The translations under genes were made by a program, and so were the position numbers. Below, piece after piece: positions 1 through 64,000 of a stretch of 64,000 nucleotides of DNA. Numbering within the stretch: the first letter of the stretch is position 1; each line of letters opens with the position of its first letter. The stretch comes from Pseudomonadota bacterium. GTDB lineage: Bacteria > Pseudomonadota > Alphaproteobacteria > Caulobacterales > Hyphomonadaceae. The notes under the pieces are model-generated. The model saw only the letters and a list, made by a program, of their open reading frames with translations. It had not been told where the DNA came from and did no database searches. The stretch lies in NCBI GenBank assembly GCA_039818185.1, contig JBCBUI010000016.1, positions 2,158 through 66,157 of the forward strand, written 5' to 3'.

Positions 1-364
1 CGGTCTTTCGATCAAGTCATTGGCTTGGTCGCTGCAGCCACAACCAATTCCGATAAGAGTCCAAATAAGCCACAATCTTCCTCCCCGAAGTTAGAAAACA
101 GCGAAAGGCAAAACAATGAAGAAGTCACGTCCCTCCCAGACCCCAAGTTATGCGTTTCAAATCGGACGAGATGCCGTTTTGAACATGGCGCTAGAGTATC
201 AAACGAATGAAGTCTCTCAAGCGACCGGCACAATCATGCGACCCAACGGAGATGTCACCATACCTGCGTTGCGGCTGTTGCAGAAACGACTGCGGCGCGA
301 GCGTCGCCACGCCTAACGAGACAGAGCTCGCACGTCTGACCAGATCAAAGGAAAGTAGAGACAG

Positions 365-967
365 ATGAACTCCGAACAATTGAACCTGCAATGTCCGATT
401 CGGATCGCTTCTTTGGCAGATCGCACATGCCTCGTTTTGGATGACGATACCGTCTTTCGCGAACGCTTGGCGAAGGCGCTGACAGAGGTCGGGTTCGTCG
501 TCTCTGCGGCGGGGTCGGTTCACGATGGACTGACGATTGCAAGCCACAACCCGCCAGCCTTCGCAGTCGTGGATTTGAGACTAGACGATGGGTTCGGTCT
601 AGAGGTGATCGAAGCTCTAAAACAGCACCGGCCTGACGCACATACGGTTGTGCTGACTGGATATGGCGCTTTGCCGAATGCGGTCGCGGCGATCAAGTCT
701 GGCGCCCAGAATGTCTTGTCGAAACCGGCTGATATTGAAGACATTGTGAACTCTCTCCTGGCCGACCCCGAAGCGCAACCCGAGCCGCCAGAGTCGCCGA
801 CTGAACCGAACCAGGTTCGCTGGGAATACATCAAATCTGTCTTCGACAAGAATGACCGGAATGTTTCGCAGACCGCGCGATTGTTGAACATGCACCGTCG
901 CACCTTGCAGCGTATCCTGCAGAGTCATCAATGCGCAGACATATCGGACCAGCACGATCTCGCCTGA
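365..967 (+). CDS. regA: RegA/ActR/PrrA-family two-component response regulator
   Basis: 200-aa ORF with receiver-domain pattern (LVLDDD, VVDLRLDDG, SKP). The C-terminal HTH NVSQTARLLNMHRRTLQRIL is the near-invariant helix I recognise from RegA/ActR/PrrA. No partner kinase is visible upstream in the window. Confidence 0.85.
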   Translation: MNSEQLNLQCPIRIASLADRTCLVLDDDTVFRERLAKALTEVGFVVSAAGSVHDGLTIASHNPPAFAVVDLRLDDGFGLEVIEALKQHRPDAHTVVLTGYGALPNAVAAIKSGAQNVLSKPADIEDIVNSLLADPEAQPEPPESPTEPNQVRWEYIKSVFDKNDRNVSQTARLLNMHRRTLQRILQSHQCADISDQHDLA

Positions 968-1041
968 GTTGTGTGTGATAATGGCGACAAGGCGTCGCGT
1001 GATCCGCGCCTGGTCGTGAGTGATCCGGCGCCTAGATCCTG

Positions 1042-2589
1042 GTGATGAAACCTGTTCAGCAGATTCAAATCGTCTGGTTCAAACGCGACCTTCGGATAGA
1101 AGACCATGCCGCCTTAAGCGCCGCCGCCAAGCGCGGGCCGGTACTGCCCCTCTTCTTTGCGGAGCCGTCGCTCTGGCAAGGTCCCGACCAATCGGCGCGG
1201 CAATGGTCGTTCGTCGCTGAATGCTTGATGGACCTTCGCCGCGACCTTGGCGCGCTCGGTCAACCGCTCGTGATCAGAACTGGTGATGCAATAGAGGTGC
1301 TCGAACGCGCCCGGTGCCATTTTCAAAACGTCCAGCTCTGGTCGCATGAGGAGACTGGAAATGGTTGGACCTACGCGCGAGATCTTCGGGTCGCGGATTG
1401 GTGTCGACAGAACGGGGTCGAGTGGCATGAATTGCGCCAGAATGGCGTGATCCGACGTCTTAAGACCCGAAATGGCTGGGCGAAACGTTGGGATGCTTTC
1501 ATGGCAGAGCCTGCGCATGATACACCGCGCGCGCTGGCCTCCATAGATGGAATTGAGCCGGGTGAGATCCCGACAGCAGAAGAGCTAGGTTTGGGAACCG
1601 ATCCATGCCCGGGTCGCCAGACCGGCGGGCGCCAAGCCGGTCTGGAGTATCTTTACTCTTTCCTACACGTCCGCGGGGCCCCTTACCGGCGCGCAATGTC
1701 AGGACCCGTCACTGGCGCCAAACATTGCTCGCGTTTATCGCCTTATCTCGCCTGGGGCGCTGTTTCGATGCGTGAAGTCGCTCAGGCCACGTGGAGCCGT
1801 CAACGAGCCTTGAAAGCTGAGGGCACGAAAGGCGGCTGGCGCGGATCGTTGGCATCCTATCAGGGCCGATTGCATTGGCGAGATCACTTCACTCAGAAGC
1901 TTGAAGACGAGCCGAACATCGAGACTCAGAATTTGCACCGCGCCTATGATGGCTTGCGTCCCACAATGCCAGATCAAACTTCTTTTGAGGCTTGGGCAGC
2001 AGGTGAGACCGGCCTGCCATTCGTTGATGCTTGCATGCGCTGTCTCTGCGCGACAGGTTGGATGAATTTCCGGATGCGGGCGATGCTGATGGCCGTAGCG
2101 AGCTATCATCTCTGGCTCGATTGGCGCCGGCCGGGAGAACACTTGGCGCGCCTGTTCACCGATTACGAGCCTGGCATTCATTGGCCGCAAGTACAGATGC
2201 AGTCTGGTACCACAGGCATCAATACGATCCGCATTTATAATCCGGTAAAGCAAGGCCGTGACCAGGATCCAGATGGCGCGTTTGTTCGCCGCTGGGTACC
2301 CGAGCTCGCAGACGTGCCCTCAGATTTCATCCACGAACCCTGGACGTGGGGTGAAGCGAGCCGCGTGCTCGGGAAAACCTATCCGATGCCGATCATTGAT
2401 CATTTGCAAGCGGCGAAAGAGGCGCGGCAAAAGGTTTGGGCTGTCCGAAAGGGACAAACCTTCCGCCAGGATGCAAATTCGATCCAGGACAAGCATGGCA
2501 GTCGCAAAGCCGGGATTCCCAATCGTGGTCAGCGCAAACGCGTTAAGCCGTCGACCGACCAACTCCAACTTCCGCTCGGAGACACTTGA
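1042..2589 (+). CDS. Photolyase/cryptochrome family flavoprotein (full length, N-terminal alpha/beta domain plus FAD-binding domain)
   Basis: 515-aa ORF. N-terminus IVWFKRDLRIEDHAAL matches the photolyase alpha/beta domain start. C-terminal block TGLPFVDACMRCLCATGWMNFRMRAM...IYNPVKQGRDQDPDGAFVRRWVPEL is a divergent form of the TGxPxxDAxMRQLxxTGWMHNRxRM...NP FAD-domain signature. Subclass not assignable by eye. Confidence 0.8.
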   Translation: MMKPVQQIQIVWFKRDLRIEDHAALSAAAKRGPVLPLFFAEPSLWQGPDQSARQWSFVAECLMDLRRDLGALGQPLVIRTGDAIEVLERARCHFQNVQLWSHEETGNGWTYARDLRVADWCRQNGVEWHELRQNGVIRRLKTRNGWAKRWDAFMAEPAHDTPRALASIDGIEPGEIPTAEELGLGTDPCPGRQTGGRQAGLEYLYSFLHVRGAPYRRAMSGPVTGAKHCSRLSPYLAWGAVSMREVAQATWSRQRALKAEGTKGGWRGSLASYQGRLHWRDHFTQKLEDEPNIETQNLHRAYDGLRPTMPDQTSFEAWAAGETGLPFVDACMRCLCATGWMNFRMRAMLMAVASYHLWLDWRRPGEHLARLFTDYEPGIHWPQVQMQSGTTGINTIRIYNPVKQGRDQDPDGAFVRRWVPELADVPSDFIHEPWTWGEASRVLGKTYPMPIIDHLQAAKEARQKVWAVRKGQTFRQDANSIQDKHGSRKAGIPNRGQRKRVKPSTDQLQLPLGDT

Positions 2590-2591
2590 CC

Positions 2592-3779
2592 ATGCGCCAA
2601 ACCACGCTCGATCTCAAACCTGGGGCACCGCTTTCGGCCTGGACCGCGACGCGCTCCGAGGCGCTTGCGCGATTGACAAGGTTCGGGGCATCGGCTGGCG
2701 GCTCTTATGCCCGCCAGCGGAACTTTGATTTTGGCCCAGGTAAGCACGCGAAAGTCTCGCAATTATCACCTTGGATCCGGCATCGTTTACTGTTGGAGGA
2801 AGACGTACTGCGCGCGGTGTTGCGCGGGCATGATCTTAATCAGGCCGAAAAATTCATTCAGGAAGTCTTTTGGCGCGGCTATTTCAAGGGATGGTTGCAG
2901 CATAGACCAGACGTTTGGCGAAACTATAAGCAGGACTTGGTGCATCAATTTGATCAGCTTGAGCGTGACGCTGACCTGGCCCGTCGATACGATGAAGCAA
3001 TTGAGGGTCGAACAGGATTAGACTGTTTTGACAGCTGGACTCGCGAGCTGATCGAAACCGGGTATTTGCACAATCATGCCCGCATGTGGTTTGCCAGCAT
3101 TTGGATTTACACATTGCGTCTGCCCTGGCAGCTCGGCGCTGACTTTTTCTATCGGCATCTGGTCGATGGAGATCCCGCGTCGAACACGTGCTCCTGGCGC
3201 TGGGTTTGTGGTTTACATACGATGGGTAAGACCTATCTCGCGCGGGCGTCCAATATCGAGAAATTCACTGTAGGGCGGTTCAATCCGGTCGGTGAGCTCG
3301 CGACAATTGCGCCCGCTTTGGACGAGCCTCACAACATTCAAATCATCACGCCTGACGTCGCCACAGCTGATATTGCTGGGCGGCGGGTGGGTCTTGTTCT
3401 GACCGAAGAAGATGGGTGCGTTGAAACTTTGGGTTTGCAGCACCCGGTCAGCATGCTCGCGCTTTCGGGCCCGACTCAGCGATCGATCCGTCCGCTCGGC
3501 GCCATCGCTTCTGCATTTGGGCCAAGTGCTGTGCGGGACACTTCGGCACGCGCTGAGGTGTATTTTGAGGTGCCGGTCATGGACTATTCCGGCTCAGATT
3601 GGGAGGAAGCCGTGCGAGGCTGGGCGGGCGAAAATAGTTTGGATGCGTGTATTACGGCGCGCTTGCCGCAGGGACCCGTGCGAAAACGCCTGACCCAAGC
3701 CTGCCGCAGCGCGGATATCGAATTGCTACAGATCACGCGACCTTATGAACAAGCGGTTTGGCCGGTGCTGTCAGTCTAA
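2592..3779 (+). CDS. Photolyase-homology (FAD-binding helical domain only) protein with uncharacterised C-terminal extension
   Basis: The ORF 2586-3779 opens at TTG 2586; ATG 2592 lies 2 nt after the upstream stop. EKFIQEVFWRGYF, TGYLHNHARMWFASIW and DGDPASNTCSWRWVCG resemble photolyase FAD-domain blocks. No N-terminal alpha/beta domain. The last ~150 aa are unassigned. Confidence 0.65.
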   Translation: MRQTTLDLKPGAPLSAWTATRSEALARLTRFGASAGGSYARQRNFDFGPGKHAKVSQLSPWIRHRLLLEEDVLRAVLRGHDLNQAEKFIQEVFWRGYFKGWLQHRPDVWRNYKQDLVHQFDQLERDADLARRYDEAIEGRTGLDCFDSWTRELIETGYLHNHARMWFASIWIYTLRLPWQLGADFFYRHLVDGDPASNTCSWRWVCGLHTMGKTYLARASNIEKFTVGRFNPVGELATIAPALDEPHNIQIITPDVATADIAGRRVGLVLTEEDGCVETLGLQHPVSMLALSGPTQRSIRPLGAIASAFGPSAVRDTSARAEVYFEVPVMDYSGSDWEEAVRGWAGENSLDACITARLPQGPVRKRLTQACRSADIELLQITRPYEQAVWPVLSV

Positions 3780-4608
3780 TGCGAACCCGTCTCCAGCATC
3801 GGACGGGGTAGGGGCTCTTATCCAGCCAGAAGCTGACGCCATTCGGAGAGGGCGGCGTTTCTCATCGATTTGAATGTGGAGCGGTGGTTGATGTGGCGGT
3901 CTAAGTTGAAGTGATTATGGAACGAGGCGTGGGTCGAAGCGAATTTCTGTAGATTTGACATCCGCCTGAACCTGGACATCGCTCGCTCTCGCCTTCGAAG
4001 GGGCAAATGGCTGTTCTCCGCTCTGTTGTTGAGGTGACGACCGACCTCCTGGCGGTCGACTATTCCAATCTCTTTCATCGCGGCCCCATAGGATCGAAGC
4101 CGATCCGTGATGACCGTTCTCGGCGATCCGTATCGCTTCATGGCTTTCTTCAAAAACGTAAGTGCAGCCTGCTTATCTCGGGTTTTGGTGACATAGCTTT
4201 CGAGGATTTCACCTTCATGGTCGACGGCGCGCCACAGATAGTGTTGCACGCCGTTGATCTTCACGAAGACCTCATCGAGATACCATTGCCATTGAGTGTG
4301 CTGGCGCATGTAAGATGCCCGTTTCGTTCGGATCTTGCTAGCGAAGACCGGACCAAACCGATCGACCCAAGTCCGGACGCTTTCATGGCAGATATCTATC
4401 CCGCGCTCGTGCAGGAGGTCTTCTACATTTCTCAGAGACAGAGGAAATCGAACGTACATCATCACTGCAAGCTGGATAATTTCTGGCGATGTTTTGAAGT
4501 AGCGAAATGGGTTCTTGGTCATAAACCCACGCTAGAGTAGGTCGGTTAAAGCTCACTTTCCACTGACAATTCCCGACAAATTGTTTCTCGATAATTTGCA
4601 ACGAATTC
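3720..4608 (-). mobile_element. IS6-family insertion sequence; right-hand end supported, left-hand end tentative
   Basis: At 4595-4608 the + strand reads TTTGCAACGAATTC. This is the inverted form of the GTTGCAAA core found in IS6-family terminal inverted repeats. The only partial mate I can see on the other side is GAATTGCTACAGA at 3720-3732, a weak match. The resulting ~889 bp size fits the family. Confidence 0.4.
3818..4522 (-). CDS. IS6-family (IS26/IS6100-like) DDE transposase
   Basis: 234-aa ORF, the typical IS6 Tnp length. Motifs WYLDEVFVKINGVQHYLWRAVDHEGEILE, ITDRLRSY and NNRAENSHLPLRRRERAM match the conserved IS6 transposase core as I recall it. Confidence 0.9.
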   Translation of the reverse strand: MTKNPFRYFKTSPEIIQLAVMMYVRFPLSLRNVEDLLHERGIDICHESVRTWVDRFGPVFASKIRTKRASYMRQHTQWQWYLDEVFVKINGVQHYLWRAVDHEGEILESYVTKTRDKQAALTFLKKAMKRYGSPRTVITDRLRSYGAAMKEIGIVDRQEVGRHLNNRAENSHLPLRRRERAMSRFRRMSNLQKFASTHASFHNHFNLDRHINHRSTFKSMRNAALSEWRQLLAG

Positions 4609-4667
4609 TGGATACTAACCCCTTGAGAGATAGGGTGAGTACGGACGAATTTCCTTATATGTCATAA

Positions 4668-5588
4668 ATGTGTCATAATTATTGGATGATGCACGGACCC
4701 TTGTCGCGTACACCTTGTTCAAAGACCGTATTCACCCGGCTAATCGCGGTCTGGTGCGTCGTCGCGCTGCAGCCCGCGCACGCGTCTGAACAGGAAACGC
4801 TCGCCTTGCTTGAAAGTGAGCGCAATTGGCCCATCACGCACATCACTGTTAACGGTCAATCCAGTCGAGCCTTGCTGGACACAGGCGCGACAATCGCGCT
4901 GATCGATGATGATTTGCTGGCTTATGATGGTTCTAAGGATCCGGCCTATGCGACACGCGTCCGGGGGATAGGCGGTGACCGCGTCCTCCCCGTCGTGCAA
5001 CTCGCATCGGTTCGAACCGGGGCGCAGGTCTGGCATGATCTGCGCGTCGCCGTGAACACTGTGGATGCCTATCCGGTCTCCGAAAATATTTTGCCGGTCT
5101 CGCTTTTCTCGACATCGGTGGTCGATTTCGATTTCGCCAATGACACCGTCACACTTTATGACGGCCGCCCGAAACGGGTACCAGGCGCCGAGCGTAACTC
5201 AATTGGTTATTTCGACCATGATGGGCTCATCTTCATTGATGTCAGCATTAATGGTACTCGCGGCCATGCCTTAATCGACACTGGGTCGACCATCACCTTC
5301 ATCAACTCGCAATTCGCTGAACGCGCGAAAGGCGTGCAACGCGTACAGGAACCACAGGAGATTCGCGGCAGCGATTTGAACCGAAACGAAGTACAAGTGT
5401 TCAAGTTCAGAAAGATGCAACTTGGCGAAAAGCGGATCTCAAATTTCAGCATACCGGTGCTCGAGACGGACTTGTTTGCAGCGCTGGGATTTGGCGACGC
5501 GCCGATGATGGTGATCGGAATGGACTTGCTGTCTCACTACCGATTGCAAATAGATCGAAAGCGCAAACAGATTATCTTGGTGCGCTGA
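4668..5588 (+). CDS. Secreted two-lobed retropepsin-like aspartic protease
   Basis: 306-aa ORF with an N-terminal signal-like segment (LIAVWCVVALQPAHA). Two aspartic-protease active-site motifs lie ~135 aa apart (LLDTGATIALID and LIDTGSTITFIN). Confidence 0.7.
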   Translation: MCHNYWMMHGPLSRTPCSKTVFTRLIAVWCVVALQPAHASEQETLALLESERNWPITHITVNGQSSRALLDTGATIALIDDDLLAYDGSKDPAYATRVRGIGGDRVLPVVQLASVRTGAQVWHDLRVAVNTVDAYPVSENILPVSLFSTSVVDFDFANDTVTLYDGRPKRVPGAERNSIGYFDHDGLIFIDVSINGTRGHALIDTGSTITFINSQFAERAKGVQRVQEPQEIRGSDLNRNEVQVFKFRKMQLGEKRISNFSIPVLETDLFAALGFGDAPMMVIGMDLLSHYRLQIDRKRKQIILVR

Positions 5589-5751
5589 TAGAAATCGTCT
5601 CCAGCAGTCGATACAATAAATGCCAACTTCGTCATGGTTTCACATAATAAGTATAAAAGAGAGCTGTCAGTTTTTCGCGACGGATCAGGCTGGGCAATAC
5701 GTTCAATTTCCAGCTGCCGACATCATAGCAGAACAATAGAAAACGCCTCCC

Positions 5752-8118
5752 ATGACCTTTTGCTCGAAGTCTCTCTTTTTCAGCGCTGGCGCGCTCTTCA
5801 TTCCGACCAATGCGATCGCTCAAGAAGATCTTCTCTTACAGGATACGATTGTCATCGAAGGAAATCGATCAAATCCGATGTTGGCCGATATCGAACCGGA
5901 CATAGAGTTGGATTTTGCGGAAATTCGCTCATATGGCGCCGCCAGTCTGGAAGAACTCTTGGCCGATCTGGAGCCGCTTACAGAGTCTTCCGGTGGCGGC
6001 GCGCCGGCGATCTTGCTGAATGGTCGTCGTGTTTCCGGATTTCGGGAAATTCGAAACTATCCGCCCGAAGCCTTGGCGCGGGTCGAAGTTCTGCCCGAAG
6101 CTGCGGCGTTGAAGTTTGGCTTTCGCGCGAACCAGAAAGTTATCAACTTCATTTTACGCAACCGCTTCCACGCAGTGACCACGCGCGCGGATATTGGGGC
6201 GCCGACGGAAGGCGGCCAGTGGCTTGACGATGTTGACTTGTCGACACTGAGAATTCGCGATGATCAGCGTTGGAATGTCGATTTTGAGTATGAGTATCAA
6301 GACGCTCTATTTGAATCGGACAGGGATATTATCGGCGCTGATCCGAACGTCACAGCCGATCGGACATTGCTGCCAGAGCAGCATTCCGTCGACCTCACGG
6401 CAAGCCTCAGTCACTTTTTGCCGGGTGACATCAATGCCACATATGTGGGGGGCATTGATGCGGTCCAACGGAACCGTCAGATCGCGCAATCAGACCTGAA
6501 TGACACGCTGGCCCGCGACACGGATGAGATCGGCGCCGAAGCGCGATTTGTCCTCAACAAAGTCTATACCGATTGGAATTGGACGCTGAATGGTGGCTAC
6601 ACCTACCGAGACTCCGAGACAGCAACGGAGACTGATCCTTTGTCAGGGTTTCAGGAAAGCACAGAATCGACACGACACGATGCCATTCTTGAGGGCGTTC
6701 TGTTCAGCAAGTTGTTAGCCATGCCCGCGGGCGATGTGGTGTCGACGTTCAAGCTGGGCGCGGACGTTTCCGATCTGGAGACGCGATCCGATCAAAACGG
6801 CGTTTCTGAACCGACCAATTTGTCACGTACTCAAACCAATGTTCAAGCAAATATCGACATTCCGATACTCGACGCTCAACCCGACATTCACCCATTTGGG
6901 ACTTTAAACCTGAATGCGAATGGGCGTTTGGATGACGTTTCGGATGTCGGAACCTTGTCTTCTTATGGCGTCGGAATGACGTGGAAACCATTTGACCAGC
7001 TTCAGATACTCGCCTCGACGGCCTATACCGAAACAGCACCGGACCTTACGCTGCTCGGTGCACCGACATCGATTACGGAAACCGCCCGCGTGTTTGATTT
7101 TTCGACTGGAGAAACAGTTGAAAATGTGACGCGGATCTCAGGTGGGACTCCAAACCTCAATTCTGAGGAACGCACTGTCCATCGCCTCAACCTGAACTGG
7201 GAGCCATTTGAAACGCCGGATATCACATTCAATTTGGCCTATACGGACACCCAGGTCCAAGATGCGATCCTCAATTTTCCAGGCCTAACACCCCAGATCG
7301 AAGCGGCGTTTCCGGACCGCGTTCTGCGAGACGGAGATGGAACGCTTGTGCGCCTCGACGCGCGGGCGATCAATATTGATCAGTCGACAACACGACAGGT
7401 TCGATACGGGTTGAACTGGTCGCACAGTTTACCTCGGCCAGAGCGCCCGGATTTGTCTGATGAGGAGCGGCGGCAATTGCGCGAGATTGTCTTAAGGCGA
7501 CTGGACGAGGAAGATCGGGCGCGCGTGCAACAACGAATTGCAGAACGCGAATCGCGCCAAGCGGCCGGGCAGGGGCGCGGCGCGCGAGCCGGACAAGGCC
7601 GAGGTCGCGGACCACGCGGTGGGCGCGGCGGTCGAGGGTATGGGCGTGTCTTCGCGTCTCTGTATCATACGATCGTCTTAGAGGATTCTCTGCAAATCAC
7701 GCCTGGAAGCGCAGAATTGGATTTGCTGGATGGCGATGCGATTAGTGATCAAGGCGGGTCGGCTGAGCATCGACTCACCGCGCAAGTTGGGTATTCAAAA
7801 GGCGCGATAGGGGGCTTTATGCGGGGCAATTGGCGCAGCGAAACCCTGTTTGATGATGGCGCGAACGGGCAACTCAAATTCGATGATCTCGCGACGTTTG
7901 ACCTGCGGCTGCAATACAATTTCGGGAACAATCCGAGGCTGCTGCTAAAGTACCCGATGTTGGACAGCACCCGCCTTGCCCTCTCGATCGATAATGTTTT
8001 CGATGAAAAACAACGCGTCACGGACGCGAATGGCCTGGTACCGATTACCTACCAAGCCGATCTTTTGGATCCGCAAGGGCGTGTTGTGATGTTGCGGTTT
8101 CGCAAGTTGTTTTACTAA
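5752..8118 (+). CDS. TonB-dependent outer-membrane receptor with an Arg/Gly-rich insertion
   Basis: 788-aa ORF with a signal peptide ending AIAQE and a plug-like N-terminus (DTIVIEGNR, ILLNGRRVSG, VEVLPEAAALKFG). C-terminal beta-barrel ending in aromatic ...LRFRKLFY. The insert at 7432-7647 is listed separately. Confidence 0.85.
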   Translation: MTFCSKSLFFSAGALFIPTNAIAQEDLLLQDTIVIEGNRSNPMLADIEPDIELDFAEIRSYGAASLEELLADLEPLTESSGGGAPAILLNGRRVSGFREIRNYPPEALARVEVLPEAAALKFGFRANQKVINFILRNRFHAVTTRADIGAPTEGGQWLDDVDLSTLRIRDDQRWNVDFEYEYQDALFESDRDIIGADPNVTADRTLLPEQHSVDLTASLSHFLPGDINATYVGGIDAVQRNRQIAQSDLNDTLARDTDEIGAEARFVLNKVYTDWNWTLNGGYTYRDSETATETDPLSGFQESTESTRHDAILEGVLFSKLLAMPAGDVVSTFKLGADVSDLETRSDQNGVSEPTNLSRTQTNVQANIDIPILDAQPDIHPFGTLNLNANGRLDDVSDVGTLSSYGVGMTWKPFDQLQILASTAYTETAPDLTLLGAPTSITETARVFDFSTGETVENVTRISGGTPNLNSEERTVHRLNLNWEPFETPDITFNLAYTDTQVQDAILNFPGLTPQIEAAFPDRVLRDGDGTLVRLDARAINIDQSTTRQVRYGLNWSHSLPRPERPDLSDEERRQLREIVLRRLDEEDRARVQQRIAERESRQAAGQGRGARAGQGRGRGPRGGRGGRGYGRVFASLYHTIVLEDSLQITPGSAELDLLDGDAISDQGGSAEHRLTAQVGYSKGAIGGFMRGNWRSETLFDDGANGQLKFDDLATFDLRLQYNFGNNPRLLLKYPMLDSTRLALSIDNVFDEKQRVTDANGLVPITYQADLLDPQGRVVMLRFRKLFY

Positions 8119-8132
8119 TCCGATCGACAAAA

Positions 8133-8160
8133 AAGCGCCCGACCGGTCGGCCGGGCGCTT
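8133..8160. terminator. GC-rich stem-loop between convergent receptor genes
   Basis: AAGCGCCCG (8133-8141) pairs with CGGGCGCTT (8152-8160). An A-run on the + strand just before the stem gives a T-run after it for the minus-strand transcript. The T-tract for the + strand is weaker. Confidence 0.5.
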
Positions 8161-8182
8161 CGATATTTGTGTGTGTTGAGCC

Positions 8183-11100
8183 TTAGTATGACACCCGGAC
8201 CCCTGCGAGCACAGAGCGACCGAAGCCTTCCACCTCATAGACCCGAGACGTGTTGCCATTATAGCGACGGCCAAACTCATCGGTCAGGTTGTTGGCATCC
8301 AGGAAGTACGTGATGTTCTCATTCTGAGCGTAGCGGAAAGAGAAGTCGAGCGATGGACGCTCATCCCAGAAACGGTCCAGACGTTCATCGCCGAGATCAA
8401 TTGCATTCAGCCATGGCGAACGGTACTGATACGTCAACCGTGTCGATACACCGTACTTTTCGAAAAAGACAGATACGTTGTAGGTTTCGTCAGAAGCGCC
8501 AGCCAAGCCTGATTCTCGCGAGGTTCCGTCGTCATCCACCGGCGTCTGGGCGGAGTCTTCAGACTGGGTGTAGTTTAAGCTCGCACCAAAACCATCCCAG
8601 GGTTCCGGCAAGAAGCCGAACTGCTGAGAGTAGTTCAATTCGAAACCAGTGATTTCAGCATCGGAGCCATTCTGTGGACCACTCAGACGAACGGTCGAGC
8701 CTGGTCCAAACCCGAATTCTTCGCCATTGAAGGTTCGTGTGACGCCGAAAATCGGGTCGTCAATATCTTTGTAGAAAACTCCAGCGCTTAAAATCCCACG
8801 ATAGGGCAGGTACCATTCTGCGTAAGCGTCAATTGAGCGCGAGCGGAATGGCTCAAGGTCAGGGTTGCCGCCACTAATGAAGATGAGTCCATCACCTTCG
8901 CCATCGATATCTGAGTCTTCATCAATTTCGCGGCGTGGAGCGAGGTCATCAAAAGCCGGACGGTTGATACTCTCCGTATAGGCCAAGCGGAAAACCAGGT
9001 CTTCACGAGGGCGGTAATTGAAATGAATGGATGGGAAGAAATCGATATAGTCGTCCGAAGCGGTGATCTGAGTGACCAAACCGCTATCATAGAGTTCATC
9101 TAGCGTGACGCCTCGGTCGCGACCTGCTTCCAGGAAATCTTCCAGGTCGTCATTGGCAACAGCGGAGTTTGCCGTTGCGTCCCATTCGGTTTGTTCCAAA
9201 CGCCCTCCGACGATTATGTCGAAGTTGTCAAAGCGGAACGTATTCATCAAATAAGCGGCATAAATATTCTCTTCAAACTCATAGAAGTTTTCCCAGATAT
9301 TGCCTTGGGTGAGGATCAGATTGTTTGCGCGCGCGGCTGCGAAAACCTCGTCACGGCCATTGAACGAGCGATCTTCACCAAACTCAAACATGGCAGGTTG
9401 GGGGAAAGTCGCGCGCGACAAATTACCCGTGAGGATGTTCGCATAATCGGTGTTTACGAAATCGTTGATATCATCTCCGACCTCGAGATCCGTATCATCC
9501 AAAGTGCCTTCAGAAAGTGCCGCGCGAGCACCGAACTTCAAATCCGAAGTAATCCCAAATGGCTGCCACGGATACTCGATATCAAACTGACCGAAATACT
9601 GTTCGACCACTTCCTCGGTATCTGAAATCTCCAAATTCTCGAAGACAAACTTCGAAATTGGTGGTCCAGGAAGGCGGTCGCCCAACGTATAACCCTCTGG
9701 GTTGCTCGCAGAAATCGCATTTGGATCAATGACCGTATCATACACTTCAACGATCGGAGCGTCGGGAACCGTATAGTCATAAGTGACTGAGATGCCATCG
9801 TCGCCATTATTGATGTCATATTCCCAATAGGCGCTATCTGGTTCGCGCGCATTAATGGTTTCATTGAAACCTGCTGACCATTCAAGGCTGAAACGATCGA
9901 AGTCGCTTTCGCCGCCAATCTGCGTGTTGAAGATCGATTCAATATCTTCGCGCATATTGAATGTCGCATCCAATTCGACGCCATAGACGGTGCCCCTGAC
10001 GGGAGTGTTTCCGATGGCTACACCGCCAATGATCGGATCATCGTCATCGATGTCGCCGTACTCAGCATCGTCCAAATCATAGATATGTTGATCGCGTTGT
10101 TCAAAGTCCGAGAATTCGGAGAAGACTGTGTTCCAAAAGAAGGAGTGGTTGTCATTCGGACGGAAGTCGAAGCGCAAATTGCCGGAGGTATTTTGGCGCT
10201 CGAGCCGATAAAGACGGAAATCTGCTTGGTTCGGGAAGATTGTGCCATCGACATCCTCGAACCGGTTTTCGGTGTTGTCCGTGATTTTGTTGTCGTGGAA
10301 GAAACTGCCGGATGCCAGGACACCGAGCTTTCCATCGAAGAAGACATTGGAAACGGTCAGCTGAGAGTTGAAAAGCTCGCCGCCACCAAGTTCTTTCACA
10401 CCTAATGCAAGTTCGGCGTCTACGGACAAGCCTTCGCCCTTGTCGAAGGCGCCGGATGTTTCGATGTTGATGAAACCACCGATAGAGTCAGCCGGGAGGT
10501 CCGGCGTGATCGCTTTTACAACTTCAATCGATCCGATCACATCGTTCGGAATGGTGTCAAACCGTGCGCTTCCGTTACCGGCGGAGGGTATTGCAACTCC
10601 ATTGAAAGCGATCGTAGAGAATCCGGCTGGTGCACCGCGGACATTGACGAAGCGGGCTTGACCCTGGTCGCGTTCGATCGAGATACCAGGAACCCGGCCG
10701 AGCGCGTCAGCCGCGTTCCGGTCTGGGAAGCGACCGATAGAGTCAGATGCGACAATGTTGGAAACATTGTCATTATTCTTCTGGCGAGACAGCGCAGCTG
10801 CTTCTGAGTCCGCGATTGGCGTGCCGACGACCATGATCGTGTCCTGCACCAGATCGGTTCCGAGACGGACTAATCCAATTTCGATGACTTCCGTCTGCCC
10901 AGCAGCGATTGTTACTGTCTGTGTGACTTCGGTCCGTCCAACATAATTGATTGTGACTTCATGTGTTCCAGCAGGTACGCGACGAAGCGCGAAACGGCCT
11001 TCTGAATCTGTTTCCGTGGTCAGGTTAAGCGCCGGAATTTCGACCGCCGCACCGCGTAAGAACGTGCCTTGAGCAGCGTCGGTGACCACACCGTCCAGAC

Positions 11101-11227
11101 GACCGATTTCTTCGGATTGTGCCGCGGCTGGTACGGTTAAGGCTGAAATGGAACCAGCTGCAAGACCGCCGAGCGCAAGCCCCCTGGCGGCGCTCAAGAG
11201 CGTTGCTTTTCTGAGTAACGAATTCAT
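8183..11227 (-). CDS. TonB-dependent receptor with N-terminal carboxypeptidase-regulatory-like domain
   Basis: 1014-aa ORF with a signal peptide (ALTVPAAAQS). CarboxypepD_reg-like segment (GVVTDAAQGTFLRGAAVEI...TDSEGRFALRRVPAGTHEVTINYVG). Plug motifs (NVRGAP, FNGVAIPSAG). Terminal beta strand ...LAGVRVSY. Confidence 0.9.
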   Translation of the reverse strand: MNSLLRKATLLSAARGLALGGLAAGSISALTVPAAAQSEEIGRLDGVVTDAAQGTFLRGAAVEIPALNLTTETDSEGRFALRRVPAGTHEVTINYVGRTEVTQTVTIAAGQTEVIEIGLVRLGTDLVQDTIMVVGTPIADSEAAALSRQKNNDNVSNIVASDSIGRFPDRNAADALGRVPGISIERDQGQARFVNVRGAPAGFSTIAFNGVAIPSAGNGSARFDTIPNDVIGSIEVVKAITPDLPADSIGGFINIETSGAFDKGEGLSVDAELALGVKELGGGELFNSQLTVSNVFFDGKLGVLASGSFFHDNKITDNTENRFEDVDGTIFPNQADFRLYRLERQNTSGNLRFDFRPNDNHSFFWNTVFSEFSDFEQRDQHIYDLDDAEYGDIDDDDPIIGGVAIGNTPVRGTVYGVELDATFNMREDIESIFNTQIGGESDFDRFSLEWSAGFNETINAREPDSAYWEYDINNGDDGISVTYDYTVPDAPIVEVYDTVIDPNAISASNPEGYTLGDRLPGPPISKFVFENLEISDTEEVVEQYFGQFDIEYPWQPFGITSDLKFGARAALSEGTLDDTDLEVGDDINDFVNTDYANILTGNLSRATFPQPAMFEFGEDRSFNGRDEVFAAARANNLILTQGNIWENFYEFEENIYAAYLMNTFRFDNFDIIVGGRLEQTEWDATANSAVANDDLEDFLEAGRDRGVTLDELYDSGLVTQITASDDYIDFFPSIHFNYRPREDLVFRLAYTESINRPAFDDLAPRREIDEDSDIDGEGDGLIFISGGNPDLEPFRSRSIDAYAEWYLPYRGILSAGVFYKDIDDPIFGVTRTFNGEEFGFGPGSTVRLSGPQNGSDAEITGFELNYSQQFGFLPEPWDGFGASLNYTQSEDSAQTPVDDDGTSRESGLAGASDETYNVSVFFEKYGVSTRLTYQYRSPWLNAIDLGDERLDRFWDERPSLDFSFRYAQNENITYFLDANNLTDEFGRRYNGNTSRVYEVEGFGRSVLAGVRVSY

Positions 11228-11469
11228 GGACTTTCCCTCTTGCTGTCCTGGAACGGAGACGTTCAGGGAGGGCGAGTACCGATGGGGCGGAAAACTAAAA
11301 CGACGGTTTGGCGAAAATTTCTCGAAACTTTCCCGACAGAAATGTGAACTAATGGTTAATTTGTCGGTGGCCAGATTTGACTGCTCAATGTGTGGTCAGA
11401 CCTGTCCATTTCATATGCGATCTCGCGTACCAATTTTTTGGTATCTGAACGGCAGCGCTGACATCAGTT

Positions 11470-13374
11470 CTATTTCTGGAGGGTGAAGGAATCTCGCATC
11501 GCGCCCTGATCGTCATGCATGCGGTACTCTAGCTTGTCTCCGAGGATTGAGATCAGGGAATAGCCATAACCTTGATACGTCTTGGCCCATCTCAGGTCAG
11601 GCTGGCGCGGACGATCTGAGAGGTTTCCGCCGCCGCCGCCAAGCTGAACATAGATCACGCCATCGTCCTGCGGGCGATCGTCGATCATGGGCCAAGACCT
11701 GAGATAATTGTGGTGATGTCCGACGAGCACCAGGTCGACTTGATGCGTTTCGTAGAGATCTACAAAATCCGAGACCAGTTCCGGATAGCGTTCCGACAGG
11801 ACCGGATGATGATGCGTGGCGATTTTCCAGGTCGCGTCGGAGGCGCCTAGAGCGTGATCCAACCAAGCACGCTGCTCGGCGCGGAAATTTGGTTGATCTT
11901 CCCGGACCGTGACATTGGAGTCCAGAACGAAGATCTCAACATCGCCATAACGGAAATTATAGTATGAGCGCGCAGGGCCGCGATCCGCATGATAGCGATC
12001 AAACCAGACATAATCATGCTCGCCATTTCCCATGACGGGCAGCACCGGCATCTGCGCCATCAGGTGACCCATGGCGGCGAAATATTCATGCGTCCACTCC
12101 ACACGCTGATCGTGCCGTCCGCCATCGGTCAGATCGCCTGCATTGATCAGGAAATGCGGGGTTTCGCGCCAGATCAGATCTGCCAGGTGGGCGTTGACAT
12201 GGGGCCTCGCTTCGGTGTCGGAAATCGCAGCGAAAACAACTGGATCGCCCGGCTCAACCGCCGTTCGGAACGACAATAAGCCGGAATTCACTTCATTGCC
12301 GGCGCCGTCATCCAGGGTCACGCGGTAAAAGTATGCCGTGTTCGCGCGAAGACCCGTCAATTGCGTTTTGGTCATCCGCCCGCTCGACATGGAAATTCTT
12401 TGGGTGTTGCCGAGCGCAGGCGTGGTTCCCCATTCGACAAGGGCAGCGTGCGGCCGGTCAGCTTCCCAGGTCAATTGGATACTGTCGGTCGAAGGGAGCG
12501 CGACATGCGGCGCTGCCGTGGTGAAGTGGAACTGATCGCGAAAATGCACGGCCTTGTCGACCAGTTCGCGATGGTCCTCAAATCGACCGGCAATTTCGGA
12601 CGCTGATAAAGCGCGATCGTAAAGCGCAACATTGCGGACCAGATTCCCCAATTCCATATGTGGTTCGCTCTGCAGATAAGCGGCAATTTCAAATTCTGTC
12701 CCTTGTGGATACGCGTCGCGCTCTGCGTCGTCCAATTCGGCCAAAAGGTCACCTTGGTGGTACAGACTTAGCTTCCCGGCTTCGAAGACGCCGACCAGAT
12801 GGTGCCAATACCGATCGACGCCGCGGCGATACATGCCACTTTCGAGATCTTGCACCACTTTGCTGGATTTCAACTCGATCACGGGCTGTGTGAGACTTTT
12901 GTCTCCGACACTAAAATGAACGTCGCCCTGCCAGAATCCAAACTGCCAAATCGCGGGTCGATTGTGATCGGCATCAAACGCCAAGGCTGCCGCGCCGACC
13001 GGCTGGTCGACATGATACGTGACCCAGAACTCAACAGAGAAATCGCCGTCCGGCAATCGCTCCTTTTCGAGCAATCGACGTTGTCGATCCGTCGCAAATT
13101 GCCCCAACCAGTTGCGCTGCGGGGACAGGCGATCCGACAAGGGTGGCGCCACGGTTTGAAGATCCGGAACCTCATTCGAAACGACGCCCGAACGACCTGG
13201 AAGCATATATGTCGGCCAGAACAGCCATTCCTCGATCAAGCCTTCCAGCGGAAGCGCGGGCCGCTCAAGCGTCGCTTCTGCGGGAGCTTCCTGATGACCT
13301 GGATGGGCGGCTGCGAGACAGACACTGCTGAGCGAAACAAAGGCTGCGATAAGTCCGATAATCCGCCTGATCAT
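11470..13374 (-). CDS. Secreted metallophosphoesterase (purple-acid-phosphatase-like) with N-terminal LamG/concanavalin-like region
   Basis: ORF 11470-13392; likely start at Met7 (MIRRIIGLIAAFVSLSSVCLAAA signal). Calcineurin-like motifs ISDTE, GDLTDGG, GNGEHD and VGHHHNY. A FN3/PAP-N-like segment precedes them (SIQLTWEAD...YFYRV). The N-terminal ~280 aa are assigned LamG-like only by general pattern. Confidence 0.7.
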   Translation of the reverse strand: MIRRIIGLIAAFVSLSSVCLAAAHPGHQEAPAEATLERPALPLEGLIEEWLFWPTYMLPGRSGVVSNEVPDLQTVAPPLSDRLSPQRNWLGQFATDRQRRLLEKERLPDGDFSVEFWVTYHVDQPVGAAALAFDADHNRPAIWQFGFWQGDVHFSVGDKSLTQPVIELKSSKVVQDLESGMYRRGVDRYWHHLVGVFEAGKLSLYHQGDLLAELDDAERDAYPQGTEFEIAAYLQSEPHMELGNLVRNVALYDRALSASEIAGRFEDHRELVDKAVHFRDQFHFTTAAPHVALPSTDSIQLTWEADRPHAALVEWGTTPALGNTQRISMSSGRMTKTQLTGLRANTAYFYRVTLDDGAGNEVNSGLLSFRTAVEPGDPVVFAAISDTEARPHVNAHLADLIWRETPHFLINAGDLTDGGRHDQRVEWTHEYFAAMGHLMAQMPVLPVMGNGEHDYVWFDRYHADRGPARSYYNFRYGDVEIFVLDSNVTVREDQPNFRAEQRAWLDHALGASDATWKIATHHHPVLSERYPELVSDFVDLYETHQVDLVLVGHHHNYLRSWPMIDDRPQDDGVIYVQLGGGGGNLSDRPRQPDLRWAKTYQGYGYSLISILGDKLEYRMHDDQGAMRDSFTLQK

Positions 13375-13458
13375 GTCGCTACCCCCCTTCACAAAAAACT
13401 GACCTTCGCGCTTAGGGCGCGGTCGTGACAGGCATGTTAAGGATTCATGTTATGTCGA

Positions 13459-13986
13459 TTACATGGCTCCGGGTTGTGGACGCTGCGCGACGAATGACAT
13501 GATCTTTTGTACGCAGTCTTCGACCCTGAGTTTGCTGCTATCCAGTCGTAAATCCACATCCGACCACGGGTGATACACTCTGGCTTGTACTTGCGCCCAT
13601 GTCGGTAAGGGATGGCCGTGCAAATCGGCTGAGCGTGTCTCAACGCGTGCCTGGTGCACGGCGATGTCTGTGCAAATGATTTCGATATTGATCAAGTCTG
13701 CATCGGCCGCCTTCGCGGCCTCTGTCCACAAGCGCCGAGAGTCCGGAACGGGGTTCACTGTATCGGCAATCACATTCTGGCCGAGTTTCAGATTGCTGAC
13801 GGCAATCCCACAAATCGCGCGATATCCCGCATCCTCTGCATGTTCGATTTGCAAAGCACTCTCGCGCAGCGCGGATTCCACCACATCCACTCTGAGATAG
13901 AGGGCCGGAATCTGCTGTGTCAGCGCTTTGGCGATGGTGGTTTTACCGACGCCAGGAAGTCCGGAAAAGGAAATCAAGATGGGCAT
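13459..13986 (-). CDS. P-loop kinase / AAA_33-type ATPase
   Basis: ORF 13459-14010; likely start at MPILISFSGLPGVGKTTIAKAL (Walker A). Small, ~175 aa, typical of the gluconate-kinase/zeta-like kinase fold. Confidence 0.55.
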   Translation of the reverse strand: MPILISFSGLPGVGKTTIAKALTQQIPALYLRVDVVESALRESALQIEHAEDAGYRAICGIAVSNLKLGQNVIADTVNPVPDSRRLWTEAAKAADADLINIEIICTDIAVHQARVETRSADLHGHPLPTWAQVQARVYHPWSDVDLRLDSSKLRVEDCVQKIMSFVAQRPQPGAM

Positions 13987-14068
13987 TTTGCACGTTCGCT
14001 CAATCGTCACCTTCTGTCTTTAAAGAGGCGAGATCGGCGTTGGCTTCAAGCAGAAATTCAAGGGCAAG

Positions 14069-14464
14069 ATGATCAAAGGCGCCTGCCATTGTGGAAACGT
14101 CGAGTGGGAACTGGACACCCATCCTCAGTCAGTCTTGTCCTGTAATTGTTCGCTTTGTCATCGCCAGGGCGCGCTGTGGGCATACGGCATTCTAGGCAAA
14201 GATGTAACGATTTCGGGAGCGCCCAAGGCCTATAGGCGGGGGGCAAAACCGCAGATTGAGTTTATGTTCTGTCCAAATTGCGGATGCTTGACGCATTATG
14301 TGATGCTGAGCCCCGATGAAGATGGTGACCGGCGCTGCGCTGTCAATTTGCGGATGGCTGAATTTGATAAGGTGGCAGACATCAAGGTCCAGCGCTTTGA
14401 TGGGCGAGAGACATGGTCGAAACTGCCCAGTGCCGGGGTCACGGTTCGAGATTTATGGGGATAG
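14069..14464 (+). CDS. GFA/CENP-V family zinc protein (glutathione-dependent formaldehyde-activating-like)
   Basis: 131 aa with the characteristic Cys pattern GACHCGNV...CNCSLC...CPNCG. Confidence 0.8.
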   Translation: MIKGACHCGNVEWELDTHPQSVLSCNCSLCHRQGALWAYGILGKDVTISGAPKAYRRGAKPQIEFMFCPNCGCLTHYVMLSPDEDGDRRCAVNLRMAEFDKVADIKVQRFDGRETWSKLPSAGVTVRDLWG

Positions 14465-14587
14465 ATTTGCCAGTCCCTGCGCCACTTAGACAAATTTCCG
14501 GGTTCACGGTCAGTAATCTTCCAGGCTTTCATCTGGATGACACGATGACCCAGTATCGTTGTCGAAACAATTAGGGACGGCTTGAAG

Positions 14588-15562
14588 ATGGTGAAAATCG
14601 CTTCATGGATGGGATGTATCGCTTTGGCGATCACAGTTTTGGCCTCCTGCTCAAGCGACTCAAAACCTGCAGAACGTCAGCATGCAGATGATTGGCGCGC
14701 GGAATTGCCACGACTGGAAATGGGAACATCGGCGTCCGAAGATGAACCGATCGCTCTGCTGCGGGTGAAGGCGCGTCAGGACTTCCTTGAGGACGCGCTT
14801 GGCATTCCGGTCAAGGTCTATCAGGTCAGCAACTATAATGGCATCATTCAAGCCATCTCGTCCGGTCAAATTCATATCGCTACCATGGGCGGCGGATCTT
14901 ACTCCAACGTCCATTCCCAAATCGGTGAACTGGCTGAGCCGATTCTGGTGCGACGCGATTCAATGGGTATCTCCGGGTATTACTCTTCCATCGTAGTGAA
15001 AGCAGATAGCCCATATCAGAAGATCGAAGACCTGAAGGGCAAATCACTGGCTTTTGTCGATTTCAACTCAACATCAGGTTACATTTTCCCGCGTTGGGCG
15101 ATGAGAAATCAGGGGATTGAACCCGACGACTATTTCTCCGAAGCTGCGATGGCGGGTGGGCATATACAATCCGTGATGGCGCTTGAGAATGGGCAGTTTG
15201 ACGGCACGGTGGTCCTTGCCAGCGGCGGTACACCCGAAATCGGGTTTGGAACTGGCACGCTCAAGCGGTTGGCGCGGCGAAACATTATCGAATTGGATGA
15301 CTATCGCGCCATCTGGTATGCCGGACCATTGCCAAATTCCCCTTATGTCATGCGAACCGATGTGCCGGTCGAATTGCGCGATTTCGTGCGCGGGGCAATG
15401 GCGGCGATGCCTTATGAGCAGCCTGGTACGTTCCGGGATATGGCTCGGTTACCAGGGACCGCCTACAAAGCCGTGGATCGCAGCTTCTACACCGACTTGT
15501 TCGAGATGCGAACCGAAGAAATCGCGTCGCATCGAAAGCGCGCGATCGGCGGGAGCAAGTAA
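14588..15562 (+). CDS. phnD: Phosphonate/phosphite ABC transporter substrate-binding lipoprotein
   Basis: The ORF opens at TTG 14582; ATG 14588 gives MVKIASWMGCIALAITVLASC with a lipobox. Body shows PhnD-like blocks (VSNYNGIIQAISSGQIHIATMGGGSY, FVDFNSTSGY). Directly upstream of the phnE genes. Confidence 0.85.
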   Translation: MVKIASWMGCIALAITVLASCSSDSKPAERQHADDWRAELPRLEMGTSASEDEPIALLRVKARQDFLEDALGIPVKVYQVSNYNGIIQAISSGQIHIATMGGGSYSNVHSQIGELAEPILVRRDSMGISGYYSSIVVKADSPYQKIEDLKGKSLAFVDFNSTSGYIFPRWAMRNQGIEPDDYFSEAAMAGGHIQSVMALENGQFDGTVVLASGGTPEIGFGTGTLKRLARRNIIELDDYRAIWYAGPLPNSPYVMRTDVPVELRDFVRGAMAAMPYEQPGTFRDMARLPGTAYKAVDRSFYTDLFEMRTEEIASHRKRAIGGSK

Positions 15563-15567
15563 GTATA

Positions 15568-16488
15568 ATGATTTCGACTGTTTCACGTTTTTTCAGCGTC
15601 ATGTGGCTTTGCGCCTTTTTCGGGCTGGCTTTGAGCCCGTCGAGCACCGCGCAAGACGATGCATTTATGATCGAACCCATCCGCATGGCGCTGCCGCTCG
15701 CGAATGTCACTTCGGATGGCGCTGGATGCAAGTCAGCGTCTGAGCTTCAAGATATGAATGCACGCGCCTATGCCGACATATTGGAAGCGCGGTTTAACAC
15801 TGACGTCACGCTGTGCCTTACGGAGACTTATCAAGAGGCCGCTCAACTGGCGGCGCAAGGCGACGTCAATTTCGTGTGGATTGATCAGGGCAGCGCCCAG
15901 CCGCTTTTGGAAACGTGGCGCCCCATCCTGACATTGCGCGACCATAATGGACTTGGGCGCGTACCCTTTGTGGTCTTTGGATTGCCAGGGAGTTCCAGCG
16001 CCGCGCAAATTACCTCAATGAGTGAGGCTGATCTGGCGTTCCTGGGGCGTCCGCCCAAAACTCTGAACTTCGATTTAGCGCGCCAATTTTTGGCCGACTT
16101 CGGGGTTGAGACCGTCGATTCTTCCGAAACTCGCGAATTCTCATCCATAGAGGCCCTTTTCGACGCGGTTGAGACGGGGGCTGCGGAAGCTGGAATCGTC
16201 GAAGGTGGTACGTGGGGGCGTAGCTGTAACGTGCTCGATCCGACATCTGATCTATGCAATCACCTAGAAGTTCTCATCTATGATCGCCCGCGCGCAGAAT
16301 TCGCTTTCTTGGTGCCAAATGATGTAGACGTAGAACGACACTATCGCTTCGTTGGCGTGCAAATTGCGCTTCATTTGGAGCATCCAAATGTATTTCAATG
16401 GCTTAGCCAGGGAGAAGGTTCGGAATACGACCCGACCGAACCCGCGGCGCTGCATCCTAAATCAGCTGACTCAGCGATCGTATTCTAA
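15568..16488 (+). CDS. Second, divergent PhnD-fold periplasmic binding protein
   Basis: 306 aa with a signal peptide (WLCAFFGLALSPSSTAQ). Has a Y..EAAQLAAQGDVNFVWID block analogous to PhnD. Located between phnD and phnE. Much weaker similarity than 14588-15562. Confidence 0.5.
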   Translation: MISTVSRFFSVMWLCAFFGLALSPSSTAQDDAFMIEPIRMALPLANVTSDGAGCKSASELQDMNARAYADILEARFNTDVTLCLTETYQEAAQLAAQGDVNFVWIDQGSAQPLLETWRPILTLRDHNGLGRVPFVVFGLPGSSSAAQITSMSEADLAFLGRPPKTLNFDLARQFLADFGVETVDSSETREFSSIEALFDAVETGAAEAGIVEGGTWGRSCNVLDPTSDLCNHLEVLIYDRPRAEFAFLVPNDVDVERHYRFVGVQIALHLEHPNVFQWLSQGEGSEYDPTEPAALHPKSADSAIVF

Positions 16489-16491
16489 GAC

Positions 16492-17436
16492 ATGAGTGAT
16501 GCAGGTTCAGCCGCGGCGACTGCCATACCGGGTCCTTCGCCGAACTCATCAAAAGCTGTCGTCGAAAATTTTGAAGGCGAACGCCTCGCCATGCTACGGC
16601 GTCGACGAATAGGGTTTGCGGTCGCCTTTCTCGGCATTGGCGCGCTTTTCTTGTGGTCATTTACAATCTCAGAAATCATCGGCGCGGAGCATAGCACTGA
16701 CCCATTGTCGCGCATGGGTGATTTCCTCGTGCTAATGAATCCAAACTTAAAGACTGAGACTCTGTTCGAAGACGCCACAACTTCAGGCTCATTTTTGAGT
16801 TGGTTTTATGGATGGCGGGTTTGGATTGATGCGCTCTGGGAGACATTGCAGATCGCAATCATTGGATCGGTATTGGGGGCTCTTTTTGCCATGCCCATCG
16901 CAATGATGATGTCGCGCAATCTTATGCCAATCTCGGCTGTTCGTTTCGTATTGCGGCGCCTTTTGGAGGCAATCCGCACGCTACCGGATCTGATCGTCGC
17001 GTTGATCTTGGTCGCCGCATTTGGAATTGGTCCGTTGGCGGGGATAATCACGATCACGCTCTCAACGACGGCCCGCTTGGGGAAGCTCTACTCAGAAGTC
17101 AACGAGAATGCAGATATGCGTCAATGGATCGGGGTTAAGGCCACCGGCGCGTCCTGGTGGAGTCAGGTTCGTTACGGCATCTTCCCACAAGTTGCGCCCA
17201 ATTATGCCTCTTATGCGATGTTGAAATTTGAAGGAAATATAAGCGCGGCGGCGGCGCTGGGGATTGTCGGAGCAGGTGGCATCGGGATCGAATTGTCACG
17301 TGCGATCACATACACGCTATTCGCGGATTATCTCGCTATCTTGCTCATGATGACGTGTATGATCTTCGTGATTGATCTGCTGTCTGAGTGGATTCGGCAT
17401 CGTCTCATAGGTGACTCTGCGAGCGGAGCATTATGA
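16492..17436 (+). CDS. phnE: Phosphonate ABC transporter permease
   Basis: 314 aa, multi-TM, with permease blocks ETLQIAIIGSVLGALFAMPIA, EAIRTLPDLIVALILVAAFGIGPLAG and AAALGIVGAGGIGIEL typical of PhnE. Confidence 0.85.
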   Translation: MSDAGSAAATAIPGPSPNSSKAVVENFEGERLAMLRRRRIGFAVAFLGIGALFLWSFTISEIIGAEHSTDPLSRMGDFLVLMNPNLKTETLFEDATTSGSFLSWFYGWRVWIDALWETLQIAIIGSVLGALFAMPIAMMMSRNLMPISAVRFVLRRLLEAIRTLPDLIVALILVAAFGIGPLAGIITITLSTTARLGKLYSEVNENADMRQWIGVKATGASWWSQVRYGIFPQVAPNYASYAMLKFEGNISAAAALGIVGAGGIGIELSRAITYTLFADYLAILLMMTCMIFVIDLLSEWIRHRLIGDSASGAL

Positions 17437-18269
17437 TGACTAAGGCGTCTTATGACCTGTTGTTTGCAGAAGCCGAAGCAATAGCACCGGGCTTAGTTCA
17501 CCGAACGCCGTTAGATCATATTCGCGGATTTGCTCCGTTCGTTTTGGGCATTCTAGTCTTCATCTGGATCTGCATCGATGTGAATCTGTCACCGGCAACG
17601 TTTTTGAGCGGAATGGGCAAGCTCGGGGACTTTTTAGGAAATATGTTCCCGCCGAGTTCAGGGGGGCAATTGCCGCGAATCCTGAATTCACTATTGCAGA
17701 CATTTGGGATGGCCTTTGCAGGGACGTTTTTAGCCGTCATTTTTGCGATCCCCTTGGGCATTATTGGCGCCAAGAATATTGTGAGCTTCGCGCCAGCGCA
17801 TTTCCTCATCCGGCGCGTCTTCGATTTCTTCCGGGGTATACCGGCCCTGATCTGGGCCTTAATTCTCGTCTCGCCCTTCGGTCTTGGTCCTCTTGCAGGT
17901 GTTATCGCGCTGGCGCTTGCAGATATTCCTGTACTGTCAAAACTGTACGCGGAAGCGATTGAGAATGTTGACCGCAAACCGATCGAAGGTCTTCGGGCCG
18001 CGGGCTGCGGGCGGTTGGATGTAATACGCTATGGTATTGTGCCACAGGTGACGCCGATCATTCTAAGCCAGGCTCTATACTACCTGGAGTCCAATTTCCG
18101 GAACGCCGCCATTCTCGGCGTTGTTGGGGCTGGAGGGATTGGCTTTGAGTTGGAAGAGCGCATTCGTATCTTTGCGTTTGATGAGGTCGCTTTCATCATC
18201 TTATTGTTCATGATCGCCGTGGCGTTCCTGGATACAATATCAGGCCACCTTCGACAAAAGCTCGCTTAG
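17433..18269 (+). CDS. phnE: Phosphonate ABC transporter permease (second copy)
   Basis: 278 aa; start overlaps the upstream stop (ATGA). Same PhnE blocks (LLQTFGMAFAGTFLAVIFAIPLG, FFRGIPALIWALILVSPFGLGPLAG, AAILGVVGAGGIGFEL). Confidence 0.85.
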   Translation: MMTKASYDLLFAEAEAIAPGLVHRTPLDHIRGFAPFVLGILVFIWICIDVNLSPATFLSGMGKLGDFLGNMFPPSSGGQLPRILNSLLQTFGMAFAGTFLAVIFAIPLGIIGAKNIVSFAPAHFLIRRVFDFFRGIPALIWALILVSPFGLGPLAGVIALALADIPVLSKLYAEAIENVDRKPIEGLRAAGCGRLDVIRYGIVPQVTPIILSQALYYLESNFRNAAILGVVGAGGIGFELEERIRIFAFDEVAFIILLFMIAVAFLDTISGHLRQKLA

Positions 18270-19201
18270 TCTGCTGGCGCAGTCGTTCTATGCCAGGATC
18301 GAAATGTATCTTCGGCCCTCGGCTCTGCACTGCCAATCAGACTTGCGCTGGTACTACCCCAAGTGGCCCCGTGCTGCGCCGCTTCGACCAAGTCTGCACC
18401 TGCAATCAAAGCGTCTAAGACGCCAGCCGCAAATGCGTCCCCGGCGCCCGTTGCATCGATCTGTTTAACCGAGGGGCTCACAAAAGCGATCCGCCTTTGC
18501 TCTGTAATTACTTCACCCCCTGTTTTGCCATTTGTGATGATCAACCCTTTCAATCGACCTCCACAGGCTTTGGCGGCATGAGCGAATGGGTGATCGAGGA
18601 GCTGTGCGGTGACCAAATCGTCTCGCGATCCGATCAACACATCCGCCGGAATGATTGAGGTCTGAGCGCCCTGTGGCCAGTGCGCGACCGTTGAGACTTG
18701 GTGCAAGTGTGCAAGCTGTTCAAAGCCATGAAACAAGGATCGAAGGATCATTCCGTCTGGGTTGAAACTCTTGATTTTACTGAGATCGATTCTGGCGGTC
18801 TGTTGTTTCAAGACCCGACGCAAGGTTCGGTCGAGGTTTGGATCGCCGTGCTGAAACAGAATGGTCCTTTCGCCGTCAGGCTCAATCAAGATGATTGTTT
18901 CACCCCCAACAGGCTCCATCGCGTGCAGGAAACTCACATCAATCCCAAGATCGATCAGTCTGTTCTTGATGTCTTGGCCAACCTCATCGGTGCGCAGCGC
19001 ACTCCACACCGCGACTTGATGGCCTGCATTGACCAGGCACGCCGCGCCGTTTGATGCGGCGCCGCCGAGCCGTCCTTCGGGAAGGTTTGAGGTATGATCT
19101 GAACCGGAAAAACCAAGCAGACGCGCCCCGCTGGAGAGAGGTTGATCGAGCCAAATCGGGCGATCCCAACCGATGCTGCCAAAGATCAAAAAACGAGACA
19201 T
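18266..19201 (-). CDS. PfkB-family (ribokinase-like) sugar kinase
   Basis: ORF 18266-19228; probable start at MSRFLIFGSIG (ATG 19201, with GGAG ~10 nt upstream). C-terminal PfkB signature DATGAGDAFAAG. Confidence 0.8.
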   Translation of the reverse strand: MSRFLIFGSIGWDRPIWLDQPLSSGARLLGFSGSDHTSNLPEGRLGGAASNGAACLVNAGHQVAVWSALRTDEVGQDIKNRLIDLGIDVSFLHAMEPVGGETIILIEPDGERTILFQHGDPNLDRTLRRVLKQQTARIDLSKIKSFNPDGMILRSLFHGFEQLAHLHQVSTVAHWPQGAQTSIIPADVLIGSRDDLVTAQLLDHPFAHAAKACGGRLKGLIITNGKTGGEVITEQRRIAFVSPSVKQIDATGAGDAFAAGVLDALIAGADLVEAAQHGATWGSTSASLIGSAEPRAEDTFRSWHRTTAPAD

Positions 19202-19274
19202 AAAATAGTTCTCCATCCCTCTTGCCAAGCCGATGCAATCTGGTTTTTAAGTCCCTTTAAGAGAGGCGCAATTT

Positions 19275-20168
19275 TTGACAAATCTCGAATTTGTACGCCG
19301 CCAGCTCTCGGCGAAAATACCCGACGATCGCAACATTCGTGCGTCACTCTTGCTTTTGTGTGGAATTTCTATCGCTAGCGGAATGGCGGTGTGTATCCGC
19401 TTCTTGGGAGACGATTTTTCGCCCTTCCAGATCGTGTTTGTTCGATCCTGCGTGATGCTCTCAGTCTTGTTGCCGCTTTTATTGCGTACGGGCCTGTCAA
19501 TCTTGCACACGGATCGCCCTTGGATGATCCTCACGCGCGCAGTGTCAGGGTTCACCGGGCAAATATTTGGCGTGATCGCAATCATCAATTTACCGCTCGC
19601 GGAAGTCCAGGCTTTGAGTTTTTCCCGCGCCTTCATGGTTGCGCTCTTGAGCCTCATATTCCTGAACGAGATCATCACTCGGCTGCGTTGGTTTGCGATT
19701 TTCTTGGGCTTTGTCGGGGTCGTGATCATTGCCAACCCGCAATCAGGCTTGAACGTGTTTGCCCTTTTTGCTTTGGCCAGCGCGTTTTGCTTCTCGATCA
19801 ATACAATCCTGATCAAGATCTTGCTCGCGACCCATTCCAGACAAACCTTGATGACGCACGCAGCGCTGTTCCAATTTCTTTTTGCCAGCATCCCAACTTT
19901 CTTCGTTTTCAAAATGCCGCAAAGCGGGGATTGGATCTGGTTTGTCTTGATGGGGGTGATTGCCCTGTGCGTTCAGCCGCTAAATCTCGCGGCCTACCGA
20001 ATAGGAGAGGTTAGTCGCCTGGCGCCGGTCGAATTTACGCGATTGATCACTGCAACGCTGGCCGGATTTCTGGTTTTCCAGGAAGTGCCGAGCTATTTAT
20101 TCTGGATTGGCGCCGTCATGATCGTCGGTGCTAATCTGTTGGTGATGAACCAGAAGGCGCCGCGCTAA
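19275..20168 (+). CDS. DMT superfamily (EamA-like) transporter
   Basis: 297 aa with ~10 hydrophobic segments in two similar halves, typical of EamA. Confidence 0.7.
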   Translation: MTNLEFVRRQLSAKIPDDRNIRASLLLLCGISIASGMAVCIRFLGDDFSPFQIVFVRSCVMLSVLLPLLLRTGLSILHTDRPWMILTRAVSGFTGQIFGVIAIINLPLAEVQALSFSRAFMVALLSLIFLNEIITRLRWFAIFLGFVGVVIIANPQSGLNVFALFALASAFCFSINTILIKILLATHSRQTLMTHAALFQFLFASIPTFFVFKMPQSGDWIWFVLMGVIALCVQPLNLAAYRIGEVSRLAPVEFTRLITATLAGFLVFQEVPSYLFWIGAVMIVGANLLVMNQKAPR

Positions 20169-20198
20169 GGTCCCGTATCTGAACAACAAATCTACTGA

Positions 20199-20216
20199 CC
20201 GTCACATTTCTTTGAC
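20199..20216 (+). promoter_or_regulatory. Weak candidate PhoB box upstream of phnC
   Basis: CCGTCAC-ATTT-CTTTGAC matches the E. coli-type box CTGTCAT-N4-CTGTCAT at 9/14 positions. Lies ~65 nt upstream of the likely phnC start. Confidence 0.2.
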
Positions 20217-20279
20217 TAAAATCCACAGGCAGAATGTGGTTTATTGGGCGTAGAAATCAGATGCGAGGAGTGCTTCAAG

Positions 20280-21086
20280 TTGCTCGAAATTGCTTCGCTT
20301 TCAAAGCGTTTTGGCGCCGTCAACGCCCTCGATGACGTCTCCCTGAATATCGAATCTGGCGAAATGGTCGCCGTGATAGGGCGCTCCGGCGCGGGCAAAT
20401 CGACACTGTTGCGATGTATCAATATGTTAGAGACGCCGACATCAGGAATGATCCGGTGCAATGATCAAGCGGTGTCACAGCTAAAGGGCAAGAAGCTCAA
20501 TGAGTGGCGCGCCAAATGCGCGATGATTTTTCAGCAATTTCAATTGGTGCCGCGTCTCGATGTGCTGACCAATGTTATGGTTGGTGCGCTTTGCGGCCGC
20601 CCTCTTTGGGCCTCTATGGTGAAACATTTTCCGGCGGATTATCGCGCGCGTGCGATTATTGAACTGAACAAGCTGGGGATGACCGAACAAGCCTTGCAGA
20701 GGGCCGGCACGCTCTCGGGCGGGCAACAACAGCGGGTCGCGATCTCACGCGCCATGATGCAAGATCCAGAGGTCTTGCTGGCTGACGAACCCGTGGCGTC
20801 TCTTGATCCTCGAAACACGCATGCGGTGATGTCGACACTGTCCGAAATCAATTCGGATCGCGGGATCACAGTCCTCGTCAACTTGCATTCCATCGACATC
20901 GCCAAACAATATTGCGACCGAGTCATTGGCCTCCGCGATGGAAGTTTGGTGTTTGATGCGCCCGTCAATGAACTGACCGACAGCGCCCTGCACACGATTT
21001 ATGACGGCGAAGACATTGAAGAAGCGCTTGCGCCGGTACCGCCAACGGATGAGTTCTCTCCGTCAGAAATGGGAAGCGCGGCATAA
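20280..21086 (+). CDS. phnC: Phosphonate ABC transporter ATP-binding protein
   Basis: The ORF opens at 20244. The TTG at 20280 follows a GAGGAG and gives a typical (M)[11 protein letters not shown] start. Walker [14 protein letters not shown], signature [14 protein letters not shown], Walker [12 protein letters not shown]. Confidence 0.85.
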
Positions 21087-21784
21087 TGGGTTTGCTTGCG
21101 GATTATCCGCTTGAGCCCGGATACGAATATTTCACCGAAAAACGCGTCCCTGCAGACGACCCCGCTGCAAAAGGTCACCTACCTGGTGGGGCGCCTTACA
21201 TCGCGCCCGGCGGCGGCGTGAGAGACAGCGTGCTTGGGCCCTGGTCACGAGTTGGCGCGCGCACGATGCTGAGCGAAACCGTGTTCGGCGCGTATAGCTA
21301 TATCGTCAATGACAGTTCCATTGCGTATGCGCGGGTTGGTAAGTTCTGTTCAATCGCTCGACAAACTCGGATCAATCCTGGCAACCATCCAACCTGGCGC
21401 GCCGCGCAACATCACTTCTCATATCGTGCTGTGTCCTACGAGCTAGGAGAGGAAGACGATTACGACTTCTTTCAATGGCGCCGGGATCATCAGGTCGATA
21501 TCGGTCATGATGTCTGGGTTGGACATGGCGCCACGATTTTGCCGGGCGTGAAAGTTGGTACTGGCGCTGTGGTTGGGGCGGGCGCCGTCGTGTCCAAGGA
21601 CGTGCCGCCCTTCACGATTGTCGGCGGCGTCCCGGCCAAACCCATTCGAGAACGATTTCCCACGAAAGTGCAGCAGGGATTGCTGGACTTGGCCTGGTGG
21701 GATTGGGCGCATGATAAACTCGCTGTCGCGCTCGCCGATTTTCGCGAACTTGATGCGGAAGCGTTTGTGGAAAAATACAAATAG
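21086..21784 (+). CDS. Left-handed beta-helix (hexapeptide-repeat) acyltransferase of the type associated with phosphonate operons
   Basis: 232 aa with hexapeptide repeats ([49 protein letters not shown]). Start overlaps the phnC stop. I recall a phn-linked hexapeptide transferase family (TIGR03308-type); not verified. Confidence 0.75.
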
Positions 21785-21791
21785 GACGCGC

Positions 21792-22778
21792 ATGTCAGGC
21801 ACATTTATATTTGTGGTCGGACCATCTGGTGTCGGCAAAGACACGTTACTGGATGGCGCGAAAACCTTACTCGATGGCGACACGCGGTTCCATTTTCTAA
21901 GGCGTGATATCACGCGCGATGCGTCAGCGGGCGGTGAGGATCATAATCCGGTGTCAGTGACAGACTTCGAAACCCGTTTGAGCCATGGCGCTTATGCCCT
22001 GAATTGGGGGGCGCACGATTTGCGTTATGGCTTGCCACAAACGGAGCTCAGCGCTCTGTCGGAAGGGACGTCTGTCATTGCCAATGGATCGAGATCAGTC
22101 ATTGATACTGCCCGCAACCGATTTGATCGGTTCGCGGTTGTATCTATCACAGCGAATGAAGATCTCCTTCGACAACGTTTGCGGCAGCGCGGACGGGAGT
22201 CAGACGCTGACATTGAGAAGCGCATCGCGCGGGCAGGGGCGTTTCAAGTGACGGGTGACGATGTCTATACGATTTCCAATGATGGCAGTGTCGAAGATGG
22301 TGTTGCCAAATTCGTGGAGTGCCTCGCGCAACTCGATGGGCGCTTGTTTCGGAAACGGACGCGCCAAGGCATTGCTCGCCCCAGGCCAGGCGCGTACCTG
22401 ATCGCCCGTCGCGGAGATGAGATTCTTTTTGCGCTGACCGATGAATACAATTTGCCCGGCGGCGGCATCGAAGCAGGCGAGACGGCCGTGCAGGCCCTGG
22501 AGCGCGAAGTGATGGAAGAAACCGGATACCGGCTGTCTCCACCCGCGATCCACCTTTGTGATGCCAGCTGTTACAATATGGAAAAGTCGGGGGAGTCCTG
22601 GCACAAGCTGCACCGTTTCTTTGTCGCTGATGTAGAACACTTCACTAAACCAACAGAACCAGACCATAAGCCCGTTTGGGTCAATGCGTCTTCGATATGG
22701 AACCGGCTTGGGCCCGAAATCCAGTACGCGCTCAAACAGGCTGGTCTGCAAGTGCCGGAAATGATGCGCGCTCAATAA
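21792..22778 (+). CDS. phnN: Ribose 1,5-bisphosphokinase PhnN fused to a C-terminal Nudix hydrolase domain
   Basis: The ORF opens at 21555, but the ATG at 21792 (8 nt after the upstream stop) gives MSGTFIFVVGPSGVGKDTLL, the PhnN/guanylate-kinase-like P-loop. The C-terminal ~135 aa carry a complete Nudix box GGGIEAGETAVQALEREVMEETGY (about nt 22458-22530). Confidence 0.8.
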   Translation: MSGTFIFVVGPSGVGKDTLLDGAKTLLDGDTRFHFLRRDITRDASAGGEDHNPVSVTDFETRLSHGAYALNWGAHDLRYGLPQTELSALSEGTSVIANGSRSVIDTARNRFDRFAVVSITANEDLLRQRLRQRGRESDADIEKRIARAGAFQVTGDDVYTISNDGSVEDGVAKFVECLAQLDGRLFRKRTRQGIARPRPGAYLIARRGDEILFALTDEYNLPGGGIEAGETAVQALEREVMEETGYRLSPPAIHLCDASCYNMEKSGESWHKLHRFFVADVEHFTKPTEPDHKPVWVNASSIWNRLGPEIQYALKQAGLQVPEMMRAQ

Positions 22779-23448
22779 TATTGAAGGGCGCGCAGCGATC
22801 GACCTGCCGATAGACCGCAATGCCGTCGATGCGAAGTGGTGAGATAAGGGCAGGTTGAAACAGACCCTGCAAGAGGTTCATCACCCGGTCGCGCGTGCTG
22901 TCCGAAACGATGCGGCTGGACAGGGTCATGTGCCAACGGAAGTCTTCGAAGATGTAAGGATATCCCCACTCCAGCATGCGGGCGTCTTGTTCCGGTGATA
23001 GATTGGCTTTGCGGCGGCGTTCTATATCGTCATAGGACAGCGCTGCGCGGAAGCCGTCAAAGCCCTTGACGCAGTCTTGGTGCAGCGTGCGCATGGCCTC
23101 AAAACTCTCAGTCAGTCGAAGCGCGATAAATTGCCCGAGCGGGCGGACGGCGAGACGAACATCAAACGCAGGCTGTTGCTGCGCAAACGTATGAAGGCGC
23201 TTGATGAGTTGCGCTTCCGTCCGACCTTCGCGAAGTTCGAATGGGGCTTTCATTGTGGCATGAAATCCGTAATGCGAAGGTGAACTGGTCAAGCGATCAA
23301 TATCGTCGTCGCTCATCCCAGAAAATTCGCGGCGCCGAACTTTGTCTCCGGTAAAAGCGTTGCGCCCAAGCCATTCATTGCCCAACAGACAAACCGGGTG
23401 GTCCTCGGCAGGGGTGTAATAAATGGCGTATCGAGCAGAAGCTGTCAT
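22732..23448 (-). CDS. DUF1045-type phosphonate-operon protein, 2H phosphoesterase fold
   Basis: 238 aa with two H-x-T motifs ~95 aa apart (YGFHATMKAPF and RWHMTLSS), characteristic of 2H cyclic phosphodiesterases. Start overlaps the phnM stop. 3' end overlaps the convergent phnN-nudix gene by 47 nt. Confidence 0.75.
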   Translation of the reverse strand: MTASARYAIYYTPAEDHPVCLLGNEWLGRNAFTGDKVRRREFSGMSDDDIDRLTSSPSHYGFHATMKAPFELREGRTEAQLIKRLHTFAQQQPAFDVRLAVRPLGQFIALRLTESFEAMRTLHQDCVKGFDGFRAALSYDDIERRRKANLSPEQDARMLEWGYPYIFEDFRWHMTLSSRIVSDSTRDRVMNLLQGLFQPALISPLRIDGIAVYRQVDRCAPFNIIERASFPALADQPV

Positions 23449-24587
23449 GCGGCGCGGCGTCCTTTAGACCAGACTTCCTTGATTACGGGCCAGTGTCTAG
23501 GCTGATAGCTGACACGAACGAAATCTGCGCGTTTGCCCACTTCGAGCGTGCCTCGATCACTTAGCATCGCCATTTTCGCAGGCTCTGCTGTAACTGTGCC
23601 AATGGCTTTCTCCATCGGCCAGGAAAAGGGCGCTTCGGTCAGCATGAAGGCCGCGCGGATCATGGAGAGGGGGACATAATCGGAGCAGAGGGCATCCAGC
23701 TTTCCCTCTTCAGCCACTTTCCGGGCGGAGGCATTATCTCCGTGTGAGCGCCCACGCACGAAATTCGGGCCGCCCATGACTGTGACCATATTGTGCGCTT
23801 TGGCAGCATCGGCCGCTTCATATGAAACTGGAAATTCAGCGATATGGCATCCGAGTCCGACCGCGGTCTCGATATGGTCCGCTGTGGCATCATCATGGCT
23901 CGCGACCGGGATATCATGATCACGGCCAAACTCTGCGATCATTCGGCGACGTGCATCGGCGCCGTCTAAATCGCGCCAGGACATGGAGGCTTGAAGGTTG
24001 GCTTCAATTTCTTCCATTGTGCGCCCGCGCTTGAGCATTTTCTGCTTCCAGGCATCGAGGCTACCAGACTGCCGATTGCCGCCTGGCGTGTGGTCCATGA
24101 CCGAGAGCATCTTCAGACGGTCGGTGCCGAGATAAGGCGTGACCAGATCTTCGATTTCCGGATTGGTCACCTCGCACCGCAAGTGCAACAAGTGATCGAT
24201 GCGAAGGGCACCCGCATTTTCAGCTTGGTCCATGCCACCCATCATGATGGTCAGCGCCTCGCCGCGATCCAGGCCATTCTTCATCCCGCTCAGTGAAAGG
24301 CTGTCGAACACTGTGGTAACACCAGCCGTCGCCATTTGACCGTCATGCGCAACGGCGGCGCCAGCGGAGTCCCACTGCGCGCCAGGCCTGGGCATCAAGT
24401 GCTTTTCCAGATTGTCCGTGTGAATATCTATCAGGCCAGGAATAATGAAATCGCCTTCAGCATCCGTGGCGGAGGCAGCACTGCCGTTTGCGATCGAGGC
24501 AATCGTCTCACCTTCAAACGTCATTGCGCCTTCGACCACGCCACCCGGCGTTACGATGCGGGCGTTTTCTATCGCTTGTTTTGACAT
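23445..24587 (-). CDS. phnM: Alpha-D-ribose 1-methylphosphonate 5-triphosphate diphosphatase
   Basis: 380 aa amidohydrolase with PGLIDIHTDNLEKH and SHDD motifs, in the phnL-phnM position of the C-P lyase operon. Confidence 0.9.
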   Translation of the reverse strand: MSKQAIENARIVTPGGVVEGAMTFEGETIASIANGSAASATDAEGDFIIPGLIDIHTDNLEKHLMPRPGAQWDSAGAAVAHDGQMATAGVTTVFDSLSLSGMKNGLDRGEALTIMMGGMDQAENAGALRIDHLLHLRCEVTNPEIEDLVTPYLGTDRLKMLSVMDHTPGGNRQSGSLDAWKQKMLKRGRTMEEIEANLQASMSWRDLDGADARRRMIAEFGRDHDIPVASHDDATADHIETAVGLGCHIAEFPVSYEAADAAKAHNMVTVMGGPNFVRGRSHGDNASARKVAEEGKLDALCSDYVPLSMIRAAFMLTEAPFSWPMEKAIGTVTAEPAKMAMLSDRGTLEVGKRADFVRVSYQPRHWPVIKEVWSKGRRAA

Positions 24588-24588
24588 C

Positions 24589-25299
24589 TTAAGCAGGTTC
24601 TTTCACGGCGAATTTTGACACTTCAAAGAACCGAGTGGCAACCGCCTCGCGAACCGCTTCGTCATGGAAAATTCCGATCAAAGCCGCGCCATCGGCCAGG
24701 GCGCGTTGAATCAGTTTTATAACCCGTTCGCGGTTTGCCGCGTCTAGGGATGCGGTCGGCTCATCCAGCAGCATGATCGGAAAATCAAGGACAAAGGATC
24801 TCGCAATATTGACCCGTTGCTGCTCTCCACCCGAGAATGTTGCTGGCGGCAGATCCCAATGCGCTTTGGGCAATTGCAGCATGTCGAGAATGAATTTCGA
24901 ACGATCCTCCGCCTCTTTGGCGTCTACGCCATTGTCCAATAGCGGCTGCATAACCAGGTCGAGCGTTGAGATTCGCGGGATCACGCGCAAGAACTGACTG
25001 ACATAGCCGAGCGTCCGCCGTCTGATGTCGAGCAGCTGAAAGGGTGGGGCGCGCGTGATGTCGACCATCTCTCCTTCATGGAAGACACGCACGGCGCCGC
25101 CGGTTGGCAGGTAATTTCCATAAATGGAGCGCATGAGCGTCGATTTGCCAACGCCCGAAACGCCGGCCAGGACGACACATTCGCCACTATTCACGGACAG
25201 GTGTAGGTTCTCAAACACTGGGATTTGCGCAGCATCCGCATTGTGCAGAACGAAGTGCTTTTCCAGGTTCTCAATTTCGATATAGGTTTGGCCAGACAT
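24589..25299 (-). CDS. phnL: C-P lyase system ATP-binding protein PhnL
   Basis: 236 aa with Walker A GVSGVGKSTLMRS, signature FSGGEQQRVNIARS, Walker B MLLDEPTASLD. Operon position after phnK. Confidence 0.9.
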   Translation of the reverse strand: MSGQTYIEIENLEKHFVLHNADAAQIPVFENLHLSVNSGECVVLAGVSGVGKSTLMRSIYGNYLPTGGAVRVFHEGEMVDITRAPPFQLLDIRRRTLGYVSQFLRVIPRISTLDLVMQPLLDNGVDAKEAEDRSKFILDMLQLPKAHWDLPPATFSGGEQQRVNIARSFVLDFPIMLLDEPTASLDAANRERVIKLIQRALADGAALIGIFHDEAVREAVATRFFEVSKFAVKEPA

Positions 25300-25322
25300 T
25301 TCTGTTTGTCCCCTTAAATTCG

Positions 25323-26138
25323 CTAGATTTGCAGCACGGCTGATACGAGCAGTTGCGTGTAAGCATGTTGCGGATCGTCAAGGACTTGGTCGGTTAAACC
25401 AGTCTCGACCACGAAGCCTTCTTTCATCACCATCAAGCGGTCAGCGAGCAATCGGGCGACTGCGAGGTCGTGGGTCACCACGATCACTGCCAGTTGTGAA
25501 CGACGCACGAGGTGACGCATCAAGTCCAGGAGCCGGGCTTGAACCGATACGTCGAGGCCACCCGTTGGCTCGTCCATAAAGACCAGGCGTGGGCTGTGCA
25601 CCAGGTTGCGGGCAATCTGAATCCGTTGCTGCATACCGCCAGAGAAGTTACGTGGATTGTCGTCAATCCGGCTTATGTCGAGCTCGACCCGGTTGAGCCA
25701 TGTGATCGTGTCTTCGCGCATATTGCCGTAATGGCGATTGCCAAGATTCATCAAAGGTTCAGCGACATTCGCACCTGCAGAGACTCGCATGCGTAATCCG
25801 TCGCGTGGATTCTGGTGCACGAAGCCGATCTCTTCGCGTTGAACGCGTCGCCGGTCTTTTTCAGATAGCCCGAACATGTCGGCGAGGCCATAAGCTTTAG
25901 TGGCAAACTCGATTGAACCAGACGTCGGCGACAGGTGTCCGGAAATGCAGTTCAACAGTGTTGATTTCCCGGAGCCCGACTCTCCGACAATACCAAGCAC
26001 TTCGCCGGGGAAAATTTCGAAGCTAACATCCTGGCAGCCCGTAATGTCGCCGTACTTTTTGGTGACATTGCTCGCGCGGAGAATCGGCGCCGTGGGGACT
26101 AAGCCGATTGGTCGATCTTTAACAGCAAGGCCGGTCAT
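25323..26138 (-). CDS. phnK: C-P lyase system ATP-binding protein PhnK
   Basis: 271 aa with Walker A GESGSGKSTLLNC, signature FSGGMQQRIQIARN, Walker B VFMDEPTGGLD. Start overlaps the phnJ stop. Confidence 0.9.
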   Translation of the reverse strand: MTGLAVKDRPIGLVPTAPILRASNVTKKYGDITGCQDVSFEIFPGEVLGIVGESGSGKSTLLNCISGHLSPTSGSIEFATKAYGLADMFGLSEKDRRRVQREEIGFVHQNPRDGLRMRVSAGANVAEPLMNLGNRHYGNMREDTITWLNRVELDISRIDDNPRNFSGGMQQRIQIARNLVHSPRLVFMDEPTGGLDVSVQARLLDLMRHLVRRSQLAVIVVTHDLAVARLLADRLMVMKEGFVVETGLTDQVLDDPQHAYTQLLVSAVLQI

Positions 26139-27082
26139 GCCATCACCTCTTGATCTTGGGATGTTTGATCCGCGATCTCTGTGAGTTCATGCCCAGCATG
26201 TGGGCCAACATGACCTTGAGCGCGTCGCTCTGCGCAATAGTCGCTGTCTGAGCAGACAAACATGCGATTGTTGGCATCATCGAGCACGACCTCATCCATG
26301 TAAGTGTGCTTGGCACCGCATAGGCCGCAAACCTCGTCCCATTTCTGGACCTCAAATGGATAGTCTTCAAAGCCCAGGCTTTCGACTTTCGTAAAAGGCG
26401 GAACCGCATAGATGCGTTTTTCGCGCCCCGCGCCGAAGAGGTGCAAAGCTGGACTATTGTGCAGTTTCGGGTTGTCGAACTTAGGAATAGGTGATGGTGA
26501 CATCACATAGCGATCATCCACCATAACCGGGTATCCCGCGGTCGCTGCGATCCGCCCGAACTTGGAAACGTTCTCGTAGAGTCGCACATATTGCAGACCG
26601 TATTCCTCATAAGCATGCATGGCGCGTGTTTCGGTTTCCCGTGCTTCCAGGCTGCGCAGCGGCTCTGGCTGCGGCACTTGGAAGACCATGATTTGGCCTT
26701 CTACGAGTGGCTTCTCAGGGATACGGTGGCGGCTTTGAATGATTGATGCATCTGCGGTGTGTTCCGTGGTCGCGACGCCGCCAACTTTTGCAAAGAAGCG
26801 CCGTATGGAAACAGCATTTGTCGTATCATCTGCACCCTGGTCGATACATTTGAACGTATCATTGGGGCCGATCAGGCTCGCTGTGATTTGAATGCCACCC
26901 GTACCCCAGCCATAGGGCACCGGCATTTCTCGCGATCCAAACGGCACCTGATAGCCCGGAACAGCGACAGCCTTCAAAATCGAGCGCCGGATCATTCGTT
27001 TCGTTTGTTCGTCGAGATAAGCGAAATTGTAATCCGCCAAGCCCGGGCCGGCATTCGCATTCAAGGTTTGCTTCTCGATCAT
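26135..27082 (-). CDS. phnJ: Carbon-phosphorus lyase catalytic subunit PhnJ (radical SAM-like)
   Basis: The ATG at 27082 forms an ATGA overlap with the phnI stop; the ORF track extends to 27118. Conserved YNFAYLDEQTKRMIRRSILKAVAVPGYQVPFGSREMPVPYGWGTGG and the C-terminal Cys cluster CGLCGA...VCSDSDYC. Confidence 0.92.
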   Translation of the reverse strand: MIEKQTLNANAGPGLADYNFAYLDEQTKRMIRRSILKAVAVPGYQVPFGSREMPVPYGWGTGGIQITASLIGPNDTFKCIDQGADDTTNAVSIRRFFAKVGGVATTEHTADASIIQSRHRIPEKPLVEGQIMVFQVPQPEPLRSLEARETETRAMHAYEEYGLQYVRLYENVSKFGRIAATAGYPVMVDDRYVMSPSPIPKFDNPKLHNSPALHLFGAGREKRIYAVPPFTKVESLGFEDYPFEVQKWDEVCGLCGAKHTYMDEVVLDDANNRMFVCSDSDYCAERRAQGHVGPHAGHELTEIADQTSQDQEVMA

Positions 27083-28194
27083 TCTGCAGCTTCCTTTGCA
27101 GCTTGAGTTTCCGCCCATTCCTCACGCTGCTGACGCACGAATTGGAGGCTGGCTTGGAAGTCGACATAGTGCGGGAGTTTCAAGTGCTGGACGAAGCCTG
27201 ACGCTTCGACATTATCGCAATGATAGAGCACAAACTCTTCATCATGCGCGGCGAATTCCGGCTTCTCGCCTTCGGCGGGTCGGTTCTTCAACGCCCGATC
27301 CACGATCGCCATCGACATGGTTTTGCGTTCATTGTGTCCAAAGGTCAGGCCGTACCCGCGCGCATAACGCGGCGGTTCCTCGCCCTTGGCTTGAGCATTG
27401 GAAATCATCTGACATTCGGTGGCCATGATTTGGCCAATCGTGATTGGGAAGCCGAGCTCTTCCGGAATGAATTCAACATCTACTTCGCCCACGCGGATCT
27501 CGCCGCAGAGCGGGTGCGTTCCCCCCCAACCACGTTGCGTGGAGTAAGCCAGCGATAGTAAAAAGCCCTCGTCCCCACGCGCGAGCGATTGCAGACGCTG
27601 ATCGCGGTCTGCGGGGAAACTCATTGGCTCGCGCGTGAGATCAAATGGATCTGTTTCATTTTCATTGGCCGCGGCGGTTTCATGTTCGAGCAAGTCTTCA
27701 TGCTGAAACACGTCCTCAATGTTTGGCAGCATCTCGGGCAGCAGATCGGCCTCTTGTTCCGTGCGCTCTAGAGGTGTTTCGCCATTCGCCATCAATTGGA
27801 AATCAAGCAAGCGGTGGGTGTAGTCGAATGTCGGTCCGAGCACCTGACCCCCTGGAATATCCTTGAACGCCGCAGAAACCCGACGCTCTACCCGCATCTC
27901 GCGCGTATTAATCGCTTCACTCACGCCAAAGCGTGGGAGGGTGGTTCGGTAAGCGCGCAACAAGAAGATCGCTTCGCCAATGTCTCCGCGCGATTGTTTG
28001 ACGGCGAGCGCCGCCAAGTCGCGATCATAGCAAGAGCCCTCCGCCATCACGCGATCCACGGCGAGTGACAGCTGTTCTCGAATTTGTTCGGAATCGATTT
28101 CCGGAATGGAACGATCACCGCGGCGATCTTCAGCAAGCAGGTTGTGCGCATTTGTGATGGCGCGCTCGCCACCCTTAACTGCAACGTAAGCCAT
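27079..28194 (-). CDS. phnI: C-P lyase core component PhnI
   Basis: 371 aa starting MAYVAVKGGERAI, the typical PhnI N-terminus. Operon position between phnH and phnJ. Confidence 0.92.
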   Translation of the reverse strand: MAYVAVKGGERAITNAHNLLAEDRRGDRSIPEIDSEQIREQLSLAVDRVMAEGSCYDRDLAALAVKQSRGDIGEAIFLLRAYRTTLPRFGVSEAINTREMRVERRVSAAFKDIPGGQVLGPTFDYTHRLLDFQLMANGETPLERTEQEADLLPEMLPNIEDVFQHEDLLEHETAAANENETDPFDLTREPMSFPADRDQRLQSLARGDEGFLLSLAYSTQRGWGGTHPLCGEIRVGEVDVEFIPEELGFPITIGQIMATECQMISNAQAKGEEPPRYARGYGLTFGHNERKTMSMAIVDRALKNRPAEGEKPEFAAHDEEFVLYHCDNVEASGFVQHLKLPHYVDFQASLQFVRQQREEWAETQAAKEAAE

Positions 28195-28204
28195 ATGTTG
28201 CCCC

Positions 28205-28810
28205 CTAGGCGTGTGTGGTTCGTGTCGTGCGCGGAAGGCCGATGACCTGGCTCCCCGCAGTGAGATAGCAATCTACGCCGAGCTGAAAGTCGGCGACATT
28301 ATCAGCGCGCTCAGCCCAAAAATTGGCAGGTAGGCCTGCTGGTTGAATCTGTTCGGATGTTTCGATGCCTGGGCCTTCCAGAGTTACGCTCGGTCCCGCA
28401 TCCAGAGATGCAAGTTGGAGAATCAAGCTTGTCGACCGATCCGGATATTTCGCATCGCCCGGATGGAATTCATCGAGTGTTGGCCAAGCATCGCCCTGCT
28501 GCAGGATTGCGAAGCTTGCTTCACGCGGCACCGTTGTGATCGGCGCGCTGCAATGAAAGCGCAACCACGACGTGACCGCTTTGGTATGTACAGAATCGCT
28601 CAGAAAAATCGGTGTATCAAAGTCCATCAGTGTCAGGGCCAGGCCTGCTGATGCTAAATTGAGCGGTTCTGGAGCAGACGGCACATCCAGCGTCTGAAGC
28701 AGTCCAGGACGCGAAATGGCATCCAATACTTTCCGAAAGCAGGCCTGTGCGTCCAGAACCGGATCGGCGAACCCTGGTTGGACTTCTGAAAGGTCAAGCA
28801 ATTGGCTCAT
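28205..28810 (-). CDS. phnH: C-P lyase core component PhnH
   Basis: 201 aa with the GFADPVLDAQACFRKVLDAISRPG N-terminal block typical of PhnH. Operon position. Confidence 0.88.
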   Translation of the reverse strand: MSQLLDLSEVQPGFADPVLDAQACFRKVLDAISRPGLLQTLDVPSAPEPLNLASAGLALTLMDFDTPIFLSDSVHTKAVTSWLRFHCSAPITTVPREASFAILQQGDAWPTLDEFHPGDAKYPDRSTSLILQLASLDAGPSVTLEGPGIETSEQIQPAGLPANFWAERADNVADFQLGVDCYLTAGSQVIGLPRTTRTTHA

Positions 28811-29304
28811 TTCTTATCTTCCCGTGTGCGGACCATTGTGAAGAAATTGACGCGTGTTGCGGCCACTTTTGCGGCACGTTCTGACTCGTTCGCCTCGTTA
28901 TCGCGTTTGAGAGGGGCGATCAGCGAATCATAGGCTGCCGCGTGGTGCGTGTCTGATTGCAATAGCGCGTCGGCTTTGGCCGCGATGAGCGCATGTTCAA
29001 GGTTGCGGCCAGAGATGTAAGAGACACCGGTCTGACCTTCCGCAAGTCGCACAGCGCATCGCGTTATCGTCATTTCACCAAGATTAAATTGTCCACCCGC
29101 GCTGCCGGCCCGTCCGCGAACCATAACCAGCCCTCGTTCTGGCTTGCGTATGATTTCACAAGGAATTTCGTTCAGTGCAGTGGCGTTGCCCCATACAGTT
29201 TCAACCTGTTGGGATGTGCTTGTCGCCAGGATTTTCATCCAGGCTTGCCGCGCCGCATGGGCGTCCTGCGGAAGTGTGTCAGTTTCAACAAATTTTTGAT
29301 TCAT
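28807..29304 (-). CDS. phnG: C-P lyase core component PhnG
   Basis: 165 aa with the VRGRAGSAGGQFNLGEMTITRCAVRL block typical of PhnG. First gene of the minus-strand operon. Confidence 0.88.
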   Translation of the reverse strand: MNQKFVETDTLPQDAHAARQAWMKILATSTSQQVETVWGNATALNEIPCEIIRKPERGLVMVRGRAGSAGGQFNLGEMTITRCAVRLAEGQTGVSYISGRNLEHALIAAKADALLQSDTHHAAAYDSLIAPLKRDNEANESERAAKVAATRVNFFTMVRTREDKK

Positions 29305-29389
29305 GGGGATTTGCGAGTTGCGGCTTTCGATGAAAAGTTATAGTTAGCGAGTAGTAAAAATATTCAAATATCGGGCGAAAAGCAATAAC

Positions 29390-29407
29390 AAATTCTGTGA
29401 CGAATTT
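29390..29407. promoter_or_regulatory. Inverted repeat AAATTC-N6-GAATTT in the phnG/phnF divergent promoter region
   Basis: Perfect 6-bp arms around TGTGAC, inside a strikingly AT-rich 170-bp intergenic region. Confidence 0.25.
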
Positions 29408-29423
29408 ATAAACAAGCAAAAAT

Positions 29424-29447
29424 TTGTCTAAAGAAAAGAATAGACAA
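29424..29447. promoter_or_regulatory. Inverted repeat TTGTCTA-N10-TAGACAA, candidate GntR/HutC (PhnF) operator
   Basis: Perfect 7-bp arms containing the GT..TA / TA..AC core typical of GntR-family operators. Lies ~30 nt upstream of the phnF start. Confidence 0.35.
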
Positions 29448-29475
29448 AACAAATATGCTTTTTCTGGGGATTTTT

Positions 29476-30204
29476 ATGCCAAATAAGATTTGGGAGCGGG
29501 TTTCGCATCAAATAGAGGAAAGTATTCGTAAGTATGAGTACGCCCCGGGAGACAAACTTCCGACGGAGGCCGAATTCTCCCGAAAGTTCATGGTCAACCG
29601 ACATACCCTAAGGCGTGCGCTATCGCATTTGCAGGAAATCGGATTGGTCGAAAGCACACAGGGGCGCGGGAGTTATGTCAGGCGTCCAGCTATTCGATAT
29701 ACAATTGGAAAGAGAACACGCTTTTCGGACCAGATCAAAAACCAGTCGATCGAAGCGACGACGAAAACCCGGCAAGTCGCTGTCAAACCAGCGAACAGAG
29801 ATATTGCACGAGCACTGGAGATTCCCGTCAGCAGTAAGGTGATTGCGGTTAGCCGGATTGGGTATGCCGGCGATGTCGCCATCTCGATGGCGACGCACCA
29901 CTTCGACTTGCGGCGTTTTCCAACGTTTCAAAGAGTCTATCCTGAGCACCGTAGCATTACCAAAACGCTGGTACATTGCGGTGTGCTCGATTTTACGCGC
30001 AAGTGGACGGTGGTGCGCTCGCGCCTGCCAGGTCCCGAAGAGTGCGAGCATTTGAATATCCCCAAACATGTGCCGCTTATTCTGACCAAGTCTCTCAACG
30101 TCGATCCCCTTGGGAAGCCACTTGAATATGGCGAGGCGGTGTTTGCCTCGGACCGTATGGAGCTCGACATCGCTTCGACTGAAGAGCCGCCAAAAGACTT
30201 TTAA
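29476..30204 (+). CDS. phnF: GntR/HutC-family phosphonate utilisation regulator
   Basis: The ORF opens at 29455; Met8 (29476) is likelier. N-terminal GntR winged HTH (GDKLPTEAEFSRKFMVNRHTLRRALSHLQEIGLVESTQGRGSYV) plus a UTRA-like C-terminal domain. Divergent from phnG. Confidence 0.85.
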   Translation: MPNKIWERVSHQIEESIRKYEYAPGDKLPTEAEFSRKFMVNRHTLRRALSHLQEIGLVESTQGRGSYVRRPAIRYTIGKRTRFSDQIKNQSIEATTKTRQVAVKPANRDIARALEIPVSSKVIAVSRIGYAGDVAISMATHHFDLRRFPTFQRVYPEHRSITKTLVHCGVLDFTRKWTVVRSRLPGPEECEHLNIPKHVPLILTKSLNVDPLGKPLEYGEAVFASDRMELDIASTEEPPKDF

Positions 30205-30231
30205 ACCCAATTCTTAAGAACAGGAATTCAG

Positions 30232-31362
30232 ATGGAAACGCGTATTTCCAATGCCAGAATTGTCACCCCTAATCAGGTGATCGAAAGCTCGATCACCGTT
30301 TCCGATGGCGTGTTTCAAGCGTTTGAGCCAAATGGCTCAGGGGTTGATTTTGACGGCGATTATCTCATTCCAGGCTTGATCGATATTCACACCGACAATC
30401 TGGAGAAACACTTCTACCCACGTCCTGGTGTTGACTGGGATGCCCAGTCTGCTGCGATAATCCATGACGGCCAGTGCGTTTCTGTTGGCATTACGACGGT
30501 GTTTGACAGCCTCTCGATAGGCTCTTGGTCTGATAATGAAGCGCGCCATTTGGAGAACATGCTGAAACTGGTCGCGGGTTTGGAAACGGCTGAACAAGAA
30601 AAGCAGCTGCGCGGCAATCACCTTCTGCATTGGCGATGCGAAACGTCTAGCCCGGTGTTGGAAGACTTGATGGGCAAGCTCGTGCCACATCGGCTAACGC
30701 ACTTGCTGTCGGTTATGGATCACACGCCGGGGCAGCGGCAGTACCCTGACATCGAGAAACACAAAGCGCGGTGGAAAGAACATCTTGGTTTGACCGATGA
30801 AGAGGTCGATGCCCGAGTCGCCAATGCTCAGGAAAAGCAAGCAAAGTATACGCCGATGAATCGGTCGGTCGTCGATAAAGTCGCGAAGGAACGCAACTTG
30901 GCTCTCGCCAGTCATGATGATCAATTGCCAGAACACATTCAGGATGCTCTCGCGATCGATGCGACCATCGCCGAATTCCCGACCACGATCGAGGCGGCGC
31001 GCCTCGCCAAAGCGAATAAGATGACCGTCGTCATGGGCGCCCCGAACCTCATGCGAGGCGGATCCTATTCTGGAAACGCCTCCGCGGCTGAAGTCGCGCA
31101 GGAGGGCCTCTTGGATGCCTTCGCGTCTGATTATGTGCCGCGCTCAATGATCGAAGCGGCATTCAAACTGACGCAAGCGCCGTTCAATTGGTCTTTGCCA
31201 AAAGCTGTCGCGACCGTGACCGCCAATCCTGCGGACAGTGTTGGTCTGTCTGATCGCGGCCGGGTCGAACATGGCAAGCGCGCAGATTTTGTACGGGTGA
31301 AAGTGAAAGACGGACGCCCTTTGGTTCGAGGAGTATGGGTAGCAGGGGAGCGTGTGGGCTAA
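30232..31362 (+). CDS. Second PhnM-like amidohydrolase
   Basis: 376 aa, collinear paralog of 23445-24587. Shared motifs include ISNARIVTP/IENARIVTP, PGLIDIHTDNLEKH, LSVMDHTPG, ASHDD, MGAPNLMRGGS/MGGPNFVRGRS and GKRADFVRV. Confidence 0.85.
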   Translation: METRISNARIVTPNQVIESSITVSDGVFQAFEPNGSGVDFDGDYLIPGLIDIHTDNLEKHFYPRPGVDWDAQSAAIIHDGQCVSVGITTVFDSLSIGSWSDNEARHLENMLKLVAGLETAEQEKQLRGNHLLHWRCETSSPVLEDLMGKLVPHRLTHLLSVMDHTPGQRQYPDIEKHKARWKEHLGLTDEEVDARVANAQEKQAKYTPMNRSVVDKVAKERNLALASHDDQLPEHIQDALAIDATIAEFPTTIEAARLAKANKMTVVMGAPNLMRGGSYSGNASAAEVAQEGLLDAFASDYVPRSMIEAAFKLTQAPFNWSLPKAVATVTANPADSVGLSDRGRVEHGKRADFVRVKVKDGRPLVRGVWVAGERVG

Positions 31363-31379
31363 ATCTCATATGGAGCGAG

Positions 31380-32186
31380 ATGGCGCAGACATGGCGCATC
31401 GTGACCTACAACACTTGGAAGTGTGGTGGTCTGTATCGTGATCGATTGAATTGGATGGGGCACGGCTTGCGGGCACTTGCCCCTGATATTCTGTGCCTGC
31501 AAGAAGCTTTTGATTGCCCAGAACGCGATGCGGATACCGCGCGATACCTCGCCACAATCCTCGGTATGGAGGTTGAGGTTCTACAGGCGCGACAAAAGCC
31601 TAGGGAGTTCGAACTAGACCGACGTATGTCGCGTTCAAACCTCGCAATACTTTCCAAACGTCCTATGCAACGCGGTGAGGACGTCAGGCTTCCAGAGCAT
31701 GTCGAAGACTCTGATAGATGGGCGATGCAGGCCACCGTCTCTGCAGGGTCTGGAAGGCGATTGCGGATTATAAACACGCATCTCACTCATTTGCATAGCG
31801 AAACCGGATCTTTGCTGCGTAAGTCTCAAGCGGAGATCATCGCGCGCTTATGTGAGTCCGAAGAGACCCAAACCGTTATACTATGTGGTGACTTTAATGA
31901 TGCGTGGGACAGCGCCTCACTCTCACCTCTGCGAGCATTCAATTGGCTTGACGCGGAAGATGAAACGCCGGGTGAAACCTATATTGGGGCGTACGCAATT
32001 GCTCGGCCGCAAGCCCGCCGAATCGATCATATTCAAATCAATGCTTTTGCTTCGACGGAAGTGAAACTCGAGCGACGCTTTCCGACACTCAATCAACCCA
32101 TCGGTCCAGACCGCGCCTATCCCAGCGATCATGCTGCTTTGGTGGTTGACCTCAAATTCGACGCGACACGAAGCGAGAGGGTGTGA
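31380..32186 (+). CDS. Endonuclease/exonuclease/phosphatase (EEP) family protein
   Basis: The ORF opens at 31335; ATG 31380 gives MAQTWRIVTYNTWK, the typical EEP start. Further EEP motifs: ILCLQEA, INTHLTH, ILCGDFND, and IDHI / SDHAALVVDL near the C-terminus. Confidence 0.75.
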   Translation: MAQTWRIVTYNTWKCGGLYRDRLNWMGHGLRALAPDILCLQEAFDCPERDADTARYLATILGMEVEVLQARQKPREFELDRRMSRSNLAILSKRPMQRGEDVRLPEHVEDSDRWAMQATVSAGSGRRLRIINTHLTHLHSETGSLLRKSQAEIIARLCESEETQTVILCGDFNDAWDSASLSPLRAFNWLDAEDETPGETYIGAYAIARPQARRIDHIQINAFASTEVKLERRFPTLNQPIGPDRAYPSDHAALVVDLKFDATRSERV

Positions 32187-34006
32187 TGGCCGACGGGACC
32201 ACGATCTCCTCAAACCAAAGTGCGCGTCGTGAAAAGTCTGTTAGCTGGCGTGATGTGCTTGGGTTATGCGGGCATTATTGGCGGCAGCAAAGACGTCTGC
32301 TTGGCGTTATTTTGATCGTCATCTTGGTGCAAATCCTTATTGATCTGACAATCCCGATTTCATCAGGTCTATTGGTCGACCGGGTGATCGCGGCGATGAA
32401 TGACGAAATCGGGTTTGCCCCCGCATATCAGGCGCTCATTCTGCTTTCCGGAGCGACCGTCGGATTTCATTTCTTTCGTTGGATCCGTTTCCACTTGCTG
32501 CATCACTTTCTGACCAAGGCGATGGATCGCATGCTTCGCGATGGCTTTGGCAAAGTGCAGCGCTTTTCAGCCGATTGGCATGCCACCACGTTTGCAGGCG
32601 CGACGGTTCGTAAACTCACGCGCGGTAAGTGGGCGTTCGACTCGATGACGTCCATCTTGTGGAACAATTTCTTTCCGATCTTCCTGAGCATTTGCGGCCT
32701 GACGGCTTTGATCGCATATCGTTTTCCACTTATCGGTTTAATGTTTGCTGGTGTCGTGATCGTCTACACGGTCACGGCGGGTCTCATAGCGACTTATTAT
32801 GTGCGTCCGATGAACATCAAAGCCGCGACCTCCGACAGCGCCATTGGCGCATCCATGGCCGATACGATTATGAATAATCCTGCCGTCAGCGCGTTCGGCG
32901 CGGCGGCGCGCGAAGACGATCGATTTCATGGGCTAACGGATCGATGGCGGAACTTCTGTCGCCGGGCCTGGGATCGCGGCTCGGATATGTTTTTCATCCA
33001 AAAACTCATTTGGGCGGTCCTGCAATTCAGTCTGGTATTTGCTTTCATTCAAATGGTGCGGGCGGGCCGGGCGACGCCGGGTGATGTGACCTTCATCCTG
33101 ACGGCGAACATGTTGGTCGGGTCCTATCTCCGGGCGATTGGCGATCATATTCGCATGCTGCAGCAGAGCTTCAGCGAAATTGCCGACATGGTCCAAATCA
33201 TACGGAGCCCCGTTCAAATTGCCGACATTGAGGGCGCCGCACAGATCGCGCCGAAAGCGGGCCGCATCGAGTTTGATCATGTCACCTTTGGTTACGAAGA
33301 TGGCGCCTCGGTTTTGTATAAAGACTTCAGCCTCTCGATTGAGGCAGGTCAAATTGTTGGACTAGTCGGTCCGTCTGGCTCCGGAAAATCGACCTTCGTA
33401 AAGCTGATCCAGCGGCTTTATGATGTCTCAGACGGCTGCATCAGAATTGACGGGGAAGACATTTCCAAAGTCGATCAGGCATCGCTCAGACGCTCCATTG
33501 CGTTGGTGCCGCAAGATCCACATCTGTTTCATCGATCCTTGGCTGAGAATATCGCTTATGGCCGCCCCGATGCCAGCTTAGACGATATCAACGCCGCCGC
33601 GCGCAAAGCCCACGCGGCTGAGTTTATCGAAGCATTACCGCTTGGATATGACACGCTGGTTGGCGAGCGGGGGGTGAAACTCTCCGGCGGTGAACGCCAA
33701 CGTGTCGCCATCGCGCGAGCCTTTCTCGTCGATGCGCCAATCGTGATTTTTGATGAGGCCACATCCAGCCTCGATACAATCACAGAGAAACATATCCAAG
33801 ACGCCATGGCTGAGCTGATGAAAGGGCGGACAACGATCATGATCGCGCACCGTTTGTCGACCGTCCGAGACGTCGAGCGCATTCTTGTTTTCGACAAAGG
33901 CCGATTGGTGGAAGAGGGCGATCATCAGTCTCTGATGCAGCTGCCATCGGGCCGATACCGCGCGCTGCAAGATCTTCAACTGAAGGCGCAAGAGGTGGTG
34001 CTATGA
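32183..34006 (+). CDS. ABC exporter, fused TMD-NBD half-transporter (subunit 1)
   Basis: 607 aa with six N-terminal TM segments. Walker A GPSGSGKST, signature LSGGERQRVAIARA, Walker B IVIFDEATSSLD, H-loop IAHRLS. Confidence 0.85.
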   Translation: MMADGTTISSNQSARREKSVSWRDVLGLCGHYWRQQRRLLGVILIVILVQILIDLTIPISSGLLVDRVIAAMNDEIGFAPAYQALILLSGATVGFHFFRWIRFHLLHHFLTKAMDRMLRDGFGKVQRFSADWHATTFAGATVRKLTRGKWAFDSMTSILWNNFFPIFLSICGLTALIAYRFPLIGLMFAGVVIVYTVTAGLIATYYVRPMNIKAATSDSAIGASMADTIMNNPAVSAFGAAAREDDRFHGLTDRWRNFCRRAWDRGSDMFFIQKLIWAVLQFSLVFAFIQMVRAGRATPGDVTFILTANMLVGSYLRAIGDHIRMLQQSFSEIADMVQIIRSPVQIADIEGAAQIAPKAGRIEFDHVTFGYEDGASVLYKDFSLSIEAGQIVGLVGPSGSGKSTFVKLIQRLYDVSDGCIRIDGEDISKVDQASLRRSIALVPQDPHLFHRSLAENIAYGRPDASLDDINAAARKAHAAEFIEALPLGYDTLVGERGVKLSGGERQRVAIARAFLVDAPIVIFDEATSSLDTITEKHIQDAMAELMKGRTTIMIAHRLSTVRDVERILVFDKGRLVEEGDHQSLMQLPSGRYRALQDLQLKAQEVVL

Positions 34007-35826
34007 ACGCAGATACAGCGACCGTATCGACATTGCATAAACCCCGCAGGCCGTATCCCCGATTGAAAACAACCGCATGGGATATGTTTGGGCTCTTGGG
34101 TCGCTACTGGCTACGTCGACCCGTCCGATTTACGCTCTCCTGCCTGATCGTCATCGGTATGGTTGCGGCCGACATCGCCATGCCAATGGCGGCTGGGACG
34201 ATGGTGGATCGAATTGTCGATGCGATTGCGGGCGAAGGCGATATGTCTGCGGCGCATGCGGCTCTGATGATCTTTGCCGGCGCGGGCGTCGTTGGCTTCA
34301 CTCTGAAATGGCTGCATTCGCGGGTTTGGAATTCCATGGCGTCGGCAAATATGCGCGAGCTGTTGGCGGAGACGTTTGAACGCGTTCAGCGGTTTTCGTC
34401 TGACTGGCATGCTAATACATTTGCCGGTGCAACCGTCCGGAAAGTCACCCGCGGCAAGTGGGCCTATGACGCAATGTCAGATATTTTCTGGATCCATTTC
34501 TTGCAGCTGGGGCTCGTGGTCGGCGGTATCACCCTGATCATGCTGATGCGGTTTCCGATTGTCGGGATCTTGTTCCTAGTCACAGTGATCATTTACATCG
34601 CCATCTCGACCTGGCTGGCGATCAAATATGTGAGGCCTGCTAATGTGAAATCAGCGGAAGCAGATAGCGCAATCGGGGCATCGATTGCGGACAGCATCAC
34701 CAATAATGCTGCAGTCAAAGCGTTTGGGGCGGAACACCGGGAAGATGATCTGTTCCGAGGTGTGGTCGGACGCTGGTCGGGTTTGGCCGAGATTTCCTGG
34801 AATCGCGGACAAGACCTGGCGGCGGTCCAGCAATTGCTCTGGATCGCGTTGCAATTATCCACCATCTACGTGCTAATCGAATTGGCGAGAGCAGGTCAGG
34901 CGACGCCTGGCGATGTCACCTTTGTTCTCACGGTCAATTTCATGCTGGGCGGCCGGTTGCGCCAGGTTGGCGATCACATTCGCCAATTGCAACGCACCAC
35001 AAGTGAATTTGCTGACGTGGTCGATTTTCATATGCGCCCCCCGCAAGTGCAGGATCAAGATGGCGCCGCAGAGATTGCATCTGCTGGCGGCCGGATTGAA
35101 TTTGACAGGGTTACGTTTGCTTATGGGCAGACTGCACAAACCATCTATCAAGACTTCTCGATCGACATCCAACCTGGCGAACGGATTGGACTGGTCGGCG
35201 CATCGGGTGCGGGCAAGTCGACTTTTGTGAAACTTATTCAACGCCTGTACGATATTGACGGCGGAGAGATTCGCATTGATGGACAGCGGATTGATCAAGT
35301 GACACAAGCGTCGCTTCGCCGCGCCGTGGCGCTTGTGCCGCAAGACCCCTTACTGTTTCATCGCTCGCTTGCTGACAATATCGCTTATGCCCGCCCTGGG
35401 GCCAGCCTCGAGGACATCACCGCCGCCGCCCGAAAAGCCCGCGCGGATCGATTCATCGATAATCTCGATTTTGGTCTGGATACATTGGTCGGCGAGCGCG
35501 GCATCAAGCTTTCAGGCGGCGAACGTCAACGCGTCGCCATCGCTCGTGCATTCCTCGCCGATGCACCGATCGTTATCTTTGATGAAGCCACATCCAGCCT
35601 CGATACGATCACCGAGAAGCACATCCAAGATGCGATGGCCGAGCTGATGGAAGGGCGCACGACGATCATCATTGCGCACCGCCTGTCGACGGTGAGAGAT
35701 GTTGATCGCATCCTCGTGTTCGAGAATGGTTCGATCGTGGAACAAGGCTCTCACCAAGAGCTCCTGCACAATGAGGATGGCATCTACCGCGCCCTCCACG
35801 ACATGCAGGCTGACGTATTGGTTTGA
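34003..35826 (+). CDS. ABC exporter, fused TMD-NBD half-transporter (subunit 2)
   Basis: 607 aa; ATGA overlap with the upstream gene. Full-length paralog of subunit 1 (e.g. FSSDWHANTFAGATVRKVTRGKWAYD versus FSADWHATTFAGATVRKLTRGKWAFD). Complete Walker A/B and signature motifs. Confidence 0.85.
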   Translation: MNADTATVSTLHKPRRPYPRLKTTAWDMFGLLGRYWLRRPVRFTLSCLIVIGMVAADIAMPMAAGTMVDRIVDAIAGEGDMSAAHAALMIFAGAGVVGFTLKWLHSRVWNSMASANMRELLAETFERVQRFSSDWHANTFAGATVRKVTRGKWAYDAMSDIFWIHFLQLGLVVGGITLIMLMRFPIVGILFLVTVIIYIAISTWLAIKYVRPANVKSAEADSAIGASIADSITNNAAVKAFGAEHREDDLFRGVVGRWSGLAEISWNRGQDLAAVQQLLWIALQLSTIYVLIELARAGQATPGDVTFVLTVNFMLGGRLRQVGDHIRQLQRTTSEFADVVDFHMRPPQVQDQDGAAEIASAGGRIEFDRVTFAYGQTAQTIYQDFSIDIQPGERIGLVGASGAGKSTFVKLIQRLYDIDGGEIRIDGQRIDQVTQASLRRAVALVPQDPLLFHRSLADNIAYARPGASLEDITAAARKARADRFIDNLDFGLDTLVGERGIKLSGGERQRVAIARAFLADAPIVIFDEATSSLDTITEKHIQDAMAELMEGRTTIIIAHRLSTVRDVDRILVFENGSIVEQGSHQELLHNEDGIYRALHDMQADVLV

Positions 35827-36473
35827 GGGAGGGGCAATTGAGCCAGCGCGTCATTGCTTGGGATTTTGATGGGGTTCTGAACCGGAATATCGTCGACGGC
35901 AGGCTGATTTGGAAAACTAATTTTTCGAATGATCTTGGCGTCAGCGAAGACGAGTTTTCGAACTATATGTTTCGGAGCGGACGCTTCGATGACGTCTTGA
36001 TCGGACGAAGAGATGTGCGTGATCTGGTCAGCGACTGGCTGAGCCAGTCGACGTGCCAGCACTCCGTAGACCAGATCTTGGACTATTGGTTTTCAAATGA
36101 TGCCCTGCCGGACGAGAGGACGCTGGAGATTTTAAACCACGCATCTGCAAACGGATTTCAGAATGTGTTGGCGACCAATAATGAAACTCGGCGCGTCGCC
36201 TATATCGAAAATGATATGGGTTTTGCGAACAAAGTCGATCACGTGTTCGCGGCTGGCCGAATGGGATGTAAGAAACCTGATCCGGCATTTTTCGAGAACA
36301 TTGAGCACACGCTTCAAGTCGCGGCTGAGGAGATTTTGCTCATCGATGACAAAGCCGCGAATGTCGAGGCGGCGAAGGCATTGGGGTGGTCAGCTTTTCA
36401 CTTCCGAGGGGGCGATTATGCGGGGCTGTCGCGGGCCATTTCCGAACATGGAGTGAGATCACCGAAATGCTGA
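35823..36473 (+). CDS. HAD-superfamily hydrolase
   Basis: 216 aa with HAD motif I (IAWDFDGVLN), a motif II-like LATNN, and a motif III/IV region (KKPDPAFF ... LLIDDKAANVEAAKALG). Start (TTG) overlaps the upstream stop. Confidence 0.75.
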   Translation: MREGQLSQRVIAWDFDGVLNRNIVDGRLIWKTNFSNDLGVSEDEFSNYMFRSGRFDDVLIGRRDVRDLVSDWLSQSTCQHSVDQILDYWFSNDALPDERTLEILNHASANGFQNVLATNNETRRVAYIENDMGFANKVDHVFAAGRMGCKKPDPAFFENIEHTLQVAAEEILLIDDKAANVEAAKALGWSAFHFRGGDYAGLSRAISEHGVRSPKC

Positions 36474-37111
36474 GAATCTATGGACGCCCTGACAGTTCTG
36501 CCGTGGCTCGTGTCATGTGGACTGTTGAAGAGCTAGGATTGGACTATGAACGTGTCGATTGGGGTGGGGCTTATGGCGGCAATGACAGCCTAGAGTATCG
36601 CGCCATGAATCCGTCTGGTAAAATTCCGACCGTGCGGCTGGAGAATGGCCAGGCACTTTGGGAGTCAAATGCGATCATTCGTTATCTTTGCGCCATTGAC
36701 CCAACTCATAAATACCTTCCCATAGACCCGTTTGAGCGAGCAAAGACTGAAGCTTGGATGGATTGGGCGGGGGCTCTGCAAAATGCGGTCTCGCGCATTC
36801 GAAAGGCATATAAGCCTGCAGGGGCCACGCAATCAGACATCAGCTCCGAACTCGAACAGGTCGCACCAACCCTGCGAGTACTAAACACCCAGTTGGCGGG
36901 GCAAAACTTCGTCATGGGACATGACATAAGCGTGGCAGATTTCGCGCTGGGCGTCTGGGCGCACCGTTTGTGGCGCTGTCCGCCGGTTGCTAAGCCGCGG
37001 GGGTTGGATGCGATCTGGAAGTGGCTCGAGCGCCTGCAGGCGCGACCGGCCTATCGCGAACATGTCATGGAGAAAGTCTCTGCCGGGCCACAGCACGTCG
37101 GCGGCGGTTAG
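36467..37111 (+). CDS. Glutathione S-transferase family protein
   Basis: The ORF opens at 36386, but ATG 36467 gives MLRIYGRPDSSAV, a typical GST N-terminus. It continues KIPTVRLENGQALWESNAIIRYL (thioredoxin-like G-site). Start overlaps the HAD stop region. Confidence 0.8.
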   Translation: MLRIYGRPDSSAVARVMWTVEELGLDYERVDWGGAYGGNDSLEYRAMNPSGKIPTVRLENGQALWESNAIIRYLCAIDPTHKYLPIDPFERAKTEAWMDWAGALQNAVSRIRKAYKPAGATQSDISSELEQVAPTLRVLNTQLAGQNFVMGHDISVADFALGVWAHRLWRCPPVAKPRGLDAIWKWLERLQARPAYREHVMEKVSAGPQHVGGG

Positions 37112-37698
37112 CCCGTGACGGCTGTATGCGTATCTTGGTGTGTAACGCCTCGAAAGTCTTCAACCAGATTGAGATCACCGTCTGGTTCAACTCTGACGAT
37201 CATGCAATCAGGTGAGCCAATCGCCGCCCAATCGATCAAAGATGCATACCGTTGGCGCAGACAGAACGATCGCAACAATGCCCCCTGTAGGCCATGTCCA
37301 CAAATGCATATGCGATTGAAGCCTTTGTCGGCGAAATCATTTAGCGCGGCTAATGCGCGCCGCTGACATTTTTCGGCGGATTCCCAGCGATTGACCGAAA
37401 CACTCGGCTGACTAAACACAGCTGCGACCTGTGTCTCATAGTCTTGAACATAGCCCGACCTATGCAACTCGCGAAGACGGTTGTCCGTCTTCATCAAGCG
37501 ATGATTTCCGAATAATCGCCTGCTTGTTTGTATCGCCTTTTGTTCCGGGCTGGTCACGATTTCCTCGAAACTAAGCGCGCGCATCAATGATCCGATACGT
37601 CGTTCGGCATCGGTGACATCTAGCGCGAGTTGCCAATTCGCGACGGGTCGAGTCCGTTGACGAATGACGGGACAATGACGCACGAAATAGACCAGCAT
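37108..37698 (-). CDS. Histidine phosphatase (phosphoglycerate-mutase-like) family protein
   Basis: 196 aa. N-terminal LVYFVRHCP matches the RHG-type catalytic motif region (RHC here), with a later ICGHG block. Its stop overlaps the stop of the convergent GST gene by 4 nt. Confidence 0.6.
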   Translation of the reverse strand: MLVYFVRHCPVIRQRTRPVANWQLALDVTDAERRIGSLMRALSFEEIVTSPEQKAIQTSRRLFGNHRLMKTDNRLRELHRSGYVQDYETQVAAVFSQPSVSVNRWESAEKCQRRALAALNDFADKGFNRICICGHGLQGALLRSFCLRQRYASLIDWAAIGSPDCMIVRVEPDGDLNLVEDFRGVTHQDTHTAVTG

Positions 37699-37874
37699 CG
37701 CTTCAACCGACCACGATTGGCCAAAAAGGCCAGAGATTTACAGTTCCGTTTTGCATCAGGTCCTCACACCCAAAAATCGACCATAACCGATCCGTGCGAC
37801 AAGAACGCGAAGCTGAGTGGGTCTTCCATCAAGCCTAGACAAGTTCGCCTTTTGGGCGAGGAATCAGCCGCACA

Positions 37875-37892
37875 CTGACATCGTCGCGTCAT
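37875..37892 (+). promoter_or_regulatory. Candidate PhoB box upstream of phosphatase gene
   Basis: CTGACAT-CGTC-GCGTCAT matches CTGTCAT-N4-CTGTCAT at 11/14 positions. Lies 40 nt upstream of ATG 37932. Confidence 0.3.
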
Positions 37893-37931
37893 GGGGCTGG
37901 ACTAGGCCTTATCGAAACTGGCGGAGGAGGC

Positions 37932-39383
37932 ATGTTCGAGATGCGCTTTGGGGTTCTGATTTCATTTGTTCTAGCGATTTTTCTGGGGGCCGCGCATGCG
38001 GGCCCAGGGCATCATCACGGCGATACAATGCCGCCTTGGCAAAAAGCGACGGGGTGGCCTGACCGCATTGTGGTGACCCTCGCGGACAATCCGCAAAACC
38101 GATTCTCTGTGACTTGGCGGACAGATGAAACCGTTAGCGAAACCATCGCTCAAATCGCCGTCGCCACGGAAGATGCACGCTTCGATCTAGCGGCAGAAAC
38201 CGTTGCCGCCAGAACCGAACCCCTGAATCCGGCCATGCCCGAATTGCAAGGCACCGTGTATCAAGAACCAATGAATGCGGGTCTTCCAGCCGCGCATTTT
38301 CACTCAGTGACGTTTTCAGATCTGCAACCTGATACGGTTTATGCATATCGTGTGCGCGGCGCGCGCGGCGCTTGGAGCGAGTGGTTTCAAACCCGGACTG
38401 CCGCAGAATCTGGACCCGTTAAATTCATCTATGTGGGGGATGCACAGAACGGCGTCATGTCCCATTGGTCTCGTTTGATCCGCGCGAGCTATGCCGCTGT
38501 TCCTGAGGCAGACTTCATTCTGCATGCGGGTGATCTCGTGAACCGGGCCTCGCGCGACTTTGAATGGGCAGAATGGTTTAAGGCCGTCAGTCATATTCAT
38601 GGCATGGTGCCGGCGCTTCCCGTCGCAGGCAATCATGAATACGCGCAACTCGGCTTGTCGCCGAACCGGACGGATCGCATTCTATCCATCTTCTGGCGCC
38701 CGCAATTTACGTTGCCTGTAGAGGCCAGCTTGCCGGCCGACCTGCACGAGGTGGTTTATGACATGCGGTATTCCGATGATCTGCACGTCTTCATCCTGTC
38801 GACCCAGAATAGCAATATTCAAGTCCAAGCGGACTGGCTGGACTCTGAACTCGCGAATAGCGATGCGACGTGGAAAATCGTTTCCATGCACCATCCTATT
38901 TTCTCATCTGGACGCGGCCGCGACAGCGCGGAACGGCGCAGCATCTTGTTGCCGGTTTTGGAAAAACATGCCGTGGATCTCGTTTTGCAGGGGCATGACC
39001 ACACTTATGCACGCGGCGCGATTGGGCAAACGCCGGAACGCCTGGGTTGGCGCGACTCCGGCGGACAAGTTCAAACCATGTTTGTGAACTCCGTCAGTGG
39101 CCCGAAACAGTATGACTTTCAGGAAACCAATTGGGACATGTATGACGAGTTTGATGTCGAACTAGCACGCCGCGCAGAGAACACGCCATTCTATCAAATC
39201 ATCACGGTTGATGGCGATACCCTGAGTTATGAAGCCCGCACGGTCCTGGATCAGCTCTATGATGATTTCGAGATGCGTAAATCTGGTGGCATCAAACAGA
39301 TCACCCGCGGCGCAACGTCGACCATGTCTGAACGGTCTTACCAGAATACCGGTGATTATCCCGGGGTAAATGATCTGAAATAG
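37932..39383 (+). CDS. Secreted purple-acid-phosphatase-like metallophosphoesterase
   Basis: 483 aa with a signal peptide (LISFVLAIFLGAAHA). PAP N-terminal FN3-like block (FSVTWRTDE...YAYRVRG) and metallophosphoesterase motifs GDAQN, GDLVNRA, GNHEY and GHDHTY. Confidence 0.8.
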   Translation: MFEMRFGVLISFVLAIFLGAAHAGPGHHHGDTMPPWQKATGWPDRIVVTLADNPQNRFSVTWRTDETVSETIAQIAVATEDARFDLAAETVAARTEPLNPAMPELQGTVYQEPMNAGLPAAHFHSVTFSDLQPDTVYAYRVRGARGAWSEWFQTRTAAESGPVKFIYVGDAQNGVMSHWSRLIRASYAAVPEADFILHAGDLVNRASRDFEWAEWFKAVSHIHGMVPALPVAGNHEYAQLGLSPNRTDRILSIFWRPQFTLPVEASLPADLHEVVYDMRYSDDLHVFILSTQNSNIQVQADWLDSELANSDATWKIVSMHHPIFSSGRGRDSAERRSILLPVLEKHAVDLVLQGHDHTYARGAIGQTPERLGWRDSGGQVQTMFVNSVSGPKQYDFQETNWDMYDEFDVELARRAENTPFYQIITVDGDTLSYEARTVLDQLYDDFEMRKSGGIKQITRGATSTMSERSYQNTGDYPGVNDLK

Positions 39384-39446
39384 GGCGCCGCAATAGACCG
39401 GGCGGCAGGGTTGAGGATGGGCACCCATGATACGTCGCCCGAACTA

Positions 39447-39464
39447 AAGTCACGCATCTGTCGC
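39447..39464 (+). promoter_or_regulatory. Weak candidate PhoB box upstream of phoD-like gene
   Basis: AAGTCAC-GCAT-CTGTCGC matches the consensus at 9/14 positions. Lies ~40 nt upstream of ATG 39503. Confidence 0.2.
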
Positions 39465-39502
39465 ATGCCGGGTTTAGGCCTAGCAATTGGGAGGGACACG
39501 CC

Positions 39503-40882
39503 ATGATCCACATTCCGAATCTAACAAAGCGAACGCTGTTAAAGGGGATCGCGGCGGGTGGACTTCTCGCCCCCGAATTACAAGCCCTGGCACAACGGGG
39601 GATTTTTCCTAAGCTCTTGCTTGGACCGATGCTGGGACCGTCAACGCCGACATCGGTCAGTCTTTGGGCGATGGTCAACGGTGTCTATGATGTCGTGATC
39701 GAATATGCAGACAATGATGTCTTCCGGAACCCAATGCGCACCGCTCCGATCCCGGCAAAGGAAGAAAATCTATACATCATTCGTCCGGTCATAAGCGGGC
39801 TCAGTCCAGCGACCAATTATTGGTATCGATTCATTATCAATGGACGCGCGCAGGAAGGCGGACATACGCTGCCTATGGGGCGTTTCAAAACCTCGCCTGA
39901 GCATGGTCGCGCTCACGACTTCACCGTTGGATATGGGTCCTGCGCCAATTTCGGCTATGATTCCATCCAGCCGATTTGGAATGCTGTTTCGCTGCATACG
40001 CCAGATCTGTTTTTCAATCTGGGCGACAATATCTATTGCGACTCATTCGAGCCCTTTGTGCTGGACTTCGAGTATCAAAGGCAGCGCGGTGTGCAGACTT
40101 ATCAGCATGTCGCGCGCAACGTGCCCCAATTTGCGATTTGGGACGATCATGATTTCGGTTTGAACGATCATGACCGAACCAACCCCATCAAGGAAAACGC
40201 CTTGGAGGCGTTTAAACGCTATTGGCTGAACCCGTCTTATGGTCTTGCCGAAACGCCGGGCGTGTTTTTCGACTACCAGTATGGTGCTGTGGACTTCATT
40301 TTTACGGATGGGCGCTATTATCGCGACCCAAATAAGGATGAGGATACGCCGGAGAAAACCATGCTCGGCAAAGACCAGTTGGCCTGGCTCAAGGACACAC
40401 TGAAAGCGTCAAACGGTATCTTCAAAATTCTCGCTTGTGGAAGCGGTTGGTCGAAGAATAAGGGGCCTGGCGGTGATGCTTGGTCTTCGTTTCTACATGA
40501 ACGTGATGCCTTATTTGATTTTATCCGTGATGAAGCCATTGAAGGTGTCATCCTGATCTCGGGCGACACGCATATTGGCGAGTTCAATTGCATCCCATGG
40601 TCTGAACGGGGCGGCTATGACCTCTACGACCTTGTCAGTTCGCCCATTTCCAGTCGGCAATCGCACAGTTGGTTGAAGCGCACGCCCGAAATAAGGTTGC
40701 GAACGCCGCCCTACACGATTGGCCCAAATGTTGGCTTTCTGAATTTCGATTTCACGGACGAACCATCTATGACCTGGTGGCTGTCCAAGCCGGATGGGAA
40801 ACCAACTTGGGCGCCAGCAACCTTTAAACCGAGTCAGCTCAAGAATGGTGTGTCTTCGTGGCGCGACTATATGCGGAACTGA
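39503..40882 (+). CDS. phoD: PhoD-family alkaline phosphatase/phosphodiesterase
   Basis: 459 aa with a Tat-like leader (TKRTLLKGIAAGGLLAP). PhoD N-domain pattern (GPMLGPSTPTSVSLW ... YWYRF). Metallophosphatase core (GSCANF, LGDNIYCD, WDDHDFGLND, ISGDTHIGE). Confidence 0.85.
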   Translation: MIHIPNLTKRTLLKGIAAGGLLAPELQALAQRGIFPKLLLGPMLGPSTPTSVSLWAMVNGVYDVVIEYADNDVFRNPMRTAPIPAKEENLYIIRPVISGLSPATNYWYRFIINGRAQEGGHTLPMGRFKTSPEHGRAHDFTVGYGSCANFGYDSIQPIWNAVSLHTPDLFFNLGDNIYCDSFEPFVLDFEYQRQRGVQTYQHVARNVPQFAIWDDHDFGLNDHDRTNPIKENALEAFKRYWLNPSYGLAETPGVFFDYQYGAVDFIFTDGRYYRDPNKDEDTPEKTMLGKDQLAWLKDTLKASNGIFKILACGSGWSKNKGPGGDAWSSFLHERDALFDFIRDEAIEGVILISGDTHIGEFNCIPWSERGGYDLYDLVSSPISSRQSHSWLKRTPEIRLRTPPYTIGPNVGFLNFDFTDEPSMTWWLSKPDGKPTWAPATFKPSQLKNGVSSWRDYMRN

Positions 40883-40920
40883 TACGGCATTCGCGCGATG
40901 AGATGTGCTGCAAGGCGTAT

Positions 40921-42312
40921 ATGATTTTGAGATCGCTGTTGATGTTCTTATGGGTCGCGTTAGCGCAAGTGGCCCATGCTGAAACGCCATGGCGCGCCGA
41001 GACCGCGTTCGATGCGCCCGACTGGTTGACGCTCAAAGGCGAGGCGCGGGTTAGATATGAAAGCCTCGACGGGCAGTTTCGCGCCAATCGCGAGGGAAGC
41101 GATCAGCTGCTTCTATTTCGATCGCTATTGCTCGCAGAAGCAGACACCGGGTCGATGCAGCTGGGGATCGAACTACAAGACAGTCGAACGTATCTCGCCG
41201 ATGCTGGCACACCGCTGAGCTCCAGCATCGCCAATCCGCTTGATTTATTGCAGGCTTACGCAAAGTTTGACCAATTGCCTGGCGTATTGGGCGAGGGCTC
41301 CTCCAGCACGTTGAAAATCGGCCGTCAAACCATATCGATCGGCTCCAAACGACAGATTGAGCGTGTAGATTTTGCCAATGTCATCAAGTCTTACACCGGA
41401 TTGAATTTCCGCACGACCAATGCGCGGGGCGACGAATTGCATGCCATCTATGTCGTGCCGACAGCACGCTTTCCCAACACGCGACCGGCCTTGGATGACA
41501 ATGATTTATCGGGCGACGAGGAGCAATGGGACAGGCGGATCTTTGGGCTCCATTATCGCCGGGCTGATATATTGCCTTCGCTCGCGCCAGGCTTATGGGG
41601 CGAAGCTTTCGTCTATGGTCTTGAAGAGCGCGACTCAAATTCTTTCCAAACGCCAGACCGATCCTACATCGCACCCGGTTTTCGGGTCTATCGGCAACCT
41701 GAGATTGGAACATGGGACATCGATCTCGAAGGCGCATGGCGTCACGGAACGCGCTACGCGACCAGCGCCCCGGATGATCGACAGAGTTTATCTGTCGATG
41801 CATCCATGCTGCATGCCGAACTGGGCTATACCTTCGATGCGCCATGGCGACCGCGGCTCGCGTTCGAATACTATTGGGCCAGTGGCGATGACGATCCAAG
41901 CGATCTGAACTTCGATCAACATGAGCGATTGTTTGGGTCACGCCGCTCCGATCTGAACAATACCTCGATCCATGGACCGCTCACCCCCGCTAATCTGAAC
42001 GCACCAGGCTTTCGCATCGAGGTCAAACCAAACGATCGCTGGGATGGACGCTTTTATTATCACGCGGCACATCTCGCATCTGAAACAGATTCCTGGGTGA
42101 TTGCGCGCCGACGTGACGCAACTGGCGGCTCAGGCAGTTTTATCGGGCACGTGCTAGATGCGCGCGCGCGCTATTGGGTCGTTCCGGACAGTCTTCGATT
42201 CGAGCTTGGGGCGTCAGGTCTTGTGTATGGTGAGTTTGCGAGAAACGTCCCGGATGGTCCTGAAGGTGATGGCACAGTATTCGGATATGCACAGCTGACC
42301 TGGTCGTTCTGA
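40921..42312 (+). CDS. Alginate-export (AlgE-like) family outer-membrane beta-barrel porin
   Basis: The ORF opens at 40858; ATG 40921 gives the signal peptide MILRSLLMFLWVALAQVAHA. WLTLKGEARVRYESLDGQF and the alternating beta-strand pattern ending ...YAQLTWSF resemble the Alginate_exp family as I recall it. Confidence 0.65.
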   Translation: MILRSLLMFLWVALAQVAHAETPWRAETAFDAPDWLTLKGEARVRYESLDGQFRANREGSDQLLLFRSLLLAEADTGSMQLGIELQDSRTYLADAGTPLSSSIANPLDLLQAYAKFDQLPGVLGEGSSSTLKIGRQTISIGSKRQIERVDFANVIKSYTGLNFRTTNARGDELHAIYVVPTARFPNTRPALDDNDLSGDEEQWDRRIFGLHYRRADILPSLAPGLWGEAFVYGLEERDSNSFQTPDRSYIAPGFRVYRQPEIGTWDIDLEGAWRHGTRYATSAPDDRQSLSVDASMLHAELGYTFDAPWRPRLAFEYYWASGDDDPSDLNFDQHERLFGSRRSDLNNTSIHGPLTPANLNAPGFRIEVKPNDRWDGRFYYHAAHLASETDSWVIARRRDATGGSGSFIGHVLDARARYWVVPDSLRFELGASGLVYGEFARNVPDGPEGDGTVFGYAQLTWSF

Positions 42313-42435
42313 GAAAGCCTTTCAATTTAACGGTTAAGCGTTGAATTCTGTGCTGAAATTCTAAACTTGTTCCTTTGCTCCGCCTCTAAACGGCTTTGCA
42401 CCAATCGGCTATTTGTTGGGCCGAACTTCGCCAAA

Positions 42436-42453
42436 CGGTCATCGGACCGTCTC
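42436..42453 (+). promoter_or_regulatory. Weak candidate PhoB box upstream of HD-domain gene
   Basis: CGGTCAT-CGGA-CCGTCTC matches the consensus at 10/14 positions. Lies ~50 nt upstream of 42501. Confidence 0.25.
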
Positions 42454-42500
42454 GATCGCAATCTATGCTTGAGAATCTCGAAAACCGCTGACCAGGAGGA

Positions 42501-43241
42501 TTGAATATGACTGAACCTCTCAATGAGAGACAGCTTTCGCGCCGTACTTTTATCGCGAGCTCTGCGCTACTGGGTGGCGCGGCCGTCACCGCGCAATCTT
42601 CAAGCGCGATGCCGAAGGCAAAAGAACAAGAACGACAGACGCCAACTAATATCATCGAACAGATTGTTGAAGTATTTGGCGGTTTTGATTTCGATCAAGA
42701 ACTTGCCGAAGCGGCGCGCCGGGATGGTACGGATGATCCACGCCTAAGCTATCATGTTCAAGCCGCTTCTCGACGTAGCCACGCCATTCAATGTGCCTTG
42801 CAAGCCGAACAAGCAGGGGCAGACGAACCGTTTATTGCGGCCGCGCTCGTGCATGATATCGGCCATCAATTCGCGGCACCGGCGCCGATTGGATTAGAAG
42901 AGGACTATGACGACTTACATGGCAAGATCGCGGCTTACTGGTTGCGAAACGCGTTTGTCGAAGAAGTCTCTGAGCCGGTGCTGTTGCATGTGCCAGGCAA
43001 ACGCTATCTCGTAACAACGCGTCCAGAATATATGGACATTCTCTCTAGCGGTTCGATCGATTCGTTGAGACGTCAGGGCGGTCCAATGAGCGACGATGAA
43101 GTGCAGAAATTCGAAGCGCTTCCGCATTCTGAATGGGGAGTCGAAGTTCGGATCTGGGATGACAAAGCCAAGGTGCGCGGGTTCGAATTGCCAAGCATTG
43201 AACGCTTTATTCCGTATCTCGAGGCGTCTTTGAAGGCCTAA
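42501..43241 (+). CDS. HD-domain protein of the phosphonate-operon-associated (PhnZ/TmpB-like) type with a twin-arginine signal peptide
   Basis: 246 aa. N-terminus LSRRTFIASSALLGGAAVTAQS matches S-R-R-x-F-L plus a hydrophobic region. HD-type ligand pattern SHAIQCALQAE...AAALVHDIGH...LHGKIAAYWL...LLHVPGKRYL. Confidence 0.65.
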   Translation: MNMTEPLNERQLSRRTFIASSALLGGAAVTAQSSSAMPKAKEQERQTPTNIIEQIVEVFGGFDFDQELAEAARRDGTDDPRLSYHVQAASRRSHAIQCALQAEQAGADEPFIAAALVHDIGHQFAAPAPIGLEEDYDDLHGKIAAYWLRNAFVEEVSEPVLLHVPGKRYLVTTRPEYMDILSSGSIDSLRRQGGPMSDDEVQKFEALPHSEWGVEVRIWDDKAKVRGFELPSIERFIPYLEASLKA

Positions 43242-43300
43242 ACGGAGTGGCCAAACTTCGTGCTTCGCGATCGAATCTCGCGTTTTGAAGAGAATTTCAA

Positions 43301-44866
43301 TTGAGGTTCGCTTCCAAGCATACGCTGCCTTCGTTGGGATGGGTCATATTGAAGAATATACGAATTCAAGTTTTGATAGTCAGTTTGATCGCCATTTGGA
43401 TGCACGCGTCGACATCAATTGCGAATGCGCATCCAGCTCAACCCGCCGGGCCAGCTTGGCAACTCCCGTCAGAATGGCCGGATCGAGTTATCGCTTCTCC
43501 CGGTGCTGACCCTCAAACGAGCTTTTCTGTTACTTGGAGAACGAGCGCGACCGTTTCGTCGGCCATCGCGGAAATCGTCGAAGCGAGCCCTGACTCTCGC
43601 TTCGACTTGATGGCGACGCCGCAAAACGCGAACTACGAGCGTGTGGATCCAGAAGCAGCGCTATATGCGCACAATCGAGATGGCACTCCCAATTTTGGTC
43701 TGGCTGCCGTGCACTATTACTCAACCACGTTCGAGAACTTGGAACCTGACACGCTCTACGCGTATCGTGTGCGGGGAGATGAAGGAGCATGGAGCGAATG
43801 GTTCCAAATAAGAACGGCGCCAGCGAACGGCCCCGTGAGTTTTCTTTACTATGGGGATGCCCAATACGGCATTCGTTCACATGTTGCGCGGGTCTTTCGA
43901 CAAGGCTTACTTAGCTCGCCCAATGCAGACTTCGTGGTTCATGCTGGCGATCTTGTAAACAAAGGGGACCGCGATCGTGAGTGGGCGGAGTGGTTTGCCG
44001 CAGGGGATTTTATACACGCGATGATCCCTGTCGTCCCGGTCGCGGGTAACCACGAATATCTGGATACGGAGCGGGGTGGTTCAAAAGATGGCAAGGCGGT
44101 GCTCACAGAATTGTGGCGACCGCAATTTACATTGCCAGTTGAAACGACGCTGCCAGACAATCTGCACGAAACGGTTTATGATCTGCGTTACGGTCCGGAT
44201 TTACATTTGTTTGTCCTCGATTCTTCAAGCCCGTTGTGGGGCGAGCAAATGAGCTGGTTGAAAACCAAGTCTGCGGCGTCTGACGCAACCTGGAAAATAG
44301 TCGCCATGCACCACTCACCATTTCGACCAGGGCTACAGGGATACGAGAACGCTCCAGCAAGAGGCGAGTATCATCGGGATCGACAGGAGGCTTTTTTGGT
44401 GACCGCAAAAGCCGCCGAAATCGATATGGTGCTCGCCGGGCACAATCACAGTTATACGCGCGCGAGCTTTGGGCGTGAACTGGGCGGAGGCTTGCCCATT
44501 CAGACCCAAGCAGAGTTGATCGAAGCGGCCCATCCAGTAGAGTTGGTGATTGTGGTATCCATCGCCGGCGCGATGAGCGGAACGATGACCGATCAACGAT
44601 TTTCGACAGGCAATCGGAAAAAATTTGGTTCCGACCTTGCATTACAACGGTGGGCTAACAACACGCCGACATATCAGGCAATCCAAGTGATTGGAAAGCG
44701 TTTATCCTATCAAAGCTATTTAGCGACGGGCGAGATTTATGATGAATTTGAGATGGAAAAGAGCTCGGACGGACCGACTAAGCTGACAAATGGAGCGATC
44801 GTAGGCACTCCGTCACGCCGGTTCGAAACAACGGGCCCGTATCGTGACAAGAATGACTTAAGATAG
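43301..44866 (+). CDS. Secreted purple-acid-phosphatase-like metallophosphoesterase (paralog of 37932-39383)
   Basis: 521 aa with a TTG start. Collinear with the 37932 gene (WPDRVIASPGADPQTSFSVTWRT versus WPDRIVVTLADNPQNRFSVTWRT). Motifs GDAQYG, GDLVNKGD, GNHEY and GHNHSY. Confidence 0.8.
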   Translation: MRFASKHTLPSLGWVILKNIRIQVLIVSLIAIWMHASTSIANAHPAQPAGPAWQLPSEWPDRVIASPGADPQTSFSVTWRTSATVSSAIAEIVEASPDSRFDLMATPQNANYERVDPEAALYAHNRDGTPNFGLAAVHYYSTTFENLEPDTLYAYRVRGDEGAWSEWFQIRTAPANGPVSFLYYGDAQYGIRSHVARVFRQGLLSSPNADFVVHAGDLVNKGDRDREWAEWFAAGDFIHAMIPVVPVAGNHEYLDTERGGSKDGKAVLTELWRPQFTLPVETTLPDNLHETVYDLRYGPDLHLFVLDSSSPLWGEQMSWLKTKSAASDATWKIVAMHHSPFRPGLQGYENAPARGEYHRDRQEAFLVTAKAAEIDMVLAGHNHSYTRASFGRELGGGLPIQTQAELIEAAHPVELVIVVSIAGAMSGTMTDQRFSTGNRKKFGSDLALQRWANNTPTYQAIQVIGKRLSYQSYLATGEIYDEFEMEKSSDGPTKLTNGAIVGTPSRRFETTGPYRDKNDLR

Positions 44867-45046
44867 AGACCATTCGCGAGCTGAAACCGCAGCTTAAATC
44901 CGCATAATGGATACTTTGACTTTTGCCATAGGCTGATTTTTGGGTCGCGCACCTCGTATTCTTTAGAACGCGAGTTTCGAAGAAAGCGGTTTCGGATACT
45001 GGCCGATGGTGCAAGGAGCGAGCAGCGAGGATGAGTTACACTCGCC

Positions 45047-45430
45047 TCAATTTGTCTCACCGATGAGCGCCATTGCATTTGACACAACGGTTTTGCGGTA
45101 CTTTGGGTCTGTTTTGCCCAGTTCGAACCCAGATAAACTCTCCCATAGAGCTGCGGCGATGTTCTGTTCAAACTCGCAATCTGACAGGCGCTGCCTGATC
45201 TGCATTGCTAGCTGATTCAGGTGAGATACGTCGGCATCTGAGTAATCGGAGTAGACCTCCAGATTAAGAAGCTCACAAACCTCCGCGTGAAAACGTTCCA
45301 ATGTGTACATGTTCTCTCGTGATCCAAAATACTCTGCGATTGATCTACTCGATGCACACCGCCACGATCTATAAGCGCCTCCGAACCGTGTGATCAGTAT
45401 CTCCGCTTGTGACGTTGAGGGGAAACTCAT
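45047..45430 (-). CDS. Hypothetical protein (127 aa), no recognisable domain
   Basis: Only the ORF and its position: divergent from the RHH gene, in a stretch that looks lower in GC. Coding status not independently supported. Confidence 0.35.
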   Translation of the reverse strand: MSFPSTSQAEILITRFGGAYRSWRCASSRSIAEYFGSRENMYTLERFHAEVCELLNLEVYSDYSDADVSHLNQLAMQIRQRLSDCEFEQNIAAALWESLSGFELGKTDPKYRKTVVSNAMALIGETN

Positions 45431-45592
45431 GTCTTGCGATGATGAAGCAAATCCCGGTTCAGAGACGGATGCAATGTAAATCAGTTTACAGAATTTTTGG
45501 CTAGCGTCTGACTGCTTCTGGATCCGCTAGCGATAAATATATTGCCGCAATCTTCTAGAGTCGTCGGAGGTGCCATTCGAGATCTGCTATCT

Positions 45593-45615
45593 ATGTATAT
45601 GCAATGCATATACAT
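45593..45615. promoter_or_regulatory. 23-bp perfect palindrome, candidate operator
   Basis: ATGTATATGCA-A-TGCATATACAT has 11-bp perfect arms. It ends 38 nt upstream of the RHH-like gene start at 45654. Confidence 0.45.
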
Positions 45616-45653
45616 TTGCTATACAGGCGGCAGCTCGAGTTAGACGTGAAGCT

Positions 45654-45830
45654 ATGGCAGATAAGAAATCAAAGAAAAAACAACGCAAAGACAGTCAGTT
45701 GATCATTCGAATCAATGGCGAGGATCGAGATGCGTTCGTTACTCTTTGCGATGAACTCGATACGACAGCGGCGCGCGAAGTGCGCCGGTTTATTCGCGGT
45801 TTTCTTAGAGCAAATAGCCAATCAGACTGA
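45654..45830 (+). CDS. Small ribbon-helix-helix-like DNA-binding protein
   Basis: The ORF opens at 45570; ATG 45654 gives a 58-aa product. It has a basic tail (MADKKSKKKQRKDS), a beta strand (QLIIRINGEDRDAF), then two helices, which is an RHH-like layout. Preceded by the perfect palindrome. Confidence 0.45.
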   Translation: MADKKSKKKQRKDSQLIIRINGEDRDAFVTLCDELDTTAAREVRRFIRGFLRANSQSD

Positions 45831-45871
45831 TGACGGGCTGACGAAACAACCAAGTAGAGGAGACATTTCAA

Positions 45872-45991
45872 GTGTCGAAGAAATCTAAAATCAAGAAACT
45901 GAAAAAAGAAGTCCGCTCACGCAAAGCCAAGGTAGCTCGCCAAGAGGCGAAGCTTAAAGCGGCGCGCAAAGCGCTCAAAAAGGCGGCCTAG
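45872..45991 (+). CDS. Possible 39-aa lysine-rich helical peptide
   Basis: The GTG at 45872 lies about 10 nt after an AGAGGAG. Translation is VSKKSKIKKLKKEVRSRKAKVARQEAKLKAARKALKKAA with stop TAG at 45989-45991. A strong terminator begins 20 nt downstream. Too short for the ORF track. Confidence 0.3.
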   Translation: MSKKSKIKKLKKEVRSRKAKVARQEAKLKAARKALKKAA

Positions 45992-46011
45992 GCACAAACA
46001 TATCAAACTTG

Positions 46012-46044
46012 GAAGGCTGGCATAAAACGCCAGCCTTCTTTTTT
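46012..46044 (+). terminator. Rho-independent terminator
   Basis: GAAGGCTGGC (46012-46021), loop ATAAAAC, GCCAGCCTTC (46029-38), then TTTTTT (46039-44). Confidence 0.75.
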
Positions 46045-46154
46045 CATTACACCAGAGTCTTGCTGATTTGATTGTACCCTCAGGTGTTTTCAGTCGGGAG
46101 TGAAATGGACTTCGACAATTTCCCATATTGGGGACTTATCGAATGTTGGCGTCT

Positions 46155-46601
46155 CTAAAAGTCTAGCGGATCTAGCGGGACATCGTGCCCAGATCGAATG
46201 AGCTCGAGGAAGCGGTCTACTTTTTCCCTTTCCTGCTTTGTCAGATTGAGACCTTCTTCACCGCCATCGAATGAAAATACGATCTTGGTTGTTCGCTCGC
46301 TTCGGTCTTCAAGCAGGTCAGGCGTTAGCCGTTCCATTTCCCGCAACAGTCTGATCTGGTCGCTGGTTTTCCCGTGAAGTGCGTTTTCGATGAGTTTGTG
46401 CACAAAGGCTTCGTGCACCGTGATGCTGCGCCGTTCGCCGTTTTCTGAGACGATCATCTTCCGGTTCATCCCATTTCGAAGCGTTCTCGCGAAGTTCTTG
46501 GATCCTTTCGGCCGTCCTTTCGTGTTGCCCGATTGACCTTTCTTAAACTGGCTATGCCTCGGCGGTTTGCCATATCCAACTTCGTAATCTTGATCAGACA
46601 T
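46155..46601 (-). CDS. DUF5681-like protein (phage/plasmid-associated)
   Basis: ORF 46155-46634; Met12 (46601) is the likelier start. The N-terminal block GYGKPPRHSQFKKGQSGNTKGRPKGSKN is the signature I associate with DUF5681. Immediately downstream of, and overlapping, the ParB-methyltransferase gene. Confidence 0.6.
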   Translation of the reverse strand: MSDQDYEVGYGKPPRHSQFKKGQSGNTKGRPKGSKNFARTLRNGMNRKMIVSENGERRSITVHEAFVHKLIENALHGKTSDQIRLLREMERLTPDLLEDRSERTTKIVFSFDGGEEGLNLTKQEREKVDRFLELIRSGHDVPLDPLDF

Positions 46602-47895
46602 TGCTTGCTTCCTTCTCTTTTTCGATTTCATCAAAACTCTGCTCCCAAACGGAGTGCTTCGCGGGCTGACCGGTTGAGTCTTGGAACCTTCGGATGATCA
46701 CATCGATGTACTTCGGGTCGAGCTCAATGCAGGCGGCTTTGCGGCCCGTCTGTTCGGCTGCCAATAGCGTAGAACCGGACCCCGCAAATGGATCAAGCAC
46801 CCATTCACCGCGCGCGGTCACGTCCATGATCGCATCTGCCATCATGCCGACCGGTTTAACTGTCGGATGCAGCTTCAGCTCATCCCGGCGCGCTTGCACA
46901 CCGGTATAGTCCCAGACATTGGTTCGGTTGCGGCCATGCTTGCCGAGCTCGATATTATTGCGGTGGCGCGCGCCAGGCTTTCGAAAGACAGGGATCAATT
47001 CATGCTGCGAACGATAGAGGCTGCCCATGCCGCCCGTCATCTTGTTCCAGACACAAAGATTGAGAAGCTCACCTAATCCCAGTTCGCCGGCTTGGATCAG
47101 GTCCCGGATGTGGCGCCAATCCATGCAGACGAATGACACTGCGCCAGGCATCAAGTGATTTCCTGACTGCTGGCAGAACGTCTCGAGGAAAGCGCAAAAC
47201 TCTTCGTCCGACATTTCGCCCGAGGCCATCATAAATTCGCTATGCTTGATCTTGCCTTTGCCGCAGACATGGCCGTCCACTTTCACATTATAAGGTGGGT
47301 CGGTGAACATGGCGGCAGCGAGTTGATCGAAAAGAACCGCTTCATAGCTTTCCGCCTTGAGGGCATCGCCGCAATAAAGACGGTGATTACCCAGAACCCA
47401 CAAATCTCCAGGCTCGCTGATGGCAGGCCCAGGATCAGGCAGCGGGGCAGGGGGCTCGTCAGCTTCCTCATCGCACGCCAAGATCAAATCAATCTCAGAG
47501 GTCTCAAACCCGATCGCACCGATGTCGAAATCAAGCTCCATCTCGCTTAACGCGCCGAGCTCTATCTTAAGCAGGTCATCATCCCAGCCGGCGTTTTCTG
47601 CGAGTTTGTTATCGGCAAGGATGTAAGCGCGCTTCTGCGCCGCGCTCAGGCCGGAAAGCTCAATCACCGGAACTTCTGAGAGTCCAAGCTGCTTTGCAGC
47701 CATCCAGCGACCATGTCCCGCAACAATGCCATTGCCCTCGTCTATAAGGATGGGGTTGGTCCAGCCGAAAGCCGTTATGCTGGAAGCGATCTGCTCGATC
47801 TGCTTTCGCGAGTGTGTACGTGCATTGCCAGCATATGGCCTCAGCGCGTCAGTTGGGACTTTGTTGACCTGAAGGTCACGGATCGTATTGGGCAT
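46594..47895 (-). CDS. ParB/Srx-like nuclease domain fused to an N6-A/N4-C DNA methyltransferase
   Basis: 433 aa. The N-terminal ParB-like block is LRPYAGNARTHSRKQIEQIASSITAFGWTNPILID...IVAGHGR. The MTase domain carries DPPYN (motif IV) and C-terminal DPFAGSGSTLLAAE (motif I), i.e. the beta-class order. Confidence 0.88.
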   Translation of the reverse strand: MPNTIRDLQVNKVPTDALRPYAGNARTHSRKQIEQIASSITAFGWTNPILIDEGNGIVAGHGRWMAAKQLGLSEVPVIELSGLSAAQKRAYILADNKLAENAGWDDDLLKIELGALSEMELDFDIGAIGFETSEIDLILACDEEADEPPAPLPDPGPAISEPGDLWVLGNHRLYCGDALKAESYEAVLFDQLAAAMFTDPPYNVKVDGHVCGKGKIKHSEFMMASGEMSDEEFCAFLETFCQQSGNHLMPGAVSFVCMDWRHIRDLIQAGELGLGELLNLCVWNKMTGGMGSLYRSQHELIPVFRKPGARHRNNIELGKHGRNRTNVWDYTGVQARRDELKLHPTVKPVGMMADAIMDVTARGEWVLDPFAGSGSTLLAAEQTGRKAACIELDPKYIDVIIRRFQDSTGQPAKHSVWEQSFDEIEKEKEASNV

Positions 47896-48148
47896 GGTTT
47901 TACTCCAGACAGAATTGTGGATTTAAATTTTCTGTCTTCGTAAAACCGTTTGTTTTGGTTCCGTTCTTATTTGTTCGCACCGAAATTTCGCGATGTAAAC
48001 CCCTATTGCCGGAACACGGTTAATGTCCGAGTGGCGAGCAAAACCAGACATTAGGTTTCCGACCCTAGCTTGTCGCAATTTTACAATACATCGATCCCAG
48101 AGCAGTGTTGTTTGATCGAAGAACAGCATTCTCAAACGGATCGAGACT

Positions 48149-49516
48149 ATGAGCGATTTCGATAAGTCACACCGCTATTACTGGTTTGCCTTTGCAGCCT
48201 ATTTTCCAACGGGCATTATATCTGCTTTGAGCATCTACTATATGAAATGGGCGACAGACGTCTTGCTCATCGCGCCCATTGCAATCGCCGCAATTCTGAC
48301 CATCGGAACGATTTGGGACGGCGTGACGGACCCTGTGATTGCAGCATATACTGACCGACGTCGCAAAGTGAACGGACGCCGCAAACCGATAATGCGAATA
48401 GGTCTCATACTATTCGCGCTCATGGCTTTTGTGATCTGGCTGCCTCCGACGGTACTGTCCGGTACAGCTCTGTTTGCCTGGCTGTTGATTGGATTTTTAA
48501 TCTACCGTTTGGGCGCGACGCTCGTGAATGTGCCGCTCAAAGCGCTCGGGCTTGAAGTCTTTCTAAGCGCCAATAAGCGAATGTGGGCGATTATCGCGCA
48601 AGCCTTGCCCATTTTGCTGTCGAGTTTGATCGCGATATTGGGGCTGGGATTCATCCTGACCAATGATGCTCCTCGCGAGACTCTATTTTGGGTGTTGATC
48701 GGGCCAAGTATAATTATTTTTGCTCTGGCTATTTGGGGAATGGGGTTACTTCCAGAACCATCTTCCGCACATCGCCCGCGAGAGACATCGGTCTGGCGGA
48801 TGATATCGGATGTTCTGGGCAACCCCTATCATCGCAGCATCTTGCTCGTGCAGAGTCTGCAAGTGTTGGCTCTCGTGTCACTGACTTTCAACACGCCTTA
48901 TCTAGTAGATGTCATTCTGGGCGACGAAGCGTATTTCCCACTTGTGCTTGGTACCTTTTACGTCGCACTCGCGCTCGGTATGCCAGCGCTCTCTCTCTTG
49001 AATACGCGCATTGGAATGGTCGCGGTTTGGAAAACGGGCATCTGGTTTTGGGTCGCGGCGTTTGCGCTCGCTTGTACATTGCCGTTCTTACCGACCTCCG
49101 TGGCCTTCGTGCTGTTTTTCGTTATCGCATCCATGGGCGGGCTCGCTGAAGCGTCCGGATTGGTGATCTATCCGATCATGGGTGATTTGGTCGATTACGA
49201 TGCGGATCGCTCAGGGCATCGGCGCGAGGGGCTTTATGTCACTGTTTTCGAGCTGGTCGGGAAAGTTGCAGCGGCGATTGTCGGACTGTTGCTCGGGATC
49301 GCCCTACAAACCAGCGGCTACAATCCGGATGCCGACACGCAGTCGCCCCAAGTTGTGTATGCGTTGACGTTTTCAGGGGTATTCATTCCGATGCTATTGT
49401 CGCTTTTCGCATTGTGGTGGCTGGGACGGTGGAACTTCTATAAGGATGAGCGAGACTACGATCAGTATCGATCTAGCGCATCAGGAACTGGCACGGGACT
49501 GCAGGAGACGGGATGA
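48149..49516 (+). CDS. MFS transporter, glycoside-pentoside-hexuronide (GPH) type
   Basis: 455 aa with ~12 TM segments. GPH signature WDGVTDPVIAAYTDRRR after TM2. Confidence 0.8.
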   Translation: MSDFDKSHRYYWFAFAAYFPTGIISALSIYYMKWATDVLLIAPIAIAAILTIGTIWDGVTDPVIAAYTDRRRKVNGRRKPIMRIGLILFALMAFVIWLPPTVLSGTALFAWLLIGFLIYRLGATLVNVPLKALGLEVFLSANKRMWAIIAQALPILLSSLIAILGLGFILTNDAPRETLFWVLIGPSIIIFALAIWGMGLLPEPSSAHRPRETSVWRMISDVLGNPYHRSILLVQSLQVLALVSLTFNTPYLVDVILGDEAYFPLVLGTFYVALALGMPALSLLNTRIGMVAVWKTGIWFWVAAFALACTLPFLPTSVAFVLFFVIASMGGLAEASGLVIYPIMGDLVDYDADRSGHRREGLYVTVFELVGKVAAAIVGLLLGIALQTSGYNPDADTQSPQVVYALTFSGVFIPMLLSLFALWWLGRWNFYKDERDYDQYRSSASGTGTGLQETG

Positions 49517-50430
49517 CGCATTCGACTCCGGATAAGTTTGAAGGAGAGATCAACCACTTTTTCCCGAGTGGAGCAGCCAAACGCGTTGTTCGAGAGTATG
49601 CCCATATCGACGTGATGGCTATGGATCACCATCTGTCGATGTCCGATTGCTTGTTTTTTCGCCTGTCCGGTAGCGCGCCAATCCAGATCAATAATGAGTT
49701 TTATTCCGAACGCTGTCTGGCGGTTTTGTCAGAAGCTGTCAGCACGCGTGTCTCAACTTATGGCCGCCAGCAATTCTGGCAGATCGCACTCTCGCGCGGG
49801 ACAATGACGCGCCTGTTGCGGCTGGACGCGCGAAAGGAGCATGGGCGTTTCATGTCTTGGGATCATATCCCGTGGGTCCGCACACTGGCCCGCGAGTTGA
49901 GCGCAACATCAAGCATGCGGGAAATGGTAGAGATATCAAATCAAGCGCTTTCTTTGGCTTTAGACCGAGCGCTTGATGTGACCATTGTCGAGCCTGCCCT
50001 CTACCATCTGGTGAACGATCGCGGCGATCTCAGCGTCCCCGATCTTGCCGAAAGGACGTCTACCAAACGACGCACTTTAGAGCGCGCGTTCCGGGCGCGC
50101 TTGGGTGTGTCGCCCAAATTGGAAATTCGCAAAGTTCGGTTCGATACGACACTCAATGAATTTTTAGCCAGACCAGGCATCAAGTGGCGAGATTTAGAGT
50201 ACGCCCCTTACGCCGATCAATCTCACTTTTTGAGAGATGCGCGGTTCTTCAATGTCAGGCTACATCAATTAAAGACTCAGATTGAAATGGCATCGATGTA
50301 CAGTAAGTGGTTTCCAGAAGGAGTTTATGAGGAAAGCGCGGCCGTTTCAGACCCGGAAGACTTGCCAGAGTACCGGTCGAACTTTGAGTGGCGCATGGAT
50401 AATTTACGCGCCCTCGCGGAGTCATGTTAG
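49513..50430 (+). CDS. AraC-family transcriptional regulator
   Basis: 305 aa; start overlaps the MFS stop. C-terminal AraC HTH region (VPDLAERTSTKRRTLERAFRARLGVSPKLEIRKVRFD...YADQSHFLRDARFF). Confidence 0.75.
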   Translation: MTHSTPDKFEGEINHFFPSGAAKRVVREYAHIDVMAMDHHLSMSDCLFFRLSGSAPIQINNEFYSERCLAVLSEAVSTRVSTYGRQQFWQIALSRGTMTRLLRLDARKEHGRFMSWDHIPWVRTLARELSATSSMREMVEISNQALSLALDRALDVTIVEPALYHLVNDRGDLSVPDLAERTSTKRRTLERAFRARLGVSPKLEIRKVRFDTTLNEFLARPGIKWRDLEYAPYADQSHFLRDARFFNVRLHQLKTQIEMASMYSKWFPEGVYEESAAVSDPEDLPEYRSNFEWRMDNLRALAESC

Positions 50431-50500
50431 CGAGCAGAAGGAGACATTCGATCCGCATTCTCTTTGCGCGCTCTCAAAATACCACCACACCGACTTTAAT

Positions 50501-50914
50501 CTAACCAAAGGCCCCGAGGATGAGCGAAACCAACAGGATCGCCGAAGCCTGGCTTCCCGCGGCGATCCGGCCAGCTGCAGACTTCAGCAGGAAACCGTAT
50601 CCGGGAAGGACCGTCGCCAAACCATAACCAACGGCGCCGATGAGTCCAAAGGTCAAGCCGCCAGCTAGATCGGTGACCCCTGCAGCTTGATGGAGAAATG
50701 CGGTCGCGAGCACCAAGGCGACCATACACGCAAATCCGACCCCATAAGCGCTCCCAGGCACGTCCTTAGTATGTGCAGCCCGGCTTTCGGCGCCATATGC
50801 CTTCGCCCATGGATCCCCAAAAAGTACGGTGAACCACAGAGTAAGCAGCACTTGGCCGGCCACCACAGCAACGATGATTGCGATCCAGTTTAGTTCCGAA
50901 AATGCGACTTCCAT
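50501..50914 (-). CDS. DUF1761-like small membrane protein
   Basis: 137 aa with 4 hydrophobic segments. The N-terminus LNWIAIIVAVVAGQVLLTLWFTVLFGDPWAKAYG resembles the DUF1761 start. Confidence 0.55.
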   Translation of the reverse strand: MEVAFSELNWIAIIVAVVAGQVLLTLWFTVLFGDPWAKAYGAESRAAHTKDVPGSAYGVGFACMVALVLATAFLHQAAGVTDLAGGLTFGLIGAVGYGLATVLPGYGFLLKSAAGRIAAGSQASAILLVSLILGAFG

Positions 50915-51136
50915 TTTATTGCCTTTCGATGATGGGAGTGTGCGCGTTCAATGCGGTCCCACGGTCTATTCCGCTGAGACGGAGACTTTGAAAATCCAGA
51001 TATGCCACACTCGCTACATATGTAAACTTAGTTCGCTACAACTGAGAAAAGTCATATAGGTTAGCGCCAAAGACTCTTTCCCAGATTAATTTCTGGTCGC
51101 TTCTCAAAGGCGAGCAAAAGGAGACATAAGCTGAAT

Positions 51137-51161
51137 GTCCGCTTTCGGCGTCAAAGCGGAC
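51137..51161. repeat. Hairpin repeat copy 1 (GTCCGCTTT-cggcgtc-AAAGCGGAC)
   Basis: Perfect 9-bp stem with a 7-nt loop. Intergenic, upstream of the TIR gene. Confidence 0.9.
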
Positions 51162-51291
51162 GTTGGAATGCGACGCTGAGTAGCTGCCATAAGCAATAAT
51201 GCTCGTTTGTTAGCAACTCAACTTGCTGCCCCAGCGACTTGAATTGATCCTGGTAATGTAGTGTTTGAGTTGGATAACTGAGTGAGGTTGA

Positions 51292-52962
51292 GTGTTGGTG
51301 CCTACTTCCGAAAGACTGAAGGTTTTTATCTCGTACTCGCGAGCCCAAGTCGGGTTTGCGGATGAGCTAGAATTGGCATTATCGGACAAGCAGCATGAGG
51401 TTCTGATCGACCGTCACTCGATCGCCAAAGGCGAAGCGTTCAAGCAGCGTCTCGGAGAAATGATTCTCGCGTGCGATACGGTGGTGTTCATTTTATCGGA
51501 CGAGTCTGCGACCTCGCAAATCTGTGCTTGGGAAATATCAGAAGCCGCCAGATTGTTAAAACGGGTATTGGTGGTCACAATAGCTGATCTTTCGGATGGC
51601 GTCGTGGTTCCCCAGGCGCTCGCGAGCATTGATTGGATACACTGTTGGAATAACCCCAAAGTACCAGGCTCGAACCAGACAAAAGGGTTCATCGAGCTTG
51701 ATCGGGCGCTACGAACTGACTTGGCATGGTTGCGTGAGCGAACAAGATTGCAAGAACAAGCTGTCCGTTGGGCGGGTCGCTCCGACGATCTGAATAGAGA
51801 GTCTTCCCTTCTGCGCGCTGAACTCTTGTCCGAGGCGATCGATTGGCAGGCCAGCAAACCTGTCCATGAGTCGATTCCGGACATAGTTCTCGATTTTCTC
51901 TCATCCAGCCGCGACGCTGAAGAACGCCGACGATCTGAGGAAGCCGCAAATCTGGCAGAGCGTGAATCAATTATTGAACAGTCCCGAGTCGCGATGGAAG
52001 AGCGTGAGGTCGCGTTGAAACGACTTTCGCGAAGAAGTGTGATGGGAGTAGGCGTGGCGGGAGCGCTTACTGCTGGAGCAAGTGGACTAGCGCTATGGGC
52101 GAACGATGCAGAGAACCGATTCAGACGCGCGCAAACCGCTGCCGCATTGGCACGAGAACAGGCAATAGAGGACAGTATCACTGAGCAAGCACTTAACACT
52201 AATATTTCGGGTCAAATAACGGCGTATGCGTCTTCTCCCGGTGTAATCGCTTCGGATGGTCCACCTGGCGAAAACTCCCCTTATACGAAAGCCGTGCTGA
52301 CGGCTTTGGGTAATCCCAATCAGTCTTTGCTAGGAGGGTTGCTGGAAGCGCACGATCGTATTCGTTCCGATTTTCCCCAGCAGCCATATCTGTCGACAAA
52401 CGTAGATGCAGACGTTTTCATGAAGCGGTTGCCGGTCAGTTGGAAACGGCGCGCGCTATGCATCTCAAATTCGAGTCTTTTTGGAGAGAAAGAGATGCTG
52501 CCAAACACAGAGCGCGACGCTGATGCATGGAGCGACTTTCTCCAAGAGTGCGGCTTTGAGGTCAGAGCGCATTCGAATCTAACGTTAGCTCAATTGCATG
52601 AACAGATAGATTGGCTCTTCTCTCACTTGATACCACAATCTGATGACGCTGGTCTCAACTTAACAAACGAACGCGTCGATCCAGCAGGTTTTGTGTTTTT
52701 GTTTTATGCGGGTGTTGGGTATGTAGATGGACAAAGACAAGCTCTAGAGGTTGCAAACACTATTGGCTTTGCGAGTGAAAGCCGCGCCATCAACGTGCTG
52801 CCCTTAGACCCCTTGTTAGAGAGAATGCGAAAGCTCGCAGGTTTATCGGTTGCGGTGCTGGATACAAACTTCAATCCGATAAGCCTGTCGCATGAGGGAT
52901 GGGGTACAGAGCTTAATGAGATGCCGGCAGTGGACACTTTTGAACCTATTTTGACGCGTTAG
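51292..52962 (+). CDS. TIR-domain protein with coiled coil, predicted TM helix and a C-terminal degenerate caspase-like region
   Basis: 556 aa; GTG/TTG/GTG starts at 51292-51298 follow a GAGG. TIR blocks VFISYSR, VVFILSDES and SQICAWEISEA. Hydrophobic aa 249-270. Peptidase-C14-like blocks ITAYASSPGVIASDG..GENSPYTKAVL (aa 309-336), then RRALCISNSS...FLFYAGVGY...AVLDTN (aa 386-526). Confidence 0.8.
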   Translation: MLVPTSERLKVFISYSRAQVGFADELELALSDKQHEVLIDRHSIAKGEAFKQRLGEMILACDTVVFILSDESATSQICAWEISEAARLLKRVLVVTIADLSDGVVVPQALASIDWIHCWNNPKVPGSNQTKGFIELDRALRTDLAWLRERTRLQEQAVRWAGRSDDLNRESSLLRAELLSEAIDWQASKPVHESIPDIVLDFLSSSRDAEERRRSEEAANLAERESIIEQSRVAMEEREVALKRLSRRSVMGVGVAGALTAGASGLALWANDAENRFRRAQTAAALAREQAIEDSITEQALNTNISGQITAYASSPGVIASDGPPGENSPYTKAVLTALGNPNQSLLGGLLEAHDRIRSDFPQQPYLSTNVDADVFMKRLPVSWKRRALCISNSSLFGEKEMLPNTERDADAWSDFLQECGFEVRAHSNLTLAQLHEQIDWLFSHLIPQSDDAGLNLTNERVDPAGFVFLFYAGVGYVDGQRQALEVANTIGFASESRAINVLPLDPLLERMRKLAGLSVAVLDTNFNPISLSHEGWGTELNEMPAVDTFEPILTR

Positions 52963-53016
52963 CCTTCTGCTCGGATACACTGGTTCATTTTGACTCTTGC
53001 TTTCCAGCGCACTCGA

Positions 53017-53041
53017 GTCCGCTTTCGGCGTCAAAGCGGAC
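53017..53041. repeat. Hairpin repeat copy 2 (core identical to copy 1)
   Basis: GTCCGCTTTCGGCGTCAAAGCGGAC, 25/25 identical to copy 1. Lies between the convergent TIR and GDPD genes. Confidence 0.9.
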
Positions 53042-53123
53042 ATTAGCGTGCGAATTAAAATGCCCAGAATGGAGACTTACGAAGTGCAGGAGGGGCCGCA
53101 AACGCGGGCCAGAGAAAATTTGT

Positions 53124-54074
53124 TCACTGACCGAGGTCCAAGCTCGTGAGCACGTAAGGCCCTTGGTTTTCGTCTTCTGCGCCATGCCAACACCTGAAAT
53201 CTCGGGAGGGGATACATGATTCCAAGAGGCCGCGCTCAGCCAGATAGGGCGTGAGTCTATCAAGATGGTCTGTTTGAATGAAACGAGCGCCAGCTTTGAT
53301 ACTGTCCGAAAATCCGCGCGGTCCATCAGAGAATCCCATCACATTCGAGAAAAGAACCAGGTCATTATTGCGAATTGTGCGCGCTGTACGGAAGCTAAAC
53401 GACCGTCGCCGCAAGCCCATAACCTCAATGCCGTCTTCAACAGCCACTTTTTGCGTGTGCGCTTTATTCTGATAGTGCGGGCGAAGCTGATATTTGCCAA
53501 TCACCCCCGTCAATTTTTTATAATCCCACGACCGGGCAAATACTGTAACCAGCGGGCCGTCTCGGAACCCTTCCTCATCCAAAATTTTCGCGAGGAGATC
53601 ACCAGAGTTGGATGGCCCGCCCTTGAAGTCGATATCAACTGCAGCTCTGCCCTTTATGTTTCGCAACGCTTCTCGAAGTGTCGGCACTCGGATCCCGGTA
53701 TACTCTGGCCCCATCCAAGATCCCGCATCGAGCGCTTTGATTTCTTGCAGCGTTAATTGCGAGACGCGACCTTTACCATTGGTGGTTCTGTTCACAGTGC
53801 GATCGTGAATGACGACAAAATGACCGTCTTTCGTGTAGCGAACATCAAATTCCACCACAGTCGCACCCAGTGCGATTGCGGCATTGTGCGAAGCAATTGT
53901 GTTCTCCGGCGCATGCGAAGGCGCCCCGCGGTGTCCAACGGCGAAAATTTTGTGAGCGGGCAACGCCGCCTCACCCGAAGCCTTGTTATCGGCGTGAGAC
54001 ACGAAAGGCGATGCGGCGATCATGACCGTCGCCAAAATGAACGGTCTGAAACTGAAAAACCGAGACCAGAACAT
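53124..54074 (-). CDS. Secreted glycerophosphodiester phosphodiesterase family protein
   Basis: ORF to 54107; Met12 (54074) gives the signal peptide MFWSRFFSFRPFILATVMIAASPFVSHA. GDPD motifs VGHRGAPSHAPENT, VEFDVRYTKDGHFVVIHD and TTNG. Confidence 0.85.
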   Translation of the reverse strand: MFWSRFFSFRPFILATVMIAASPFVSHADNKASGEAALPAHKIFAVGHRGAPSHAPENTIASHNAAIALGATVVEFDVRYTKDGHFVVIHDRTVNRTTNGKGRVSQLTLQEIKALDAGSWMGPEYTGIRVPTLREALRNIKGRAAVDIDFKGGPSNSGDLLAKILDEEGFRDGPLVTVFARSWDYKKLTGVIGKYQLRPHYQNKAHTQKVAVEDGIEVMGLRRRSFSFRTARTIRNNDLVLFSNVMGFSDGPRGFSDSIKAGARFIQTDHLDRLTPYLAERGLLESCIPSRDFRCWHGAEDENQGPYVLTSLDLGQ

Positions 54075-54285
54075 ATGACACCCCTCCTGAGGAAATCGGC
54101 TGTGCAATGACAGCCGCCGGGTAGAGGGGTTCTGTTACGGTTCGATCTCAGATTGCTGAAAGTATTATGGCAACCGCGTTAACGCATTCAACACACAAAA
54201 AATGTCGGCTGACTCGGTCAATGCAAACAACTCAATGGTCAACACAGGAAGACTTCGTTTGCTCGCTTATTGACCGAAAGCCGAT

Positions 54286-54310
54286 GTCTGCTTTCGGTGT
54301 CATAGCAGAC
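54286..54310. repeat. Hairpin repeat copy 3 (GTCTGCTTT-cggtgtc-ATAGCAGAC), with an extra outer inverted repeat
   Basis: Variant stem carrying compensatory changes (GTCTGC/GCAGAC). The outer arms CTCGCTTA (54262-54269) and TAAGCGAG (54312-54319) are also complementary. Confidence 0.8.
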
Positions 54311-54351
54311 GTAAGCGAGTGTCCCAAAACGCCCTCAAATTGATGCTCCAA

Positions 54352-54987
54352 TCAGGATTGCTCAAACAAATGAGGCGCAGATTTCATTGCTTCGATAAAG
54401 AACGTCAAAACACGTTCGGCTTCTTCGGGTGTGTCATCTGCCAGCCCTTCAGAGATCAGGACCGGATGCGTGAATTTTCGCGTTGCTAATTCGATTAAGA
54501 TCAGCGCGGAGGGAATCTGCGTCCTCTCAATTTCAAACTCACCACGTTCAATTCCAAGTTCGATGATGCCTGCGCAGGTTTGAATCAAAAATGCTCGATG
54601 CCGTTCGACGGCATCAGAACGTTTGTTCAGGGCCCGGTGATAAATATCCATGACGCCCGGCGCTGAAGCGATTTTCGCCCGCGTCTGAACATGCAGGTTC
54701 AGAAGCACATGTTTGAGCTGATTACTGGCGGTGACGTGATCCGCGATCGCTTTCTCCGCGCGCACTTCGCCATCGCGCAGCCAGCGATCGACCAAACCGT
54801 CTAACAGCGCGTCTCGGTTCTTGAAGAACCGGTAGACATTCGCGTGCGACATGCCAAGCGCGGCGGCGACATCGACTACACGCAATTTCCCAGTTGGGAG
54901 CGATAGGATTTGCCGCTCAGCTTCATCCAGGATTCTGCTGGTTTCCGCGGAATGAGCCAATGTGATGGAATCGTCTTGGATGGACAT
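54352..54987 (-). CDS. TetR-family transcriptional regulator
   Basis: ORF to 55029; Met15 is the likelier start. TetR HTH: LRVVDVAAALGMSHANVYRFFKNRDALLDGL. Confidence 0.85.
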   Translation of the reverse strand: MSIQDDSITLAHSAETSRILDEAERQILSLPTGKLRVVDVAAALGMSHANVYRFFKNRDALLDGLVDRWLRDGEVRAEKAIADHVTASNQLKHVLLNLHVQTRAKIASAPGVMDIYHRALNKRSDAVERHRAFLIQTCAGIIELGIERGEFEIERTQIPSALILIELATRKFTHPVLISEGLADDTPEEAERVLTFFIEAMKSAPHLFEQS

Positions 54988-55063
54988 AAGCGCTCTCCTA
55001 ATGGGCAATTGACAGATTACATAATACAAAATATGTAATTCGTAAACAACAGGAGCTTACTCG

Positions 55064-56074
55064 ATGCCTCGACTCTTTGATCCCAGCCTTCGTCATCGTC
55101 CAACTGGTAGATACCGCCGCGTACTCAGCTGCATGATCAATCAGAAAGCCAAGACACAACTCTGCCCGGAAACGCCGCGTCTGGATGGAAAGCTGGCTTT
55201 GGTGACGGGCGGAACTGGCGGCATAGGCGCTGAAATCGTCAAAGGATTGAGCCGGCGCGGCGCGCAAGTGATCGTAGCGGCCAGGGGTGGCGGTGATACT
55301 GAAGCTACCTTAGAGACCTGGGCCCACCAAACGGGTGGTCAAATTGGCTTCCTCCCCCTCGACCTCGGTAATCTTAACGCCGTCGCGCAGGCAACACGTG
55401 TGTTCGAAGATCGCTGGCACGGGCGGCAGCTCGATATCATCTGCGCAAATGCGGGAATCTCTCCGCATCAACACAGCCTCTCTGCGGACGGATTTGAGAA
55501 AGCGTTTGCGGTGAATTGCCTCGGCCATCACTTGCTGATCCGTAGGTTCATCGAACGCGCGCTCTTGTCCGATCAGGCGTCAATTGTTGGCACAACTGGA
55601 GACATCTATGTCCTGGCTAAGGACTGCTCCTCAGACTTCACCTATGGGGGGCGTGGTTTGGCGGCTTATTGCAGGTCCAAGCTTGGCAATCTGTGGCAGT
55701 ATGCAGAATTGGCAGAACGCTACCCAGACCTGCGGGTGATCGCGGTTCACCCAGGCGTCGTGGCAACGGCGCTTGAAGGACCAACCGATGGCGTCGCAGG
55801 CACCATTAAGCGTGCGATGATGTTATCTCCCGAGCTCGGTGCTCAGGCGAGTCTCATTGCCGCCACGCAGGACCAGCTGGAGAGCGGCGAATACATTCAC
55901 AACAAACACGGACGTATGACGCTCGGCCCCGATGACGCCGCAAAGGCGAAGCGACATTCGGAAGACTTTTGGCACGAGCTAGAACAGATATGCGCGCCCT
56001 ATCTTGCCGAATGGGTCGAAGATGACCGAACGGTCACGCCCATCTCCGTAAATGCTGAAAGGACAGGCACATGA
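55064..56074 (+). CDS. Short-chain dehydrogenase/reductase (SDR) family oxidoreductase
   Basis: The start may be Met24 at 55133. Rossmann motif ALVTGGTGGIGAEIV, NAG motif, and catalytic Y..SK (AAYCRSK). Divergent from the TetR gene. Confidence 0.85.
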   Translation: MPRLFDPSLRHRPTGRYRRVLSCMINQKAKTQLCPETPRLDGKLALVTGGTGGIGAEIVKGLSRRGAQVIVAARGGGDTEATLETWAHQTGGQIGFLPLDLGNLNAVAQATRVFEDRWHGRQLDIICANAGISPHQHSLSADGFEKAFAVNCLGHHLLIRRFIERALLSDQASIVGTTGDIYVLAKDCSSDFTYGGRGLAAYCRSKLGNLWQYAELAERYPDLRVIAVHPGVVATALEGPTDGVAGTIKRAMMLSPELGAQASLIAATQDQLESGEYIHNKHGRMTLGPDDAAKAKRHSEDFWHELEQICAPYLAEWVEDDRTVTPISVNAERTGT

Positions 56075-56496
56075 TACGTCTCTCGAGTCTCTCGCTAAGC
56101 TCTTTGCTCCTGGCCTTACCGGCTATGAGCGAACCGAATATGGGCGTCCTCGGCGTCTGGGAAACCCCCGAGAAAGATGCACGAATTGAAATCACCGATT
56201 GCGGCGACGGAACCCCATGTGGCGACCTCATATGGATCGATCCAGTGTCGGCAGATAGCGAGACGGACATCAACAATCCAACGAAGGCGCTTCGCGATCG
56301 TCCGCTGATCGGAATCAGAATGGTTTGGGGGTTCAAGCCGCGCAGAGATCAATGGCGTTCCGGCAAGGTCTATGATCCTGAGAGCGGTAGAACGTATCGC
56401 GCTGAGCTCAGTCTCAAAGACGCAAACCAATTGAAGCTAAAAGGGTGTTTTGGACCCATATGCCGAAGTCAGATTTGGTCGCGCTTATCTAGATAA
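56071..56496 (+). CDS. DUF2147-like periplasmic protein
   Basis: 141 aa; overlaps the SDR stop. Signal peptide, then GVWETPEKDARIEITDCGDGTPCGDLIWI...WRSGKVYDPESGRTYRAELSL...LKLKGCFGPICRSQIWSR, matching my recollection of DUF2147. Confidence 0.65.
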   Translation: MIRLSSLSLSSLLLALPAMSEPNMGVLGVWETPEKDARIEITDCGDGTPCGDLIWIDPVSADSETDINNPTKALRDRPLIGIRMVWGFKPRRDQWRSGKVYDPESGRTYRAELSLKDANQLKLKGCFGPICRSQIWSRLSR

Positions 56497-56557
56497 CCGC
56501 CGAAGTCAGTATTTTGCCCAGCGTCTGAAACTCGCCTCGAGTCGGACACTCGCTAGT

Positions 56558-56582
56558 GTTCGCCTTTTGACCCAAAGCGGAC
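56558..56582. repeat. Hairpin repeat copy 4 (degenerate left arm)
   Basis: GTTCGCCTTTTGACCCAAAGCGGAC. The right arm is intact; the left arm has 2 substitutions. Confidence 0.7.
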
Positions 56583-56654
56583 ATACAAACTGTTGAACCA
56601 TATTAAGTTATTGCGAAATCGAACAATTCACCATATATTGAATATCAATAAGGA

Positions 56655-56969
56655 TTGAGTATGTTCGATATTTTCGATTTCCTGCTGAATGATGATGAAG
56701 AAATTGGGCGTCGAGACCCCGTTGACCCTATTGAAACGTTACGCGCATCGATCTCACGCTTAACGCGTCTGCTTTATGTCCTCGCTGTATGCATTCTCGT
56801 CAGCGCGCTTTCATGGGGCGCGATCCTCGTCGGTATGTTCACACCGACGTCTGACGCAGTCGCTTGGGCTATAGCTGGTTTTGGGACTGTTTGCCTCATA
56901 ACCGCTATCAGAGTTGAAAACCGCTATCGACGAGCAACCAAACGCCTTGCAGAACGTGTCTTGCCTTAG
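56655..56969 (+). CDS. Small hypothetical membrane protein (two predicted TM helices)
   Basis: 104-aa ORF with two hydrophobic stretches (LLYVLAVCILVSALSWGAILVGMF and VAWAIAGFGTVCLITAI). Bracketed by hairpin copies 4 and 5. No other support. Confidence 0.4.
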   Translation: MSMFDIFDFLLNDDEEIGRRDPVDPIETLRASISRLTRLLYVLAVCILVSALSWGAILVGMFTPTSDAVAWAIAGFGTVCLITAIRVENRYRRATKRLAERVLP

Positions 56970-57023
56970 ACAGCATGGCCGGCTCGTTATGGTCGGATAG
57001 TCGCTTTGAGTTTGGCATGTCCA

Positions 57024-57051
57024 ATGTCCGCTTTTGACCCAAAACGGACAT
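57024..57051. repeat. Hairpin repeat copy 5 (ATGTCCGCTTTT-gaccc-AAAACGGACAT)
   Basis: Imperfect 12-bp stem. Its translation produces the spurious ORF 57006-57206 (MSAFDPKRTS). Confidence 0.85.
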
Positions 57052-57078
57052 CCGCTATCGGCGTCTGGGTGGACTTTC

Positions 57079-57585
57079 TTATTTCTTTTCGGCCACACCG
57101 ATCAAAGGAAAATGGAGGATTTCGACAACGGGTGCGATCGGATCAGACCTTCCGGCGGCAATATTCTCGGACGCAGCTAGAATCGCTCGCTCATGCTTTC
57201 CCATAAAGCTTGCTAAGGCAAAGGCTTCTGAATCTTCGTCCTCTGCGATCAGAGCTGCGAGCTCTTCATATTGGGGTAGCCCTTTCGCTCGGATTCCCTT
57301 CGCCATCGCCGCGAATTGCTCGGTCCACGCCAACTCGTTTAACATCTCAGCACTTTTAACTCCGAGCGGTCGCGACGCTGGGTCTTCATCCAATGAGAGC
57401 CCCAGTTTTGTCAGCACAGGACGCATAATTGCTTTTCCTTCGGATTCCAGTTGAAGGAGTGAACCCAGAATGTATCGCTGCTCTTGATCCGTTGCACGAG
57501 GCAATAGCGCCTCAAAGAATGCCTCGCCGAATTGTTCGCCATGATAGACTTCCTGCAGTGCTTCGAGGAACGCAGGTTTCACCAT
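57079..57585 (-). CDS. Hypothetical all-helical protein
   Basis: 168-aa ORF 18 nt downstream of the cupin gene on the same strand. No motif I can name. Confidence 0.45.
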   Translation of the reverse strand: MVKPAFLEALQEVYHGEQFGEAFFEALLPRATDQEQRYILGSLLQLESEGKAIMRPVLTKLGLSLDEDPASRPLGVKSAEMLNELAWTEQFAAMAKGIRAKGLPQYEELAALIAEDEDSEAFALASFMGKHERAILAASENIAAGRSDPIAPVVEILHFPLIGVAEKK

Positions 57586-57603
57586 GATAGTTGCCTCTCC
57601 GTT

Positions 57604-57963
57604 CTAAACCGACGTCATGAAGTATTTTTTGAGCCGCTCGGTTATGTGCCAAGTCATGCCGGCACCCTTGGATGCAAACACGACTTCGCCTGGCCCAAAC
57701 GTTTCTTCTACACCATCTGCATTTGTGATCGTTAGCGAGCCCGATATGATCGTCATCATTTCGTCCACGGGATAGGCATCAATCTCTAGTTTGCACGGAC
57801 CGCATTCCCATATCCCTGCCGTCACTGAACCGTCTTTCGCACGATAAAATGGTATCGTTGTTTCGCTCTTATCGTCTGAGGTGAAGCTTGCTTTTGGGAT
57901 CAAATTCGAAGGTATTTTTTCGCCTTTTGGGTCAGCAAGCATTTTGAAAGTGGCGACGCTCAT
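57604..57963 (-). CDS. Cupin-domain protein (DUF861/cupin_3-like)
   Basis: 119 aa. GIWECGPCKLEIDAYPVDEMMTIISGSLTI...FGPGEVVFASKGAGMTWHITERLKKYF fits the EutQ/DUF861 cupin pattern. Confidence 0.65.
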   Translation of the reverse strand: MSVATFKMLADPKGEKIPSNLIPKASFTSDDKSETTIPFYRAKDGSVTAGIWECGPCKLEIDAYPVDEMMTIISGSLTITNADGVEETFGPGEVVFASKGAGMTWHITERLKKYFMTSV

Positions 57964-58102
57964 TTAAAAAACCTCCGGTTCTAGAAAGAGTTATTTACGG
58001 ATTTTGTCGATGCTCGTGATGGAGCTCTAACTTTGCTCTAATACGCTGTAAGCGGCGTGGGCAAGCAGGTCGAAGTGCCCCAGAGCAGACTTTGTCGATC
58101 CC

Positions 58103-58561
58103 TCATATGGTTGATAGATGCCAAGCCAAAACTCCAGCCAGCGTCAGAGACGTTAGCAAGCTTAGTCCAGCCCCTAACATTCTCGCGATGACAAAAGCTA
58201 GTCTTCCACCTTTCGCATCAACCAAATGAGAACCAGCCGAAGAAGAAAAGCCAATGACGTGCGATACACGCCCCACCGCGAAAGCAACCCCGAGCCAAAG
58301 TATTACGGACGTCTGTCCAGCCAACAATTCAAACAAACCAAGCACGATAAGAAAAATCGGAGCGTACTCAGTCATGTTTGCATGGCGTCGAACCCTGCGC
58401 TCAAGGACCATGTCATTGTCGTGTCCAATACCTTTGCGTTTGCGACCGCGATAGCCGCCAACCGAGGCTGCGAGAAACGTCTGCAGCGCGATTAGGAATA
58501 CGCCAAGGTAAGCTGTGTAGATGGGTGGGTAAACTTCCATAGTCTGCTCCGAATTTTGCAA
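58103..58561 (-). CDS. MAPEG-family membrane protein
   Basis: 152 aa with 4 TM segments. The RRVRRHANMTEYAPIFL block is typical of MAPEG proteins. Confidence 0.65.
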   Translation of the reverse strand: MQNSEQTMEVYPPIYTAYLGVFLIALQTFLAASVGGYRGRKRKGIGHDNDMVLERRVRRHANMTEYAPIFLIVLGLFELLAGQTSVILWLGVAFAVGRVSHVIGFSSSAGSHLVDAKGGRLAFVIARMLGAGLSLLTSLTLAGVLAWHLSTI

Positions 58562-58690
58562 CGATTAAAAATGCTTAGCGCTCGATAATGCATTGATGGA
58601 GCGCCCACAATCAATCGCCTTTCATCCGGGAGCCGACACCCATCAATTCAAAAAGTGCCTTTTCGCTGCCGAAGCGCGATAAAGATCAGA

Positions 58691-58718
58691 ATGTCCGCTT
58701 ATGACCCAAAGCGGACGT
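58691..58718. repeat. Hairpin repeat copy 6 (ATGTCCGCTT-atgaccca-AAGCGGACGT)
   Basis: Arms GTCCGCTT (58693-58700) and AAGCGGAC (58709-58716) are fully complementary. Flanks gaATGTCCGC...GCGGACGTT are shared with copy 1. Confidence 0.85.
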
Positions 58719-58898
58719 TAGACAGGTTCGCGCTTATGTCCGGTTTTAGGAATTAGCAGCTTTTTCCAAAGGGACTGGACTTCATCAAATTTCCGAGCAT
58801 TGCTGTGTGTGTTGACGATTTGATCAACGCGCGCCCGGAGAGTGTCGGGTTTGTCTCAGTGGGAGCGATGGAACGCTTCCGCAATTTGGAGACAAGAA

Positions 58899-59126
58899 AT
58901 GTCAGAGTCACTCAATCCACCTCGCCGAGGCACAAAAGAAGCCCGGTTCGTTACCGTTCTAACAAGCAAAGGCAAAACGCTCTCGCAGCTTTCATCTCTA
59001 ATGGATTGGCAGCCGCATACGACGCGGGCTGCGATGACGCGGCTACGCAAGCGTGGCTACGTAATCGACCGGCTTCCAAAAACTGAGCGCACGGCGGCGC
59101 GGTTTATGATCCGGAGGTCGAAATGA
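58899..59126 (+). CDS. DUF3489-like small protein
   Basis: The ORF opens at GTG 58842; ATG 58899 is likelier. The block KEARFVTVLTSKGKTLSQLSSLMDWQPHTTRAAMTRLRKRGYVI matches my recollection of DUF3489. First gene of the recombinase trio. Confidence 0.65.
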   Translation: MSESLNPPRRGTKEARFVTVLTSKGKTLSQLSSLMDWQPHTTRAAMTRLRKRGYVIDRLPKTERTAARFMIRRSK

Positions 59127-59518
59127 TGCTGGATGTGAACACTCTACAGAGCGCCGGTCGAAAGGACTTGAAGTCTTCATGGAAAGACTCGTTCGGCATC
59201 GCGCCGTCACCGGGGCTAAGTTCCCAGATGATGCGCCGGATCTTGATCTGTGAAGCGCAATGGCAGGCAACCAATCGGTCGCGATCTCTATTTCGGCAAT
59301 CGCTTCAGCAGATGTTGGAGAGCAAGGAAAAACCCAAACCCATCGCAAAAGAAGGCGCCCGCCTTGTGCGTGAGTGGAATGGCGAGGAGCATGTCGTCGA
59401 CGTGCTGGAAGAAGGCTATCTCTGGCGAGACAAGACGTGGACTTCACTCAGCGCCATTGCGCGGGAAATCACTGGTACACGTTGGTCAGGACCGCGCTTC
59501 TTTGGCGTCAGCGCGTGA
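59123..59518 (+). CDS. DUF2924-like protein
   Basis: 131 aa; overlaps both neighbours. REWNGEEHVVDVLEEGYLWRDKTWTSLSAIAREITGTRWSGPRFFGV matches the DUF2924 C-terminal signature as I recall it. Confidence 0.7.
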   Translation: MMLDVNTLQSAGRKDLKSSWKDSFGIAPSPGLSSQMMRRILICEAQWQATNRSRSLFRQSLQQMLESKEKPKPIAKEGARLVREWNGEEHVVDVLEEGYLWRDKTWTSLSAIAREITGTRWSGPRFFGVSA

Positions 59519-61020
59519 CACGCATTCGATGCGCGATCTATACGCGCAAATCCTCAGACGAAGGGCTGGATCAAAGCTTTAATTCGCTGGACGCACAGAG
59601 AGAGGCTTGCAGCGCCTATATCAAGTCTCAGCGTCACGAAGGATGGCGAGAGCTGAAGGCCCATTATGATGACGGCGGACATTCAGGCGGTACAATTGAG
59701 CGTCCAGCTCTGAAGCGACTATTGGAAGAGGTTGATGCCGGTCGGATCAATATGGTGGTCGTCTACAAGATCGATCGACTTACCCGATCGCTTACAGACT
59801 TTGCCAAACTCGTCGATCGCTTGGATGAAGCCAATGCGTCTTTCGTCTCGGTTACACAGCAGTTTAATACATCGACCAGTATGGGGCGCCTCACCCTTAA
59901 TGTGCTTCTATCTTTTGCCCAGTTCGAACGAGAAGTCACAGCCGAGCGCATTCGCGACAAGATCGCTGCGTCCAAGAAGAAGGGCATGTGGATGGGCGGG
60001 TTGGTGCCGCTCGGCTATGACAAGTCCGATACCGGACTCATCATCAATCGGAATGAAGCTGAGATCGTCCGAACGGCGTTTCAATCCTATCTCGAAGTCG
60101 GTTGCGTTCGACGCCTCAAAGAGCACTTCGATGCAGCTGGATGGTACACGAAGACAAGGACGCTGAAAGATGGGCGGCTGATCTCTGGAAAGCCATTCTC
60201 TCGCGGGCGGCTTTATCATCTGCTCTCTAACGCCATCTATATCGGCAAGATCCAACATAAAGATAAGCTTTATGACGGTCGGCATGAGGCGATCATAGAT
60301 GACGAGCTTTGGACTTCGGTTCAGCAAAAGCTTAAGTCAAATGCCGTCGCTCGAAAGTCGGGTCGCAATCACAAGAACCCGTCTCCGTTAGCTGGCAAAG
60401 TCTTTGACCAAAACGGAAATCCACTCACGCCCAATCACGCGAATAAAGCCGGTAAGCGATATCGATACTATGTCTACAGATCAGGCATGCGACTGCCAGC
60501 ATCCGAGATAGAGCAGGGAGTATTAGCTGCGCTTCACTCCGACCGAAACGTGACACTTTACTTTGAACAGAAAGTCGATCGATCTCCTACAGATACAGAG
60601 CTGTTTGAATCTGTCTCGCGGGTAGACGTCCAGCCCGGTCAGCTCAGCATCTCAATCCAATTGCACAGGGCGCGGACCGTGACAGCGCTTTTCACGCTTC
60701 GCCGACGGGGTGTTGAAAATCGAGTTGCGTTAAACCCAAACCCAGGCAGAGCGCCGGATTACAAACTCATCAAACGGGTCTTGGCAGCCATGTCTTGGAC
60801 CGACGGAATCAAAAGCGGAGCTTCGATTGCTGAAGTCGCAGCGGCTCAAAAGGTAAGCCCCGAATACATCACGCATAATATCGGTTTGGCGTTGCTATCG
60901 CCCAAGATTCTGCAGGCGATAATCGATGGCAAACAGCGATCGGATATCTCCGCATATCAGCTTTCGAAAGTTCAGATCCCGGCAACTTGGGAAGATCAAA
61001 ACCCGCTTTTCATGGCATAG
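59515..61020 (+). CDS. Large serine recombinase (resolvase/invertase N-domain plus recombinase domain)
   Basis: The ORF opens at 59374. The GTG at 59515 (GTGA overlap with the upstream stop) gives VTRIRCAIYTRKSSDEGLDQSFNSLDAQREAC with the catalytic Ser region. Followed by VVVYKIDRLTRSL, then the recombinase domain (GMWMGGLVPLGYD). Confidence 0.9.
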   Translation: MTRIRCAIYTRKSSDEGLDQSFNSLDAQREACSAYIKSQRHEGWRELKAHYDDGGHSGGTIERPALKRLLEEVDAGRINMVVVYKIDRLTRSLTDFAKLVDRLDEANASFVSVTQQFNTSTSMGRLTLNVLLSFAQFEREVTAERIRDKIAASKKKGMWMGGLVPLGYDKSDTGLIINRNEAEIVRTAFQSYLEVGCVRRLKEHFDAAGWYTKTRTLKDGRLISGKPFSRGRLYHLLSNAIYIGKIQHKDKLYDGRHEAIIDDELWTSVQQKLKSNAVARKSGRNHKNPSPLAGKVFDQNGNPLTPNHANKAGKRYRYYVYRSGMRLPASEIEQGVLAALHSDRNVTLYFEQKVDRSPTDTELFESVSRVDVQPGQLSISIQLHRARTVTALFTLRRRGVENRVALNPNPGRAPDYKLIKRVLAAMSWTDGIKSGASIAEVAAAQKVSPEYITHNIGLALLSPKILQAIIDGKQRSDISAYQLSKVQIPATWEDQNPLFMA

Positions 61021-61023
61021 ATC

Positions 61024-61219
61024 CAGTTCCCTGTTCAGCTTGAAACCTTTCCGTGTTCTTCAAGGAAAGTTCCCTGATCGACATCATGAATTCCCTGTTT
61101 CGCTTTTTAGGGAAATTCGCGACTAACGGACTGTATTATTGAGATAATTCTGCGTTCCAAAATGGCGTAAACAGGCAAAACGCAAGTATTTCCCTGTAAA
61201 TAGCGTGTTATCAGGGAAA
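61024..61219. repeat. Cluster of six TTCCCT(G/A) heptamers (four direct, two inverted) between the recombinase gene and tRNA-Ser
   Basis: Direct copies of TTCCCTG at 61027, 61070, 61091 and 61190. CAGGGAA at 61212 is inverted. TAGGGAA at 61109 is inverted and a one-base variant. Two pairs form inverted repeats: GAATTCCCT...AGGGAAATTC (61088-61118) and TTTCCCTG-N15-CAGGGAAA (61189-61219). Confidence 0.6.
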
Positions 61220-61393
61220 GCCCCTCAAACCTGACTGAATTATTTGGCGCCAGAGACTATTGCCGAATAAGCGATAATAGAGACGAAAGATCAGAGATTT
61301 AAACTAGGTTGGTTGCAGAATTTGCCCGTAAGTCACGGAATAGTCGGGACTATTTTGGAGGCAAAGAAAATCGCTGAAAATGGCTAGACTGCG

Positions 61394-61484
61394 TGGCGGA
61401 GAGGAAGGGATTCGAACCCTCGATACGCTTATCACGTATACTCCCTTAGCAGGGGAGCGCCTTCAGCCACTCGGCCACCTCTCC
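61394..61484 (-). tRNA. tRNA-Ser (anticodon GCU)
   Basis: The reverse complement folds as a class II tRNA. Acceptor GGAGAGG/CCUCUCC; anticodon stem CUCCC/GGGAG with loop CUGCUAA; long variable arm; T-arm GAGGG-UUCGAAU-CCCUU; encoded CCA. Confidence 0.95.
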
Positions 61485-61600
61485 GCGAGGCCAAAACCCC
61501 TAATAATATCGCCGCGCAATGGCAAGTATCGATATCGTCCTGGCTGCGCCTTTTCGCAGATGGACTTGCAAGCCTGCGCAAGCAAGCCTATCCCGCGACT

Positions 61601-62215
61601 ATGAACAAAATTACCCTCCATAAAGGCGACTTGCCTGCGGGCCTCGATCTCGGATCAATTATTGCGGTCGATACAGAAGCCATGGGCCTGGATCCCGTGC
61701 GCGATGCGCTCTGTGTGGTGCAAATTTCCGCCGGTGATGGCGCCGCGCATGTGGTGCAATTGGAGCGCAGCTATGATTGCCCGAACCTGAAAGCACTGCT
61801 GGCAGATCCGAACGTCCTCAAAATCTTCCATTTCGCACGCTTTGATCTGGCCATGATGAAGAAATGGCTCGGCATTGCTTGCGCGCCGGTCTGGTGCACC
61901 AAAATCGCCTCAAAACTGGCCCGCACCTATACCGACCGGCACGGCCTGAAAGATGTCACGCGCGAGCTGATCGGCATGAATATGGACAAGTCCCAGCAAT
62001 CGTCAGATTGGGGCGCGGCCGAGCTCAGCGATCAGCAATTGCAATATGCCGCCAGCGATGTCTTGCACCTGCATGAGATCCGCCTCGGCTTGCACGCCAT
62101 GCTGGAGCGGGAGGGGCGAGTTGATCTCGCACAAGCCTGTTTCGACTTCCTGCCGGTGCGCGCCGAGCTCGACCTGCTGGGCTGGGGCGAGACTGATATT
62201 TTTGCACATAGTTGA
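61601..62215 (+). CDS. Small RNase D-like 3'-5' exonuclease (DEDD family)
   Basis: 204 aa with ExoI IAVDTEAMGL, ExoII KIFHFARFDL, and ExoIII QLQYAASDVLHLHEI (DEDDy). Confidence 0.8.
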   Translation: MNKITLHKGDLPAGLDLGSIIAVDTEAMGLDPVRDALCVVQISAGDGAAHVVQLERSYDCPNLKALLADPNVLKIFHFARFDLAMMKKWLGIACAPVWCTKIASKLARTYTDRHGLKDVTRELIGMNMDKSQQSSDWGAAELSDQQLQYAASDVLHLHEIRLGLHAMLEREGRVDLAQACFDFLPVRAELDLLGWGETDIFAHS

Positions 62216-62282
62216 GCGAGTGTGACGCAACTGTCATGTCAAAGCCCTGTTCCTGCTTGATTTCCTCACATAATAAAGACTT

Positions 62283-62945
62283 ATGAACGCCGCACATACC
62301 GAAATGCTGGCTCAATGGGCCCCCCAGCGCCAGATGACCCTGGCGCAAGCGCGTCGGCGCTCGTCAACCGTCGGCTTGTTGCGGATGATTTTTGTCGCTG
62401 GCGCCGCGATTTCAGCTGGCGTGATTATCGGACCCATCGCAGCAACGACCCTGTCGGGCGCCGGACAGCAAATTGATCAGCTCGAGGGCGACGAAGTGGT
62501 GACCATGGTCAATGCCCGCTTCACCGGTCGCAACATTGCTGGCGAAGCCTATGTGATCACGGCAGAAGCGGCGCAGCGCCGCCGGGCCGATCCGAGCGTG
62601 GTCAATCTGACCAATCCGCGCCTGGTTGATGATAAAGGCACAGAGGTCAGCGCGCCCGTCGGCGTCTATTACCAGAACGCTGAATATCTCGATCTGTTCC
62701 AGGCTGTGAAAGTGCGCGACGCGGAAGGCTATGAGTTTACCACGACAGCGGCCCGGGTTTTTGTCCAAGAAGGCCGCGTGCAAGGATTAGAGCCTCTAAA
62801 CGGCAATGGCCCCCTTGGCGATGTCCGCGCAGACTCCTATGAGATTGAAGACGAAGGTGATCGCGTGATCTTTCGCGGCAATGTGGATTTGACAATCTAT
62901 CCGGACGGACGAGAAGACGCGGAGACGCCGAATGGTGATGAGTAG
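62283..62945 (+). CDS. lptC: LPS export system protein LptC
   Basis: 220 aa with a single N-terminal TM anchor and an OstA-like beta-jellyroll pattern. Immediately upstream of lptA-lptB. Confidence 0.7.
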   Translation: MNAAHTEMLAQWAPQRQMTLAQARRRSSTVGLLRMIFVAGAAISAGVIIGPIAATTLSGAGQQIDQLEGDEVVTMVNARFTGRNIAGEAYVITAEAAQRRRADPSVVNLTNPRLVDDKGTEVSAPVGVYYQNAEYLDLFQAVKVRDAEGYEFTTTAARVFVQEGRVQGLEPLNGNGPLGDVRADSYEIEDEGDRVIFRGNVDLTIYPDGREDAETPNGDE

Positions 62946-62948
62946 AGG

Positions 62949-63473
62949 ATGACTGAGATGAAGGTGAAGGCGGTATTTTGCGCACTCGCGCTGTGCACCA
63001 GCGGCACCGCTGTGGCCCAGGTTTCCGGTGAAGGCGGGCCTATTCGCGTCACCGCGGATCGCTCTGAAGTGCTCGACAAAGAGCGTAAAGTTGTTCTGAT
63101 CGACAATGTTGATATCACGCAAGGTACTGCCCGGCTGCGCGCGGACATTGTGACGATTGAATATGGCGGCGCGGGCGGCAGCACCACGACCACAACGGGC
63201 CTGGGCTCAAATTTCGGCGATATCCGGACCATGACGGCGCGCGGCAATGTCTTCTATGTGACGCCGGATTTGAAGGCCAATGGCGATCTGGGCGTCTATG
63301 TCGCTTCAACCGATACGATCACCCTGACCGGTGATATCACCTTGGTGCGCGGCGAAGATGTCGCCAAAGGGGACCGACTCGTGATGGAACTGGCCGCCGG
63401 GAAGACGACATTGGATGGTGGCAATAGCCAGGTCAAAATGGTCATCAACCCGGGTGAAGGAAATGGTCGATAA
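62949..63473 (+). CDS. lptA: LPS transport periplasmic protein LptA
   Basis: 174 aa with a signal peptide. OstA_N-type repeats (IRVTADRSEV...VVLIDNVDITQGTARLRADIVTIEY...GNVFYVTPD...GDITLVRGEDVAKGDRLVMEL). Confidence 0.85.
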   Translation: MTEMKVKAVFCALALCTSGTAVAQVSGEGGPIRVTADRSEVLDKERKVVLIDNVDITQGTARLRADIVTIEYGGAGGSTTTTTGLGSNFGDIRTMTARGNVFYVTPDLKANGDLGVYVASTDTITLTGDITLVRGEDVAKGDRLVMELAAGKTTLDGGNSQVKMVINPGEGNGR

Positions 63474-63559
63474 AATTCAATCTATCGACCTAAACGGATT
63501 TTAAGCCTGTTATTTTAAGTGTCTCAGCGGGAGCTATTCACTTGAAGGAGCCGAAACAT

Positions 63560-64000
63560 ATGGACCAGACTGGCCAAGGCCTCGTCGCAACCGGACTCGC
63601 CAAATCATTTGGCAAGCGCCAGGTTGTCCATGATGTTTCGCTGAGTTTGCAGCGGGGCGAAGTCGTTGGGTTATTGGGGCCCAATGGCGCGGGGAAAACG
63701 ACGTGTTTTTACATGATCATGGGCCTGATCGGGGCCGATGATGGGATGATTCACATTGATGGCGCAGATGTCACGGCTTTGCCGATGTATCAGCGCGCGC
63801 GGCTTGGGCTCGGCTATTTGCCACAAGAAGCCAGCATTTTCCGCGGCATGAATGTCGAAGAGAATATCATGGCGGTCGTTGAACTGGTCGAACGTGACAA
63901 GTCTGAACGCCAGAATCAGGTCGATTCCCTGCTCGAAGAGTTGCACATCACGCATCTGCGCAAACAGCCTTCTACGAGCCTATCCGGGGGTGAGCGCCGC
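63560..64000 (+). CDS. lptB: LPS export ABC transporter ATP-binding protein LptB (5' part; continues beyond the window)
   Basis: Reading from ATG 63560 gives MDQTGQGLVATGLAKSFGKRQVVHDVSLSLQRGEVVGLLGPNGAGKTTCFYMIMGLI...LSGGERR up to the window edge. Not in the ORF track because there is no stop within the window. Confidence 0.9.
   Translation, partial: MDQTGQGLVATGLAKSFGKRQVVHDVSLSLQRGEVVGLLGPNGAGKTTCFYMIMGLIGADDGMIHIDGADVTALPMYQRARLGLGYLPQEASIFRGMNVEENIMAVVELVERDKSERQNQVDSLLEELHITHLRKQPSTSLSGGERR

Follow-up and report, generated by a model that had tools for sequence, protein, structure and literature searches.

In the window, i.e., the whole 64-kb stretch of DNA that was analyzed, the gene under study occupies positions 51292–52962 of the forward (+) strand, to which all gene and domain coordinates given below refer, and encodes a protein of 556 aa followed by a stop codon. 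Its GTG start is preceded by a GAGG Shine-Dalgarno-like motif (51284–51287), and alternative starts are present at TTG 51295 and GTG 51298. In the NCBI MAG entries the protein is recorded as a 554-aa form that starts two codons downstream, and no NCBI record exists for the 556-aa form under its own start. An antisense ORF of 261 aa (51414–52199) is considered incidental to the sense gene, which is well supported. The encoded protein comprises, from the N-terminus, a TIR domain, a Trp-rich helical linker, a long charged helix, a hydrophobic segment and a C14 (caspase) fold. The architecture of this TIR/permuted pseudo-caspase protein is solid.

The gene is flanked by two identical copies of a 25-nt palindrome, GTCCGCTTTCGGCGTCAAAGCGGAC, which are located upstream (51137–51161) and downstream (53017–53041) of it. 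A preliminary description of the locus had placed the gene alone between two identical hairpins; the two copies are real, but they belong to a REP-like family with six intergenic copies over 51.1–58.7 kb and do not form a gene-specific pair. That the hairpins are att sites specific to the gene, or attC sites of an integron, was rejected in view of the six copies within 8 kb, the approximately 30 conserved nucleotides, the mixed orientation of the genes and the absence of IntI, the recombinase near the gene being a serine recombinase. Their interpretation as intrinsic terminators was discarded as well: the downstream copy forms a stable stem, but because it has no T-tract it is not a classical intrinsic terminator.

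The TIR domain (aa 9–121; 51316–51654), predicted to be cytoplasmic, was already recognized in the preliminary description and is matched by Pfam TIR_2 (PF13676) over aa 11–121 with 62.3 bits against a cut-off of 28 (E = 8e-17). In the PDB, the TIR profile of the family matched TLR1/2/6, SARM1, AbTIR, Cat1 and plant TIRs, the best sequence matches of the domain being the TIRs of TLR1/2/6, and Foldseek matched it to the TIRs of MyD88, SARM1 and SPARTA. Glu81 (GAA codon, 51532–51534) occupies, by alignment, the position at which TIR NADases have their catalytic Glu. It is invariant in 18 diverse members of the family, nSTAND1 fusions included, and aligns both with the Glu of SEWCHYEL in the TLR TIRs of solved structures and with the catalytic E642 (WVHKEI) of SARM1, the SARM1 alignment agreeing in score and range with the PDB match of the profile. 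The role proposed earlier for this residue is consistent with the alignment, but its surroundings read C-A-W-E and not W-x-x-E. Many TIR domains with the conserved Glu, e.g., those of TLRs, are scaffolds and not enzymes; judging from its sequence, the present domain probably degrades NAD.

The TIR domain is followed by a Trp-rich linker of four helices (aa 129–187; 51676–51852), which is delimited by conservation and the AF2 model (pLDDT 81–90) and belongs to no Pfam family. Its invariant residues are L136, L140, D143, W146, R148, T151, L153, W160, L174, A182, and W185. The preliminary description had linked it to TIR-STAND/WD40 proteins, and a phmmer search with the linker as the query indeed revealed it in TIR-WD40 relatives, as well as in TIR-FGE and TIR-trypsin ones. 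The central P-loop NTPase module had no Pfam match in the window protein, with nSTAND1 being present in the paralogs. The possibility that the linker is a degraded remnant of nSTAND1 was rejected, as it had no Pfam NTPase match and no similarity to nSTAND1 apart from the TM region.

Residues 197–249 (51880–52038) form a long charged helix, a putative cytoplasmic stalk that ends in the invariant S246-R247-R248. In the AF2 model this region is a single helix (pLDDT about 81–94), and 10 Arg and 10 Glu are found among its 53 residues. The length of the stalk varies among the homologs in steps of approximately seven residues (46, 54, 60/61, 67, and 74). The long predicted helix and these steps are what supports the coiled coil claimed in the preliminary description, and the support ends there. 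A separate observation concerns the end of the stalk, where LSRRS and the following Gly/Ala/Thr-rich segment, invariant in the subfamily, resemble a twin-arginine (Tat) signal, but in an internal and not an N-terminal position.

The hydrophobic segment (aa 250–270, VMGVGVAGALTAGASGLALWA; 52039–52101) is predicted to be a transmembrane (TM) helix with the N-in orientation based on hydropathy, flanking charge and conservation, in line with the topology suggested earlier. It represents the Kyte-Doolittle maximum of the protein, at a borderline 19-mer mean of 1.65, and is preceded by KRLSRRS; the equivalent segments in the paralogous fusions are strongly hydrophobic (1.9–2.4) and flanked by R/K. 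Its 21 uncharged residues are conserved between the SRR and DAExRF motifs, and the spacing from SRR to DAE is fixed at 27 aa in 21 of 21 homologs. The DAExRF motif lies in a predicted extracytoplasmic helix (aa 271–300; 52102–52191; pLDDT >90 in the ectodomain-only AF2 model), which joins the TM helix to the ectodomain and is likewise fixed in length (32 aa in 19 of 21 homologs). Every permuted domain examined is preceded by a TM-like segment. TIR and NTPase domains require cytoplasmic NAD+ or ATP. Finally, the closest canonical relatives of the ectodomain (P0043–P0046) carry N-terminal signal-peptide-like segments, and this fits a periplasmic location of the ectodomain. Hydropathy, flanking charges, conservation and relatives thus favor a single-pass type II topology.

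Alternatively, the hydrophobic segment might not be a membrane helix, and the protein would then be wholly cytoplasmic, with the pseudo-caspase acting as an intracellular sensor or as an auto-inhibitory domain of the TIR. Soluble TIR-sensor fusions do exist, and the same TIR-linker module occurs in trypsin and PAS fusions without a TM helix at that place; furthermore, the segment is Gly/Ala-rich, its hydrophobicity is borderline and the AF2 confidence in it is low (pLDDT 39–56). Nevertheless, the invariant length of the uncharged stretch between the two conserved motifs, the strongly hydrophobic equivalents in the paralogs, the occurrence of such a segment before each permuted domain examined and the secretion of the nearest canonical relatives make a cytoplasmic protein very improbable.

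The C-terminal part of the protein matches Pfam Peptidase_C14 with 50.5 bits (cut-off 21.4) in two stretches, in which residues 271–383 correspond to profile positions 148–225 and residues 384–556 to positions 1–83. A p10-like block (aa 303–377, beta5-alpha4-alpha5-beta6; 52198–52422), defined by the C14 profile, hhalign and AF2, is therefore placed first; its sequence is AYASSPGVIASD, and the proteins it resembles most are canonical caspase-like ones from bacteria. The second place is taken by a p20-like block (aa 384–530, beta1-alpha1-beta2-alpha2-beta3-alpha3-beta4; 52441–52881), defined by the C14 profile, Foldseek and hhalign. When the two blocks were arranged in the canonical order in silico, the Pfam match became one stretch over positions 1–225 with 54.9 bits. 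The un-permuted family profile was aligned by hhalign with the canonical relatives over 214 columns (probability 99.8, E = 4e-28), versus only 75 columns in the native order, and the p10-like block alone was aligned with the canonical p10 block with E = 1.2e-14.

The ectodomain-only AF2 model (pLDDT 82.7, pTM 0.80) had significant Foldseek matches to caspase-fold proteins throughout. Engineered circularly permuted caspase-2 (cpCasp2) took the top four places among 350,542 PDB chains, and its chains headed the list whether the full-length or the ectodomain-only model was used; the p20-like block was superimposed on the p20 part of MALT1 over 145 columns with an rmsd of 1.9 Å. The viral structure library yielded only giant-virus metacaspases, over half the domain, and nothing from phages. 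In PDB sequence searches with the C14 part, the best E-value of the single protein was 0.11 and the un-permuted profile gave one weak match; matches of this strength do not permit residues to be mapped, and the mapping was based on hhalign with canonical relatives from bacteria. Three independent tests, namely Pfam coordinate mapping with un-permutation, profile-profile alignment and Foldseek, agree that the ectodomain is a naturally circularly permuted caspase fold with the p10-like half first, as the preliminary description had read from the swapped order of the C14 blocks.

The loss of the catalytic dyad noticed earlier was also confirmed: the position of the catalytic His is occupied by Val475 (52714–52716; YAGVG versus YAGHG), and that of the catalytic Cys by Asn526 (52867–52869; LDTN versus LDAC). 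The permuted domain is common to at least 84 clusters, and since the His is retained in 21% and the Cys in 6% of 84 representatives, the dyad is mostly lost across the family; P0096, P0123, and P0144 are permuted members in which both His and Cys are retained. Three acidic positions are conserved in the same representatives: Asp322 (52255–52257; D/E in 89%), Asp409 (52516–52518; D in 94%), and Asp524 (52861–52863; D in 95%). The correspondence of motifs with MALT1, where we take the counterparts to be D365, D462, and E500, suggests that these residues line an S1-type pocket, although the conservation of Asp409 and Asp524 may be purely structural.

In the secreted proteins P0141 and P0190, a permuted C14 unit shares the chain with a canonical C14 domain, and in many tandem C14-C14 proteins one of the domains is without the dyad. 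Tandem duplication in secreted caspase-like proteins of Alphaproteobacteria is the probable origin of the permuted domain. The same proteins bear on a second alternative, according to which the dead permuted caspase would be the docking partner of an active secreted paralog in a cFLIP-like heterodimer, either regulating the protease or reporting its activation to the TIR domain. Caspase-fold proteins dimerize, and the regulation of active paralogs by pseudo-caspases is established for cFLIP and caspase-8. Together with the pairing of both units in P0141 and P0190, the many tandem proteins with one dyad-less domain and the position of the canonical secreted relatives as the nearest sequence neighbors, this would agree with docking. 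However, neither a canonical C14 gene nor a second TIR was found within the 64-kb window, no canonical C14 gene was seen beside the homologs in ten contexts, and the conservation of the pocket residues fits the binding of a ligand or substrate at least equally. We therefore consider a docking role improbable and retain a ligand-binding ectodomain as the preferred reading.

The p10-before-p20 order was previously known only from the type III metacaspases of algae, a natural C14 family with the p10-type region ahead of the p20-type one (Choi & Berges 2013, PMC3734836), and no prokaryote with the type III arrangement was reported in a census of 2019 (PMC6426788). The type III metacaspases share the order of blocks with the window ectodomain but are eukaryotic (secondary-endosymbiosis algae), soluble and active and are characterized by the metacaspase p10 motif (SGCxDxQTSADV) and by descent from type I metacaspases. 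The family described here is bacterial, is fused to TIR or TIR-STAND modules and has mostly lost the dyad, and its permuted domain is predicted to lie outside the cytoplasm, behind a TM helix. As it is most closely related to canonical caspase-like proteins that bacteria secrete, it probably acquired the permutation independently of the type III metacaspases. The same small-then-large subunit order is present in engineered "reverse" caspases, e.g., cpCasp2 (PDB 8vp4, 9c2y; PMC7760212), the best PDB structural match, and this indicates that the caspase fold tolerates the p10-first permutation. cpCasp2 is a man-made active protease with approximately 14% sequence identity to the window domain, whereas the latter is inactive by sequence and predicted to be tethered to the membrane.

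Prokaryotic C14 proteins with a substituted His/Cys dyad have been described as pseudo-orthocaspases, which are common in Alphaproteobacteria (Klemencic et al. 2019, PMC6426788). In these proteins the order is canonical, a p10 region is absent by definition and the typical substitution is Tyr/Ser; pseudo-variants were found among orthocaspases only (PMC6426788). The dyad of the window domain is likewise substituted, but a p10-type block is present, and pseudo-orthocaspases are not linked to TIR domains.

A contig scan with the single protein retrieved only TIR-linker relatives with other C-termini. The TIR-linker module was found at 310+ loci in soil, freshwater, and marine metagenomes, in combination with many C-terminal domains, and is joined via the TM helix to exchangeable outside domains: a beta-propeller, an FGE-sulfatase, or the pseudo-caspase. 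The permuted domain, in turn, also occurs C-terminally, behind a TM helix, in TIR-nSTAND1 and DUF4062-nSTAND1 proteins, and the C-terminus of STAND proteins is the sensor position (PMC10907252). The exchangeable outside domains, the position in STAND proteins, the conservation of the pocket and the secreted relatives suggest that the pseudo-caspase is most likely the sensor and the TIR domain the effector. The division of roles proposed in the preliminary description thus gains indirect support, also from the retention of the acidic residues as opposed to the lost dyad; the membrane topology, the use of NAD and the immune role, i.e., the sensor-to-NADase function in immunity, are what we infer.

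PADLOC and NCBIfam gave generic, partial matches at the level of the TIR, far below the family thresholds, and we agree with the earlier statement that the protein is not a named defense system. The best of these matches are of the Thoeris ThsB type and cover the TIR part only (in NCBIfam, ThcB4 with 42.8 bits versus a cut-off of 220); no ThsA-type partner (SIR2/SLOG or Macro) was found among the neighbors in the window. Animal Toll-like receptors resemble the window protein, as predicted, in having a sensor outside, a TIR inside and a single TM helix between the two. They differ from it in that its TIR is N-terminal (type II), its ectodomain is not an LRR, and its TIR is expected to act as an enzyme instead of serving as an adaptor scaffold.

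With the effector-(STAND NTPase)-sensor conflict proteins, the window protein shares the N-terminal TIR and the variable C-terminal sensor, which is sometimes located outside the membrane (PMC8195603; PMC10907252). It is distinguished from them by the lack of the NTPase switch and by a putative sensor that is a permuted pseudo-caspase and not WD40, TPR, or C-type-lectin/FGE. The design principle of a TM-anchored or periplasmic sensor on an effector has been described before (PMC10907252), and caspase domains in STAND conflict systems have usually been cast as effectors, not sensors (PMC8195603; PMC10907252).

The stretch around the window copy of the gene contains a ParB-methylase and, adjacent to tRNA-Ser, a large serine recombinase. 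The neighbors of P0018 (SIR2 and HerA-like genes, an MmeI-type RM system, transposases and integrases) form a textbook defense island, and other copies adjoin a PIN toxin pair, a resolvase, a patatin gene, or a TA pair inserted into the nusG-rplK cluster. Two or three of the ten contexts are housekeeping or metabolic ones (L020, L021, and partly L015). The association with defense islands supposed earlier is accordingly backed by one strong case (P0018) and several weak ones, with the two or three housekeeping contexts speaking against it. No conserved partner gene was revealed across the ten loci; a 294-aa ORF that overlaps the start of the gene, with no Pfam match, was found only in the closely similar L014 and L015. 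As no neighbor is conserved, the protein appears to work as a single gene.

These contexts have to be weighed against a third alternative, in which the same architecture would serve a non-antiviral role, such as the response to envelope stress, kin/non-kin recognition or the programmed cell death of bacteria with a "multicellular habit." In that case, the TIR domain would make a signaling nucleotide or deplete NAD+ upon a periplasmic cue derived from the cell itself or from a competitor. The housekeeping neighborhoods of several homologs (L020, L021) and the very wide distribution of the TIR-linker module, with its many C-terminal domains, would be expected from such a role, and combinations of TIR, caspase and STAND domains have been placed in a broad apoptosis-like or conflict network that is not limited to defense against phages (PMC8195603). 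The textbook island around P0018, the location of several other copies beside TA or mobile genes and the absence of an associated regulator or downstream signaling partner in any context examined argue against it. We regard a non-antiviral role as unlikely; it differs from the preferred explanation in the trigger alone, and the two cannot be separated by sequence alone.

Based on its domains and relatives, the gene product is most likely a single-pass membrane protein with the N-in/C-out orientation and likely an outside-in sensor coupled to a TIR effector. The preferred explanation as a whole, i.e., a single-pass outside-in sensor with a non-cleaving permuted caspase ectodomain and a TIR effector that leads to the arrest or death of the cell, has in our estimation about an even chance of being correct. 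According to this scenario, the ectodomain would no longer cleave but would retain an acidic, substrate-type pocket, in which a basic group of a ligand from the periplasm or envelope (such as a peptide, a muropeptide, or a protein of a phage or competitor) could be bound. Across the membrane, binding would alter how the helical stalk packs or oligomerizes, the TIR domains would gather into an active assembly, and NAD+ would be degraded or turned into a signal. The outcome would be growth arrest or cell death, as in abortive-infection-type immunity or another conflict response. The variation of the stalk in steps of approximately seven residues and the fixed lengths of the TM spacer and the outer helix point to mechanical coupling through the membrane. 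A more far-reaching version, which we put forward as doubtful, is that this is the first natural prokaryotic caspase permutation to be recognized, reused as the non-catalytic periplasmic receptor of a TLR-style, single-pass TIR protein, and that a basic peptide or muropeptide appearing at the envelope, e.g., upon phage entry or cell-wall attack, would result in the destruction of NAD+.

To our knowledge, nearly all characterized bacterial immune sensors act in the cytoplasm. If the proposed explanation is true, a periplasm-facing sensor that a single helix connects to a TIR effector would come into play at the envelope stage, and a single polypeptide would accomplish genuine outside-in sensing in bacterial immunity. 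The protein would also provide a simple model for the transmembrane activation of TIR domains. The putative binding role of the ectodomain would add to the examples of inactive proteases that have been turned into binding modules, parallel to the cFLIP-type pseudo-caspases of animals.

The classification of caspase homologs is extended by our analysis, as the p10-before-p20 order now has a bacterial family to represent it, with at least 84 clusters that are mostly pseudo-enzymes. This family is a natural counterpart to the engineered permuted caspases of biotechnology, and its tandem-domain relatives illustrate how the permutation could have originated by duplication.

The gene lies at 51292-52962 on the forward strand, as the preliminary description had placed it, and comprises 556 codons with a GTG start. 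In the NCBI MAG records, the same protein has 554 residues, with a start two codons downstream, and is labelled "TIR domain-containing protein [Pseudomonadota bacterium]". Any of three nearby starts is compatible with the GAGG motif at 51284-51287. A 261-aa antisense ORF within the TIR/linker coding region (51414-52199, reverse strand) is presumably a by-product of the composition of the sense gene.

The N-terminal half begins with a TIR_2 domain (residues 11-121; 62.3 bits, Pfam cut-off 28), and the family TIR profile matched the TIR domains of TLR1/2/6, SARM1, AbTIR, Cat1, TIR-STING, MyD88 and plant receptors. Glu81 was invariant in 18 diverse family members, nSTAND1 fusions included. Profile comparison with solved TIR domains aligned it to the Glu of the S-x-W-C-x-x-E-L motif, and it aligned to Glu642 of SARM1, with score and range equal to those of the PDB match. 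The alignment thus agrees with the earlier designation of Glu81 as a catalytic-type Glu, but the "W-x-x-E" context ascribed to it was slightly inaccurate, the local sequence being C-A-W-E. A conserved Trp-rich bundle of helices, assigned to no Pfam family, spans residues 129-187; in the AlphaFold2 model, residues 197-249 form a single long, highly charged helix.

On the C-terminal part, Peptidase_C14 was detected in two stretches (50.5 bits, Pfam cut-off 21.4), and the swap of the caspase halves was tested in three independent ways: by profile coordinates, profile-profile comparison and structure. Residues 271-383 corresponded to positions 148-225 of the C14 profile (233 positions) and residues 384-556 to positions 1-83; once the two were put back in canonical order, bridged by a short linker, the match ran unbroken over positions 1-225 and its score rose to 54.9 bits. 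The nearest canonical relatives, P0043-P0046, carry YAGHG and LDAC in the normal block order. Against these proteins the family alignment in native order covered only 75 columns, equivalent to the p10 block, and the un-permuted alignment 214 columns (probability 99.8, E=4e-28). AlphaFold2 models of the whole protein (mean pLDDT 80.2; ectodomain 80-97) and of the ectodomain only (pLDDT 82.7, pTM 0.80) both had the element order beta-alpha-alpha-beta, then beta-alpha-beta-alpha-beta-alpha-beta, which in the models is that of a caspase fold beginning at beta5. Among 350,542 PDB chains searched with Foldseek, four chains of an engineered circularly permuted caspase-2 ranked first (E about 1e-9, 256-271 columns, TM-score <=0.70 on the target). 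Among canonical proteins, MALT1 matched best, but about a thousand-fold more weakly and over the p20 half only (145 columns, rmsd 1.9 A). The p10-before-p20 order first read from the sequence was recovered by profile coordinates, profile-profile comparison and Foldseek, and we regard the permutation of the ectodomain as established at the level that computation allows.

The loss of the catalytic dyad, also proposed earlier, was confirmed by aligning the un-permuted family with P0043-P0046: Val475 falls on the catalytic His and Asn526 on the catalytic Cys, and both positions are non-catalytic in every close full-length homolog. When 1.84 billion representative proteins were searched exhaustively by profile, 140 representatives reached E<=1e-30, and 84 of them matched the whole permuted profile in one piece. 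Among these 84, His was kept at the position of Val475 in 21% and Cys at that of Asn526 in 6%; Asp was retained at Asp524 in 95% and at Asp409 in 94%, and Asp or Glu at Asp322 in 89%. By motif correspondence, we take Asp322, Asp409 and Asp524 to be the putative equivalents of the residues that make up the acidic S1 pocket in Arg-specific proteases of the caspase fold (D365, D462 and E500 of MALT1). Conserved acidic positions combined with a lost dyad would be the pattern expected of a pseudo-enzyme still binding a substrate-like ligand. Both dyad residues are present in three permuted members (P0096, P0123 and P0144; SGHA...D[AS]C), which, judging from these motifs, could be active enzymes. 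Since three permuted representatives keep His and Cys, the permutation seems to be older than the catalytic loss. In another subclade (P0078, P0085, P0087, P0091, P0094, P0101, P0102 and P0108), each of the two dyad positions carries His (FSGHG...LDTHF).

Also among the profile matches were numerous secreted proteins in which two canonical C14 domains stand in tandem (P0100, P0111, P0115, P0120, P0127, P0145, P0150, P0155 and P0160), one domain often already being without the dyad. P0141 and P0190, also in this group, have one canonical C14 domain followed by a permuted unit. The permuted profile spans the tandem junction, running from the p10 of the first domain straight into the p20 of the second. 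These proteins are suggestive, though not proof, of the intermediate expected for permutation by duplication, and they raise the possibility of pairing between canonical and permuted domains.

The two halves are joined by a putative membrane segment of 21 uncharged residues (250-270), preceded by KRLSRRS and of borderline hydropathy (1.65); its counterpart in paralogous fusions is strongly hydrophobic and likewise follows Arg/Lys residues. The distance from SRR to DAExRF was 27 residues in all 21 homologs and the outer helix measured 32 residues in 19 of the 21. The cytoplasmic helix had 46, 54, 60/61, 67 or 74 residues, its length changing by roughly a heptad at a time. A fixed spacer with a helix varying by heptads is consistent with a rigid helical connection in which the register is important. 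TIR domains require cytoplasmic NAD+, and the nearest canonical relatives carry signal-peptide-like segments at their N-terminus; together with the segment and spacing data, this leads us to predict an N-in/C-out topology. The L-S-R-R-S/T motif and the Gly/Ala/Thr-rich, weakly hydrophobic segment after it (52024-52101, aa 245-270) are invariant in the TIR-linker-permuted-C14 subfamily. They resemble a twin-arginine (Tat) signal but are internal, and could serve the export of a pre-folded ectodomain.

Both modules recur in other proteins. The TIR and Trp-rich linker (P0007-P0040; loci L013-L092) were confirmed in more than 310 loci in a metagenome scan of soil, freshwater and marine samples; behind a TM helix the module is fused to beta-propeller/WD40, FGE-sulfatase and other regions, and without one to trypsin-like and PAS domains. 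One of the beta-propeller paralogs has a split GmrSD gene nearby. The permuted C14 domain forms the C-terminal end of TIR-nSTAND1, DUF4062-nSTAND1 and nSTAND1 proteins, again immediately behind a TM helix. In STAND-type proteins the sensor is the C-terminal domain and the effector the N-terminal one. Because it is C-terminal behind a TM helix in both the TIR-linker and the nSTAND1 proteins, the pseudo-caspase, by analogy, occupies the putative sensor position twice over. TM-anchored or periplasmic putative sensors in STAND-type proteins have been discussed earlier (PMC10907252; PMC8195603).

The surroundings of the gene are accessory in character. A ParB_N-DNA methylase fusion (46594-47895, reverse strand) and a large serine recombinase (59374-61020, forward strand) adjoining tRNA-Ser(GCT) (61394-61484, reverse strand) point to an integrated island; no repeat of the tRNA end marking its far boundary was found. 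Further genes are MFS, AraC-type, DUF1761, GDPD, TetR and SDR. Nine further loci with full-length homologs have no neighbour in common with the window or, one ORF in L014 and L015 apart, among themselves. Defence genes do accompany the homolog in some cases: L008 has SIR2 with a HerA-like ATPase, an MmeI-type RM system, two transposases and two integrases; in L010 the homolog directly follows an RHH-PIN toxin pair; and in L001 the nusG-rplK cluster contains it together with a TA pair. The L001 insertion (2322-9848 of a metagenome contig) separates nusG from rplK and comprises the homolog P0027, a TetR gene, a TonB-dependent receptor and a DUF433/DUF5615 pair; it has the look of an accessory hotspot within the conserved secE-nusG-rplKA cluster. 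Elsewhere the homolog is beside a resolvase (L013), near a patatin gene (L009) or among ordinary metabolic neighbours (L020, L021). Only the similar soil loci L014 (with a Ser/Thr kinase-TPR gene) and L015 (with MaoC dehydratase and CoA-transferase) share a 294-aa ORF without a Pfam match (3875-4759 and 523-1407, respectively), which overlaps the beginning of the TIR-permuted-C14 gene by 4 nt and could be a lineage-specific operon partner. As the loci differ in their neighbours, the gene behaves as a mobile, stand-alone unit.

The p10-before-p20 order is the defining trait of algal type III metacaspases (PMC3734836). A 2019 census of prokaryotic caspase homologs did not detect it in bacteria or archaea and reported pseudo-variants only among orthocaspases, which are without p10 (PMC6426788); nothing in the later papers searched changes this picture. 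That the p10-first order is compatible with the fold is shown by engineered permuted caspases (PMC7760212). PADLOC and NCBIfam gave no membership in Thoeris or another of their systems, in agreement with the initial view that this is not a named defence system; profiles, models and Foldseek likewise support the structural interpretation offered then. The design of the protein is that of known effector-sensor fusions; its novelty lies in the sensor fold and in a predicted membrane layout that is TLR-like but inverted. With about even confidence, we infer as the best-supported reading a ligand sensor in the periplasm that drives a TIR NADase, probably in immunity or some other conflict response.

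The two identical 25-nt palindromes reported around the gene (51137-51161 and 53017-53041) do exist, but are not specific to it. Related copies at 54286-54310, 56558-56582, 57026-57049 and 58693-58716 bring the number to six, all of them intergenic and within 51.1-58.7 kb, and the remaining ~56 kb of the window has none; the palindromes were therefore rejected as a feature of the gene. They follow the pattern GTCCGCTTT-N6-7-AAAGCGGAC (24-25 nt), have no T-tract and are conserved over only about 30 nt. They partition this stretch into small groups of genes in mixed orientations and make up a local family of REP-like elements.
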